Source of the DNA: a virus
DNA length: 44,450 nt
Direction: 5' to 3' (one strand)
Virus genome (UHGV): UHGV-0157893
The notes below the pieces were generated by a model that was not told the origin of the DNA, ran no database searches, and worked only from the letters and a program-made list of their open reading frames with translations. Numbering within the stretch: the stretch's first letter is position 1; every line of letters begins with the position of its first letter. This document shows positions 1 to 44,450 of this stretch, piece by piece. A program made the translations under genes and the position numbers.

Positions 1-100
1 CTTATCTTTTGAATGGTTGGATTAACGAAAAAATATTTTGTATTCAACATCTTATGTTTTGTTTTGTTTTTAATTTATCAATTTGGTCACAATTTGGTAC

Positions 101-130
101 ACAAAAAAGAAACGAGGCGTTAGCCTCGTT
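101..130 (-). terminator. Rho-independent terminator after the tail-fiber operon
   Basis: Hairpin aacgaggc-gtta-gcctcgtt at 111-130; on the minus strand it is followed by TCTTTTTTGT. Confidence 0.55.
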
Positions 131-177
131 TCGCGCGGCGATGCTTTCAACATCACCATGCTATCACTGCCGCATCA

Positions 178-444
178 TTAAGCCCATGCGCGGACGCCTG
201 GATCTGGAACGATGAAAGGCTCAAGCTGAGAAATATCAACATCGTCACCAGTTATACGCACGTTGACGTAATAACCTTTTTTCCCAATAAGTACAGGTGT
301 CTCGCTTTCTGGATCGTCGAATACAAGGACAAAACCGATATCATCAATAAACACGGTTGACCAATTGGCATCCAGCAAGCCGCTATTAATCACAATGTCG
401 TTGTATTGCTGTTTGTCAGTAAATTGCAAGCTAACGTCTTTCAT
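178..444 (-). CDS. Hypothetical protein downstream of tail fiber (possible fiber accessory or assembly protein)
   Basis: ORF-track frame 178..462 begins with TTG; in-frame ATG at 444 preceded by AAGGTGG; lies 10 nt after the tail-fiber stop. Confidence 0.5.
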   Translation of the reverse strand: MKDVSLQFTDKQQYNDIVINSGLLDANWSTVFIDDIGFVLVFDDPESETPVLIGKKGYYVNVRITGDDVDISQLEPFIVPDPGVRAWA

Positions 445-454
445 GTTAACCACC

Positions 455-2251
455 TTAAACAATTTCGCTTAATTGCGCATCAGTTAATGCCTTATGCCAT
501 ACTCGAAAATTTCTGATATGACCAAATAAATGACGTTGTCCTGTCGTTGTCTGACCACCGATACGAATAGTTGCGGAGCTTTGAATATAAGTCCAGGTTG
601 TTTTTATTTCGCTGGATATACGTCCGTTACTTATTGCACATGTCAATTGATCTGCTTTTACACGCATCCCCATAACCATTTTTTCCAGCCCGGCATTTTC
701 ATTTATTCGTCGGTCTGAACCACTTATATTGCAATACGGAAAACCGTCGTACCCACCTGATGAACCAAACCCCATTTCGATCCCCGCTCCGGTTTGATGA
801 CCGCTGATATTAAAAACACGCGGTGCTGCATTTGGCGTTTTATACCAGTTCTTATGTACCTCACAAAGAACCGTAAAAGGAAGATTATAAAGGTTATTCT
901 TGATTGGGACTGTCACCATATCGCTTGCCCGCGTTGCCGGTGCCGTCCCCGTAACAATAAAAGATGATGCGCCTGTACCAGCCTCAATCTGTGGAGTGGT
1001 TACATCGAGATAATCCCCTGATGTAACCATCTGCCCTGTATCCGGAGAATACTGGACAAAACCACCAACCGTATTTTCTGTTGTATCTGCTTTTAATGTA
1101 GCCTCAAAAAATATCCAGCCAGTTGCATCATCCTTAACAGACCTTGCTGTAACACGGCTTGTCTGACCTGTCTTGCTAATTATGCGGGTGGTAAGGTTCA
1201 GGTTTGCTGCTCCTATTGATGTCCTTACCTCCCCATCATAATGTTCAAATAAAATACGAACGGCGATATTATCAACTTCACTTTTTACCCGACAGGATAT
1301 AGTTACATGCTTTTCGTCCCCTGAAGTATCAACCCCTCCGGCACTCGAATACAGTCCGATAATGGTATGCGCTTTACTTGTACCAACAATCGAATCCTGT
1401 ACGACAAACCGGCCATAATTAAACCCGAAACTATCTGCGCCTGTTTCTGTAACGTCCAGTGAAGTTGACTTATTCCACTTCGAAGGGTCTGTACTGTTCT
1501 GGAAGAAGTTCGTTCTTTGTCCCTCAATAAGCAGGCCATCACACTCAAATCGCGGCTCATTAATTTCCGCCGTTTTCAGTTCGCCAGATTTGTTGATATA
1601 TGTTGCCGTTGATGCGCGACTGAAATTAACCTGTTTATCACTGGCAACCTGAACCACATTATCGCCAATCTTCACTTTTTTATAACCCGGAGAATAGCCC
1701 GTAATCATATCCAGCGAATCATTAAAGGGCATCCACACATCCGGCAGCGGCTGTAAAACATACGCGTAAGGCTGCGCCGTCTGATTGGCGTATTCGTGGG
1801 CTTCGTCTCTGTATGTCTTAGCTGAATCGGCTGCGCTTGTCGCTGTTGTTGCAGCGTTGGTTGCAGTGGTAGCTGATTGTGATGCTAATTTTGAGGCTGA
1901 AATCACATCTTTGTTGTCGCTAAAAAATTCAACTGCGTCCGCTATTTCTGATTCTTTGCCCTGATAGTAACGCAGTGTTTCGGCGACATCCTGAGCAAGA
2001 CCATCCACAGAGATCGAATCTGAAAGCAGGATGCTAAATTTAGTTCCAGCCGGAATAGCCGGACTTGCCGCAGGAGTTACCGACAAACTTGTTGCGCTTT
2101 TTACCTTTGTGATTGAAAAAATCTGCACCGGATCGCTAATGGCAATAAGAGTGCAACCCACTCTGATCAGAGATAATGCGGCGTTGAATTCAGTCCCTGC
2201 CCCGGTAACTGTGTTTCCGCTAACAGCTATAGTGCCTGTTGTGTAAATCAT
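455..2251 (-). CDS. Side tail fiber protein with Ala/Thr/Ser-rich shaft and C-terminal lectin-like (LamG-type) domain
   Basis: 598 aa; ATG at 2251 with ACGGAG RBS; Stf-like ASQSATTATNAATTATSAADSAK repeat; C-terminal ...FRVWHKALTDAQLSEIV typical of ConA-like lectin ends; sits downstream of J. Confidence 0.75.
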   Translation of the reverse strand: MIYTTGTIAVSGNTVTGAGTEFNAALSLIRVGCTLIAISDPVQIFSITKVKSATSLSVTPAASPAIPAGTKFSILLSDSISVDGLAQDVAETLRYYQGKESEIADAVEFFSDNKDVISASKLASQSATTATNAATTATSAADSAKTYRDEAHEYANQTAQPYAYVLQPLPDVWMPFNDSLDMITGYSPGYKKVKIGDNVVQVASDKQVNFSRASTATYINKSGELKTAEINEPRFECDGLLIEGQRTNFFQNSTDPSKWNKSTSLDVTETGADSFGFNYGRFVVQDSIVGTSKAHTIIGLYSSAGGVDTSGDEKHVTISCRVKSEVDNIAVRILFEHYDGEVRTSIGAANLNLTTRIISKTGQTSRVTARSVKDDATGWIFFEATLKADTTENTVGGFVQYSPDTGQMVTSGDYLDVTTPQIEAGTGASSFIVTGTAPATRASDMVTVPIKNNLYNLPFTVLCEVHKNWYKTPNAAPRVFNISGHQTGAGIEMGFGSSGGYDGFPYCNISGSDRRINENAGLEKMVMGMRVKADQLTCAISNGRISSEIKTTWTYIQSSATIRIGGQTTTGQRHLFGHIRNFRVWHKALTDAQLSEIV

Positions 2252-2448
2252 CGCAATAACTCCGTTTTGTTAATTAACTAAACAATTCTACCATTTTGTA
2301 ATCTGTGTTACACTTTGGGCTTATACATAATGTATTTTTTGATCTATATCAACATACGAAATGATAGCTTCTGCGGTGATTTGCTCATCGGATGGGTGGA
2401 TCATCACGAACAACAAATGACAGTAAAACAAACAGTAAGGTGAATACA

Positions 2449-2694
2449 ATGAAAAAACTAATTGTTGCTTGCATCTTATCAGCTCTGTCTTTTGGTGCTT
2501 TTGCTTCTGTAAATTCGACAGATAAGAGTGATGCTGGCACTGCTCAATATGGTGATACTGGCCTTGATAACCAACGTTCGAGTTATTTCAATACTGACTC
2601 ATGGAAAGAAAAACAACTACAAGGTAAAATTATTGACAGTGAATGTAATTTACCTATCCATTTTTCTGGTGTAAATGATGGGTGTAAAAAATAA
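2449..2694 (+). CDS. Small secreted protein (moron), signal peptide predicted
   Basis: ATG at 2449 with AAGGTGA RBS; N-terminus MKKLIVACILSALSFGAFA is a classic Sec signal; opposite strand to flanking tail genes; followed by a terminator. Confidence 0.55.
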   Translation: MKKLIVACILSALSFGAFASVNSTDKSDAGTAQYGDTGLDNQRSSYFNTDSWKEKQLQGKIIDSECNLPIHFSGVNDGCKK

Positions 2695-2703
2695 AAACAA
2701 TGC

Positions 2704-2737
2704 ATAAAAAAACGGGGCTTATGCCCCGTTTTTTTAT
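2704..2737. terminator. Bidirectional rho-independent terminator
   Basis: acggggc-ttat-gccccgt hairpin flanked by an A-run (2706-2711) and a T-run (2730-2736); ends both the plus-strand moron and gene J. Confidence 0.7.
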
Positions 2738-5700
2738 GCTGTCGTTGATGTTCTAAATGATCCGGTGCCTCTTGCTACTATCATTGTTGGAGAATACAAC
2801 GCGGTACAATATGCGTATCCTTCAGATGATGATGTTTGAGGACAATATATTTTCCCGATAATATCTGATGCTTTTAAACCAGAAAAAGCGCATTGCACTG
2901 TTAATGTGCATCCACCATAAGGCACGTAATATGAAATTGTTTTGTTTTTATCTCCGCAACTAAACGTTACGTTATAAGTGGATCTATATTCACCAGACAT
3001 TAATGAAATAGTCGCCATAAGCATAACTGATTTCGTCAATGCATTATCCGTGCTGTCTTTATATGTGATGGTTGCGCTATAACTTCCGTTATGCCCAAGC
3101 ACTCGATCTGGACCAACCCCCATGTTAGCAACGTCACCGACAAATGACTTTGCCTCTACTGTACCTTTAAACTTCCCGCTTGTGGCCTGAATCTCACCAG
3201 TGAATTTACCAGATGTTGCGTACACCGTACCGCGTACAGTGACGTTGTTGAACTCCGCATTGCCGTTTTTATTTAGCATCCAGCCAGCCGAACCAGCTTT
3301 ATAGTTGGTTGACTGAATTTGCTGCGCAATCTTCGCGGTAGTGATTGATGCGTCTCTGATCCACGCATCACGGATGTAGCAAGCACCGTTAGTAACATAG
3401 AACGGGGTCTGATAGGAGCCACCTGCCGCAGTCATAAGCACGAAACGGTCAACGAGGAAAATACACTGCGATTGAACGTTAGTCCCGCTACCAGTAAGGC
3501 CGAGCGACATTCCTGTAGCGTATTTCATACCGTTTTTATCAGTGGCAATCTTAATTGAATATGACGCATCAACGTTACCTTTGAAGTCAGTCAGTGCTTT
3601 TGATGTCGTTTCTATCGCCGTTGTGTTTCCGTTAATAGTTACTTTCAACTGGTCGATTCTGGTTGACAATGCCTCGTCTGCCGTTGCCATAGCCTGTGAC
3701 CATTCCGTGATGCTTGAGTTTACATCGTCGAAAGATGCCGAGATCTGGCCAAATTTTTCCGCGCTTGATGTTTCATGCGTAGAAAGTGCAGTTGACACTT
3801 CGGATACTTTCGAATTAATCGTACTGGTAAGCGATGAGTTAAGGCTGCTGATTGCGTCAGTGCGTGCATTCTTCTCATCTGCGATCGCTTTATCCATCCT
3901 GGTTACGTTGCTTGTCACCTTGCTATCGAGCGTGGAAATTGACGCATTAACCCCGCTAATAGCTTCTGCGCGTGCGCTCGCCTCATCTGCGATTGCTTTA
4001 TCAAGACGGGAAACGCTCGCGTCGGTTTTGCTTTCAAGACTACTGACGCTGGCGTTAACGTTGCTAATAGCTTCTGCGCGTGCGCTCGCCTCATCTGCGA
4101 TTGCTGTGTCTACCCTTGCTATTTCCGCTTTTGTTTTTGTTTGTCCTTTCCTGTATTTCGCCTCAATAACAGTGCTCATCTTGCTTTGCGCCATTGAGTT
4201 ATTAATAAGCGCCAGAGATGCGTTTTGCAGACTTGCTTTCGCCTGATCTATCTCGTCGCTGTTTTTATCAACCTCACTTTTAACGCCGCCAAGCGTCGCG
4301 CTGATACCTGATATCGCCTGAGCACGTGCGCTTGATTCATCAGCGATAGCTTGATCAAGACGGCTAACACTGGCATTTGTGTTATTTTCAAGCGTTGTTA
4401 AATCAGCTTTAACCACTGTTATTGCGTCGCTTCTTGCCTGCGTTTCATCTGATATTGCATTATCGAGGCGCTTAACGCTGGCGTCAGTTTTCTTGTCAAG
4501 TGTTGAGATACTTGCGTTCACGTCGCTGATAGCCTGAGTACGCGCACTTGTTTCGTCTGCAATTGCCTGATCAAGACGGTTTACGCTGGCGTCAGTTTTC
4601 TTGTCAAGATTGCTTATTGAGGCATTTACACCGTTAATAGCTTCAGCGCGGGCGCTGGCCTCGTCAGCTACTGCGCGTTGCACATTAGAGATCTGACCTT
4701 TAAGGTTTGTGTCCATCACATTCATTTCTGCCGTGATGGTTTCCAGTGATTCCGCTGTCGCTTTTTTCTCTTCAGCGATAACGTTGTCAATGCGGTCAAT
4801 TTCCGCTTTCGTCTCTGTCCTGCCTTTCTTGTACTGAGCGGTAAGAGTTACGCGAGTGTTAGTCTGTGCAAGCGAGTTATTAATAAGAGCAAGTGAGGCG
4901 TTTTGCAGACTTGCTTTTGCTTGCGCCAGTTCGCTGCCAACTTTTTCGCTAGACACCTCCAGCGAGTCGATTCTCGACTCATGCTGTCCAATATCATCGG
5001 CGTTTTCCTTAACTTTTTTATAAAGATCTTCCGTTTCTTTTTTGAGCGTATCAGTATCAGCTTTTATTGATCCTGTTTCTATGGTTAGGTTGTCAGTTTC
5101 AGTCCTTAAATCGTCAGTTATGTTGGTCAGATTATCAGTTGCAGCTTTGAGGTTGTCAGTAGCAGTTTTAAGGTCATTCGTAGCGCTTTCGATAAGATCA
5201 GTGCGGTCGCCTAGATCTTTAATGTCACCAACCATTTCTTTAAATTGTTTGGAATTCATTACGTCTTTGGTGACGTAATCGGTAATTTCATCAAAGTTTT
5301 CTGTTGGCTTACCTGACGCTTCCACAAAGTCAGACACACCAAAAGCGTTACGCGCGCGCACATAAACGTAATATGTGTGACCTGTATTCATGCCGCCAAA
5401 CGTCCACTGATGACCACGCCCGGTATATTGTGCTTTAGTGGTTATTGATGCCGGATCAGTGATCTGCGTTTCACCTGAGTAATAAAACTCGTAACTGGTA
5501 TCAGTGGTGAGCGTTGTTCTGCTGATCGGGTAAACTGTAGCCTGGAATACACCGGGAACCCAATTAACGCCAACTGGGGCCGCTGGTGCGCCAATAACCA
5601 GATCGACAATGCTTTCCGCACCCTTCATGCCCGTGTCATTTCTGCCACGAATGCCTAATGAGTAGTTGCCAGCATCAATGCCATAAAAATCATAACTGTA

Positions 5701-7704
5701 ATTCGTGGTTTCGTAGCTTTTAACTACAGCGCCTTCGGCGTTATACACGCGAATCTCAAAGGTCAGGCGACGCGTTGTCGTCTGTGTTTCCCATGTTGCG
5801 CGACATTGAACCGTTTCAGATCCAACGTTTAACACCTTCAGATTTTCAATGTTCGGCACGCGGAAGTGATTAAGCGTGTCGTTATTGATCTCGAAGATTG
5901 CGCCATTATCGACTACGGCCTGCTTATGTGGATCATGCTGTGCGGCCTCGATGGTGTATACGCTGTTATTTTCTGTTTCTGCTACACTGGTGATTCGACA
6001 TAAAACGGGTTTTGCTGCGTTGGTTGATACAGCAAAAACAGTGCCGTTACGAATCCACGCCGGGGCGGCTGCAAGGGTGATAATGTTCCCGTTAACTCCG
6101 ATGATCTGGTGTTTTTTAAATTTACCATCGCTATCAAGTAAGCTGATGGTGTCGCCAGCCGCGATATATTCAGAATCAACCTTGTCGACCGTGATCGCTC
6201 TGCCATTGTTCGCCACGATGCGACCGCCTAAACGAGCGCCTGCGCGATTATTATCGAGGATCTCGATTATATCCCCCGGCGTAAAGTGAATGGCGTCACG
6301 GGCCATTTTAAATGTGAATTTTGACGGCTCGCGTTTCGCTGTTTCGATCAGCCATTTACCAGCGCGGTGCGCTTGCCCGCGTGAAGTGCAACCGAACGCC
6401 TCCAACGTGGTTTCGTTATAACCATCACGGGCGATTAGTTTATCATCTGCGACATATTCTTTTGATTGCTCCCAGCCGTTTTCAGGGTCAGTCCAGGATA
6501 CGATCACGGCGTTGTAGCATTCTGCGCGTGCGATACTTGAACGAGTAAACGCGCCATCAACGACGTTTGCATTTGTGATGGTGGCGATTGGATCTTGTGG
6601 CGCATCAATCATCACGGTAAGACGTTGTCCGTCCCATAACGCGATACCACGGAACATACCTGCGATGTTATCCAGTAGGTCGCGGGCGCTCATTTGCTCC
6701 GTAATGTAAGCGTTAAGCGTCATGCGAGGTTCAAGGCCACCATAGCCATCATCAACCAACTGATCGCAGTATTGAGAAAGCACGTACAAAGCGCCATCAT
6801 CAACATCAATGTAACCAGCATGTCGAGCAAGTCCAAAGCGCTCGTTTTTAACCAGATACCGGAAAAGCCATGCAGGGTTATTGGTATACGCCTTTTTAAA
6901 TCCACCAAGCCATAAACCTGAATATGTGCGCGTTTCAGGGTTGTAGTTGTCAGGCACATCAACAATCAGGCCGCGAAGGTGATAGGTGCGGGTAGGCGTA
7001 TCAGTATACTGATCATGGTCAATTACGGCGCCAGCTACAGCGGTATGAGGATAAGACAGATTATCATCTATTATTTCGCTGTAACTACTCCACCGCGTAT
7101 CATTCCGCAATAGATCGCCGTTGCTGTCTGGTGTTATGCGACGAACGCGAATATCAAACGGTTTTTCATCCGGCGCTTTAATGATGTGAGCTTCCAGGTA
7201 TTCACCGCTTTGTTTACCAGGGCCAATGTGTATGTCTTTAATCAGCGACCACGTAGAAGATGATGACGGTTTAACATCAACCATCAACATGACGGATGTA
7301 TTATATTGATTGCCCTTTTCATCTGACTGAACGAGAGCATCAACACCAAGATTCAACCTGACGCGGGTAACGTTTGGATCTGAAACAGTCCTGATTATTG
7401 GTGTGTCGTGAGTTACCTTTGCGTTGACAATAACGGTTGACTCAATGGCGTTAAAACCATTAATCGGCGATTGGTCAGCCGTGCCGTTGCGCCAGGCTAT
7501 ACTAATCCCCGGAATTGATGTATTCCCGTTTGCGTCAGTAACAGGAGTGTCATTAAGCATCACGTCATTCAATGGCGCTTTCTGGTTTACCGGACCGTAT
7601 ATCGGCCCTTCGCTGAGAATATCTAAAACACGATAAAACTGTTTGTGATACAGGTTATCGTTCAATAATGTTGGTGTTTTGGCTTTGCCGCCGCCGCTAC
7701 TCAT
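2734..7704 (-). CDS. J: Host specificity / central tail fiber protein (lambda gpJ family) with long C-terminal extension
   Basis: 1656 aa; ATG 7704 with AGGAG RBS; N-terminal half aligns by eye with lambda J (ILSEGPI, YHLRGL, YCDQ.VDDGYGG.EPR); C-terminal part has coiled-coil repeats and a distal domain. Confidence 0.9.
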   Translation of the reverse strand: MSSGGGKAKTPTLLNDNLYHKQFYRVLDILSEGPIYGPVNQKAPLNDVMLNDTPVTDANGNTSIPGISIAWRNGTADQSPINGFNAIESTVIVNAKVTHDTPIIRTVSDPNVTRVRLNLGVDALVQSDEKGNQYNTSVMLMVDVKPSSSSTWSLIKDIHIGPGKQSGEYLEAHIIKAPDEKPFDIRVRRITPDSNGDLLRNDTRWSSYSEIIDDNLSYPHTAVAGAVIDHDQYTDTPTRTYHLRGLIVDVPDNYNPETRTYSGLWLGGFKKAYTNNPAWLFRYLVKNERFGLARHAGYIDVDDGALYVLSQYCDQLVDDGYGGLEPRMTLNAYITEQMSARDLLDNIAGMFRGIALWDGQRLTVMIDAPQDPIATITNANVVDGAFTRSSIARAECYNAVIVSWTDPENGWEQSKEYVADDKLIARDGYNETTLEAFGCTSRGQAHRAGKWLIETAKREPSKFTFKMARDAIHFTPGDIIEILDNNRAGARLGGRIVANNGRAITVDKVDSEYIAAGDTISLLDSDGKFKKHQIIGVNGNIITLAAAPAWIRNGTVFAVSTNAAKPVLCRITSVAETENNSVYTIEAAQHDPHKQAVVDNGAIFEINNDTLNHFRVPNIENLKVLNVGSETVQCRATWETQTTTRRLTFEIRVYNAEGAVVKSYETTNYSYDFYGIDAGNYSLGIRGRNDTGMKGAESIVDLVIGAPAAPVGVNWVPGVFQATVYPISRTTLTTDTSYEFYYSGETQITDPASITTKAQYTGRGHQWTFGGMNTGHTYYVYVRARNAFGVSDFVEASGKPTENFDEITDYVTKDVMNSKQFKEMVGDIKDLGDRTDLIESATNDLKTATDNLKAATDNLTNITDDLRTETDNLTIETGSIKADTDTLKKETEDLYKKVKENADDIGQHESRIDSLEVSSEKVGSELAQAKASLQNASLALINNSLAQTNTRVTLTAQYKKGRTETKAEIDRIDNVIAEEKKATAESLETITAEMNVMDTNLKGQISNVQRAVADEASARAEAINGVNASISNLDKKTDASVNRLDQAIADETSARTQAISDVNASISTLDKKTDASVKRLDNAISDETQARSDAITVVKADLTTLENNTNASVSRLDQAIADESSARAQAISGISATLGGVKSEVDKNSDEIDQAKASLQNASLALINNSMAQSKMSTVIEAKYRKGQTKTKAEIARVDTAIADEASARAEAISNVNASVSSLESKTDASVSRLDKAIADEASARAEAISGVNASISTLDSKVTSNVTRMDKAIADEKNARTDAISSLNSSLTSTINSKVSEVSTALSTHETSSAEKFGQISASFDDVNSSITEWSQAMATADEALSTRIDQLKVTINGNTTAIETTSKALTDFKGNVDASYSIKIATDKNGMKYATGMSLGLTGSGTNVQSQCIFLVDRFVLMTAAGGSYQTPFYVTNGACYIRDAWIRDASITTAKIAQQIQSTNYKAGSAGWMLNKNGNAEFNNVTVRGTVYATSGKFTGEIQATSGKFKGTVEAKSFVGDVANMGVGPDRVLGHNGSYSATITYKDSTDNALTKSVMLMATISLMSGEYRSTYNVTFSCGDKNKTISYYVPYGGCTLTVQCAFSGLKASDIIGKIYCPQTSSSEGYAYCTALYSPTMIVARGTGSFRTSTTA
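3840..4700 (-). repeat. In-frame tandem repeats (~108 bp, 36 aa units) inside J
   Basis: Near-identical DNA blocks (agcttctgcgcgtgcgctcgcctcatctgcgattgc at ~3961 and ~4071, variants near 4311, 4531, 4641) encoding TDASVxRLDxAIADExSARxxAISxVNASISTLDxK units. Confidence 0.6.
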
Positions 7705-7717
7705 GGTTTTTCTCCTG

Positions 7718-8248
7718 TTAACTTACAACGTCTAAGGCGTCTCTATTGTTGCTTGTGTCTATGCCTAACGATCCGACGTTTGAACCTATTTTCATTTCAC
7801 CTAATAGTATTGGCACTGGTCTACCCTGGCCCACCTTGTTTTCAATGCTGGTGTAGGTGTTGTTCGTTATGGTGTTATCTTGTGCGCTTTCTGCCGATGT
7901 TTTTATCTTCATGTTGCGGGACATAAAGATTGAGAACGCAACGCTAACCACCGAAACACCAATCAGGATCCAGCCTACAACACCAATCCCAGCAATACCG
8001 CCTTCAACTACTGGCGCAATAATGACGGTAGTTCCGTCAGGGTATTTACTATTAACCGCTGCCGGGGCCGTCTTTTCGTTATAATCTTTCCCGGCAATCC
8101 GTAACCGCAAAGGTGTATTTAAAAAAGCCTTCTTGAACTCCTGATTCTGCGCGGTCAATAGGCTAAGTCCTTGTGCTGGCGTATCAACGTTTAAACACAC
8201 TTTGCCGTAATATCTTCGAAGATTGCCCGTAAATCTAAATTTGAGCAT
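7718..8248 (-). CDS. I: Tail assembly protein (lambda gpI family)
   Basis: 176 aa; ATG 8248 with GGAGA RBS; C-terminal PVPILLGEMKIGSNV resembles lambda I VLPVLYGEMRVGS; sits between K and J. Confidence 0.75.
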   Translation of the reverse strand: MLKFRFTGNLRRYYGKVCLNVDTPAQGLSLLTAQNQEFKKAFLNTPLRLRIAGKDYNEKTAPAAVNSKYPDGTTVIIAPVVEGGIAGIGVVGWILIGVSVVSVAFSIFMSRNMKIKTSAESAQDNTITNNTYTSIENKVGQGRPVPILLGEMKIGSNVGSLGIDTSNNRDALDVVS

Positions 8249-8922
8249 TTGTCAGATCTCCATATTGAATGCGTTTGTCGAACATACGCGGGCCGCATTT
8301 GCTCGCGGCGGCTTAGCAGTCCGGCATTGTCATGATGCAAAACAGTGTTATCGCCCAGGTAAATCATCGCGTGACATGGGTCAGCACCCTTGAACGGCTG
8401 GCGAATAATCACGTCACCAGGCTGAATGCTTTGCGCATCAACCATGAAAAACCCGTTCAATGGCAGGTTTTTTATGTACAGGTTTTCCCCACGCAGCCAC
8501 CACCCATCGTGGCGTTCAAAGTCAGGCAGATCCACGCCGCAAAGGTGATAGGCGTCACGAAAAAGCGAGTAGCAATCTGTTTTCCCGTGTTCAAATTTAC
8601 GGCCTAACAGGTGCGCCACCGGGCGGAATTTCCTCACCATGCCACCGGAACATAAAAACCACGGCAGGCCGGAAATAACCTGCTGTTGTCGATCCCGTGC
8701 CGACAATACCGGAATATCTTCAACGTGAGAGTGGAAAACGGCTGTTATAACGCCCAATTCGTCAGCTTTGATATAATCGTCAGGCGAGATTTTAAAGCTG
8801 TTGTGCGGCGTTTCAGACACGTTAGCGCACGGGTAAAAATAATCGTTATCTATCACCAGCCCGCACACTTCCTCGCGCGGGTGGGCTGCTGCATAGCGAA
8901 TCATTTTATCTTCAAGTGCCAT
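8191..8922 (-). CDS. K: Tail assembly protein K (MPN/JAB plus NlpC/P60-like)
   Basis: ATG at 8922 is 1 nt after the L stop codon (TGA at 8925-8927); HSHVED (HxH JAMM-like) motif and Cys/His pair; position between L and I. Confidence 0.75.
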   Translation of the reverse strand: MALEDKMIRYAAAHPREEVCGLVIDNDYFYPCANVSETPHNSFKISPDDYIKADELGVITAVFHSHVEDIPVLSARDRQQQVISGLPWFLCSGGMVRKFRPVAHLLGRKFEHGKTDCYSLFRDAYHLCGVDLPDFERHDGWWLRGENLYIKNLPLNGFFMVDAQSIQPGDVIIRQPFKGADPCHAMIYLGDNTVLHHDNAGLLSRREQMRPAYVRQTHSIWRSDKCSNLDLRAIFEDITAKCV

Positions 8923-8924
8923 AA

Positions 8925-9629
8925 TCAACCCACCTTGCTCGATCCTGGGAAACATGAAATTGGTAACGGATTCGGGCGCGGGAAACGTAAACGGCAACCG
9001 CTCAGGCGGTGGCTGCATTTATCCAGCTTTGGATCGCTGGTCGATTCGTCTTTATCAGTAGCTACAGGGCCGCCACTGTATCCGCAACCGTCGCCGCGAT
9101 ATTGCCATTGGCAAACGTCAGCAAGGATTGTGCGCCCTGGGATAACCGCCTTGTCAGCATCAATTGGCGTTGACAGCTCATATTGCACCTGGTCGGCTGT
9201 TTCTTCGCTCATCGCCTCAACGACGTAAAAAGACACCGCCTCGATAGACGGATCTGCATCCGGGTTGCCGTTGGGGAAGTTGATGGCGTCCAGGTATTTT
9301 ACTTCCACCTGGCGGCGTGTAACTTTCATTCCTCGCAGGTCGTTGAAATCGTTATTCATCCCGGTGATTAGGCCGCCAATGTTGGCTACAACCATTTGCG
9401 GGCGTGAATAGACACCCTCGTTTTTCATTTCGAAGCCAGTGGCATCGATAGGGTAGCTGTTGTAAGCCACCCCCTTCCAGATAACCGGGCCGTAATAGCC
9501 ATTCACGCCGGAATGGAAGCGGATAACCTCGCCACCCAGGGGCGTGAGGTCTAATTCAAACAAGTCAATTACCGCGCCGACTCCGGCATCGACGGAATCA
9601 ATAATCATTTCTCTCGGAATATTGCGCAT
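8925..9629 (-). CDS. L: Minor tail protein L
   Basis: 234 aa; ATG 9629 with AAGGTGAG RBS; aligns by eye with lambda L (IDLFELDLTPLGGE, VKYLDAINFPNGNPDADP, CQWQYRGDGCGYSG, DKCSHRLSGC). Confidence 0.85.
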   Translation of the reverse strand: MRNIPREMIIDSVDAGVGAVIDLFELDLTPLGGEVIRFHSGVNGYYGPVIWKGVAYNSYPIDATGFEMKNEGVYSRPQMVVANIGGLITGMNNDFNDLRGMKVTRRQVEVKYLDAINFPNGNPDADPSIEAVSFYVVEAMSEETADQVQYELSTPIDADKAVIPGRTILADVCQWQYRGDGCGYSGGPVATDKDESTSDPKLDKCSHRLSGCRLRFPRPNPLPISCFPGSSKVG

Positions 9630-9758
9630 TTTCTCACCTTGTCATTCTGTGATCTGCGTCACGCTAAATCATACCAAAATGGATTGATCGCGGTTTTTAC
9701 AATATGTATATTTTACTCAAACGGAAGCATAGTTAACAAAATGGCGCGGAGGTGCGTT

Positions 9759-9947
9759 ATGACTGAAAAGCTATGGAAGTTGACGGTATTCATGACAGAC
9801 GGTAGGGAAAAGGTTATCGCCCTGTATGACGACGAGGGTGAAGCATTGGTTGACGCGCTTTTACTTGCTGAGGATGACCGCCTTTTGGGATACCAGATCG
9901 AACCTGTCAAATATGAGGCTAACAAAAATGAAAAAATACAGTCTTGA
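9759..9947 (+). CDS. Hypothetical small acidic protein (moron cassette gene 1)
   Basis: ATG 9759 with GGAGG RBS 5 nt upstream; 62 aa; opposite strand to tail genes; 3' end overlaps the next gene. Confidence 0.5.
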   Translation: MTEKLWKLTVFMTDGREKVIALYDDEGEALVDALLLAEDDRLLGYQIEPVKYEANKNEKIQS

Positions 9948-10275
9948 TGTGTGGTTAAGTGGTAGCAAGGAGTGTTTCGGATTATTTGATAGCGAAGAAG
10001 TAGCCCTGGAAGAAGGCAGGATTCTTGAATGTAGTTTAGGCCATCCAGTGAAATATGCTGCTAATCCGGTACATATAGTTGATGAGGTGGAAGATATGAA
10101 CCCGAAAGATATTAATGGTAGCTTCACTGCTTATTATGCAGATTCTATGGACCAGTCTTGCCCTGGTGAAATACACGCAAAAGGTTTCCCGGCTGACGAT
10201 CCAGAAGCAAAACGCGAATACGAAAAAGCGGCGAAAGATTTCTGTATCGATAACCTTTCAGCATTCGATAAATAA
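9928..10275 (+). CDS. Hypothetical protein (moron cassette gene 2)
   Basis: ATG 9928 (MKKYSLDVW...), 115 aa, overlaps gene 1 out of frame (translational coupling). Confidence 0.55.
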   Translation: MKKYSLDVWLSGSKECFGLFDSEEVALEEGRILECSLGHPVKYAANPVHIVDEVEDMNPKDINGSFTAYYADSMDQSCPGEIHAKGFPADDPEAKREYEKAAKDFCIDNLSAFDK

Positions 10276-10284
10276 GGCGGCAAC

Positions 10285-10533
10285 ATGGGGCGGCGCAATC
10301 ACGGTGATTATGTGTACACGTTGAAACAGGCCGCCCGCCTCATCGGTTATCATGAACACGAATTTATTGATTTGCTGATTGAGCGCGGGATACTGTACCA
10401 GGTCTGTTTAACGCTGTACCCGAAAGCGAAATACCTACATGAAAAGTTATTCATCATCATGACGGATGAAAACCAGGTTAACCATTCATTCGTCACTGAT
10501 AAGGGCGTTAATTATCTGCGTGATAACTTATAG
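10285..10533 (+). CDS. Hypothetical protein with putative helix-turn-helix (moron cassette gene 3)
   Basis: ATG 10285 with AAGG RBS; YTLKQAARLIGYHEHEFIDLLIERGIL resembles excisionase/MerR-type HTH. Confidence 0.45.
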   Translation: MGRRNHGDYVYTLKQAARLIGYHEHEFIDLLIERGILYQVCLTLYPKAKYLHEKLFIIMTDENQVNHSFVTDKGVNYLRDNL

Positions 10534-10659
10534 GTGACTGATTATAAAAATAGAAGTTTTGGCGCTAATAATAATGTGGTTGATAGTATTTGGCGTTCAT
10601 GCTGTAGATCTGGACTGGAAAACGATAGCAGAAAATATAGCATTAATGGAAATAGAATA

Positions 10660-10695
10660 AAAATAACCCCGCTTCGCGCGGGGTCGTGTTTATAC
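10660..10695. terminator. Bidirectional terminator ending the plus-strand cassette and the M operon segment
   Basis: CCCCGC-ttcgc-GCGGGG hairpin at 10667-10683 flanked by A/T runs on both sides. Confidence 0.5.
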
Positions 10696-10887
10696 GCCAT
10701 CAACCAAAAATAAAACCTCCTTCCCTTCCCGGGATCTACACCCAACGTACCCATCACCAACGTCGTGAAGATACCATATATCGCCGTTGTCAGCTTTTAC
10801 AGTAAGGTCGTTGATCTCATAGTCGTCAAACAATGTAAAAGCGTAAGTTTTGTCAACTACACAAGTCCCGTACATAACAACCCCCAT
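10690..10887 (-). CDS. Hypothetical small protein translationally coupled to M
   Basis: ATG at 10887 shares a base with the M stop (TAATG); 65 aa. Confidence 0.4.
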   Translation of the reverse strand: MGVVMYGTCVVDKTYAFTLFDDYEINDLTVKADNGDIWYLHDVGDGYVGCRSREGKEVLFLVDGV

Positions 10888-11240
10888 TAGCCAACAACTT
10901 GCTCAAACGTTGCGTTTAGCGTGTACAAAGGCCCGTCTTTAGTCATGCTCCATTGCCGACAGACAAAAAGCCTTTGCACGTTATCCATTGACGGCGACCA
11001 GTAAAAAGCCTCGACCGCGCCGCGCGCCCTCAAGAATGCTTCCGCCTGGATTGCTACGTTTCCACCATCACCACATCCGGCGCTACTGCCTTTAAACACC
11101 AGGGTGTAGCTATCAAGCAATGGATTGATACCTTTTACCTGTCTTTGCTCATAACCATCGCCCAGCTTAACAACAGATACGTCTGGCTTCCTGGTCACGC
11201 TGTAGCTTCTTTGCGGCGTCCATCTGAACACTTCCGGCAT
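10887..11240 (-). CDS. M: Minor tail protein M
   Basis: ORF track starts at TTG 11255; ATG at 11240 after a G-rich RBS; VFRW, LGDGY and C-terminal FEQVV match lambda M. Confidence 0.75.
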   Translation of the reverse strand: MPEVFRWTPQRSYSVTRKPDVSVVKLGDGYEQRQVKGINPLLDSYTLVFKGSSAGCGDGGNVAIQAEAFLRARGAVEAFYWSPSMDNVQRLFVCRQWSMTKDGPLYTLNATFEQVVG

Positions 11241-11301
11241 AAAACCCCCCCACAAGTTACATTTTGTATATATCTTTACGCGCTTCTACGCGAAAAATAA
11301 G

Positions 11302-11318
11302 ATCATTGTCACAATGAT
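11302..11318. promoter_or_regulatory. Perfect 17-bp palindrome (operator-like) in divergent intergenic region
   Basis: ATCATTGT-c-ACAATGAT, next to a conserved 25-mer (11275-11299) and a TTTACAAAATGG motif (11328-11339). Confidence 0.4.
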
Positions 11319-11409
11319 TATAGCTAGTTTACAAAATGGCTTCACATAGCACGCAACAAGATGTATATAGAAAGCAAGAAGAAAGTAGTACCAACGAAGG
11401 AGGCCCAAA

Positions 11410-11565
11410 ATGAAACGCTATGTAGTAGTAATGCTAAATAACGCATTCGAACAAGTGGAAATAGCAATCGTTAAGGGTTTCGACGACGCATTCAAATACG
11501 GTCAATTCATGATGAATGCGAAAGAAGATGAATACCGGGACTTCTTCCTGAAGGCACTTAACTAA
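11410..11565 (+). CDS. Hypothetical small protein (51 aa; below ORF-track cutoff)
   Basis: ATG 11410 preceded by AAGGAGG; MKRYVVVMLNNAFEQVEIAIVKGFDDAFKYGQFMMNAKEDEYRDFFLKALN; stop 11563-11565. Confidence 0.5.
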   Translation: MKRYVVVMLNNAFEQVEIAIVKGFDDAFKYGQFMMNAKEDEYRDFFLKALN

Positions 11566-11582
11566 GGATGATGGGGTGAGTT

Positions 11583-11837
11583 ATGAAACTGGTAGCGATT
11601 GACAGAAATCTGAAAGCACAGAAAAACGCACAGGATCGGATCATCAAGAAAGGTAAGGAATTACTTAAAGCCTTTCTGAGAAAAGAAGTTTACCCCAAAA
11701 AGTTACGCGACGGTTACGGATACAAAATGGATATCAATCTTGATTGGAGGCTGTTTAGCGAAGATTTGAAGGTTTGGTTAATTGTTGAGCACCATGCCTA
11801 TAACAAGTTATGTGGCGTGAAAGGCACTCATAAGTGA
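11583..11837 (+). CDS. Hypothetical basic protein
   Basis: ATG 11583 with GGGGTGAG RBS; 84 aa, Lys-rich N-terminus; co-oriented with the preceding small gene. Confidence 0.5.
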   Translation: MKLVAIDRNLKAQKNAQDRIIKKGKELLKAFLRKEVYPKKLRDGYGYKMDINLDWRLFSEDLKVWLIVEHHAYNKLCGVKGTHK

Positions 11838-11894
11838 GTCGAGATATTCGAAAGGGGATATATCGCGCGGAATGGTCGTTTATAAATACGAAAA

Positions 11895-11928
11895 ATAACC
11901 CCGGCATTGCACCGGGGTTTAGTTTATT
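11895..11928. terminator. Bidirectional terminator
   Basis: CCCCGG-cattgca-CCGGGG hairpin (11899-11917) with a T-run after it on plus and an A-run before it; ends the plus-strand cassette and the tape-measure gene. Confidence 0.6.
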
Positions 11929-14266
11929 TGCGGCGAGGTTGCAACATTCCGCCTGGTCTTTGAGATTCCCTTGTTATCATTTTCATGGCTACACGTTCCA
12001 TTGTTAATTCAAGTCTGCGGCTGTCTTCGTCGCTGAATCCGTTCGTGGTCTGAATGCTGATACTGACAGGCATACTAATACCGCCACCGCCGCCAATATC
12101 ACGGCCCGGAATAACTCTGCCGTTCTCGCCAGGGATCATATATTGATTGCCGTTAGATGTCTGGAATAGCTCCGGCCTGTTGTGTTCCCCTACGCGGTAC
12201 ATATTACCACCAATGACGCTACCACCATTAAAGCGACCGCCGCCGAAAATTGACGTAGCCAGCGACATGATCGCAGTGAGCGCCGCCGAACCAGCCGCCG
12301 CCCAGCTACCGCCAGTTGACGCCGCAGTTGCCGCCGCTGCTGGGGCCGCCGCCGCAGCAATGCTTCCCTGAGCTGCTACCGCGCTTGCTGTTGTACTTGT
12401 TTGCGTGGCCTTGCTTTGTGTCTCCATCATGATCTGATCTGCTATCCAGTTTGCAGCTATGTCTGAGAGTCTGTTACCGATATTGCCGAGTATATTGCTT
12501 CCTAAGTTAGCAAAAACATCACTCAATGATTGAGTGCCGTTTAACAGGCCAACAAGCGCATTACTCATTCCGCCTTTAAGGCCATTAACACAATCACCGA
12601 TAAGGCCGTTTGTGTCGCTTTGCGCCTGCCATTGTTCCCATTTCAGATCGCGGATCTGTTGCTCATAGGCTAACAATTCCTGTTTCTGTTGCGCTTCAGT
12701 AGCGCCCAGGTCTATAAGCATTTGCTTACGGATGGCCCATTCATTTTGCGCCTGCTGGATGGGGTCAACTTCGCCTTTTAGCTGATCCATCGGGCTTACT
12801 ATTTGTGACCATTTATCACGCAATTCATCTACCGGAATTTGTGCTAATTCTTCTTTCAGTTCCTTGCCGATCCCTTTTTGCGCGGCGCGGTACTCAAGGA
12901 GCGTGATTTTACCCTGGGCAAATGCAGCATCAATGGCCTTGCCGTTCTCCAACGCTTTGCGCATGGCGGCGGCGTCTTTGTTGTACTGATCAGAAACGCT
13001 TATACCTTTGTCACCAAGCCGATCAGCTTCCGATTTCTTCTCTTTTTTCTGTTTTTTCGGCTTGTCTACTGGCTTGTCGAATCCGGTAATCGCTCCGTCA
13101 TTGGCAGCATTCTGTTCATTTTTCCTTGCTTCTTCTGTAGCCTGGATTGCTGCGGTCAGATCATCCTGTAGTTGCATGACCTTGCCAACGGTCTTCCCGT
13201 ATTTCTTCTCGTAGTTGCTGTTATATTCGTCGGTTTGCTCTCCTACTACCTCCTTCATCCATTTATAGCCATCCATTAGCGCCTTGATTGGCGTCACCAT
13301 TGCGATGATCTTCTCTGCCACCTCTCCAGCCTTAACAGCCACATCATCAAACATGTCGATAAATTCGCTACCAGCCGTTTTGAGTGTGTCGAAGCAGGTT
13401 TTAGCGAATTTAGCGCCATCGCCAAGCCCTTTAACGCCTTTCGTGATCAAGTCGATAGCTGAAACAACGCCATCTGACACGCCAAAAAGATCATCCAACT
13501 GCTCAACAAGGCCCATAATTTCTACTTTAAGCTCATTGATAGCCATGCCGGATGTGCGCGGCAACTGAGCAAACTTATCGTTTGTTTCCTGCGTAGCCGC
13601 CTGTATTGCGTTAACCATCCTTTCAGCCGTGATCTTGCCGTCCAGCATTTCGGCGCGGAACTGGCCCATTGATAATCCCATATGGCGGGCCATTGTTTGT
13701 ACGATGGTCGGCGTATTTTCAAGCAGGCTGTTAAATTCTTCGGCACGAAGAACACCGCCGTCGATAGACTGACGGAATTGACGCATTGAGTTAGACATCT
13801 GTTCCGCTGACGCGCCGCCTAATGCACCCATTTTCTGAATAGTGCCAACCAGGTTAAGCAATTGCCCTTCCGTAGCGGAGGTGTTTTTTAGTGAGATAGC
13901 CAGGCCTTGCCATAATTCGCCAGTATCTTTCAGGCTCTGCCCCGTCTCCCTGGATATTGCTTTCAGGCCGTCGAAAACCCGTCCGGCGGACTCCGCATCG
14001 CCCGTAAGCATTTTGATTTTTACGCGAAGCATTTTTGCTTGCTCCGCCATATCCATAAATTGGCGCACAGCCTCCGCAGCAATTAGCAGATGGATAACCC
14101 TGGTCAGTGCCTTGATGGATGTTTTCAGGGTGTTTACCTGGCGGTCAGCCTGTTTTGCGCCGCGCTCTATACGATCAAAGGCCTGGTCTGCCTGTCGTTG
14201 TGCAACGAGAAGTTGACCAGTTTTCGCATCAACTTCGTAATAAATTGTACCTACACTGGTAGCCAT
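11924..14266 (-). CDS. H: Tail tape measure protein
   Basis: 780 aa; ATG 14266 with GAGGT RBS; helical Ala/Gln-rich body; glycine-rich C-terminus; sits between tail chaperone and M. Confidence 0.85.
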   Translation of the reverse strand: MATSVGTIYYEVDAKTGQLLVAQRQADQAFDRIERGAKQADRQVNTLKTSIKALTRVIHLLIAAEAVRQFMDMAEQAKMLRVKIKMLTGDAESAGRVFDGLKAISRETGQSLKDTGELWQGLAISLKNTSATEGQLLNLVGTIQKMGALGGASAEQMSNSMRQFRQSIDGGVLRAEEFNSLLENTPTIVQTMARHMGLSMGQFRAEMLDGKITAERMVNAIQAATQETNDKFAQLPRTSGMAINELKVEIMGLVEQLDDLFGVSDGVVSAIDLITKGVKGLGDGAKFAKTCFDTLKTAGSEFIDMFDDVAVKAGEVAEKIIAMVTPIKALMDGYKWMKEVVGEQTDEYNSNYEKKYGKTVGKVMQLQDDLTAAIQATEEARKNEQNAANDGAITGFDKPVDKPKKQKKEKKSEADRLGDKGISVSDQYNKDAAAMRKALENGKAIDAAFAQGKITLLEYRAAQKGIGKELKEELAQIPVDELRDKWSQIVSPMDQLKGEVDPIQQAQNEWAIRKQMLIDLGATEAQQKQELLAYEQQIRDLKWEQWQAQSDTNGLIGDCVNGLKGGMSNALVGLLNGTQSLSDVFANLGSNILGNIGNRLSDIAANWIADQIMMETQSKATQTSTTASAVAAQGSIAAAAAPAAAATAASTGGSWAAAGSAALTAIMSLATSIFGGGRFNGGSVIGGNMYRVGEHNRPELFQTSNGNQYMIPGENGRVIPGRDIGGGGGISMPVSISIQTTNGFSDEDSRRLELTMERVAMKMITRESQRPGGMLQPRRK

Positions 14267-14393
14267 GATTTAACCTCATGCAAAAATGTGATCTGTGTAT
14301 CTATTTTATACAAAATGGCTTTACTTCAATGACTCCATTTTGTATAAGGAAGCTAAAGGGAATGGTCAGTAAATCAAGTTAGCGTGGTGGGTT

Positions 14394-15053
14394 ATGAAAC
14401 GGTTAGCAAAAGTGGCAATGATTGCGGCGGTATTGGGTCTGGTTGGTTGCAATGAGGATAATGAAAAAGCGCCTATAGTGACCAATCAAGAGCAACAAGC
14501 ATTAGCAGAGAAAAATGCTAAATGGCTTGCAGAACAACAAGCAAAACAAGCCGCATACGATGCACAGTTAGAAAAAGAAAATGCTGGTAAACAGTGGCTT
14601 GTAGTTGAAAGAAAAGATGATATGCAGGACGCAAAAAACGTATTCCTTTTTGTGAAAGCAGAACAATTCAGCGGAAGTCTTGATGCTTTCCCGACACTGA
14701 AGGCACAGGATAAGAATAAACCGGTATTAACAATCGCTTGCCAGGGTAATAAAACAAAAATGTTCGTAGCATGGTCACACCATGTAACTGACGCCGGGGA
14801 CACTACTTATATTAACTACCGGATCGGCGTTCACAAAGCTGTAGCTACTGAGTGGTGGCGGTCAACTAATTATAAAGCTCTTGGATTATGGGACGGCAAA
14901 AAAGCCATCCCAATGATTAAAAAACTGGTTAACGAAAAACAATTCATCATTGAAGTAGTGCCGGAAGCTGGCGACATTGAGAAAGCAGTGTTTAACATTG
15001 ATGGTCTTTATAACCACATCGACAAAGTGAAAAACGCTTGCAACTGGAATTAA
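14394..15053 (+). CDS. Lipoprotein (moron; candidate superinfection-exclusion or envelope factor)
   Basis: ATG 14394 with GGTGG RBS; signal peptide with lipobox LVGC; 219 aa; plus-strand island in the tail module. Confidence 0.6.
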   Translation: MKRLAKVAMIAAVLGLVGCNEDNEKAPIVTNQEQQALAEKNAKWLAEQQAKQAAYDAQLEKENAGKQWLVVERKDDMQDAKNVFLFVKAEQFSGSLDAFPTLKAQDKNKPVLTIACQGNKTKMFVAWSHHVTDAGDTTYINYRIGVHKAVATEWWRSTNYKALGLWDGKKAIPMIKKLVNEKQFIIEVVPEAGDIEKAVFNIDGLYNHIDKVKNACNWN

Positions 15054-15063
15054 GGGGTAAATC

Positions 15064-15438
15064 ATGAAAAAAATAATCAAAGCGGTTCTCATTGGTGTTA
15101 TGGCTTTAGCTCTTACAGGGTGCGCAAGATCAACTGATTTCGTTAAGTTAGCTGATAAAAATTTGCAAGTTGGAATGACTTGTGAGCAAGTGAATAAAAT
15201 AATGGGGGAACCACAAAGAATCGAGCATGACGGTAATTATAGTTATCACGTATGGTATTCAGTAACCAGCACGATAGGATTTACTTACATGGATGTTGAA
15301 GAATTATCCCCTTCAAGGGTTATCGCAAAGTTTGATAACTGCATCCTAAAAGAATGGAAAGATCGCAGTAAGGCAAAGTCTGTATACAATACAATCACAC
15401 ACAGTTCACCAGGTACAGCAATTAAAGATTTCAATTAG
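15064..15438 (+). CDS. Lipoprotein with BamE/SmpA-OmlA-like motif
   Basis: ATG 15064; lipobox LTGC; LQVGMTCEQVNKIMGEP resembles the BamE fold signature; 124 aa. Confidence 0.55.
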   Translation: MKKIIKAVLIGVMALALTGCARSTDFVKLADKNLQVGMTCEQVNKIMGEPQRIEHDGNYSYHVWYSVTSTIGFTYMDVEELSPSRVIAKFDNCILKEWKDRSKAKSVYNTITHSSPGTAIKDFN

Positions 15439-16129
15439 CAAAACGCCCGGATCTACCGGGCTTTTCTTGCTCACGATTTTTCATTCTTTCTAGTGCCTTT
15501 TTAGCGGCCTCCATTTGCTCGTCATAAGCACGTTTATTTATGTGAATGTTTGGCTTACTTTTCTCGTTTCTTTCGTCTGGCGGCGTTTTAGCGCGTACAG
15601 CGGCCCTATATCCGGTCATTGTCATATTCCATGCTTCCGATTCTGACAAGCCCAGGTGAGCAACGGCAGAATAGACGAATTCAAGGACGTTAAAAGTCGG
15701 CTTATATTCCCCTTCCGGGATTTCCCCGGACTCTTCTTCCGGGCCATCACCAATAAGACCGTGGTACATGCAGTGCTGCGCAAGCGTGATGATATCCTCG
15801 ATCGGCATTAATCCGGGCTTTAACTTTAACTTACCCGAAGGAGTAAACCAGCATTCGCCCAATAACGGGCCTATTTCGTCGTCTGAGCAACATTTCAGGA
15901 TGTGCATTGATGTCTGAACTATTTCACCATAACACCGCGCCAGAATGCGATTGCGTAGGTCTGGATCTGCTGGCAATCGTGATGGATATTTGCCGCCGTG
16001 GATAAGTGCGAAATATTCGACAAGCTCACTATCGTTGCCGATTTTAGCCATCGCAGCAAAGCAAGGATTAAACTCATAGCGCTTACCGTTCACCACGGCA
16101 GCAAATTGTCCTGTACGAACATGGATCAT
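15431..16129 (-). CDS. Putative tail assembly chaperone
   Basis: ORF track start at 16138 is GTG; ATG at 16129 with AAGGTGA RBS; position between major tail protein and tape measure; acidic C-terminal region. Confidence 0.45.
   Translation of the reverse strand: MIHVRTGQFAAVVNGKRYEFNPCFAAMAKIGNDSELVEYFALIHGGKYPSRLPADPDLRNRILARCYGEIVQTSMHILKCCSDDEIGPLLGECWFTPSGKLKLKPGLMPIEDIITLAQHCMYHGLIGDGPEEESGEIPEGEYKPTFNVLEFVYSAVAHLGLSESEAWNMTMTGYRAAVRAKTPPDERNEKSKPNIHINKRAYDEQMEAAKKALERMKNREQEKPGRSGRFAN
15445..15468 (+). terminator. Rho-independent terminator after the lipoprotein pair
   Basis: gcccgg-atcta-ccgggc followed by ttttctt. Confidence 0.6.
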
Positions 16130-16184
16130 AGTATTCACCTTAAAAGAAAAGGGGCCAAATGGCCCCGATTGTTAATATTGGCTG

Positions 16185-16661
16185 TTATGCTGGCGGAACG
16201 TCGCCTACCGTTACCTTGCCAGCGCTTTCGCACTCAATAGACCAGGTGGAAACATCATCATGCGGATCTTCTTCTTTAAAGGAAGTGCAAAGGAATGGGC
16301 CTTCAGTTACGTCTACAGGAGAAACGATCTTCAGCCATACATAAGGTTGTGATCCGGTGGTTTCACCTGGCGTAATTACGTGGCGTTTCAGTGCTTTCTG
16401 ATTATGGATTTCTTCAGTGCGGGACACACCGTCGCCGGAGAAAGAAACGGATTTGTAAGTAACCATTGATTCTTTCGTGTAATCGGCTGATTTATCGGCG
16501 GTGGCGTCAGCGGTTTCCCATTCAACGGAAAGTGTTTTACCACGCATCATGCCTAACGCTTTGTACGCTTCAGCTTCCGGCTTCGCATTTGGACAAGCGA
16601 TAGCGAAGAATACAGCAACGTCACGGCCTGTAAACGTGCCTTTTTCGCAAGTCTGAGACAT
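16185..16661 (-). CDS. Major tail (tube) protein
   Basis: ATG 16661 with GAGGT RBS; 158 aa; position and size typical of siphovirus tube protein. Confidence 0.6.
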   Translation of the reverse strand: MSQTCEKGTFTGRDVAVFFAIACPNAKPEAEAYKALGMMRGKTLSVEWETADATADKSADYTKESMVTYKSVSFSGDGVSRTEEIHNQKALKRHVITPGETTGSQPYVWLKIVSPVDVTEGPFLCTSFKEEDPHDDVSTWSIECESAGKVTVGDVPPA

Positions 16662-16674
16662 GTTTAGTTACCTC

Positions 16675-17061
16675 TTATCTGGATATTATGGTTTGAAAAG
16701 CTACGGTAAAAATAAAGCGCCCTTCTCTCGTCTGCATTGCGGGAATAGCGCCAACTGGCTTCATGTGTGTAATTTTATCAGTTTTATACTCGGTTATCAT
16801 ACTTTGACGTATTGCGTCGGCGAGGTCTTCCACTTCACTAATATTTGCATCGTTACGCGCTGAAATAACCAGGATGCGAAAATAGTCACGGGTTATCGCC
16901 TCTTCTCCCGCCGCGCCGCCGTTTTGCTGTATGACAATGTATCTGTCTTTATTAGAATTGGATCTCTCATTCCAGAAACGGGCCTGCAAAATATAACCTT
17001 CGTCGTACCCGTGGGACTTAATCCAATCCCTTATTTCATCGTATACTTCGCTGCGTTTCAT
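16675..17061 (-). CDS. Tail terminator / tail completion-like protein
   Basis: ATG 17061; 128 aa; position between neck genes and tube gene. Confidence 0.45.
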   Translation of the reverse strand: MKRSEVYDEIRDWIKSHGYDEGYILQARFWNERSNSNKDRYIVIQQNGGAAGEEAITRDYFRILVISARNDANISEVEDLADAIRQSMITEYKTDKITHMKPVGAIPAMQTREGRFIFTVAFQTIISR

Positions 17062-17531
17062 GATTGTTTCGTCCAGTACCCAAGTTTAATCGTGTTCCAG
17101 ATCTCATTAAAATTATCTGGTTCCTCGAACGCCTTGCGCAAAAATTCAGGTTCAGCGTTTGGATCCCAGTAGTAACCCTTACCAGTACCGCCGCCGAACT
17201 CAACTACCTGTTTCGGGCCGAAATCTGAAAGGTTATTGGTTTTCCCGAAATGCTCGCGAGGCTGTCCCATTAATGTCCCTGGCATGTCATGCACCCATTC
17301 AGCATAGCGGGCGGTATATCCAACCCTGAGGCAAAGGCCGTTGCCGTTTTTCTCGACAGTCTGGTACATGCTGTTAATTAAAAAACCCGTATCAACTGGC
17401 GTCATTCCAGATGCAAGGCCGGACGCGACATTGCCAACAATCCATAGCACTTCATAAGTCTTTTTGTCTGCTATATTCCTGATTTCTTCCGTCATTTTCA
17501 TACGGACACGTCTGACGCCTTTCAGTGGCAT
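17058..17531 (-). CDS. Head-tail joining protein (HK97 gp10-like position)
   Basis: ATG 17531 with AGGAGG RBS; 157 aa; 4-bp overlap with next gene. Confidence 0.45.
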   Translation of the reverse strand: MPLKGVRRVRMKMTEEIRNIADKKTYEVLWIVGNVASGLASGMTPVDTGFLINSMYQTVEKNGNGLCLRVGYTARYAEWVHDMPGTLMGQPREHFGKTNNLSDFGPKQVVEFGGGTGKGYYWDPNAEPEFLRKAFEEPDNFNEIWNTIKLGYWTKQS

Positions 17532-17533
17532 GA

Positions 17534-17908
17534 TTAACCTCCTGTGACGATCTTATAATCCGGAGTGTCGTTAAACATACTCATGTCCCATTCAACGATC
17601 CCGGTTATAAAATTGGCTCCAGCCGCCAGAGGGTCAGCAATAGCGGTAGTGTCGCCAGTAGCAAGCATCCACCCTTTTTCCGGGCGCTGCACTGGCTGCA
17701 TTTTGTAAAGCAGTTCGGTATATACGGTTATTGTGTTGCTAATCTCATTCCCGTTTGCGTCTGTTGCGGTTCCGTCAGTGCGTTCCCATGCACAATCAAT
17801 CAGGTATGGCGTTCCGTATACGTCGGAGTTTGTCCAGTCGTCACGCGTCACTGGGTAAATGGTGGCCAACGCTTTGTAGCTGAATCTCGCGATCTTACTC
17901 ATAGCCAT
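17534..17908 (-). CDS. Head closure / head-tail adaptor protein
   Basis: ATG 17908 with GGAG RBS; 124 aa. Confidence 0.45.
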   Translation of the reverse strand: MAMSKIARFSYKALATIYPVTRDDWTNSDVYGTPYLIDCAWERTDGTATDANGNEISNTITVYTELLYKMQPVQRPEKGWMLATGDTTAIADPLAAGANFITGIVEWDMSMFNDTPDYKIVTGG

Positions 17909-18080
17909 AGCTCCATTTAACGATTTTCGGATGGGTTTTAGCTACGTGCGGGCAAAGAATTACCCATTCACCAGCATCATTGAGGTAGGCTGCCACCTGT
18001 CGCCCGGTGTCTGTCTTCACCCACACGCGGGTAAACAGTTTCGGCAATAGCGGATCCGGTAATGTCAGGTCGTTCCACAT
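17895..18080 (-). CDS. Hypothetical small protein
   Basis: ATG 18080 with GGGAGGA RBS; 61 aa. Confidence 0.45.
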   Translation of the reverse strand: MWNDLTLPDPLLPKLFTRVWVKTDTGRQVAAYLNDAGEWVILCPHVAKTHPKIVKWSYGYE

Positions 18081-18082
18081 TG

Positions 18083-18469
18083 TTACATCCTCCCGCTTTT
18101 ACCTATCCACAGTCCGGCGTGCGCGGTGTTTTCTGGATCTGCTGGAATTAGTTCGGCTGTACAGTGATGTTTATCAAGTGAGTAAAGCAACGAATAGGCC
18201 GCCTTCCATCGTTTGTTGAAATCGACATAGCGGTATGACTGGCTTGCACCGTTCGGACCCGTCTGCGATGAGACGTATTTATCAGCCTGGCTGAGTCCTA
18301 ACAGTCCAATCAGATAAAGCTGAATCAATGTTGCAGTGGAGGCCGGATAGTTGGCATCAAGGCATTCATTAACGCTATTTGCCTGCTCCACCAGCAAAGA
18401 TAAGATAATGTCTGGCAGGTCAATACCCTGGCTTTCAAGATATTCCCGCGCCTGTTCTGTAGTGACCAT
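18083..18469 (-). CDS. Head-tail connector (gp6-like)
   Basis: ORF-track frame trimmed to ATG 18469 with GGAG RBS; 128 aa; just downstream of capsid gene. Confidence 0.5.
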   Translation of the reverse strand: MVTTEQAREYLESQGIDLPDIILSLLVEQANSVNECLDANYPASTATLIQLYLIGLLGLSQADKYVSSQTGPNGASQSYRYVDFNKRWKAAYSLLYSLDKHHCTAELIPADPENTAHAGLWIGKSGRM

Positions 18470-18534
18470 TTTGTTTTCTCCACATACAAAAAAAATCCCC
18501 GGCATCGCGCCGGGGAGTTACAGAAACACATCAA

Positions 18535-19599
18535 TCAGGTATTGCTGCCGTAGACCACACCTGAACGACCTTTCATATCACAGGTGATCTGAAGACCCTC
18601 AGCAGACATAATGCGGAAGTTGTAGTTATCGGTCGGCATCATGCGCGGTAACGGAACTACGCCAGTGGTCATGCCAATCAGCGGGGTGATGACGCTGCGA
18701 CTACGCTGATAAGCGATAAATTCGTTGCCAGTCAGCGCATAGGTCTGGCGAATATCATCAACCGGGACAAACGGCTTGATAACATCCAGTACACTACCAA
18801 CAATTGCGCCATTAACGATGTGTGGGCGTGCCAGGTTAGCCATGATTTCTGGCGATACCCACATTACATCGTATTTAGCTACGAAGTTGGCGCGGGCCAG
18901 TTTCCCGAACTCACCAGTGGTAAAGAATTCAATAATCTTATCGAAAGTCGCGGTGGTCAGGTCGATTTTAGCGACAGATTTCAGTTTAAGTTGCTGGGTG
19001 TTTTTGTGGTTTTTAATACCCATTGCTTTATGACCATCTACCACGATATTGTCGTTACCGTTCAGATAGAACTGTACGCGGGCTTTATTGAATTTTTTCA
19101 GTTTCAGGCGTTGGCTATCCAGGGCGAGATCGATACCTACAGTATTCAGACCTTGAGCAAGACGCCAGTTGACACCATAACCAGCCGCGAACATCGGGAT
19201 CGGGTCGCCATCGCTGCCGTATTCGGTGTGATCAAAGCCGTGCGGCGCTTGACCATCCATAGACATCACGACTTCATCGTTGATGTCGCCGGATACGCTG
19301 TACATTTTCAGCGTTTTACCGATAGGCAGTACGGTTTGCACACCCATCAGGTCGTTGACGATTTCAATACCGATTTCTTCGGTGTTCAGTTCGATAATCT
19401 GGTTATCTATTTCTTTCCAGAATTCTTTTGCGAAGCCGCCGACGGCGTTACAGGTCAACATTTCAGCGGTCATATTTGCCTGATTTGCTGCAATCATGGC
19501 GTTGTGCTGCTCGTTGAAGATATTGCGTTGCGCCCACAGTTCTTTCCAATGGCCCTGCATACGGGCGTTGGTAGCAAGGTTTTCTTTAGTAAAGTACAT
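18535..19599 (-). CDS. Major capsid protein
   Basis: ATG 19599 with AAGGGGGA RBS; 354 aa; position after scaffold and decoration-like genes; rho-independent-looking stem-loop downstream. Confidence 0.65.
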   Translation of the reverse strand: MYFTKENLATNARMQGHWKELWAQRNIFNEQHNAMIAANQANMTAEMLTCNAVGGFAKEFWKEIDNQIIELNTEEIGIEIVNDLMGVQTVLPIGKTLKMYSVSGDINDEVVMSMDGQAPHGFDHTEYGSDGDPIPMFAAGYGVNWRLAQGLNTVGIDLALDSQRLKLKKFNKARVQFYLNGNDNIVVDGHKAMGIKNHKNTQQLKLKSVAKIDLTTATFDKIIEFFTTGEFGKLARANFVAKYDVMWVSPEIMANLARPHIVNGAIVGSVLDVIKPFVPVDDIRQTYALTGNEFIAYQRSRSVITPLIGMTTGVVPLPRMMPTDNYNFRIMSAEGLQITCDMKGRSGVVYGSNT

Positions 19600-19616
19600 G
19601 TTTTCCCCCTTTTAAA

Positions 19617-20045
19617 TTAAGCGACGCGAACGCGGATAAAGTCTTCCGCTTCCAGGGTTACGTCTTCCTGGCAGTATGCGACAATCGGATCTGCGGGTGC
19701 TGATTCAAGTGGCTCGGTAAACAGCTTGACGCCAGTAGCCGTGAAAGCGATAGCTGCCCCCTTTTTGTATGCTGCGGCAGGGACACGAAGAGCAAACTCA
19801 CGGCCCTGCTCCACATAATCAGCAACAACGGTTGCACCTTTAGCAATTTCATCAGCAATGGTTTTGCCTTCATGGAATGCTGGGTTAACGATGAAAAGTT
19901 GGGCCTTGCCAACATCTGCAAGGGCTGCTTTAGCGAATTTACCTTCAGCCAGTTTAACCAGTTCACCGGGCTTCACCGCCTCATTGGCTGCATAGGTTTC
20001 GGTAATTGACTTGCCATCAATATTTACACGACGAAAACGAAACAT
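19617..20045 (-). CDS. Putative head decoration / capsid accessory protein
   Basis: ATG 20045 with AAGGGGA RBS; 142 aa, Ala/Gly-rich; directly upstream of capsid gene. Confidence 0.4.
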   Translation of the reverse strand: MFRFRRVNIDGKSITETYAANEAVKPGELVKLAEGKFAKAALADVGKAQLFIVNPAFHEGKTIADEIAKGATVVADYVEQGREFALRVPAAAYKKGAAIAFTATGVKLFTEPLESAPADPIVAYCQEDVTLEAEDFIRVRVA

Positions 20046-20061
20046 TGTGATCCCCTTTTAA

Positions 20062-21354
20062 TTAGAAATAAGTGTTAAAGTCTGGTACTTCGCCTTTTTT
20101 ACCTTCGCTTGCTGCGTTGGTTGCCATCGGCGCGGCTTTGCCCAGGGATTTAAACATTGCTTCTAACGCTTCACCACTTAAAGCGTTAGCAACAATTTCG
20201 CCGTGCACTTTTGCTACTGCGGCGCGTTTTTCTGCTACTTCTTTATCTGCGTTTGCTGCGATCTCTTCTTTAATCGCTTTCTGATTGGTCTGTAATTCTT
20301 CTACGCTTGCCTGTACTGGTTTAAGTGCTTCAGCGATTGCATTAGCCATATTAGCGGTGATGCTTTCGTTAATTTCTTTCACCAGTTCGGCGCGTTCTTC
20401 TTTGGTCAAAGGCATGGGTTCACCCTCCGATTTATTGGCCTTAATTTTTTCATTCAGGGAGAAAAGATTAGATAGGTGTTCAGCGAACTGAGCGAACCAG
20501 GATTTACTTTCCTCATTGGTTGCAAGCTCGCCATTATTGAGAATAATTTTATCAGCCTGTTTTTCATATGTGCAAACTTGAGCACTTTCGGTATTAGTGG
20601 CAATTGTCACTTCTTTATCGGTGAAGTCCACAACATAGACATAATCTGCGTCGGAGAACAGTTCACGCGCAGCTTCTTCCAATTGTCTTTCAAGCGTGCG
20701 ATAACTGTTTTCTTTCATTGCCACCGCCATTAACGGCTTCGCCTGGTCAGTGTTAACCATCAGGCCAACGCCCTGCTCTGGCGATGCGGCTGGCGGTTCA
20801 TGAAGTAAGATAGCGTCATGGTCAATCGACATAATTTTGACAACGCTGTCAGCACCCTGGGCTTTCATTTCTTCAGTAGCTGGCATACGCTGACGATATA
20901 CTGCAACAGATGACCAGATCGGATCTTTGCTTTCGCCTTTTTCCAGTGCTTCCAGTCGGCTCAATAATTCGCGGCCCTGTTCTGAATGGCTGGCGGTTTC
21001 AACATCCACCCATTTTTCCACATAAACACGATTGCCGCGTAATTCTACGTTTCTGTTCCACGCCCCACAAAAACCCGTGTTTAATCCTTCCGGGCTAAAT
21101 GCGGAAACAAATTTACCGTCCACGGTAGGATGACCTAACGGGGCAAGTGTTCCCTCCAGCGACTGGTAATTAGCGATAATTTCAGCTTCCGGGTAATATT
21201 CCCGATTCATAACAATATTGAAGGGCAACGTATATGACGGAACTACAATGTGTTCACGCCCGTTATACGTTTCCCGGCGTATGGTATTAGCGGTTAATTT
21301 GGTATTAACCTGAATCAATTCTTTACTCACGGTTTTACTCCCAATCTTCGCCAT
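20062..21354 (-). CDS. Putative capsid scaffolding / prohead maturation protein
   Basis: ORF track start is TTG 21369; ATG at 21354; C-terminal third is Ala/Glu/Lys-rich helical; position between minor head protein and capsid. Confidence 0.5.
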   Translation of the reverse strand: MAKIGSKTVSKELIQVNTKLTANTIRRETYNGREHIVVPSYTLPFNIVMNREYYPEAEIIANYQSLEGTLAPLGHPTVDGKFVSAFSPEGLNTGFCGAWNRNVELRGNRVYVEKWVDVETASHSEQGRELLSRLEALEKGESKDPIWSSVAVYRQRMPATEEMKAQGADSVVKIMSIDHDAILLHEPPAASPEQGVGLMVNTDQAKPLMAVAMKENSYRTLERQLEEAARELFSDADYVYVVDFTDKEVTIATNTESAQVCTYEKQADKIILNNGELATNEESKSWFAQFAEHLSNLFSLNEKIKANKSEGEPMPLTKEERAELVKEINESITANMANAIAEALKPVQASVEELQTNQKAIKEEIAANADKEVAEKRAAVAKVHGEIVANALSGEALEAMFKSLGKAAPMATNAASEGKKGEVPDFNTYF

Positions 21355-22279
21355 ATTTAGCGTGCGCAACCTTATAGTTTTCTTGCGCCCGATCTAATAT
21401 TCGTTTGTTTAATATGTTACCGTCTTCGTCAACCAATACGGTAATCGTGCTACATTTGCAGTTAATTGAATTTGGGGATCTGCTCCACCATTCGCGCTGC
21501 TCATCTATGGTGTATGTTTTCCCGTGCCGCTGCGCGTGCGATAGCCTGGTAGTCGGTGACAATGCCGAAATGTGCATTTGCATGGTGCGCAGATTAAGCT
21601 CTTCTGTCGCCGCTTCTGCCTCATCCATACGCGCTGTGCGTAACGCTGTGCATATTTCAGTTCGGGCAATACGTTTGCACCTGTATAGCGGCAATTGCGT
21701 TTCCTGCTGCAATGTGCGCGCTATTTCCAGTGGATTTAAACCACGGGCCATCCCTTCGGTTAATCGCCGGGCCATATCCTTCTTGATCTGTGCTGTTAGC
21801 CCGCGCATTTCCTCAAATACACGGGTACGAACAAGGGCAAGGCGCGTGCGGTAAGTCGTACTTGATAGCACGGCGGATACATCAGGATAAGCGCTTGAGT
21901 AAGTAACAGACTGGTTGGCAAGGTTGGCGTATTCCTGTGCCGTGCCGCGCTGATATGCCACCTTCACGTATTCCTGCCAAAACCAAAAACTTTCCGGGTC
22001 GGTTAGCTCGAATATCTCATCAATCATGTCGCTGGCGTCCTCCAGCATGTCGTGCAATTCATCCATGTAAATCTGGAAGGTGTATTTCTTATTAACAGCC
22101 AGGCTATATTGTATTCTGTCCAGTATGGCGATATATGGATCGGCTATTTTCTTCAGGCAGGATTTGAAACGCTTAATAGCTCCCGACCGTAACTTACCTG
22201 TCATGGTCGGGTCTTCGGTGTTAGATGGCATTATCGCGGCGGGAGGTATTCGCCTGATTATTTTCTTCACCTTCATCAT
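21335..22279 (-). CDS. Head morphogenesis protein (SPP1 gp7 / Mu F-like minor head protein)
   Basis: ATG 22279 with GAGGA RBS; 314 aa; position right after portal. Confidence 0.6.
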   Translation of the reverse strand: MMKVKKIIRRIPPAAIMPSNTEDPTMTGKLRSGAIKRFKSCLKKIADPYIAILDRIQYSLAVNKKYTFQIYMDELHDMLEDASDMIDEIFELTDPESFWFWQEYVKVAYQRGTAQEYANLANQSVTYSSAYPDVSAVLSSTTYRTRLALVRTRVFEEMRGLTAQIKKDMARRLTEGMARGLNPLEIARTLQQETQLPLYRCKRIARTEICTALRTARMDEAEAATEELNLRTMQMHISALSPTTRLSHAQRHGKTYTIDEQREWWSRSPNSINCKCSTITVLVDEDGNILNKRILDRAQENYKVAHAKYGEDWE

Positions 22280-23591
22280 CGTTTTCCTCTTCCATTTCCA
22301 CTACACTGGCTGGGCCATCGTATCCGGCAGCCTCGCGGATCTCGTCACCGCTAAATATTTCTTCACCAGTAGCCAGGCAAGCCTGATTGATTTGCGCCAT
22401 TTTGTGTGCCGCTTCCAGTAGTTCGGCTTTGGTCATGGCGTTAAGGTCGTCCCACAGTACAGATACGTCTACTGGCATACCGATAAGGCGGAGATTTGCC
22501 ATCTTGCGGAATAGTTCTTCAAGCTCGCCTCCTATTTCCTCGCGGCGGGTCATACAGCGATTATTGAAGTAGCGGAGGTCTTCAGTTGATGCGCGTTCAC
22601 CCTGCTGATTCCCAACCAGGATACGCGTCGGGATGTCGATACCAGCGGCGGCAGTTTGCAGGTTGACGTCATAGGTTGCAGATGGATCGGCTACGGCAGT
22701 CACCAGCGGGCTAACACTTGCCCCTTGTAATGCCATCATCACATCATTACCCCTGTTCATTTCTGCTGCTGCCTCGTTGAATTTCTCGCGTAGCTCTGTA
22801 ACGTCGCAATCGTATGTTGCAGCCAGGGAACGGAAATCAATCTCTTTATCGAACGAGATAGCCAGTTGACGCGCGGCATTTTTCAGGAATGACTCACCGC
22901 TGCCGCCTTCCACTTTCTCCAGTGACACAAAGGCGTTATAGGAAGGCTCAAGGAAAGCGATGGCATCATCAGAATAGTCGCCAAATATGAATATGCGATC
23001 AGGGTGGATCTTTCTCGCAATGGTCTTACTGTTAATGCGTTCTTTGTATTCCCACCATGTTGGCAGGCCATAGTTTTCTTTATCCGGGTTTTCTTCGAAG
23101 TCCTTCGGCGTAAGAGCACCAGCCCACACAGGGGTGAATTTGGCAATGCCTACGCCTTTTGTTACTGGCTGATCCCACGGCTTATTATCTCTGACATGAA
23201 TTAACAGGCCCGCATAACGACCGATGAGGCGGCGGCGATCGCATTCAGCTATGACGCGCCAGAAACGATTATCAAATTGCTTTTTAATTTCTCTTTCCCA
23301 CGGCGTTTCCGTTTCTGCTTTCTCGTCTTCCGTACCTTCAATCAGCGTTGGCCTGGTGCGCCAGCACGTAGTAATGATCTTCTCAATGGCACCGTGAGCG
23401 ATACCACCGCGACGATACAGCTTGTAAAGATCTTCATAGGTGATTTCTTCTTTGAATCCGTATTCACTCCACGCAGCGTCACGTTTTGCATCAATACCCA
23501 TTGAGAATGGGTTAGCGGCTGCATAGCGGGCAAAGGCCGCCTGGCGTTGTGACAAGGCAGCATTAACCGCCAATTCTAAATTGGATGGCAT
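22221..23591 (-). CDS. Portal protein
   Basis: ATG at 23591 with AGGAG RBS (the earlier ATG at 23612 lacks an RBS); 456 aa with acidic C-terminus; directly downstream of terL. Confidence 0.7.
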   Translation of the reverse strand: MPSNLELAVNAALSQRQAAFARYAAANPFSMGIDAKRDAAWSEYGFKEEITYEDLYKLYRRGGIAHGAIEKIITTCWRTRPTLIEGTEDEKAETETPWEREIKKQFDNRFWRVIAECDRRRLIGRYAGLLIHVRDNKPWDQPVTKGVGIAKFTPVWAGALTPKDFEENPDKENYGLPTWWEYKERINSKTIARKIHPDRIFIFGDYSDDAIAFLEPSYNAFVSLEKVEGGSGESFLKNAARQLAISFDKEIDFRSLAATYDCDVTELREKFNEAAAEMNRGNDVMMALQGASVSPLVTAVADPSATYDVNLQTAAAGIDIPTRILVGNQQGERASTEDLRYFNNRCMTRREEIGGELEELFRKMANLRLIGMPVDVSVLWDDLNAMTKAELLEAAHKMAQINQACLATGEEIFSGDEIREAAGYDGPASVVEMEEENDDEGEENNQANTSRRDNAI

Positions 23592-23669
23592 AATGTTTAC
23601 TCCTGAATACATGTTTACGCGTTGCTACGCGAAAAATAGAAAAATTAGTGAGTGATTGTGAGGCAGATT

Positions 23670-25148
23670 TTAAAATCCGCGCAGGCGCTTAGGTAACATG
23701 AGGCCCATTGCCTGCGGCTGGCTTAATTCAGTGATACCCCATACCATTGCGTCGAGGCGGTCAGGTGATTTTTTAGCGGTAGCTGGAACGTATTCCATCA
23801 TTTGATTTTCCAGCGTGTACAGGCTGCCTGTGTGGGCCACCCTTCCCTGTGCATACAGTGCCGATATTGGCTCGGCGCGGGCGAATTTACCCTTGCTTGC
23901 GTGCACCTTAACAATGCGGCCTTTGAATCCGGCGTTACGTAGCGTGGCCTCTGCCATTTCGCCGCCCTGGTTTGTTTCGATAACTATCGCGTCAGCTTCA
24001 TGGATGTTGTAGGCGTTCATTGATGCCTGCGCCCAGTCGTTAGGAGACATACGGCCTGAGTAGTCGCCATCAACAGAATACTGAGCATTTTTACCGCCAC
24101 CGTAAGCGGAACATGCAACGATCCCCGTTTCGTCCGATTCTTCCGATGATGTTGTAGCCGGGTCGATAGCTATTACCGTGCGGATCTTGTCCTGCGTTAT
24201 CTGCATCCGGTGCGCTGCGGTTATCATGGCTTCAGTCCACAATGCACCCTCTTCGTCGAATTTACGCGGGCGCTGCATGTACTGGGCCTCGAATGACCGC
24301 CTGTGTGCTTTCAGTCCAGCTTCATGAATGTCATTGTGCTTTTTAGGCCACAGCCATCCATCAGGCAGGTTGTGAGGAATGGGTATTGCGAACTCGTTTT
24401 CAGGGTACAAATCCCTGTAGTCAACGCTATTGTCGATCTTCACTGGCAGGTTAAGGTGATACCACTTCTCACCGCTTCCACCTCGTAACAGGTAGCCGGA
24501 CAAATCATCGTAGTGGATGCGCTGCATGATGACGATAACAGGCGTTGTTTGCACTGCCAGACGTGAAGCAAGTGTGTCGTTATAGTTTGTGTTTACCTGC
24601 TTTCTCACCACGTCAGAGTAAGCGTCAGCGGGTTTTAATGGGTCGTCGATGATTAACGCGCCGTTAAATCCCGGCTCCATATACCCAGCACGGAACCCAG
24701 TTACCTGGCCCAGCGATGACGTTGCATACACGCCGCCACCGTATTCAGTCCACCACATCGATTTCGAGTTGGCATCGTTGCGGATCTTCATGGGCCACAT
24801 TGCCTGATAGTCAGGCGTACAGATCATGTTTCTTACAGTCGAGGAATTGAGTAACGCCAGGTTGTTGGAATAGGAAACGTGAAGGAATCTTGTGCGGGGA
24901 TTTATTGCGAGGGACCGCGCCATCATGTTGATGGTAGCGATCATGGTTTTACCGTACCCTGGGGGAATGTTAATGATGAGGCGGGTTATCTCACCATTAA
25001 TAACGCGTTGTAGTGCATCGCGGATAGCTATGTGATGACCTGAGACAAACATCTTCGTACCGTTTGCTTGCTTGTAGAAATAGCGGTTGAAAAACAGGCC
25101 ATCGTTTTCACATTTGGACTGAATAACTCGTTCTTTGATTGTCAACAT
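23670..25148 (-). CDS. terL: Terminase large subunit
   Basis: ATG 25148 (track start is GTG 25154), GAGGTG RBS; Walker A-like PPGYGKT, Walker B-like LIIDDP, C-terminal nuclease-type acidic motifs. Confidence 0.85.
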   Translation of the reverse strand: MLTIKERVIQSKCENDGLFFNRYFYKQANGTKMFVSGHHIAIRDALQRVINGEITRLIINIPPGYGKTMIATINMMARSLAINPRTRFLHVSYSNNLALLNSSTVRNMICTPDYQAMWPMKIRNDANSKSMWWTEYGGGVYATSSLGQVTGFRAGYMEPGFNGALIIDDPLKPADAYSDVVRKQVNTNYNDTLASRLAVQTTPVIVIMQRIHYDDLSGYLLRGGSGEKWYHLNLPVKIDNSVDYRDLYPENEFAIPIPHNLPDGWLWPKKHNDIHEAGLKAHRRSFEAQYMQRPRKFDEEGALWTEAMITAAHRMQITQDKIRTVIAIDPATTSSEESDETGIVACSAYGGGKNAQYSVDGDYSGRMSPNDWAQASMNAYNIHEADAIVIETNQGGEMAEATLRNAGFKGRIVKVHASKGKFARAEPISALYAQGRVAHTGSLYTLENQMMEYVPATAKKSPDRLDAMVWGITELSQPQAMGLMLPKRLRGF

Positions 25149-25150
25149 AA

Positions 25151-25636
25151 TCACACCTCGTCTTCTACTTCCTGGACGATGCGGGCGATCTCTTCTTTCG
25201 TGACTTCAACCTGAACGGGCGCTTCTTCCTTGTTGCCGACGATCTCCTGTGTGACGCGTTCGCCGTATTTGCGCGGCTGAAGTTTTGCCAGTAGCCACTT
25301 GCGCGTTTCAATCATTAGTTGGTGGCGTCGCAACTGATCTTTATCTGCGTTCTCTGCTGCATCAGCCAGATCGATGATTTCATCAGCCAATACCTCGAAG
25401 CCGATCTCCTTCGCGCGCGCGTACATGATCGAGAATTCCGGTACATCCCTAAACCATTTCAGGATTGTGGAACGGGTAGGCATACCAGGCATTTTCGAAA
25501 TTTTATTAATACTCTGACCATCCGCCACCAGTTCACAGATTTCTAATGCTTTTTCTTCGGTATAACCATGCGGACGGCCCACCTTTTTAGCGGCTGGCTT
25601 TTTATCGTCAGCCTTTGCCTTTTTAGTGCGGGCCAT
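25151..25636 (-). CDS. terS: Terminase small subunit
   Basis: ATG 25636 with GAGGTG RBS; Lys-rich N-terminus then HTH-like KALEICELVADGQSINKISK; stop abuts terL start. Confidence 0.7.
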   Translation of the reverse strand: MARTKKAKADDKKPAAKKVGRPHGYTEEKALEICELVADGQSINKISKMPGMPTRSTILKWFRDVPEFSIMYARAKEIGFEVLADEIIDLADAAENADKDQLRRHQLMIETRKWLLAKLQPRKYGERVTQEIVGNKEEAPVQVEVTKEEIARIVQEVEDEV

Positions 25637-25647
25637 AATTTCACCTC

Positions 25648-25734
25648 TCAAAACCATTTGCACAGAATATATAAACACGCAATTAATGTTGCGCAGTATG
25701 TTAATACTTCCAACCAGTCGAATAGCTCTTTCAT
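25648..25734 (-). CDS. Tiny hydrophobic ORF 6 (28 aa, predicted single TM helix)
   Basis: ATG 25734 with AAGGG RBS; MKELFDWLEVLTYCATLIACLYILCKWF; stop TGA 11 nt before the terS RBS. Confidence 0.45.
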   Translation of the reverse strand: MKELFDWLEVLTYCATLIACLYILCKWF

Positions 25735-25744
25735 TGTTTACCCT

Positions 25745-25789
25745 TTATGCGAAGAAAACGATAACTACTAACAACGTGCATGTAGCCAT
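25745..25789 (-). CDS. Tiny hydrophobic ORF 5 (14 aa; weakest of the array)
   Basis: ATG 25789, weak RBS; MATCTLLVVIVFFA. Confidence 0.2.
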   Translation of the reverse strand: MATCTLLVVIVFFA

Positions 25790-25805
25790 GATTAAGAAAT
25801 CACTG

Positions 25806-25880
25806 TCAGGCATTGATAATAAACCCCACAATAACAACCGCCGCGATACATACGAATAATACAGCTTCGATAGTTTCCAT
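25806..25880 (-). CDS. Tiny hydrophobic ORF 4 (24 aa)
   Basis: ATG 25880 with AGGTGA RBS; METIEAVLFVCIAAVVIVGFIINA. Confidence 0.45.
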   Translation of the reverse strand: METIEAVLFVCIAAVVIVGFIINA

Positions 25881-25888
25881 ATATTCAC

Positions 25889-25957
25889 CTATTGAGTCAG
25901 CGCGGTCATGGTAAGAACAATCGCAACGATCAGGAAAAAGAAATCAAGCCATTTCAT
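25889..25957 (-). CDS. Tiny hydrophobic ORF 3 (22 aa)
   Basis: ATGA start/stop overlap with ORF 2; GGGAG RBS; MKWLDFFFLIVAIVLTMTALTQ. Confidence 0.45.
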   Translation of the reverse strand: MKWLDFFFLIVAIVLTMTALTQ

Positions 25958-26034
25958 TTTTTAAACTCCCGGTATACGTCAACGGCAATGACTACAACTA
26001 CAGCCACCAGCAATAGCATTTCGTATGCGTTCAT
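25954..26034 (-). CDS. Tiny hydrophobic ORF 2 (26 aa)
   Basis: ATG 26034 with GAAGGTG RBS; MNAYEMLLLVAVVVVIAVDVYREFKK. Confidence 0.45.
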   Translation of the reverse strand: MNAYEMLLLVAVVVVIAVDVYREFKK

Positions 26035-26044
26035 GTGAACACCT

Positions 26045-26119
26045 TCAGCTTTCAATGAATATCATGATCGCCAGCCATACAGCGACGCAGGCAGAAAGGG
26101 TAATGAGCGGGTCAATCAT
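26045..26119 (-). CDS. Tiny hydrophobic ORF 1 (24 aa)
   Basis: ATG 26119 with GAGG RBS inside the 3' end of the upstream gene; MIDPLITLSACVAVWLAIMIFIES. Confidence 0.45.
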   Translation of the reverse strand: MIDPLITLSACVAVWLAIMIFIES

Positions 26120-26121
26120 AA

Positions 26122-26706
26122 TTAGCCTCGTTTAAAGCTCATCACACGCGGCACATACGCATCTTTTGCTTTAGGCTTACGTTTGCCTTTCTTAGCTGGT
26201 TTTTTCTCTTCTTTCGGCTCCTCTGCCTGCTCTACTGCCTGCTCTGCTGCATCAGTAGCCTTCTCTGCCTGCTCTAATGCCTTCTCTACGACTTCAGCGG
26301 CCTGCATTGCTGCCACCTGTGCTTCATTTGATTCCGCCAGGATGGGGAAGAATGCGTCAAAGATACGGCCTACCATGTAAGCGTAAGTCTCGTTTGCCGG
26401 ATGGCTGGGATCAGTGGTCGCTACGACGCCCACATCACTTAGAACGTGAAATGTCGTGTGCGCCGCTTCATGTACCAGCGTTCCTAACTCATTGTCGAAT
26501 ACTGCGATCACGTAGAAGTTACCGCCTTTCTCGCCAGTGCAAGTAAGCGTCAATCCTCCTGCCAGTTCGAAATCAGGTTCGATCGGAATTCCTGCCTTTT
26601 CGCAAAATTCATAAAACATCTCGCGGGTCGGGCAAAAGAAAACGGTTGTATGCTCAAAGAGCGGGATCTTGAAGTGAGGCAATTTTAAGCCTTTACCCTT
26701 AGCCAT
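26122..26706 (-). CDS. Hypothetical protein with HExxH metallopeptidase-like motif and Lys-rich tail
   Basis: ATG 26706 with AGGAG RBS; 194 aa; LVHEAAHTTFHV motif; C-terminus EEPKEEKKPAKKGKRKPKAK. Confidence 0.55.
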   Translation of the reverse strand: MAKGKGLKLPHFKIPLFEHTTVFFCPTREMFYEFCEKAGIPIEPDFELAGGLTLTCTGEKGGNFYVIAVFDNELGTLVHEAAHTTFHVLSDVGVVATTDPSHPANETYAYMVGRIFDAFFPILAESNEAQVAAMQAAEVVEKALEQAEKATDAAEQAVEQAEEPKEEKKPAKKGKRKPKAKDAYVPRVMSFKRG

Positions 26707-26967
26707 CAGAATAATCTCCTGTCTGGTTTGCTTTTACTTCCTGTTTATCCATTGCCAGGAATGATATAAAACACTGAAAACGGCGCTTCGTGAGTACCGT
26801 TTCCGGGATTTTATAAAGTGGGCGCTTTCTTCTACCCAGGTAGCGCCGACCTGTTAATGGGACTGTTGATCCGGTATTACGTGTTTTTGACTATTCCGCC
26901 GTCGCTCGCGGGAAGGATTGGCCCGGTTATGGCTGGCTGGCGGAAACGGCGACACGTCCACGCGCTG

Positions 26968-27450
26968 TTATTCTTTGCGTAAGCACTGCGTTTTGATGTA
27001 GTCCTGTAGGCCAGTGATCTGTGCGTCTTTCGTTTTTAGTTGTTCTCTGAGGGATAGATAAGCTGATTCAGCTGATTTAGAGAGTTGGCAGGTGGCTCCA
27101 TCAATGCGGCTGGCGGTTCCTGCGGAGTCGGACACTCGCACGGGTATTGCGTTGACGCGCAGCCTGATAGTGCCGTTATCAATGCCAGTGCGCAGATCGG
27201 CAATGTCAGATCTGATAGCTTTAATCTCATCGTGATACCTCTTATCAAGTTTTGACAGTTCGGCGTTTCGCTCCTTCATCTGCTGAATAGTGTTACTTGC
27301 TGTTTTCAGTGCGCCTTGCGTGGTCGTTAATTCTTCCTGTAACCTTGTCGCCTCACTCTGGTAATGGCATGTTACGGCTGTAAGGCTGGCAATGATGCAA
27401 ACAACAGCGGCGATAATTAACGCCTTCACCTTGTCCACGTTTCCCCCCAT
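26968..27450 (-). CDS. Rz: Spanin, inner membrane subunit (Rz)
   Basis: Track start TTG 27456; ATG 27450; N-terminal TM helix then coiled coil; follows endolysin. Confidence 0.75.
27036..27230 (-). CDS. Rz1: Spanin, outer membrane lipoprotein subunit (Rz1), embedded in Rz
   Basis: ATG 27230 with AAGAGGT RBS; lipobox LSGC; Pro-rich mature region; fully inside Rz in another frame. Confidence 0.7.
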   Translation of the reverse strand: MRLKLSDLTLPICALALITALSGCASTQYPCECPTPQEPPAALMEPPANSLNQLNQLIYPSENN

Positions 27451-27917
27451 TCGCAAACGGCATATTCAACATCACGGCGGTTTACCAGGCCTTGCCACTT
27501 CTTACCGCCAGCGTATACCCAGCGTTTAAGCTGTGCGCACGCTTCTGATTTCTTGCCGTCATTGAGTAGCTTTAATAAGGTTGATGTTTTGAAGTTGGTT
27601 GCGCCTACGTTATAGGCGAATGAATAAAGTGCTGCGCGGGTAAAATCTGATACTTCGACTTTGATATATGGGTCAATCGCTTTTGCGGTCTTGTGTAGAT
27701 CTTTATTTAACAAAGCATCGCATTCTGATTGCGTGTAAGTCTTGCCCAACATGATGTCTTTTCCGGTGTGACCATAGCAAACAGTCCATACACCAACAAC
27801 ATCACGATAAGGATCGTATTCCACGCCCTCTAATGGCTTAATCATCACCGCCGCAATAGCGATCGCCCCACCAGCCGCCGCCGCAACAATTTTGTTTTTC
27901 AGCGATTGGCTAATCAT
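27426..27917 (-). CDS. SAR endolysin (T4-lysozyme-like, GH24 type)
   Basis: ATG 27917 overlapping holin stop; N-terminal Ala/Gly-rich weakly hydrophobic helix (SAR-like); catalytic-region [23 protein letters not shown]. Confidence 0.8.
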
Positions 27918-27918
27918 G

Positions 27919-28119
27919 TTACTTATTCCCCATTCGCGCGTCGTGTTCCTCTTGCGCTCGCTTGTTCTCCTGTGATTTAAAGTAATAATTAACGGCAAAT
28001 GTGCCAATGGTTGATAGGATACCCACGAAGACGGCAACGTCATTTATGGTTATCGCACCGAAAAAAGCGGTTACGGTCCCAGTAACATAAGCGCACGCCG
28101 CCCGTATTCTGTCGAACAT
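27919..28119 (-). CDS. Holin (pinholin-like, two TM segments)
   Basis: ATG 28119 with GGAGGT RBS; 66 aa; two hydrophobic helices and charged C-terminus; directly upstream of SAR endolysin. Confidence 0.7.
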
Positions 28120-28140
28120 AGATTTACCTCCAACAAAGCA

Positions 28141-28164
28141 AAAACCCGGCACGGGGCCGGGTAG
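28141..28164 (-). terminator. Intrinsic terminator just upstream of holin (tR'-like position)
   Basis: Minus strand reads CCCGGC-cccgt-GCCGGG then TTTTTGCTTTG, 20 nt before the holin RBS. Confidence 0.6.
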
Positions 28165-28226
28165 TTACAGTTTCGCATTGTTAGGTAATATTTTAATCTG
28201 TTTGTTTTCGACCAACAAATACGGCT

Positions 28227-28454
28227 TTAACGATAAGGGCCAAGCAAACGAACAAGCCATTCTTTGTATTTGGCGGCGACGTGTTTAGGTGCAAAATATC
28301 CTTGCACTTCCTTACCGCCTCGCCACTCCCTTCTAAATTCGCACTCGTTTTGATACTCCTTTCCGCTTTTACTATCAAGCCAGCAAGCAGGCGAGTAACC
28401 TTTTTCACTTCCGAACCGATGCCATATTAATGACAGCAAAATCATTTCCTCCAT
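28227..28454 (-). CDS. Hypothetical protein
   Basis: ATG 28454; 75 aa; an alternative overlapping frame (28193..28408) cannot be excluded. Confidence 0.35.
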   Translation of the reverse strand: MEEMILLSLIWHRFGSEKGYSPACWLDSKSGKEYQNECEFRREWRGGKEVQGYFAPKHVAAKYKEWLVRLLGPYR

Positions 28455-28475
28455 ACCGCCCCCACAAATACGGCT

Positions 28476-28652
28476 TTACGCAGTTCTGTATATCAGTCCG
28501 TTATCAAGCAATGTTTGCATGTGTTCGCGATCCATGTCGCTTAATTCCCAATAAGGAACATCTTCATTCCTTATCATCACCTCTTCGCCTCTTACCAAAT
28601 AGGCGATGTCAAATACCTTATGCAAATAGATGCCATCTTCGATCTCGTTCAT
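28476..28652 (-). CDS. Hypothetical small protein (58 aa), paralog of upstream gene
   Basis: ATGA overlap with upstream stop; MNEIEDGIY... shares the IEDGIY start with 28649..28831. Confidence 0.45.
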   Translation of the reverse strand: MNEIEDGIYLHKVFDIAYLVRGEEVMIRNEDVPYWELSDMDREHMQTLLDNGLIYRTA

Positions 28653-28831
28653 AGGTCGCTAACCTTTACCAGTTCACCAGCATCAAGAAATATTTTAATT
28701 GTTTCTCGCGTCGTCTCAATGATTGGCTCTACCCACTCACCACAGCCAACGCGGATGCGAATATCATCACCTTCTACGCGGTAAAACAACCCGTCAACTA
28801 CTGTTGCCGCGTATATGCCATCTTCAATCAT
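28649..28831 (-). CDS. Hypothetical small protein (60 aa)
   Basis: ATG 28831 with AAGGAG RBS; MIEDGIYAATVVDGLFYRVEGDD... Confidence 0.5.
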   Translation of the reverse strand: MIEDGIYAATVVDGLFYRVEGDDIRIRVGCGEWVEPIIETTRETIKIFLDAGELVKVSDL

Positions 28832-29046
28832 TTCTTGCGCTCCTTAATGGCTCGCATGATGTTAATACGCATAGCGTCACTGAATGCGTATATCGTAATG
28901 AAAGGCCAGAAGACTAGCTCGAACCAAATAATGCCGTCACTATCAACAGCTTTCTGAAAAGCGCCCATTAAAATGACGCCAGCCAGGTAAATTATAACTA
29001 CCGCAATAATAAGACATTCAATCATAATCATCGTCCTCGTCTTCAT
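28828..29046 (-). CDS. Small membrane protein
   Basis: Track start is TTG 29067; in-frame ATGs at 29064, 29046, 29031; one long hydrophobic helix IMIECLIIAVVIIYLAGVILMGAF. Confidence 0.45.
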   Translation of the reverse strand: MKTRTMIMIECLIIAVVIIYLAGVILMGAFQKAVDSDGIIWFELVFWPFITIYAFSDAMRINIMRAIKERKK

Positions 29047-29278
29047 GTTCAGCCATGAACTCATCAACTACGCGGTAAGTCACTGGCGGGATATATTCAA
29101 AGTCATCCGTATCAAGATCAAGCGTCCTGCTGTCGCCGTCGTCGTCCAGCGTATTCATACCTAATTCACCGAAAGGGCCGTACCCAATGTGGCCCAGGTA
29201 TTCGCAACCAACCGTAAAGCCAGGATATTCACCTTTACACCGGATTTTGTAAGGTTTATTTGATGCGCTCAATTTCAA
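29018..29278 (-). CDS. Hypothetical highly acidic protein (start uncertain)
   Basis: Track start is TTG; only in-frame ATG is at 29158; C-terminus DDDGDSRTLDLDTDDFEYIPPVTYRVVDEFMAEHEDEDDDYD. Confidence 0.35.
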   Translation of the reverse strand: MKLSASNKPYKIRCKGEYPGFTVGCEYLGHIGYGPFGELGMNTLDDDGDSRTLDLDTDDFEYIPPVTYRVVDEFMAEHEDEDDDYD

Positions 29279-29579
29279 CCCCTCCGTTTTCTCCTTCAGT
29301 CATTTTGTATTCCGCCACCAGTTCAGCCCCAATCAATTCCACTTCATCACCAGGGAATGGATTAAGTTTCAATGATACTAAGATAAAAAATTTAACGTGA
29401 TCTGCATTATCAAGATCTTTCACGTCAAAAGGAGGTTCAGATACGTGGTAGCATTTGACGCCAGCTTCGTCATCAGTGGCTACACGGAAACATACGCCAG
29501 GTTGTCCGGCGTACTGTCCCAATCTTTCTTCGTTCGGTAAAGTACCACGAAAAACTTTAACACTGGCAAATTTAGACAT
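29256..29579 (-). CDS. Hypothetical protein
   Basis: ATG 29579 with AAGGAG RBS; 107 aa. Confidence 0.5.
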   Translation of the reverse strand: MSKFASVKVFRGTLPNEERLGQYAGQPGVCFRVATDDEAGVKCYHVSEPPFDVKDLDNADHVKFFILVSLKLNPFPGDEVELIGAELVAEYKMTEGENGGVEIERIK

Positions 29580-29602
29580 TTGTTATTCTCCTTCGTAAGA
29601 AA

Positions 29603-29932
29603 TTAAAATTCAGCACCAGGTAAGCTACGCGCTTTATTCACCGCATCGTGTTTTAACGATAAACCAGCGCGATAATTCATAATACCCATATTGCCAACAG
29701 GTATTTCATTATTTTCTGCCTTTATTCTGAACAACTGGTTTTTAGTGAAGATCCTGTCACCATCAGTGATGTATAACCAGTCTCCACGCTTACCAACTAC
29801 AACATGAGATCGGCCTAAACTGTCTTTAAATTCATAATTGCAGAAAACATCACCTTTAGGCACTTCAACAAAACAGCACGCTATGAACTTATCACTTTTC
29901 ATAATTGCAACCTTCTGGTTTGATTTGGCCAT
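29603..29932 (-). CDS. Hypothetical protein
   Basis: Track start TTG 29995; ATG at 29932 with AGGGG RBS (alternative ATG 29902). Confidence 0.45.
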   Translation of the reverse strand: MAKSNQKVAIMKSDKFIACCFVEVPKGDVFCNYEFKDSLGRSHVVVGKRGDWLYITDGDRIFTKNQLFRIKAENNEIPVGNMGIMNYRAGLSLKHDAVNKARSLPGAEF

Positions 29933-30182
29933 CCGGCCCCTAGTTTTATTCGTCTTTGTCTCCTTTAAATCCCAAACACTCCGCGTATTCGTCAATGCTT
30001 AATGCTTCTTCACCTGGTGCCAGCAATTCAAAGTAGCGGGCGTATAGTTCAAAAACCCATGCCGGATATTTAGCGTTAGCGTTCATCTTCTTACCTCCCA
30101 TTCGTCTTTCCGTGGCTTATATGTAACAAAATGGCACTGCCTAAACAATGCCATTTCGTAAACTTTGTGTGGTAGATCACAT

Positions 30183-30440
30183 TTATTCCGGTTTACTACC
30201 TTCGCGAGCATGAAGTACAGCGATCTCACGGAAATCATGCACGATGCGATAAATATACAAGCCAGAGGCGTTATTGATATGGCTTGCATAAGCAAAATAT
30301 AACTTACCATCATCGCCAGTTATAGCCATTGCACCATCACCACCAGGCGCACCGTAAATCTGAACCCCGCAATAAACCTTACCGTCTTTGAATTTGTCGA
30401 GATCGCGAGTCTGAATTACATTAAAATATAAATGTTCCAT
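30183..30440 (-). CDS. Hypothetical protein
   Basis: ATG 30440 with AAGGGG RBS; start overlaps upstream stop (TGATG). Confidence 0.5.
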   Translation of the reverse strand: MEHLYFNVIQTRDLDKFKDGKVYCGVQIYGAPGGDGAMAITGDDGKLYFAYASHINNASGLYIYRIVHDFREIAVLHAREGSKPE

Positions 30441-30691
30441 CAGAAAACCCCTTTATAGTCTACCGTGTATTTTGCCACCAATTTCCATTCACAATAGTTT
30501 TCCATGTCGCGCGGCTGCCATCCTTTCATGCCTACAGCGCTCCGCGCAGCGTGACGGCGGCAATTGTCGTTAAGGTCTACAACACACCACGGCTGAAGGA
30601 CAAACATGTACTGCGCCTCGTTAACCAGGATCGCCATCTGCTTTCCCGTTGCCTTATCTTTCGCCCGGAAATAACTTACCCTGATTTTCAT
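30440..30691 (-). CDS. Hypothetical protein
   Basis: ATG 30691 with GAGGT RBS; 83 aa. Confidence 0.5.
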   Translation of the reverse strand: MKIRVSYFRAKDKATGKQMAILVNEAQYMFVLQPWCVVDLNDNCRRHAARSAVGMKGWQPRDMENYCEWKLVAKYTVDYKGVF

Positions 30692-30902
30692 TTTGATATA
30701 CCTCTATCAACATTTCTTCTTCCAGGTTAGCCGGACGTTTACGAAATATCCCGGCAAAAACCAGATCGTCGAGTAGGTCTTTACGCTTAAATAACCACTC
30801 TTTCATTATCACCCCGTCGTCACTGCGATACACGACGCCGTTTTTAAGAAAATAAAAAGTGTTTATGTCTGTATGGAGGTATAGATCTTCGTAAACGTCC
30901 AT
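30654..30902 (-). CDS. Hypothetical protein
   Basis: ATG 30902, 4 nt after upstream stop (MDVYEDLYLHTD...). Confidence 0.45.
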   Translation of the reverse strand: MDVYEDLYLHTDINTFYFLKNGVVYRSDDGVIMKEWLFKRKDLLDDLVFAGIFRKRPANLEEEMLIEVYQNENQGKLFPGER

Positions 30903-30906
30903 GATG

Positions 30907-31134
30907 TTAACCCTCGACCACTTCCAGCCCGCGCCCCTTGTCGCCAACGAAGTCTCCCAGGCTGAACGTATACGACCATGCAGGATTAATGTAATGATCA
31001 TCAGCGCCAGCGGCAATTAGGTCAGCACCGTTAATCATGCAAGTGACATTATCACTATGAACGACGTCAACCACCTTACCAACAACCTGTTTCAATGACG
31101 GATAACCGTGATCGTGCAAGAATTTTACTTTCAT
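30907..31134 (-). CDS. Hypothetical protein
   Basis: ATG 31134 with GGGGGA RBS; TAATG overlap with upstream gene. Confidence 0.5.
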   Translation of the reverse strand: MKVKFLHDHGYPSLKQVVGKVVDVVHSDNVTCMINGADLIAAGADDHYINPAWSYTFSLGDFVGDKGRGLEVVEG

Positions 31135-31364
31135 TAATCTGTCCCCCAGCGCTCAATACTGATTAAAAAGTCCCGGATAGCGTGGCGCTCGTCGCGTGTT
31201 GGTTTGCGCTTCCGGTAAATTTTAAAATCGAACCATGCCTTTTCTTGCTCAAAATCCAGATCGTAAGCAAGCGCCTCAATGTAACCGCATTCGTGATACT
31301 GGTACGCCACGCCAGCACGAACAAAAAAGCGGGTTTTATCCCGCTTGTGTTCATAGATACGCAT
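31134..31364 (-). CDS. Hypothetical protein
   Basis: ATG 31364 with GGGGTGA RBS (longer alternative from 31409). Confidence 0.4.
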   Translation of the reverse strand: MRIYEHKRDKTRFFVRAGVAYQYHECGYIEALAYDLDFEQEKAWFDFKIYRKRKPTRDERHAIRDFLISIERWGTD

Positions 31365-31374
31365 ATTCACCCCA

Positions 31375-31605
31375 TTACGCAGTTGTGTAGCTGTCCACCA
31401 GCTTTTCATCTTTCATTCTGGCAAGCTGTGCGATGTTCATCGTGTAGCCGCCATCTGAGAAAAGCCATTCCGCAGCCTTGCGACGAAAAGCAATATCATC
31501 ATGGTTACGTGTCCATGTAGCGATCACAACGCGTTTCCCGTTAGTGGCGAACATAGACAATTCATTATCAACCACGTCAATAGCCTGCCAGATTTTTAGC
31601 TCCAT
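31375..31605 (-). CDS. Hypothetical protein
   Basis: ATG 31605 with GGGGA RBS; 76 aa. Confidence 0.5.
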   Translation of the reverse strand: MELKIWQAIDVVDNELSMFATNGKRVVIATWTRNHDDIAFRRKAAEWLFSDGGYTMNIAQLARMKDEKLVDSYTTA

Positions 31606-31961
31606 GATTTATCCCCGTAGATCTTGAATAGTTCACACGCTTCCTGATTTTCAAATATATTCATATGCAGGTCACGCAGGCGGCGCATTGTGCGGAATCG
31701 CGGCCTGAACTCCTGGCTACGTTTAATGTATTTGCCGCCAATTGAATAAATATGCCCGTATGAGTACCATCTATTACCTACCCATATTTCATATTCTTTG
31801 CCTTCGTAATTAAATTTTATCGTTAGCTTGCCAACCTCAACTATTAACCCTTTATCAATGATGTCATTAAGCATTTCGTCCCATTCTTTGAGGAATGGTT
31901 GTTGATAAAAACCAAAAAGAGTATTTACAGCGTGGCAAAGGTAATCAATGATTATTTGCAT
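31596..31961 (-). CDS. Hypothetical protein
   Basis: Track start GTG 31976; ATG 31961 immediately after upstream stop. Confidence 0.45.
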   Translation of the reverse strand: MQIIIDYLCHAVNTLFGFYQQPFLKEWDEMLNDIIDKGLIVEVGKLTIKFNYEGKEYEIWVGNRWYSYGHIYSIGGKYIKRSQEFRPRFRTMRRLRDLHMNIFENQEACELFKIYGDKSWS

Positions 31962-31962
31962 A

Positions 31963-32184
31963 TTAATTACACTCACTCATTATGTAGTAAACGTTATCGT
32001 AAGCTATATTATCAGCATCTTCCTGTGTTATATATCTGGCATCAAAAAAGAAATCAGCATCGTGCCATATATGAAAAATATATCTCGCAAATTGGCGGCG
32101 GTGGCGCTTGCTGCGTGGTAGTATGTCAAATTCCATTAACGCTTTATCATATGCTCTTATCATGCGCTTACGGTTACTTTTCAT
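31963..32184 (-). CDS. Hypothetical basic protein, tandem paralog A
   Basis: ATG 32184 with GGTGA RBS; MKSNRKRMIRAYDKAL...DNVYYIM; about 45% identical to the adjacent upstream gene. Confidence 0.55.
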   Translation of the reverse strand: MKSNRKRMIRAYDKALMEFDILPRSKRHRRQFARYIFHIWHDADFFFDARYITQEDADNIAYDNVYYIMSECN

Positions 32185-32188
32185 ATTG

Positions 32189-32404
32189 TCACCACATCAT
32201 ATAATAAACGTTATCGTTAGCCACTTCGTCGGCTTGTTCTTGTGTTAATAGCGGTGCGCTTTCCATAAAAGCATCAGAATAATGCCACTCATAAACAAGC
32301 ATACGCGCCCATTTGCGGCGCTGGCGTTTATTGTGTCGCAGATCATCAAAAGCCTTTAATGCTTTGTCGTACGCCCTTACAAGGCGCTTGCGGTTACTTT
32401 TCAT
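32189..32404 (-). CDS. Hypothetical basic protein, tandem paralog B
   Basis: ATG 32404 with GAGGTG RBS; MKSNRKRLVRAYDKAL...DNVYYMMW. Confidence 0.55.
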   Translation of the reverse strand: MKSNRKRLVRAYDKALKAFDDLRHNKRQRRKWARMLVYEWHYSDAFMESAPLLTQEQADEVANDNVYYMMW

Positions 32405-32705
32405 TTTCACCTCTCAACATCCAATTTCTGTCACATTTAATTGCGAATACCTTAACAGGATCAGGGCCGAATAATGGATGAGTGATAGTTTTTACTTCGT
32501 ACCCAAAATAAGGAAGGTTAATAATCCTGTGTTTTTCGTGGTTGGCAGGGTATCCCCATTTAATAATCAGGCGTTCATATTCCCGCCCTTCCAGACGTTT
32601 ACGCCAATAGTCATTATAAAGCCGGTATTCCTCCACCTTCTTTCCAGTCCATATGGCGTGGAAATATTCCCCTTTCAGATTCAAATGCAGGTCTTTACTT
32701 GCCAT
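32394..32705 (-). CDS. Putative ASCH-like domain protein
   Basis: ATG 32705; LHLNLKGEYFHAIWTGKKVEEYR resembles ASCH/DUF3850 N-terminal motif (from memory, not searched). Confidence 0.4.
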   Translation of the reverse strand: MASKDLHLNLKGEYFHAIWTGKKVEEYRLYNDYWRKRLEGREYERLIIKWGYPANHEKHRIINLPYFGYEVKTITHPLFGPDPVKVFAIKCDRNWMLRGENEK

Positions 32706-32964
32706 CGCTATGATCCTGTAAACAGTCGTTATAGCCTTCAATGTATCCGGTTAATCCGGTGTTACTCACTGACCATTCAGCCGAACGGCGCTTGATGGCT
32801 TCGTCCATCGTGATTTCGCCACCCGGCCCGCCAGGCTCAATATATTTTTTTAAATCCCTTGCTATCCACGCCCTCAATTGTTGTGTATCACGGCACAACC
32901 GCGCGGATAATGTCAGGTCATTAACCAGCTTTGCAAATAGATGTTCTTTTAGTTTAGGCTTCAT
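32695..32964 (-). CDS. Hypothetical protein
   Basis: ATG 32964/32967 with GGGGTGA RBS. Confidence 0.45.
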   Translation of the reverse strand: MKPKLKEHLFAKLVNDLTLSARLCRDTQQLRAWIARDLKKYIEPGGPGGEITMDEAIKRRSAEWSVSNTGLTGYIEGYNDCLQDHSDGK

Positions 32965-33154
32965 CATCGTCACCCCGCTTGTAAATTTTGACAGGCTTAA
33001 TAGGGATGGCTGGCAATTCGCCTTCATTTAACGCGCTTGCCATACCCAATATTAAACGCGCTTCCGCGCCAGTGACTTTCTTACACCATGCGCCGCCTGT
33101 TTTATCTTCAAATAAGATAACGGCAAACTGATCGTTTATTTCCAGCTTATCCAT
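32954..33154 (-). CDS. Hypothetical protein coupled to Q
   Basis: ATG 33154 with GGGGTGA RBS; TAATG overlap with Q stop. Confidence 0.5.
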   Translation of the reverse strand: MDKLEINDQFAVILFEDKTGGAWCKKVTGAEARLILGMASALNEGELPAIPIKPVKIYKRGDDDEA

Positions 33155-33876
33155 TATTCACCCCGTGTCACTCGTTTGATTTCACTTTCCGCGCGGCCCT
33201 CTTCTTTGAATAGCTCCGCTATGGCGTCTTCATAGAAAACCCGGTATTTTTTCCACCAGGTTGATCGGCTTACCGGAAAAACAAGCTGATTAACGGCCTG
33301 ACGCACAAGATCTACGGGGAAACGCGAGTACCCGCGCCCGCCGCAATGCTGGCACGTTTTGAACACTGGCATTTCCGCCGCTTCGCTGGCTGCTTTATCC
33401 GGTACTTCGCCACGGCCCTTGCATTGTTTACAATGATTGAGAACCTTCCCATGCCCCTTGCATTTTTTGCAAAGGTGTTTTTCTCCGTATTCGTCAAACG
33501 TAAATTTATATCCGCCGCACTCCATACAAGTTTTTTCCGTCGCGGCACTCTGGCAATAATCCCGAAACGCGAAAACGGCAACAAGAATAATGAGATCATT
33601 GCGTTTAGCCTCGTCCAGTTCCATAACGTATTCATAATCTTTTGCCATAGCCTTTAAACGCTCTATAAGCAAAACTACGGCCTTATGTTTTTCGGCTTGT
33701 GATAGTTCCATCTTTCCCAGAAAAGCGCTATAACCAAGCTCTACGCGCGATTGCGCCATACCAGCGGCAGTTAGCGCATCCGTAGTATTAAGCGCATCCG
33801 GGGACGTGCCCCGGCTTTCATCTGACAAACGCGGTGATTTTGGGAAGTGGAATTTAAGAATAGATTCCAAATTCAT
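33154..33876 (-). CDS. Q: Late gene antiterminator Q (phage 82 / phi80 type)
   Basis: ATG 33876 with GGGGGT RBS; N-terminus MNLESILKFHFPKSPRLSDESRG matches the remembered phage 82 Q start; multiple CxxC zinc-finger pairs. Confidence 0.8.
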   Translation of the reverse strand: MNLESILKFHFPKSPRLSDESRGTSPDALNTTDALTAAGMAQSRVELGYSAFLGKMELSQAEKHKAVVLLIERLKAMAKDYEYVMELDEAKRNDLIILVAVFAFRDYCQSAATEKTCMECGGYKFTFDEYGEKHLCKKCKGHGKVLNHCKQCKGRGEVPDKAASEAAEMPVFKTCQHCGGRGYSRFPVDLVRQAVNQLVFPVSRSTWWKKYRVFYEDAIAELFKEEGRAESEIKRVTRGE

Positions 33877-34058
33877 TATTTACCCCCGTAACGTGCAACC
33901 AGTCTTTTGCGATCAGATATTGATTGCACTAGCTTTCTTTCAAACTCTTTCAGTGCAAGTAATTCTCGCATGTGAAAAGCCTGAATTTGTCGGACTGTGG
34001 CTAAATCACGCTCGTCGCGCTGAATATCTATTTGCAGATCTTTAATTTCGTTTTTCAT
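33876..34058 (-). CDS. Hypothetical small coiled-coil protein
   Basis: ATG 34058 with GGTGG RBS (track start GTG 34070); between rusA and Q. Confidence 0.45.
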   Translation of the reverse strand: MKNEIKDLQIDIQRDERDLATVRQIQAFHMRELLALKEFERKLVQSISDRKRLVARYGGK

Positions 34059-34060
34059 TG

Positions 34061-34462
34061 TTACCACCACATATTAGTCAAGTATTCGTTAATATCCGGT
34101 AACAGGTCGCCGCGTTCGCGTACCTTGATAAACAATCGCCCTCTTTTTACCTTCCGGCAGCGGACAAATTTCATTGCGTCAACCTGGCTATCATCAGCCC
34201 AAAAACCGGAATAAGTTATAGCGTCAAATAATGCCTTCCCTACATTGTCAATATCGCGGCGTCTGTTATCTGGCGGTGCAATATACACCGTTATTGATAG
34301 CCTACACTTAAGATTAATTTTCAGATTAAGCAGTTTTATAATGTCTTTTACCTGCTCCCTGTATTCCTTACCTTCCTTGCTTATATAGTGGAAACCGCGC
34401 GAATGCCGGTAATATTTATTGTTCGATGGCGGGTAAGGCAGGCTAAAAGTATATTCATTCAT
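34061..34462 (-). CDS. rusA: Holliday junction resolvase RusA
   Basis: ATG 34462 (ATGA overlap with ninG stop); 133 aa; PPSNNKYY and DIDNVGKALFDA are RusA-type motifs. Confidence 0.8.
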   Translation of the reverse strand: MNEYTFSLPYPPSNNKYYRHSRGFHYISKEGKEYREQVKDIIKLLNLKINLKCRLSITVYIAPPDNRRRDIDNVGKALFDAITYSGFWADDSQVDAMKFVRCRKVKRGRLFIKVRERGDLLPDINEYLTNMWW

Positions 34463-35064
34463 GCTGCCTTTCTCCTTAAGGCGTCCAATTTAGCCTGATA
34501 GACTTTTATGATCTCCTTGCATTCTTCGATCGCCCATTTATGAGTTTCGTTGTTGTTCTCCAGCGCTTCCACCCTGGCAAGGCCAATTTTCCTAATCAGC
34601 GCTGGGCGATATGCTTCTATGTTGCCATCTAATGTCTGGTTGCAGTGCCTGCATTGTTTGTGGCAATTATCCTCGTTAAAACGAAGGTGCCCGGCGGCGG
34701 CAACCGTTCTATAGTGTCCGGCATCTGCTCCGCATTGTTCGTAATAGTAAGTCCCGCATGATATGCACGGCTGACCCGCGTCACGTTCGCGGATATAGGC
34801 ATTAAATACCGCTTGTGCCTGCTTCAACCAATAACTACGCGGATTTAACTGCTTCCGCTTCCGGTTGCGTTCTTCCCGCTGGCTATCACGGCGTTTCTTC
34901 CGTTCCATAGCCTTCATAGCCTTCTCACGGTCGCGGCATAGCTGATCAAACTTCAGCTCTTCCAGACACTCATCACTGCACCACGTTTGATTGTGATATT
35001 TAGGCTCAAAAAAAACGCCGCAGCACTTGCAACGGCGTCTTATTGGTTTTTTAGGGTTCTGCAT
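34459..35064 (-). CDS. ninG: NinG / Rap-like recombination protein
   Basis: ATG 35064 with GGGGTGG RBS; aligns by eye with lambda NinG (RRRCK, PRSYWLKQAQ, PCISCGT, DAGHYRT, RFNE.N.HKQC). Confidence 0.8.
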   Translation of the reverse strand: MQNPKKPIRRRCKCCGVFFEPKYHNQTWCSDECLEELKFDQLCRDREKAMKAMERKKRRDSQREERNRKRKQLNPRSYWLKQAQAVFNAYIRERDAGQPCISCGTYYYEQCGADAGHYRTVAAAGHLRFNEDNCHKQCRHCNQTLDGNIEAYRPALIRKIGLARVEALENNNETHKWAIEECKEIIKVYQAKLDALRRKAA

Positions 35065-35078
35065 AAAAACCACCCCTA

Positions 35079-35255
35079 TTATTTTTGATTCTCTGTTTCG
35101 TTCAGCCTTTCGGTGTGTCCGGCCCTTAGCCAATGATCTAAGCATTCGTTGCACTCGTTACAGCCTCCTTTCTTTGTGCTGCATACATTGCACATTGCAC
35201 GCATGACGCTTTCTCGTTCATAGTCGTCATGCCATTGGTAATTATCAAAAGACAT
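35079..35255 (-). CDS. ninF: NinF-like small Cys-rich protein
   Basis: ATG 35255 with AGGGAGGGAG RBS; 58 aa with CxxC...CxxC pattern; upstream of ninG. Confidence 0.5.
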   Translation of the reverse strand: MSFDNYQWHDDYERESVMRAMCNVCSTKKGGCNECNECLDHWLRAGHTERLNETENQK

Positions 35256-35376
35256 AATGCTCCCTCCCTTTAAGGTGATTTCTACGCATTTCAGCGCTGC
35301 CGGATTTTTAAAGAGCATTTCGTTTGCTTGAAGTATACAAAATGGATACACGTAAACAAGACGAAAAGCGCCATTA

Positions 35377-35392
35377 TGTGACCTGTATCACA
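35377..35392. promoter_or_regulatory. Perfect TGTGA-N6-TCACA palindrome (CRP-consensus-like) in 160-bp intergenic region
   Basis: tgtgacctgtatcaca at 35377-35392, flanked by inverted copies of the GTATACAAAATGG / CCATTTTGTAAAC motif. Confidence 0.4.
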
Positions 35393-35414
35393 CAATGACG
35401 CCATTTTGTAAACT

Positions 35415-36179
35415 TCAGTCCGGTAAAACGCGGTTGAGCGTAGTACGATTGATGGCCCGGTCGTTAGCCAGGAATACAGCACGGGCAAAGCCACGCGGCG
35501 TTAGTGAGCGGATCATCTTAGTGCGTTTCGACTTTCCTCCTAACTTAGCGTGCTGCTTACTGTCTTCCCATTCATCAGGCATTGGCACAGGCAGGAATAG
35601 CGGCTGATTAAATCCATTCCCGCACCAGATACAAGTTTTCTTCGTGTATGCGTCGCGGTCGGCGATGTATTCCGGGAAGGCAGGATGTTTGTCATCTTCA
35701 GGCAGGTAGCCACCGTAAGCGCACGGGTTGAAGATAAAATCCGGCTTACGCCATAACGTTGACAGTGCGCCAACCGGATTTTCCACCATCCACGGGACGT
35801 GATACATGTCAGCCAGCGTTTCTACCAGTTTTGCGTTATATGCCGCCTTCACCTGGAAGTCAGGATCTTTTTCACGCTTGCTGGCAAACCAACGAGCGCC
35901 GGACACGGCTAGATGGTCGCATGGCGGGAAGGCCAGAATAATGTCAGGATCTGGATAAACAGACAAATCAGGGGAGAACATCACCAGGAAATGGCTGTCA
36001 ATCCATACGTTAACGTATTCAATATTCGGATGAATGATTTTTACGCCTTCATAGTCGCCGTGGTTAGCGCCGTCATAGTTGAAGCAATAACACTTATAGC
36101 CAGCGTCAGCCCAATCTTTAACGGCGTACCCGCTGCCGTCGTACAGCGACCACACCACCCAATTTTTAAGCCCACTCAT
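35415..36179 (-). CDS. Putative DNA (cytosine-5) methyltransferase-like protein
   Basis: ATG 36179 with GAGGG RBS; SLYDGSGYA (motif I-like), FPPCDHLAVSGARW (PC motif IV-like), MVENPVGAL (ENV motif VI-like); short for a C5-MTase, so tentative. Confidence 0.4.
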   Translation of the reverse strand: MSGLKNWVVWSLYDGSGYAVKDWADAGYKCYCFNYDGANHGDYEGVKIIHPNIEYVNVWIDSHFLVMFSPDLSVYPDPDIILAFPPCDHLAVSGARWFASKREKDPDFQVKAAYNAKLVETLADMYHVPWMVENPVGALSTLWRKPDFIFNPCAYGGYLPEDDKHPAFPEYIADRDAYTKKTCIWCGNGFNQPLFLPVPMPDEWEDSKQHAKLGGKSKRTKMIRSLTPRGFARAVFLANDRAINRTTLNRVLPD

Positions 36180-36679
36180 TTTCTGCCCTCAAACGTAAAA
36201 TAGCGGCGCATGATGATAGTGATCACCGTTACCGCTGCCATTTTTGAGATGAATTGCATAGCTGATATTTCCGGCATAAATGCCATAAACGATAGCGTGG
36301 GAAAAATTAACGCATCTCCAATGGCTGAAGCTATATTTGCAGGCCAGCGTTTGGAATCGAAATCACCAGGTAAAACCCGGTAAACGCCGCCAGATATAAG
36401 CGCACCGGAAACAACCGCAACGAATGACGCGACCGCCACCATTCCGGCATCGTAGTTTATCAGCACCGTGATTGCGCCAGCGGCTGCGCACGTTGTAGCC
36501 GACCATTTCAGGCCGCCGTCATATAACAGAAAGTCGCGGATCATCATATTGACACACACTGCGGCTACCGTGGTGATCGGAATTACCCACGGGCCGCAAT
36601 GGTTAACAATAAGGTTGATGATCACGAAAACGGCGACATAAACGCAGGCCAGTAACCTGTCAATTGTCACCTTTTTCAT
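36176..36679 (-). CDS. Integral membrane protein (about 5 TM helices)
   Basis: ATG 36679 with AGAGGGA RBS (track start TTG 36709); hydrophobic throughout. Confidence 0.5.
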   Translation of the reverse strand: MKKVTIDRLLACVYVAVFVIINLIVNHCGPWVIPITTVAAVCVNMMIRDFLLYDGGLKWSATTCAAAGAITVLINYDAGMVAVASFVAVVSGALISGGVYRVLPGDFDSKRWPANIASAIGDALIFPTLSFMAFMPEISAMQFISKMAAVTVITIIMRRYFTFEGRK

Positions 36680-37145
36680 TTTGGTTATCCCTCTTCCGAC
36701 TGAAGTCAAAATTCAAATCAAGCGAATCAGTAGTACAACGACATTGAGGGTTAAGCATTGAAGGAGGCAAGCCCTTACAGCTTGTTATTGCTGCATCATT
36801 TATTATTCCATCATTAATATTGGCGGCAGTGAACTGTTTTTTCTTCCGTTCTTCCTCCTGATCGTTTAATATCTGCTCCGCTTTTAGTGCGCTGTAGCTA
36901 ATCAAGTCAACCAAAGTGTCAGTAGGATCGCTTTCATTAACTAAAATGGCCTCTAAACGCGCCTCCTTGAGACAAATTAATAGATCCCATACATCAAGCG
37001 GGGTTAAATTTGTCCCCTTCTTAGCGTTGTATATAGTGGCTATTTTTGGCGCTGATTTTTCTTCTTTTCTGTCGTAACCGTTTTGTTTACCTCTTTGCTC
37101 TATTGTTTCCGCTGCAAGTCGTAATAAATCTGCTGCATTAGTCAT
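36660..37145 (-). CDS. Hypothetical protein
   Basis: ATG 37145 with AGAGGTG RBS; overlaps Dam stop by 8 nt. Confidence 0.5.
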   Translation of the reverse strand: MTNAADLLRLAAETIEQRGKQNGYDRKEEKSAPKIATIYNAKKGTNLTPLDVWDLLICLKEARLEAILVNESDPTDTLVDLISYSALKAEQILNDQEEERKKKQFTAANINDGIINDAAITSCKGLPPSMLNPQCRCTTDSLDLNFDFSRKRDNQNEKGDN

Positions 37146-37677
37146 TATCTGCACCTCTTGCATATAGCTCTTTACGTGTTATCTGCGTGAAAATACATTC
37201 ATGTCTGCACCGTGGATGCCAGATCAAAAACAAGCTCCCTTTATTGTTTCCGCTTACTGGCTTACCAGTCGCAGCATTGATAAACGCCAGCCGCCCGCGC
37301 GTGATTAATCGGCACTCATTTGCCGTCTCAACGCCGTTCATAAACCAGCTAACAGAAACGTCAGCGGGCAATAACATTACGCAACCGATGTGATTTCGTT
37401 GATGTTCGAGCGCTGCTTTATCAACGAATGGACCTGGGTTTGAATATGGTGGATTCATCCATACATATTCGCCAGGCATTGCCACCGCTCCCCACGGATA
37501 AGTAAGCGCGTCCATTTCTTCAGTTATATACCGAGGAACGAGCGCGTTTTCCCTGTTTGCCGCCACATCTGCGACAAATTCGAACTCGCGATCCATTCCT
37601 CTAAAAACGGGTTTTGGCGTTTGCCATAAGTCTTTTATTTCTTTCGGCGTATGGCTGCCGCCGTAATCACTTTTCAT
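37138..37677 (-). CDS. dam: Phage-type DNA N6-adenine methyltransferase (Dam-like)
   Basis: ATG 37677 with AAGGGGG RBS; WMNPPYS (NPPY motif IV); 179 aa. Confidence 0.75.
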   Translation of the reverse strand: MKSDYGGSHTPKEIKDLWQTPKPVFRGMDREFEFVADVAANRENALVPRYITEEMDALTYPWGAVAMPGEYVWMNPPYSNPGPFVDKAALEHQRNHIGCVMLLPADVSVSWFMNGVETANECRLITRGRLAFINAATGKPVSGNNKGSLFLIWHPRCRHECIFTQITRKELYARGADND

Positions 37678-37686
37678 TACGCCCCC

Positions 37687-37920
37687 TTAGAAATAATCCT
37701 GTTTCGTTCCCCAACGGTTGTTTAAATACCCCACCAACCACACAAAGCGCTCAATGCTGATTAGTGGGGCGACTTTGCGATAATGCTTATCTAATATCAT
37801 CCGCGTGGCTTTATCGCTGTAGCCGTTTTTCTCTACCTCCGCTTTGCAGGCCGAAAGCGCGGCGCGGGCGGCAGTCTTTACGGCGTTAAATTGCGGCTCT
37901 GACATATTGAATAAGGCCAT
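37687..37920 (-). CDS. Hypothetical protein
   Basis: ATG 37920 with GGTGA RBS (track ORF extended upstream in-frame). Confidence 0.45.
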   Translation of the reverse strand: MALFNMSEPQFNAVKTAARAALSACKAEVEKNGYSDKATRMILDKHYRKVAPLISIERFVWLVGYLNNRWGTKQDYF

Positions 37921-37924
37921 AGGA

Positions 37925-38161
37925 TCACCATGTGTCAGTCCAATCCGGCGCGGCAGTCCAGCAAAAACCAATGAATGCGCTAACAGCCAATAAAGCGCGG
38001 GCTGCAAAAAGAATATTCCCAATGTCGTTAAATTCAGGAAGCGACCACGTAATAAACATAGCCCCCAGCATAATAACACCGATAACAGTCATGGCCGCCA
38101 GGAAAACAAAAAGCGTAGCCAAAAGCCACGCCCCCAACCAGTTAAAAAAGCTCTTAAGCAT
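37925..38161 (-). CDS. Small membrane protein (two TM helices)
   Basis: ATG 38161 with GAGGA RBS; track start TTG 38176. Confidence 0.45.
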   Translation of the reverse strand: MLKSFFNWLGAWLLATLFVFLAAMTVIGVIMLGAMFITWSLPEFNDIGNILFAARALLAVSAFIGFCWTAAPDWTDTW

Positions 38162-38162
38162 T

Positions 38163-38366
38163 TTAAACGTCCTCAATTACCCCGCCTTTCACGCGCTCTT
38201 TAATATCCCATACGTGAGGCTTGCATATTTCCTGATAATAGTGATCCGGCCTGCTGCCGAAATACCATTTGCCATCCATATAAAAATAAACGCCAGAATA
38301 ATTTCCTGGCGCTGCCTTTGTTGCTGCTTCTGGAATTTTCCATTCCATGTAATGTTTAAATTTCAT
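38163..38366 (-). CDS. Hypothetical protein
   Basis: ATG 38366; 67 aa; no clear RBS. Confidence 0.4.
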   Translation of the reverse strand: MKFKHYMEWKIPEAATKAAPGNYSGVYFYMDGKWYFGSRPDHYYQEICKPHVWDIKERVKGGVIEDV

Positions 38367-38550
38367 GAGTTTTTAAATAACCCCTTCTGAATGCTTTGAT
38401 GTAAATTCCTAGTCGCCTTATATGTTGAACGCCATCAATAAGACGTATTAAATAAATCGCTCCTTTTGCGTCAGATACAAATCTACACCCGAAACCAATG
38501 CCAACTAATTTTAGGCTATCAGGTATTCGATAATCAGTTTCTTGTTCCAT
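38356..38550 (-). CDS. Hypothetical protein
   Basis: ATG 38550 with GAGGT RBS. Confidence 0.5.
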   Translation of the reverse strand: MEQETDYRIPDSLKLVGIGFGCRFVSDAKGAIYLIRLIDGVQHIRRLGIYIKAFRRGYLKTHEI

Positions 38551-38556
38551 ACATTA

Positions 38557-38646
38557 CCTCATATGGTATTCAATAAACCACCTGATAAACAGGCATAAGG
38601 CAATAAAACCCCAGCAACAGCACATATAAAACAATGTGTCGTCCAT
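38557..38646 (-). CDS. Possible tiny hydrophobic, Cys-rich ORF (29 aa)
   Basis: ATG 38646 right after upstream stop; MDDTLFYMCCCWGFIALCLFIRWFIEYHM; not in ORF track (below cutoff). Confidence 0.25.
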
Positions 38647-38648
38647 AA

Positions 38649-38867
38649 TTAAGCCTCAATAACACCGTAATCAAACGTGCCTAAATACCGTTCGATACTT
38701 ACAACCTCAATACCATCAATGCACCGTTTCCACACAGACACCCGGCTTTCATTTTCCCGGAAGTGCATATTAGAAAGCACTTCATCGGCTGGATAGCCTT
38801 TCCCGGCGACGTAGGCATCATGGCCTACGCCACCCTCAACGCAATAAAGCATGTATTCGCGGGCCAT
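38649..38867 (-). CDS. Hypothetical protein
   Basis: ATG 38867 with GGAGGA RBS; 72 aa. Confidence 0.5.
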   Translation of the reverse strand: MAREYMLYCVEGGVGHDAYVAGKGYPADEVLSNMHFRENESRVSVWKRCIDGIEVVSIERYLGTFDYGVIEA

Positions 38868-38966
38868 CTTGTTTTCCTCCGTGCCGTAAACCTTTTGATT
38901 TCGGTTTACAAAACGGATACGCGATCACAACACAAAATGTATATTTATGTGATCGCAATCACGCTG

Positions 38967-39587
38967 TTAATGCAGTACACGTTTTTCCGGTTCAGGCATT
39001 GGCTGTGAGTTTTTCCGTGCATCATTAAGCACCGCAATAGCCGCCTGTACACCTAGATCATTTGCACGCATATCATTGCCGACCATTTCAACGTAAAGCA
39101 ATGGCATGAAAAATTTTATTTCTTCCTCTTTGTGGCCTTCATCAATACATTTCTGCATCACCTTAACTTCAAAGAGTTTTTTCATCATGCCACGCATAGA
39201 ATACAGCGCAATGCTTCCCATACGTTTTTCATCAAGCGGGAAGATAACAGCGCTTCCGAACGCAAGCGGGTCAATATCTTCCGGCACTGGTACGCGCCCA
39301 TATTCCTCTTCCATGCGTTTTACGAAAGCAAGACAGAAGACATAGCGAGCTACCGATGTTTTTTCTTCCGCACTTAAAGACACATAATCGCGGATGTTTG
39401 CATCCATCACAATATCAACAATCTGTAACGCCAGATTCAAATCAGCGTCATACTTGCCAGCTTCCATATCTTTCAATACTTCGTGATAATCTTTAATTTC
39501 TACTTCATGAAAACTTGCGTCTTCAGTGTAGCGAGTGATTAACATGCCTTCGCTGCCGAGTGAATAAGCCGTTTTGATGTCGTTCAT
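38967..39587 (-). CDS. Hypothetical acidic protein
   Basis: ATG 39587 with AAGGA RBS; 206 aa. Confidence 0.5.
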   Translation of the reverse strand: MNDIKTAYSLGSEGMLITRYTEDASFHEVEIKDYHEVLKDMEAGKYDADLNLALQIVDIVMDANIRDYVSLSAEEKTSVARYVFCLAFVKRMEEEYGRVPVPEDIDPLAFGSAVIFPLDEKRMGSIALYSMRGMMKKLFEVKVMQKCIDEGHKEEEIKFFMPLLYVEMVGNDMRANDLGVQAAIAVLNDARKNSQPMPEPEKRVLH

Positions 39588-39599
39588 GATATTTATCCT

Positions 39600-39932
39600 T
39601 TATAGTGGATGATGCCATTTCATTTCAGTTTCTGGGTTGAACGGGTTTCCTTCACTTGAAAGGAATAAATCACGCGCCCGTTTTAGCTCTTCCTGGCTTA
39701 TTTCTATTTCATCAATCTGACCGAACGATCCAGGCATCATCCGTTTTAAATCAGATAGCGGGCGCATAAGGCCGCAACCGCGTAACAGCATATCGACCGC
39801 GAATTGTCGCCGCCCGGCGGCGTCATTAAAGCGCCGTGCCCAGGGAACAACCACGATCCGGCGTTCGAATTCAATAAATAGTGATAGCTTGTTTGTTTCG
39901 CTATCATATGCTTTATGGAATTTAATTTTCAT
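39600..39932 (-). CDS. Hypothetical protein
   Basis: ATG 39932 with GAGGTG RBS; 110 aa. Confidence 0.5.
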   Translation of the reverse strand: MKIKFHKAYDSETNKLSLFIEFERRIVVVPWARRFNDAAGRRQFAVDMLLRGCGLMRPLSDLKRMMPGSFGQIDEIEISQEELKRARDLFLSSEGNPFNPETEMKWHHPL

Positions 39933-40113
39933 TTAACACCTCGACATATTGCTCAAGATGCCATTTACCCACCTCGTCATCTTCTTCATCAAATAATGTT
40001 ACTTGACCCACAGGCCCGAAAGAAAAGGCAGCGACAATAAATTTATAGCCATACCACGTGCGGATCTTTTCGCCGCCTTTCAGGTCTTTAACTTTCACTA
40101 ATTTTATAGCCAT
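39922..40113 (-). CDS. Hypothetical protein
   Basis: ATG 40113; 63 aa. Confidence 0.4.
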   Translation of the reverse strand: MAIKLVKVKDLKGGEKIRTWYGYKFIVAAFSFGPVGQVTLFDEEDDEVGKWHLEQYVEVLNEN

Positions 40114-40376
40114 ACGCCAAACATCCCATTCAGTCCGGCGAACAATTTCCGCCAGTGGTCTTCAACATAATCCCGGAACGGCTTAACGCGAACATTGCGG
40201 GCCTTTAGTTCAATCTCATCAAAGTAGCGTGGCTCTATGATTTCCCCGTCCAGATATTTAACCAATAGCGGGCGCTCAAGATCGTTGCACATCTTGTTCA
40301 GTACAACCAATCCAGGGTCATCACGATATTCAGGCAATACGACAAGATCACCAGCCTTTGCATCCCACGTTTTCAT
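40104..40376 (-). CDS. Hypothetical protein
   Basis: ATG 40376 overlapping the stop of the upstream tiny ORF (TGATG); the track's TTG-start 118-aa version is judged an over-extension. Confidence 0.4.
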   Translation of the reverse strand: MKTWDAKAGDLVVLPEYRDDPGLVVLNKMCNDLERPLLVKYLDGEIIEPRYFDEIELKARNVRVKPFRDYVEDHWRKLFAGLNGMFGVWL

Positions 40377-40495
40377 CACAGCAACCCACTGAAAATAAAG
40401 TTGACCACCGCAGCAAGTGCGCCACAAAAAACAACCACAAACAGGAAGCAAATAATGCAAAACGCGACCGTCACAATATCCTTACCGACTTTCAT
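40376..40495 (-). CDS. Tiny hydrophobic ORF (39 aa)
   Basis: ATG 40495 with GAGGT RBS; MKVGKDIVTVAFCIICFLFVVVFCGALAAVVNFIFSGLL. Confidence 0.35.
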   Translation of the reverse strand: MKVGKDIVTVAFCIICFLFVVVFCGALAAVVNFIFSGLL

Positions 40496-40503
40496 GATTA
40501 ACC

Positions 40504-40617
40504 TCACATAGTAGTAATCAGCTTGATGATCGCCACCGTAATATAAAGCGATACGCTAAGATATAGCGCCGCGACAGCCAACGCCGCAGCCAATGCGGCA
40601 ATTTTTGCAAAGCTCAT
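40504..40617 (-). CDS. Tiny hydrophobic ORF (37 aa)
   Basis: ATGA overlap with the stop of 40614..40838; MSFAKIAALAAALAVAALYLSVSLYITVAIIKLITTY. Confidence 0.35.
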   Translation of the reverse strand: MSFAKIAALAAALAVAALYLSVSLYITVAIIKLITTM

Positions 40618-40838
40618 TTGCCACCCTCCGCAATTAACTTATCAAGCCATTTGTTATTAGCCAGCCGTTCGGCATCTTCGCCGAATGATTTACGGTCGCT
40701 TAATTCCTGGCGAGTAGGCTTAGGCCATTTATCGTGCCACCCCGCAGACGTTTCGAACTCATACAGGCCGCCGTCAAAACAAATAAGCTCATCACGACCG
40801 TCAGGAATTTCCTTGTCTACTTCTTTTTCTTCAATCAT
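40614..40838 (-). CDS. Hypothetical protein
   Basis: ATG 40838 with GAGGTG RBS; 74 aa. Confidence 0.5.
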   Translation of the reverse strand: MIEEKEVDKEIPDGRDELICFDGGLYEFETSAGWHDKWPKPTRQELSDRKSFGEDAERLANNKWLDKLIAEGGK

Positions 40839-40850
40839 GATAACACCTCA

Positions 40851-41144
40851 TTAATCATTAATGACCTGGCCCATACGCCCGCGATATTTGCGCATACGTG
40901 GATCGACATATTCAGGCCAGTGCATATCCGGTTTTCTTTGCAGCGGATAAAAACTTGCCTGCCAGTTGTCGAACCATATTTGTTTTGCGTACAGGTCACT
41001 AAATCTTTTTGCCATCCGTTCCGCTGCCGTGCCGCATAAAAAAAGCCCATGATCTATTTGATCACGGGCTTCTTTTAGAACTTGCTCTTTTGTTCGCGGA
41101 ATCGGCGGCGCATCAAGATAGCGCGTAGATCCTGCTTTTGCCAT
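40851..41144 (-). CDS. Hypothetical protein
   Basis: ATG 41144 (overlaps ssb 3' end by about 30 nt); start uncertain. Confidence 0.4.
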   Translation of the reverse strand: MAKAGSTRYLDAPPIPRTKEQVLKEARDQIDHGLFLCGTAAERMAKRFSDLYAKQIWFDNWQASFYPLQRKPDMHWPEYVDPRMRKYRGRMGQVIND

Positions 41145-41574
41145 ATTGTAACCCCATAGGAGCAAATGGGATGTCGTCATCGAAATCAGGAGGGACATCA
41201 TTCCCGTTATTATTTTGAGGCGGTGGCGCTTTCTGCTGCTGGCCTTGCTGCTGGCCTTGTTGGTTAACGTTCATGAATTCAAATTCGTTAACCGCCACTT
41301 CTACCGCCGTTCCCTTCGTGCCGTCGTTCCGGTCATATTGCCGAACATCCAGGCGACCGCTTACCACTATTTTTCCACCCTTGCGGATATGTGGCGCTAA
41401 TTTTTCCGCACGCTCACCAAATACCAGGCAAGTGACCCACATTGTCCGCTTATTATCGCCGTAGCCATTCGTTACAGCTAACGGAAAACTACCAATCGCT
41501 TTCCCGTTTTGTGTGTAGCGAACCTCCATATCATTACCGATATTCCCGCCCAGCGTGATTGAATTTAAACTCAT
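41113..41574 (-). CDS. ssb: Single-stranded DNA-binding protein
   Basis: ATG 41574 (TAATG overlap with erf); OB-fold-like N-terminus, Gln/Pro-rich linker, C-terminal acidic tail DFDDDIPF. Confidence 0.85.
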   Translation of the reverse strand: MSLNSITLGGNIGNDMEVRYTQNGKAIGSFPLAVTNGYGDNKRTMWVTCLVFGERAEKLAPHIRKGGKIVVSGRLDVRQYDRNDGTKGTAVEVAVNEFEFMNVNQQGQQQGQQQKAPPPQNNNGNDVPPDFDDDIPFAPMGLQYGKSRIYALS

Positions 41575-42218
41575 TAACCCATCTCCCCGTTAAGCTCTGC
41601 TACCCGGATGTCATAAACATCTTTTGCCTTGATTCGATGTTCCGATCCTTCCGGTAGTAATTTCCAGCATTTGCCAAATATTTCACGCAGCTTGTTAGCG
41701 TCCTGCGCTTTCGCTGCTGCATCACAGAAACGTGCTAATACTTCATCAGGATTTGGCGGCGCTTTCTGCTGCTGTGGTTGTTGTTTTGGTGGGTTTTTCT
41801 GCTGGCGAGGCTGCTGGCCTGTCTGCTTAGCGTATGCGTCAGTATCAGGATCTCGCGCATCATCAATGCAGAATAAACCGTTCAAAGCATATTTTCGCGC
41901 GTAACTTGATGTCGCACCTGTTAGCTGGCTTGCGTCCATTCCCTTCTTGCTTTCTTCTTCCCTGGCGTAAGCCGTTGCCGCTATTTCGTCTTCACCGTCG
42001 CTTAGCGTCGCCGTAGCTTTCACATAATAGCGATTGCCGATCAGGACAATTTCATCGCTTACAGTCAGCGTAATACTTTGAAGCAGTGGTTTAACCGCCT
42101 CTAAAATATCCTCCGCCGACCTGTAATTATATCCACCAAAATTATTACGCTGATTTTTCGGCGCGTTCAGCGTTTGCTGAACCGTCCATAGCTTTTTATG
42201 TAACTCTGTTTTCACCAT
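41574..42218 (-). CDS. erf: Erf-family single-strand annealing recombinase
   Basis: ATG 42218 with GGGAG RBS; 214 aa; ERF-type N-terminal domain followed by Gln/Pro-rich region. Confidence 0.7.
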   Translation of the reverse strand: MVKTELHKKLWTVQQTLNAPKNQRNNFGGYNYRSAEDILEAVKPLLQSITLTVSDEIVLIGNRYYVKATATLSDGEDEIAATAYAREEESKKGMDASQLTGATSSYARKYALNGLFCIDDARDPDTDAYAKQTGQQPRQQKNPPKQQPQQQKAPPNPDEVLARFCDAAAKAQDANKLREIFGKCWKLLPEGSEHRIKAKDVYDIRVAELNGEMG

Positions 42219-42334
42219 TTAATCTCCCGTGCTGTTAACACTATGTATAAGGCTTTATTCGCGGCGCTCCACATTTCGGCATCGTGAAGCATTTCCGCTA
42301 CTGCCAGTTTGAATTGAAGCGCCTGAATAACCAT
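42212..42334 (-). CDS. Possible small ORF (40 aa) upstream of erf
   Basis: ATG 42334 with GGAG RBS; overlaps the erf start by 7 nt. Confidence 0.3.
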   Translation of the reverse strand: MVIQALQFKLAVAEMLHDAEMWSAANKALYIVLTAREIKW

Positions 42335-42364
42335 AATGTCATCTCCGGATGTTTACATTTTGTA

Positions 42365-42655
42365 TTAATGGTAGCGGACTTTATCCAGGGGTTTTTCCCC
42401 TAAATGGCGTGGTTGCGTTGCGTGGTAGTAGCTGCCGCTTTCATTTTCCGTATACCATTTTACTGATCCTTTGCGACGTTCTTTAATGCTATTTGGTTTG
42501 CATCTTTCCTCGTTTGCAAATCGAATAGCTTTATCCACATTGTCTGTTTTATTGATTGCAGGTGATGATTTTCTTTCGTTTTCTCTTTTTATCCTTCTGC
42601 GTTCCCTGGCATTCATTTTGCTATCACATTTACCATATATAATTGTAACGCTCAT
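42365..42655 (-). CDS. N: N-type transcription antiterminator (P22 gene 24-like)
   Basis: ATG 42655 with GGAGA RBS; MSVTIIYGKCDSKMNARERRRIKR resembles the P22 gp24 N-terminus and arginine-rich motif; first gene after the leftward promoter. Confidence 0.6.
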   Translation of the reverse strand: MSVTIIYGKCDSKMNARERRRIKRENERKSSPAINKTDNVDKAIRFANEERCKPNSIKERRKGSVKWYTENESGSYYHATQPRHLGEKPLDKVRYH

Positions 42656-42711
42656 AATCTGATCTCCGTATATCCTTGATGATACTTAATAAAAAATCAT
42701 CTTCGTTAATT

Positions 42712-42750
42712 GCCGCACTTCCAGCGGCTGACCAGATTGTTAATGAGCGG
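42712..42750 (-). promoter_or_regulatory. nutL-like site (boxA-like CGCTCATTA plus boxB-like hairpin)
   Basis: Minus strand: CGCTCATTAA, 11 nt, GCCGC-TGGAAGT-GCGGC; lies between the PL-like promoter and N. Confidence 0.4.
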
Positions 42751-43003
42751 CTTAACATCTTTCAACTAATCCCGCAATCATCGCCGTTCCCGGCGTGACC
42801 TTGCTCACTCCAAGCAAGCTGACTCGTCGCCTTGCGTGCGGTTTCGTGGGGGATGTAACGCTTTAAACACCCCATGCGCCTTGTTATCAGTGCCGCTTTC
42901 GGTCCCCCATCGGGGAGTTACTCCACGGTTGACAAGGTGTTAAGCCTGATTTTTAAAGTGCCAGGAAGTTGCTTTTGTTACCTGCGCCCTTCCTTTGACT
43001 CGC

Positions 43004-43032
43004 AATATACGCCCCGTAAAACATCGAGTCAA
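43004..43032 (-). promoter_or_regulatory. Strong sigma70-type leftward promoter (PL candidate) within an inverted repeat
   Basis: Minus strand TTGACT, 17 nt, TATATT; overlapped by inverted repeat TTGACTCG...CGAGTCAA (42995-43032) and abutted by the CCATTTTGTATAC motif (43034-43046). Confidence 0.55.
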
Positions 43033-43124
43033 TCCATTTTGTATACTTTTTTAAAATATTTTATATGCCATTGATATTTAAATAATAAATAACGTTTTCT
43101 GTTTACGTTTTGGTGTTTTCCAGG

Positions 43125-43150
43125 CAAAGAAAAGCCGCCATTCGGCGGCT
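43125..43150 (-). terminator. Terminator after the repressor gene
   Basis: Minus strand GCCGCC-gaat-GGCGGC then TTTTCTTTG, directly 3' of the cI-like stop. Confidence 0.6.
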
Positions 43151-43155
43151 AATGT

Positions 43156-43803
43156 TTATGGCAGGTTTACGATCTTCGCATCAACCACCACGCCTATAAT
43201 TTTTGATTCTGGATTCATAGGGATTGGCGGATACAGCGGATTGAGCGAACGTAAAAGCCTTTGACCTCCATCAATAATCAACTGTTTAAACGTCGGTATC
43301 TGCCCTTCCTCAAGCTGGGCTATAACCAGTTTGCCGTCAATAGCTGGCGCGTGCGGGTCCACAAGTATCATCGTCCCCGCCGGGATGCTCAACCCCTGCG
43401 GCGCGTTCATTGATTCACCTTTGGCAACCAGCCAGTAACTGTCATCTGAACAAATAACGCTAGTCGTAACGTGTCGTAATGCTGAACGCCTTGCGTCATC
43501 CATATTGTTTACTGTGTCCTTCCAGTCAATAACCGGGTAACTACCTAAATCACGCGGCGGCACGGCCTGAAGTGTATTAGAAACAGAATCATCAATGACC
43601 ATACCATCATGTGTAACAGTGAACTGCCGACGACCAAGCTCTCGCATAATCCGCGCAATATCTTCAAGATTTGGCTCGCGGCGACCGTTCAGCCAGTGTG
43701 ACAGGCCGCCTTTAGTTATCCCCATGCGATCCGCTAGTGAATCCTGGCTCATGCCCTGCGCCCGCATGAGCTGCTTTGCTAAGTCATACCATTTTGTTTT
43801 CAT
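43156..43803 (-). CDS. cI: CI-like repressor (HTH_XRE plus S24 LexA-type peptidase)
   Basis: ATG 43803; HTH (QDSLADRMGITKGGLSHWLNGRR); C-terminal S24 domain with GESM (Ser) and a downstream Lys (KQL). Confidence 0.85.
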   Translation of the reverse strand: MKTKWYDLAKQLMRAQGMSQDSLADRMGITKGGLSHWLNGRREPNLEDIARIMRELGRRQFTVTHDGMVIDDSVSNTLQAVPPRDLGSYPVIDWKDTVNNMDDARRSALRHVTTSVICSDDSYWLVAKGESMNAPQGLSIPAGTMILVDPHAPAIDGKLVIAQLEEGQIPTFKQLIIDGGQRLLRSLNPLYPPIPMNPESKIIGVVVDAKIVNLP

Positions 43804-44108
43804 GTCGCTACCCTATAACCTCAAAAAGTTTGATGCAAGTCACAAAACGTGTATTTTAAGCCTTGATCTTAAAATTCCATTTTGTAAACTTGCAGACAAG
43901 GTAAGGCCATACTTGCAAAGACGCAAGGAAAAAGATAACGGAAGGCACAAAAAGGCACTTACCTTAAGCTCTTTAAAAATCCGGTGTCGCTGCGAAGCGA
44001 AAAACAAATATCACGCAACGGCGGGATCTGTTGAGCGGTCAGTCACTGCTATCTAATGCTAATGGGATGCCCGCCCGCGCGTTCACTCTAACCATAGGAG
44101 AAAACACG

Positions 44109-44366
44109 ATGAGTATGCACATGATGAATGAAGTATGGAACGTAAAACTTAACAGCCCGATTCAAAAACTTGTCTTAATGGCTCTGGCTGAAAAGGCAGA
44201 TAACAAAGGACGGGTACATGATGCATCACGCAAAGAAGTAGCCGCAATGTGTGAACTTCCTGTTCATACGGTACATGATGCCTTCGCCGCGTTAATGGAT
44301 AAAGGATTTGTTTGTCGTCTTGATGCATTCAGTGATGTCTATGTAGTGATGTTGCCGGAGGGATGA
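44109..44366 (+). CDS. Winged-helix DNA-binding protein (HTH_36-like), first gene of rightward operon
   Basis: ATG 44109 with AGGAG RBS 8 nt upstream (track frame starts at TTG 44031); SPIQKLVLMALAEKADNKGRVHDASRKEVAAMCELPVHTVHDAFAALMDKGFV matches the HTH_36 pattern. Confidence 0.55.
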   Translation: MSMHMMNEVWNVKLNSPIQKLVLMALAEKADNKGRVHDASRKEVAAMCELPVHTVHDAFAALMDKGFVCRLDAFSDVYVVMLPEG

Positions 44367-44369
44367 TCT

Positions 44370-44450
44370 ATGAAGTGGTTTAAGCATGACAGCGATGCGA
44401 ACCGCGATGAAAAACTTCAAAACGTTTTGTTAGATTATGGCCTGGAAGGG
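44370..44450 (+). CDS. Replication initiation / replisome organizer protein, N-terminal fragment (runs off window)
   Basis: ATG 44370 with GGAGGG RBS; MKWFKHDSDANRDEKLQNVLLDYGLEG matches the conserved N-terminus of DUF4373 (Lin1244-like) phage replication proteins. Confidence 0.55.
   Translation, partial: MKWFKHDSDANRDEKLQNVLLDYGLEG

Follow-up and report, generated by a model that had tools for sequence, protein, structure and literature searches.

A promoter, nut site and N-like gene of the mEp021 phage group, with a 13-nt motif as a better operator candidate than the promoter-spanning inverted repeat

The antitermination system of coliphage mEp021 is the closest described counterpart of the locus analysed here. 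A paper on this phage group (PMC11893012, citing Valencia-Toxqui et al. 2023) reports that Gp17 has been shown experimentally to be an antiterminator resembling N of lambda and that it acts on three nut sites: nutL, between gp14 and gp15; nutR1, upstream of gp17; and nutR2, after the cytosine methyltransferase gene. Antitermination in the mEp021 group depends on Nus factors, arginines 17, 19, 20 and 24 of Gp17 are conserved, and immunity is conferred by the repressor Rep021 (PMC11893012). The site in front of gp17 is called nutR1 and not nutL because the map of mEp021 is drawn in the opposite orientation, and "different operator sequences" are mentioned in the same paper but are not defined there (PMC11893012). 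Reference sequences for boxA are available from E. coli rrn operons, in which boxA together with its spacer reads ugcucuuuaacaauuua, and from lambda, with the boxA CGCUCUUA (PMC2724277).

The window, which is the whole stretch of 44,450 nt of viral DNA that was analysed (UHGV virus genome UHGV-0157893), contains a region that is 90-93% identical to coliphages of the mEp021 group (megablast), 99.6% identical to phage MagusPhagus and 100% identical to prophages in several E. coli genomes (blastn). The region very probably belongs to a temperate E. coli phage from the mEp021 (mEpimmI) group and represents the early-promoter, nut and N module of that phage. On the minus strand, the repressor gene is followed by a terminator, an A+T-rich stretch, the promoter, a leader of 254 nt, boxA, a hairpin and an ORF of 96 aa (Table 1). 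The mEp021 record lists the ORFs gp15 (repressor), gp16 (37 aa), gp17 and gp18, then erf and ssb, and the order repressor, terminator, promoter, leader with gp16, nut, gp17, kil-like ORF, erf and ssb is common to both phages. They also share an identical boxA-spacer-boxB, an antiterminator with 93% identity, and three nut sites. Their differences are at the strain level only and amount to about 7% DNA divergence, which includes the promoter spacer and one arm of an inverted repeat. Promoter, nut site and N-like gene are supported as real, and together they correspond to a known system that has been demonstrated experimentally in mEp021.

Table 1 Positions of the features of the early region and of the second leftward nut site in the window
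Feature	Position	Strand	Remarks
CI-like repressor gene	43156..43803	-	215 aa; orthologue of mEp021 Rep021 (gp15)
Intrinsic terminator after the repressor gene	43133..43150	-	7-bp G+C-rich stem followed by TTTTCTTTG
13-nt motif GTATACAAAATGG	43034..43046	-	ends 1 nt before the -35 hexamer; candidate operator or UP-like module
Sigma-70 early promoter of the N operon	43004..43032	-	-35 TTGACT at 43032..43027; 17-nt spacer; -10 TATATT at 43009..43004
Inverted repeat, left arm TTGACTCG	43032..43025	-	-35 hexamer plus 2 nt
Inverted repeat, right arm CGAGTCAA	42995..43002	-	covers the predicted start site; conservation limited to the TCAA core
Orphan boxA-like element boxA' GCACTTTAAAAATCAGG	42945..42961	-	42 nt after the -10 hexamer
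Extra leader, about 213 nt	42750..42960	-	absent from short-leader relatives; approximate boundaries
Annotated ORF gp16	42762..42875	-	37 aa; inside the extra leader
Leader hairpin CUUGCU-UGGAGUG-AGCAAG	42800..42818	-	AUCACU-UGGAUUG-AGUGGU in RM9245 and E21845
boxA of nutR1, CGCTCATTAACAA	42737..42749	-	one mismatch to rrn-type GCUCUUUAACAA; TGCTCTTTAACAA in relatives
boxB of nutR1	42712..42728	-	5-bp stem GCCGC/GCGGC; loop UGGAAGU, with one G in addition to the U-GNRA core
N-like antiterminator gene	42365..42655	-	96 aa; orthologue of mEp021 Gp17
nutR2	~35317..35284	-	boxA and hairpin paralogous to nutR1

As in lambda, the repressor gene is located upstream of the early promoter on the same strand, and its product is a true homologue of lambda CI. 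The protein contains an HTH_3 domain (E=1.5e-12) and a Peptidase_S24 domain (E=5.8e-19) as defined by Pfam, matches the lambda repressor 3BDN with E=1.4e-20, and carries the label repressor in the records of mEp021 and related phages. It shares 97% identity with the mEp021 repressor in its DNA-binding domain and likewise in its C-terminal domain, and the DNA-binding domains are at least 96% identical at every one of the more than 50 loci compared. The terminator behind the gene was found by a terminator scan and is annotated in the mEp021, mEp515 and mEp554 records. Its stem is invariant in the alignment of the relatives, and it shields the N promoter against transcripts of the repressor gene.

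The initial annotation described a near-consensus promoter, TTGACT-17 nt-TATATT, which lies downstream of this terminator, and the subsequent analysis bears it out, as it does every coordinate stated there. The two hexamers match the consensus at 10 of 12 positions, and the promoter is the top sigma-70 match in 42300-44450 and shares the top sigma-70 score within 26000-43200. Both across 13 aligned sequences and at more than 50 loci, the -35 hexamer reads TTGACT or TTGACA, the -10 hexamer reads TATATT (TATAGT in one case), and the distance between them is always 17 nt. Among the relatives, 8-9 of the 17 spacer positions vary and the hexamers are kept. Such comparisons indicate that the hexamers are under clear constraint; transcription is predicted to start at about 43000..42996 on the minus strand. 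Relatives with a short leader possess the same promoter only about 42 nt in front of boxA, an arrangement that connects promoter and nut site. The position of the repressor gene, immediately upstream and on the same strand, could nevertheless allow a PRM-type repressor transcript to read through into nutR1, so that the nut site would be reached without the predicted promoter. This is highly improbable in view of the strong and conserved terminator between the repressor gene and the nut site and the constraint on the hexamers; moreover, synthesis of N from a maintenance transcript would presumably clash with lysogeny.

Initiation at the predicted promoter would lead through the leader to boxA, which begins 254 nt after the -10 hexamer, close to the distance of about 250 nt proposed initially. 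The boxA sequence CGCTCATTAA occupies 42749..42740, and the match to the rrn consensus runs on to 42737 as CGCTCATTAACAA; the element also agrees with CGCUCUU(U)A, the boxA consensus of lambda-type antitermination. In the relatives, boxA and the start of the spacer read TGCTCTTTAACAAT, identical to the rrn sequence ugcucuuuaacaau (reference in PMC2724277), and the window's own boxA differs by a single change, U to A (CGCUCAUUAACAA). Judged by its sequence, boxA of the mEp021 group is of the rrn type. It is a full rrn-type element (...UUUAACAA in the relatives), which distinguishes it from the boxA of lambda, and what sets the locus apart from rrn antitermination, besides the U to A change, is the presence after boxA of a boxB hairpin and of an N-like protein encoded by the phage. 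The core GCTCWTTAA occurs five times in the window, as compared to 0.97 expected occurrences, and three of the five belong to nut sites. Sites composed of boxA and a short hairpin were found at 42749 (-), 35317 (-) and 43967 (+), and these positions match those of the published nutR1, nutR2 and nutL, respectively. The element studied here is equated with nutR1 by its location upstream of gp17, where it is the sole boxA accompanied by a hairpin; boxA, spacer and boxB are identical to those of coliphage mEp021.

The GCCGC-TGGAAGT-GCGGC hairpin that had been compared to boxB lies where it was proposed, separated from boxA by a spacer of 12 nt when counted from the 9-nt boxA CGCUCAUUA. The hairpin is predicted to be the minimum-energy structure, and taken alone it is thermodynamically ordinary (z = -0.8). 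Its identification is based on covariation. In an alignment of seven distinct nut sites, 96.7% of the cells are paired and three of the five pairs have changed on both sides; slid controls yielded at most one double-changed pair, and no shuffle reached the observed covariation score. Pairing is maintained in five stems, GCCGC/GCGGC, GCUAC/GUAGC, UCGC/GCGA, GCAC/GUGC and UGCAC/GUGCA, with GCGC/GCGU also listed among the stems of the paralogues and orthologues; the fifth variant was found in L057. Around these changing stems the loop core U-G-N-R-A is retained in the loops UGGAAGU, UGAAAU, UGAAAA and UGCGAA. The loop of nutR1 comprises 7 nt and the loops of the paralogous sites in the window comprise 6 nt; lambda, in contrast, has a 5-nt loop, GAAAA or GAAGA. 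The covarying stems identify the nutR1 hairpin as a real boxB.

The N-like ORF starts at 42655, 56 nt past the hairpin, where about 57 nt had been estimated. Its product belongs to PHROG 271, "anti-termination protein N-like" (E=1.3e-13), and the match to the Pfam family N_peptide (E=0.019) is below the cut-off of that family. Similarity to N of lambda is thus remote at the protein level, and there is no DNA similarity between the two loci. Identity to gp17 of mEp021 is 93%, an orthologue is annotated as N-like in phage MagusPhagus, and the family is narrow, with 31 clusters that are all at least 60% identical. An arginine-rich motif, NARERRRIKRENERK, extends over residues 15-29; in lambda N the corresponding motif begins at residue 1. 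R17, R20 and R24 are invariant in the alignment and R19 is nearly so. The alignment contains four types of arginine-rich motif, NARERRRIKRENERK, NARKRRRMKRAAEQD, NARTIRRMKRRAAEQS and NARERRRLKRAGKVK, each of which is accompanied by its own nutR1 boxB. The DNA of prophages of the RM9245 type ceases to resemble the window directly in front of boxB, at about 42730, an indication that boxB and N form a module. Whether a given motif type is specific for the nutR1 loop with which it is paired is doubtful, because one nutL, the boxB of which is essentially invariant in all loci, coexists with all motif types, four or five in number; real specificity differences between the motif types are therefore doubtful as well.

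The organization resembles that of the lambda PL-OL/nutL/N region, with an early promoter, boxA, spacer and boxB, and as the first gene N, which encodes an arginine-rich motif; the dependence of the mEp021 group on Nus factors (PMC11893012) is a further similarity. It differs from lambda in that there are three nut sites instead of two and that the 254-nt leader contains an inserted structured block. By analogy to lambda, antitermination would proceed as follows. In the absence of the repressor, host sigma-70 RNA polymerase would start at TTGACT-17-TATATT, as deduced from sequence and conservation, and would transcribe the leader and then the nut site, consisting of boxA CGCUCAUUAACAA, the 12-nt spacer and boxB GCCGC-UGGAAGU-GCGGC. 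The 96-aa N-like protein would bind to the boxB loop through its arginine-rich motif, and boxA would recruit the host factors NusB/NusE together with NusA and NusG. For mEp021, the Nus dependence and the activity of Gp17 are published (PMC11893012). Terminator-like hairpins are found downstream on the minus strand at 40590, 38313, 38135, 35402, 31346 and 28162; the termination-resistant polymerase would read through intrinsic terminators of the long minus-strand unit, for which those at about 40590, 38313, 38135 and 35402 are candidates, and nutR2 would follow as a second nut site on this long leftward unit. The earlier proposal that the minus-strand transcript is subject to N-dependent antitermination is well supported by a nut site identical to that of mEp021 and an ORF 93% identical to Gp17, and we regard it as correct in all likelihood.

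The part of the initial annotation that did not stand concerns the inverted repeat that brackets the core promoter and that had been considered a candidate operator. The repeat exists, and its two arms of 8 nt are perfect in the window. According to this proposal, the CI-like repressor would shut the promoter by binding to TTGACTCG-N22-CGAGTCAA. At least six of the eight symmetric positions are kept in all 13 sequences, and the TTGA...TCAA core also flanks a paralogous promoter at 9684-9720. However, perfect 8-bp inverted repeats with gaps of 3-30 nt are common; there are 49 in the window, which corresponds to about 0.55 per 500 nt or about one per 900 nt. TTGACTCG matches the window only twice, namely at the two arms (1.29 matches expected), and a search of the whole window revealed no copy at the repressor's own PR/PRM region. 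Both arms vary among relatives despite their nearly identical repressor DNA-binding domains. The last two nucleotides of the left arm are CG, CT, GG, AG, CC or TG, and the right arm, in which CGAG, CGAA, CGTA and CAAA occur, is represented by the variants CGAATCAA, CGAGGCAA, CGTATCAA and CAAATCAA. Symmetry among the 13 sequences (the window and 12 relatives) is 8/8 in four, 7/8 in five and 6/8 in four; it declines without compensating changes, and the outer positions vary freely. The half-site conservation expected of a lambda-type OL operator within an immunity group is not seen in the repeat. The half-sites are 30 bp apart, measured from centre to centre, which is atypical for a dimer of the lambda CI type, and tandem palindromic operators of 17 bp as in lambda are not recognisable at this locus.

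The sole constant part of the repeat, TTGA...TCAA, is otherwise explained, by the -35 hexamer on one side and the start region on the other, and the repeat is therefore not accepted as an operator. Most likely the -35 hexamer and the sequence at the start site give rise to it incidentally. A role as the operator is unlikely, although a minor contribution of the repeat is conceivable. The reading proposed at the outset is retained as regards promoter, nut site and N-like gene; the repeat as operator is given up.

A better operator candidate, on sequence grounds, is the 13-nt motif GTWTACAAAATGG. With up to one mismatch, 12 copies are present in the window (0.06 expected), none of which is located inside a long ORF; with up to two mismatches there are 23 copies (3.2 expected). 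Upstream of the -35 hexamer of the N promoter the motif is near-invariant in the relatives and occurs in more than 50 loci as GTATACAAAATGG or in a form ending in ATGT. A further copy, at 43889..43877, falls in the PR/PRM region between the repressor gene and gp14, where it is conserved. Copies border the reverse-strand gene islands, at 2291, 9732, 11327, 14306/14335 and 30151, and lie on both sides of the terminator that precedes nutR2 (35333-35345 and 35413..35401); another is located at 38904. The sequence TGTGATACAGGTCACA near 35385 makes up the loop region of a terminator hairpin of 16 bp, and a reading of it as a CRP site was rejected. Motif copies often occur in inverted pairs, and in mEp021 they are found at matching positions despite divergent flanks.

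The arrangement motif, 1 nt, -35 hexamer, 17 nt, -10 hexamer is adopted by three of the 12 copies and by one degenerate copy (binomial p about 1.7e-5), and all four are associated with good hexamers. The stretch 9670-9712, which has its promoter at 9684-9712 and carries two motif copies, is plainly paralogous to the N promoter and heads an island that holds a putative antirepressor in mEp021. A different arrangement is encountered at the PR-like promoter of the plus strand (TTGATC or TTGACC, 16 nt, TAAACT), where the reversed motif covers the spacer and the -10 hexamer; on the other strand, the motif is followed closely by a weak promoter of the repressor gene. Such an arrangement would be similar to that of OR2 of lambda. 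As a plain core promoter element the motif was rejected: a promoter in the fixed geometry accompanies no more than 3-4 of 13 copies, and the other copies are left unexplained.

Two functions of the motif have to be weighed. It may be an operator for the repressor or for another phage regulator and form a dispersed operator network. The large excess of intergenic copies, their matching positions in mEp021, the conservation at the N promoter and in the repressor/gp14 intergenic region, the OR2-like geometry deduced for the PR-like promoter, and the two copies at the paralogous promoter of the putative-antirepressor island are all consistent with such a function. On the other hand, the motif lacks the symmetry of typical CI operators, and at the N promoter it sits upstream of the -35 hexamer and not over the core promoter. 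No heteroimmune relatives, in which operator and repressor might be seen to co-vary, were found among the more than 50 loci, given the close similarity of their repressor DNA-binding domains. We consider an operator function a tentative possibility, less likely than not.

The motif may instead be a duplicated promoter module, such as a proximal subsite resembling an UP element and contacted by the alpha subunit of RNA polymerase, with the operators located elsewhere. The proximal UP subsite has the consensus AAAAAARNR, and ACAAAATG at -45..-38 fits seven of its nine positions; the recurrence of one promoter geometry in three copies and a degenerate fourth also agrees with a promoter module. 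Most copies, however, are without a promoter in that geometry, and copies also overlie a -10 hexamer in reverse orientation, lie at about +15 of the island transcript and flank a terminator. We hold this explanation to be similarly tentative and slightly less likely. The operator function has a precedent in mycobacteriophage L5, the "stoperators" of which are dispersed asymmetric repressor sites of 13 bp. The motif described here is likewise asymmetric, 13 nt in length and present in about 12 intergenic copies across the genome. It differs in that the repressor is of the lambda CI type, the sites are candidates only, and the copies often form inverted pairs instead of pointing in a single orientation.

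The leader between the promoter and boxA is the second feature that goes beyond the known module. Its length from the -10 hexamer to boxA is either 41-42 nt (short) or 254-257 nt (long), and the difference is accounted for by a block of about 213 nt that is absent from strain 190, strain PAR, mEp554, L012, L013 and others. Since both ends of the block are boxA-like, its boundaries are approximate. It starts right after boxA', which is 88% complementary to boxA of the plus-strand nutL and identical to GCTCTTTAAAAATCCGG at 15 of 17 positions (manual count); in the short-leader relatives the functional boxA is found at the same distance from the promoter as boxA'. The sequence of the block is nearly invariant, and the leader of 345 nt in which it lies forms a more stable fold than shuffled controls do (z = -3.37). 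A search of 42000-44450 with Rfam at a permissive threshold gave hits at chance level only, and leader block, nut site and N-like gene received none. In the leader hairpin, three pairs have changed on both sides and there is one wobble change (RNAalifold, pairs 189-207 to 195-201).

The annotated ORF gp16 lies within the block and has no Pfam or PHROG match. The only variation inside gp16 consists of the RNA-compensatory changes, and these alter its peptide according to our own translation; an RNA role of this segment is favoured over a protein-coding one. The block was also considered as a mobile element and rejected as such, with no hits in representative genomes and 31 carrier viral contigs that all belong to the mEp021 group, the only phage group in which it was found. 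The structured leader may act as a cis-regulator that tunes N expression or the loading of Nus factors.

The core finding is a re-identification of the mEp021 module and adds little beyond the correct annotation of this prophage or phage. The motif network and the structured leader are not described for the phage group in PMC11893012. That the GTWTACAAAATGG network controls every promoter region of the phage, or that the leader block tunes N expression or the loading of Nus factors, is a speculative proposition that we judge more likely to be wrong than right. An optional structured leader of about 213 nt between boxA-like repeats could affect N expression. The motif provides a concrete site at which to ask how the CI-like repressor controls the N promoter, a question for which the inverted repeat seems to be a false lead. 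If the motif copies are indeed repressor sites, they would constitute a stoperator-like network in a coliphage.

Twelve copies of a 13-nt motif, GTWTACAAAATGG, occur in the window at one mismatch or fewer, against 0.06 expected, a strong over-representation, and none of the 12 lies within a long ORF (see the table below). The copies are frequently paired in inverted orientation at a spacing of 16 nt, as at 14306/14335 and between the copy at 30151 and its partner. mEp021 also has copies of the motif, at positions corresponding to those in the window. The motif may represent a dispersed operator or a module of promoters.

The promoter of the N-like gene has a paralogue, the region of which includes a CRP-like TGTGA-N6-TCACG sequence and another full copy of the motif (9732-9744), directly 5' of a ribosome-binding site and an ATG at 9759. 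The island that corresponds to it in mEp021 (gp74..gp71) contains a putative antirepressor. In the region of nutR2, a boxA/boxB site, two inverted copies of the motif flank a 16-bp terminator hairpin that shows compensatory differences from TERM_4 of mEp021; 3' of the hairpin lies a weak promoter-like element, TTGTTT, 16 nt, TATACT. In the rightward control region, a reversed copy of the motif encloses the -10 of a PR-like promoter (TTGATC, 16 nt, TAAACT), the -35 of which reads TTGACC in the majority of relatives. The nutL site that follows is invariant across all relatives, irrespective of the type of their N motif. The rightward operon opens with a gene of 85 aa that matches O-like replication initiators in their N-terminal winged-helix part only (PHROG 4617, E=2.9e-22), and the interval from the repressor gene to the replication genes holds no obvious cro gene.

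Positions of the features in the window, with their order of elements
Feature	Strand	Position	Elements
13-nt motif	-	2291-2303, 14335-14347, 30151-30163, 35401-35413, 43034-43046, 43877-43889	
13-nt motif	+	9732-9744, 11327-11339, 11718-11730, 14306-14318, 35333-35345, 38904-38916	
N-promoter paralogue	+	9648-9760	CATACCAAAATGG, -35 TTGATC 9684-9689, 17 nt, -10 TATATT 9707-9712, TCAAACGGAAG
CRP-like sequence		9648-9663	
nutR2 region	-	35284-35413	TTGTTT/TATACT, then boxA TGCTCTTTAAAAATCCGG + boxB GCGC-UGAAAU-GCGU
Terminator hairpin		35402..35367	
40-aa ORF	-	42212-42334	
Predicted leader fold	-	42656-42740	
Leader insert	-	42750-42961	
gp16		42875..42762	
Hairpin in insert		42818..42800	
Orphan boxA-like element		42961..42945	
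Small ORFs of related phages	-, +	42630-42758 (-), 42874-43074 (+)	
Rightward control region	+	43840-44000	PR-like promoter, then nutL: AGCTCTTTAAAAATCCGG + UCGCU-GCGA-AGCGA
85-aa gene	+	44109-44366	

The leader of the N-like gene carries an insert of about 213 nt, which some relatives share and others lack. The insert starts with an orphan boxA-like element, is highly conserved and structured, and contains a hairpin with compensatory changes; the 37-aa ORF annotated within it, gp16, is probably non-coding. MagusPhagus CDS0120 and mEp515_21, small ORFs that the records of related phages place across the nut site and the promoter, are probably annotation artefacts. In the predicted fold of the leader, the nut spacer AAUCUGGUC pairs with GAUCAGAUU, directly 5' of the N-like start codon. 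This pairing, which is retained in close relatives only, could exert translational control of N, as in lambda. Directly 3' of the N-like gene, a 40-aa ORF weakly matches Kil of lambda (PF06301 in Pfam, with an E of 2.2e-4 that is below the cut-off; also PHROG 2055), and it occupies a place reminiscent of the one that kil has in the PL operon of that phage.

The N-like genes themselves are mosaic (proteins P0020 and L002:1721-2011; locus L057). P0020 combines an N-terminal arginine-rich motif of the RM9245 type with a C-terminal half of the window type. In prophages of the RM9245 type, DNA similarity to the window stops just 5' of boxB, so that boxB seems to travel jointly with the N motif, as a module.
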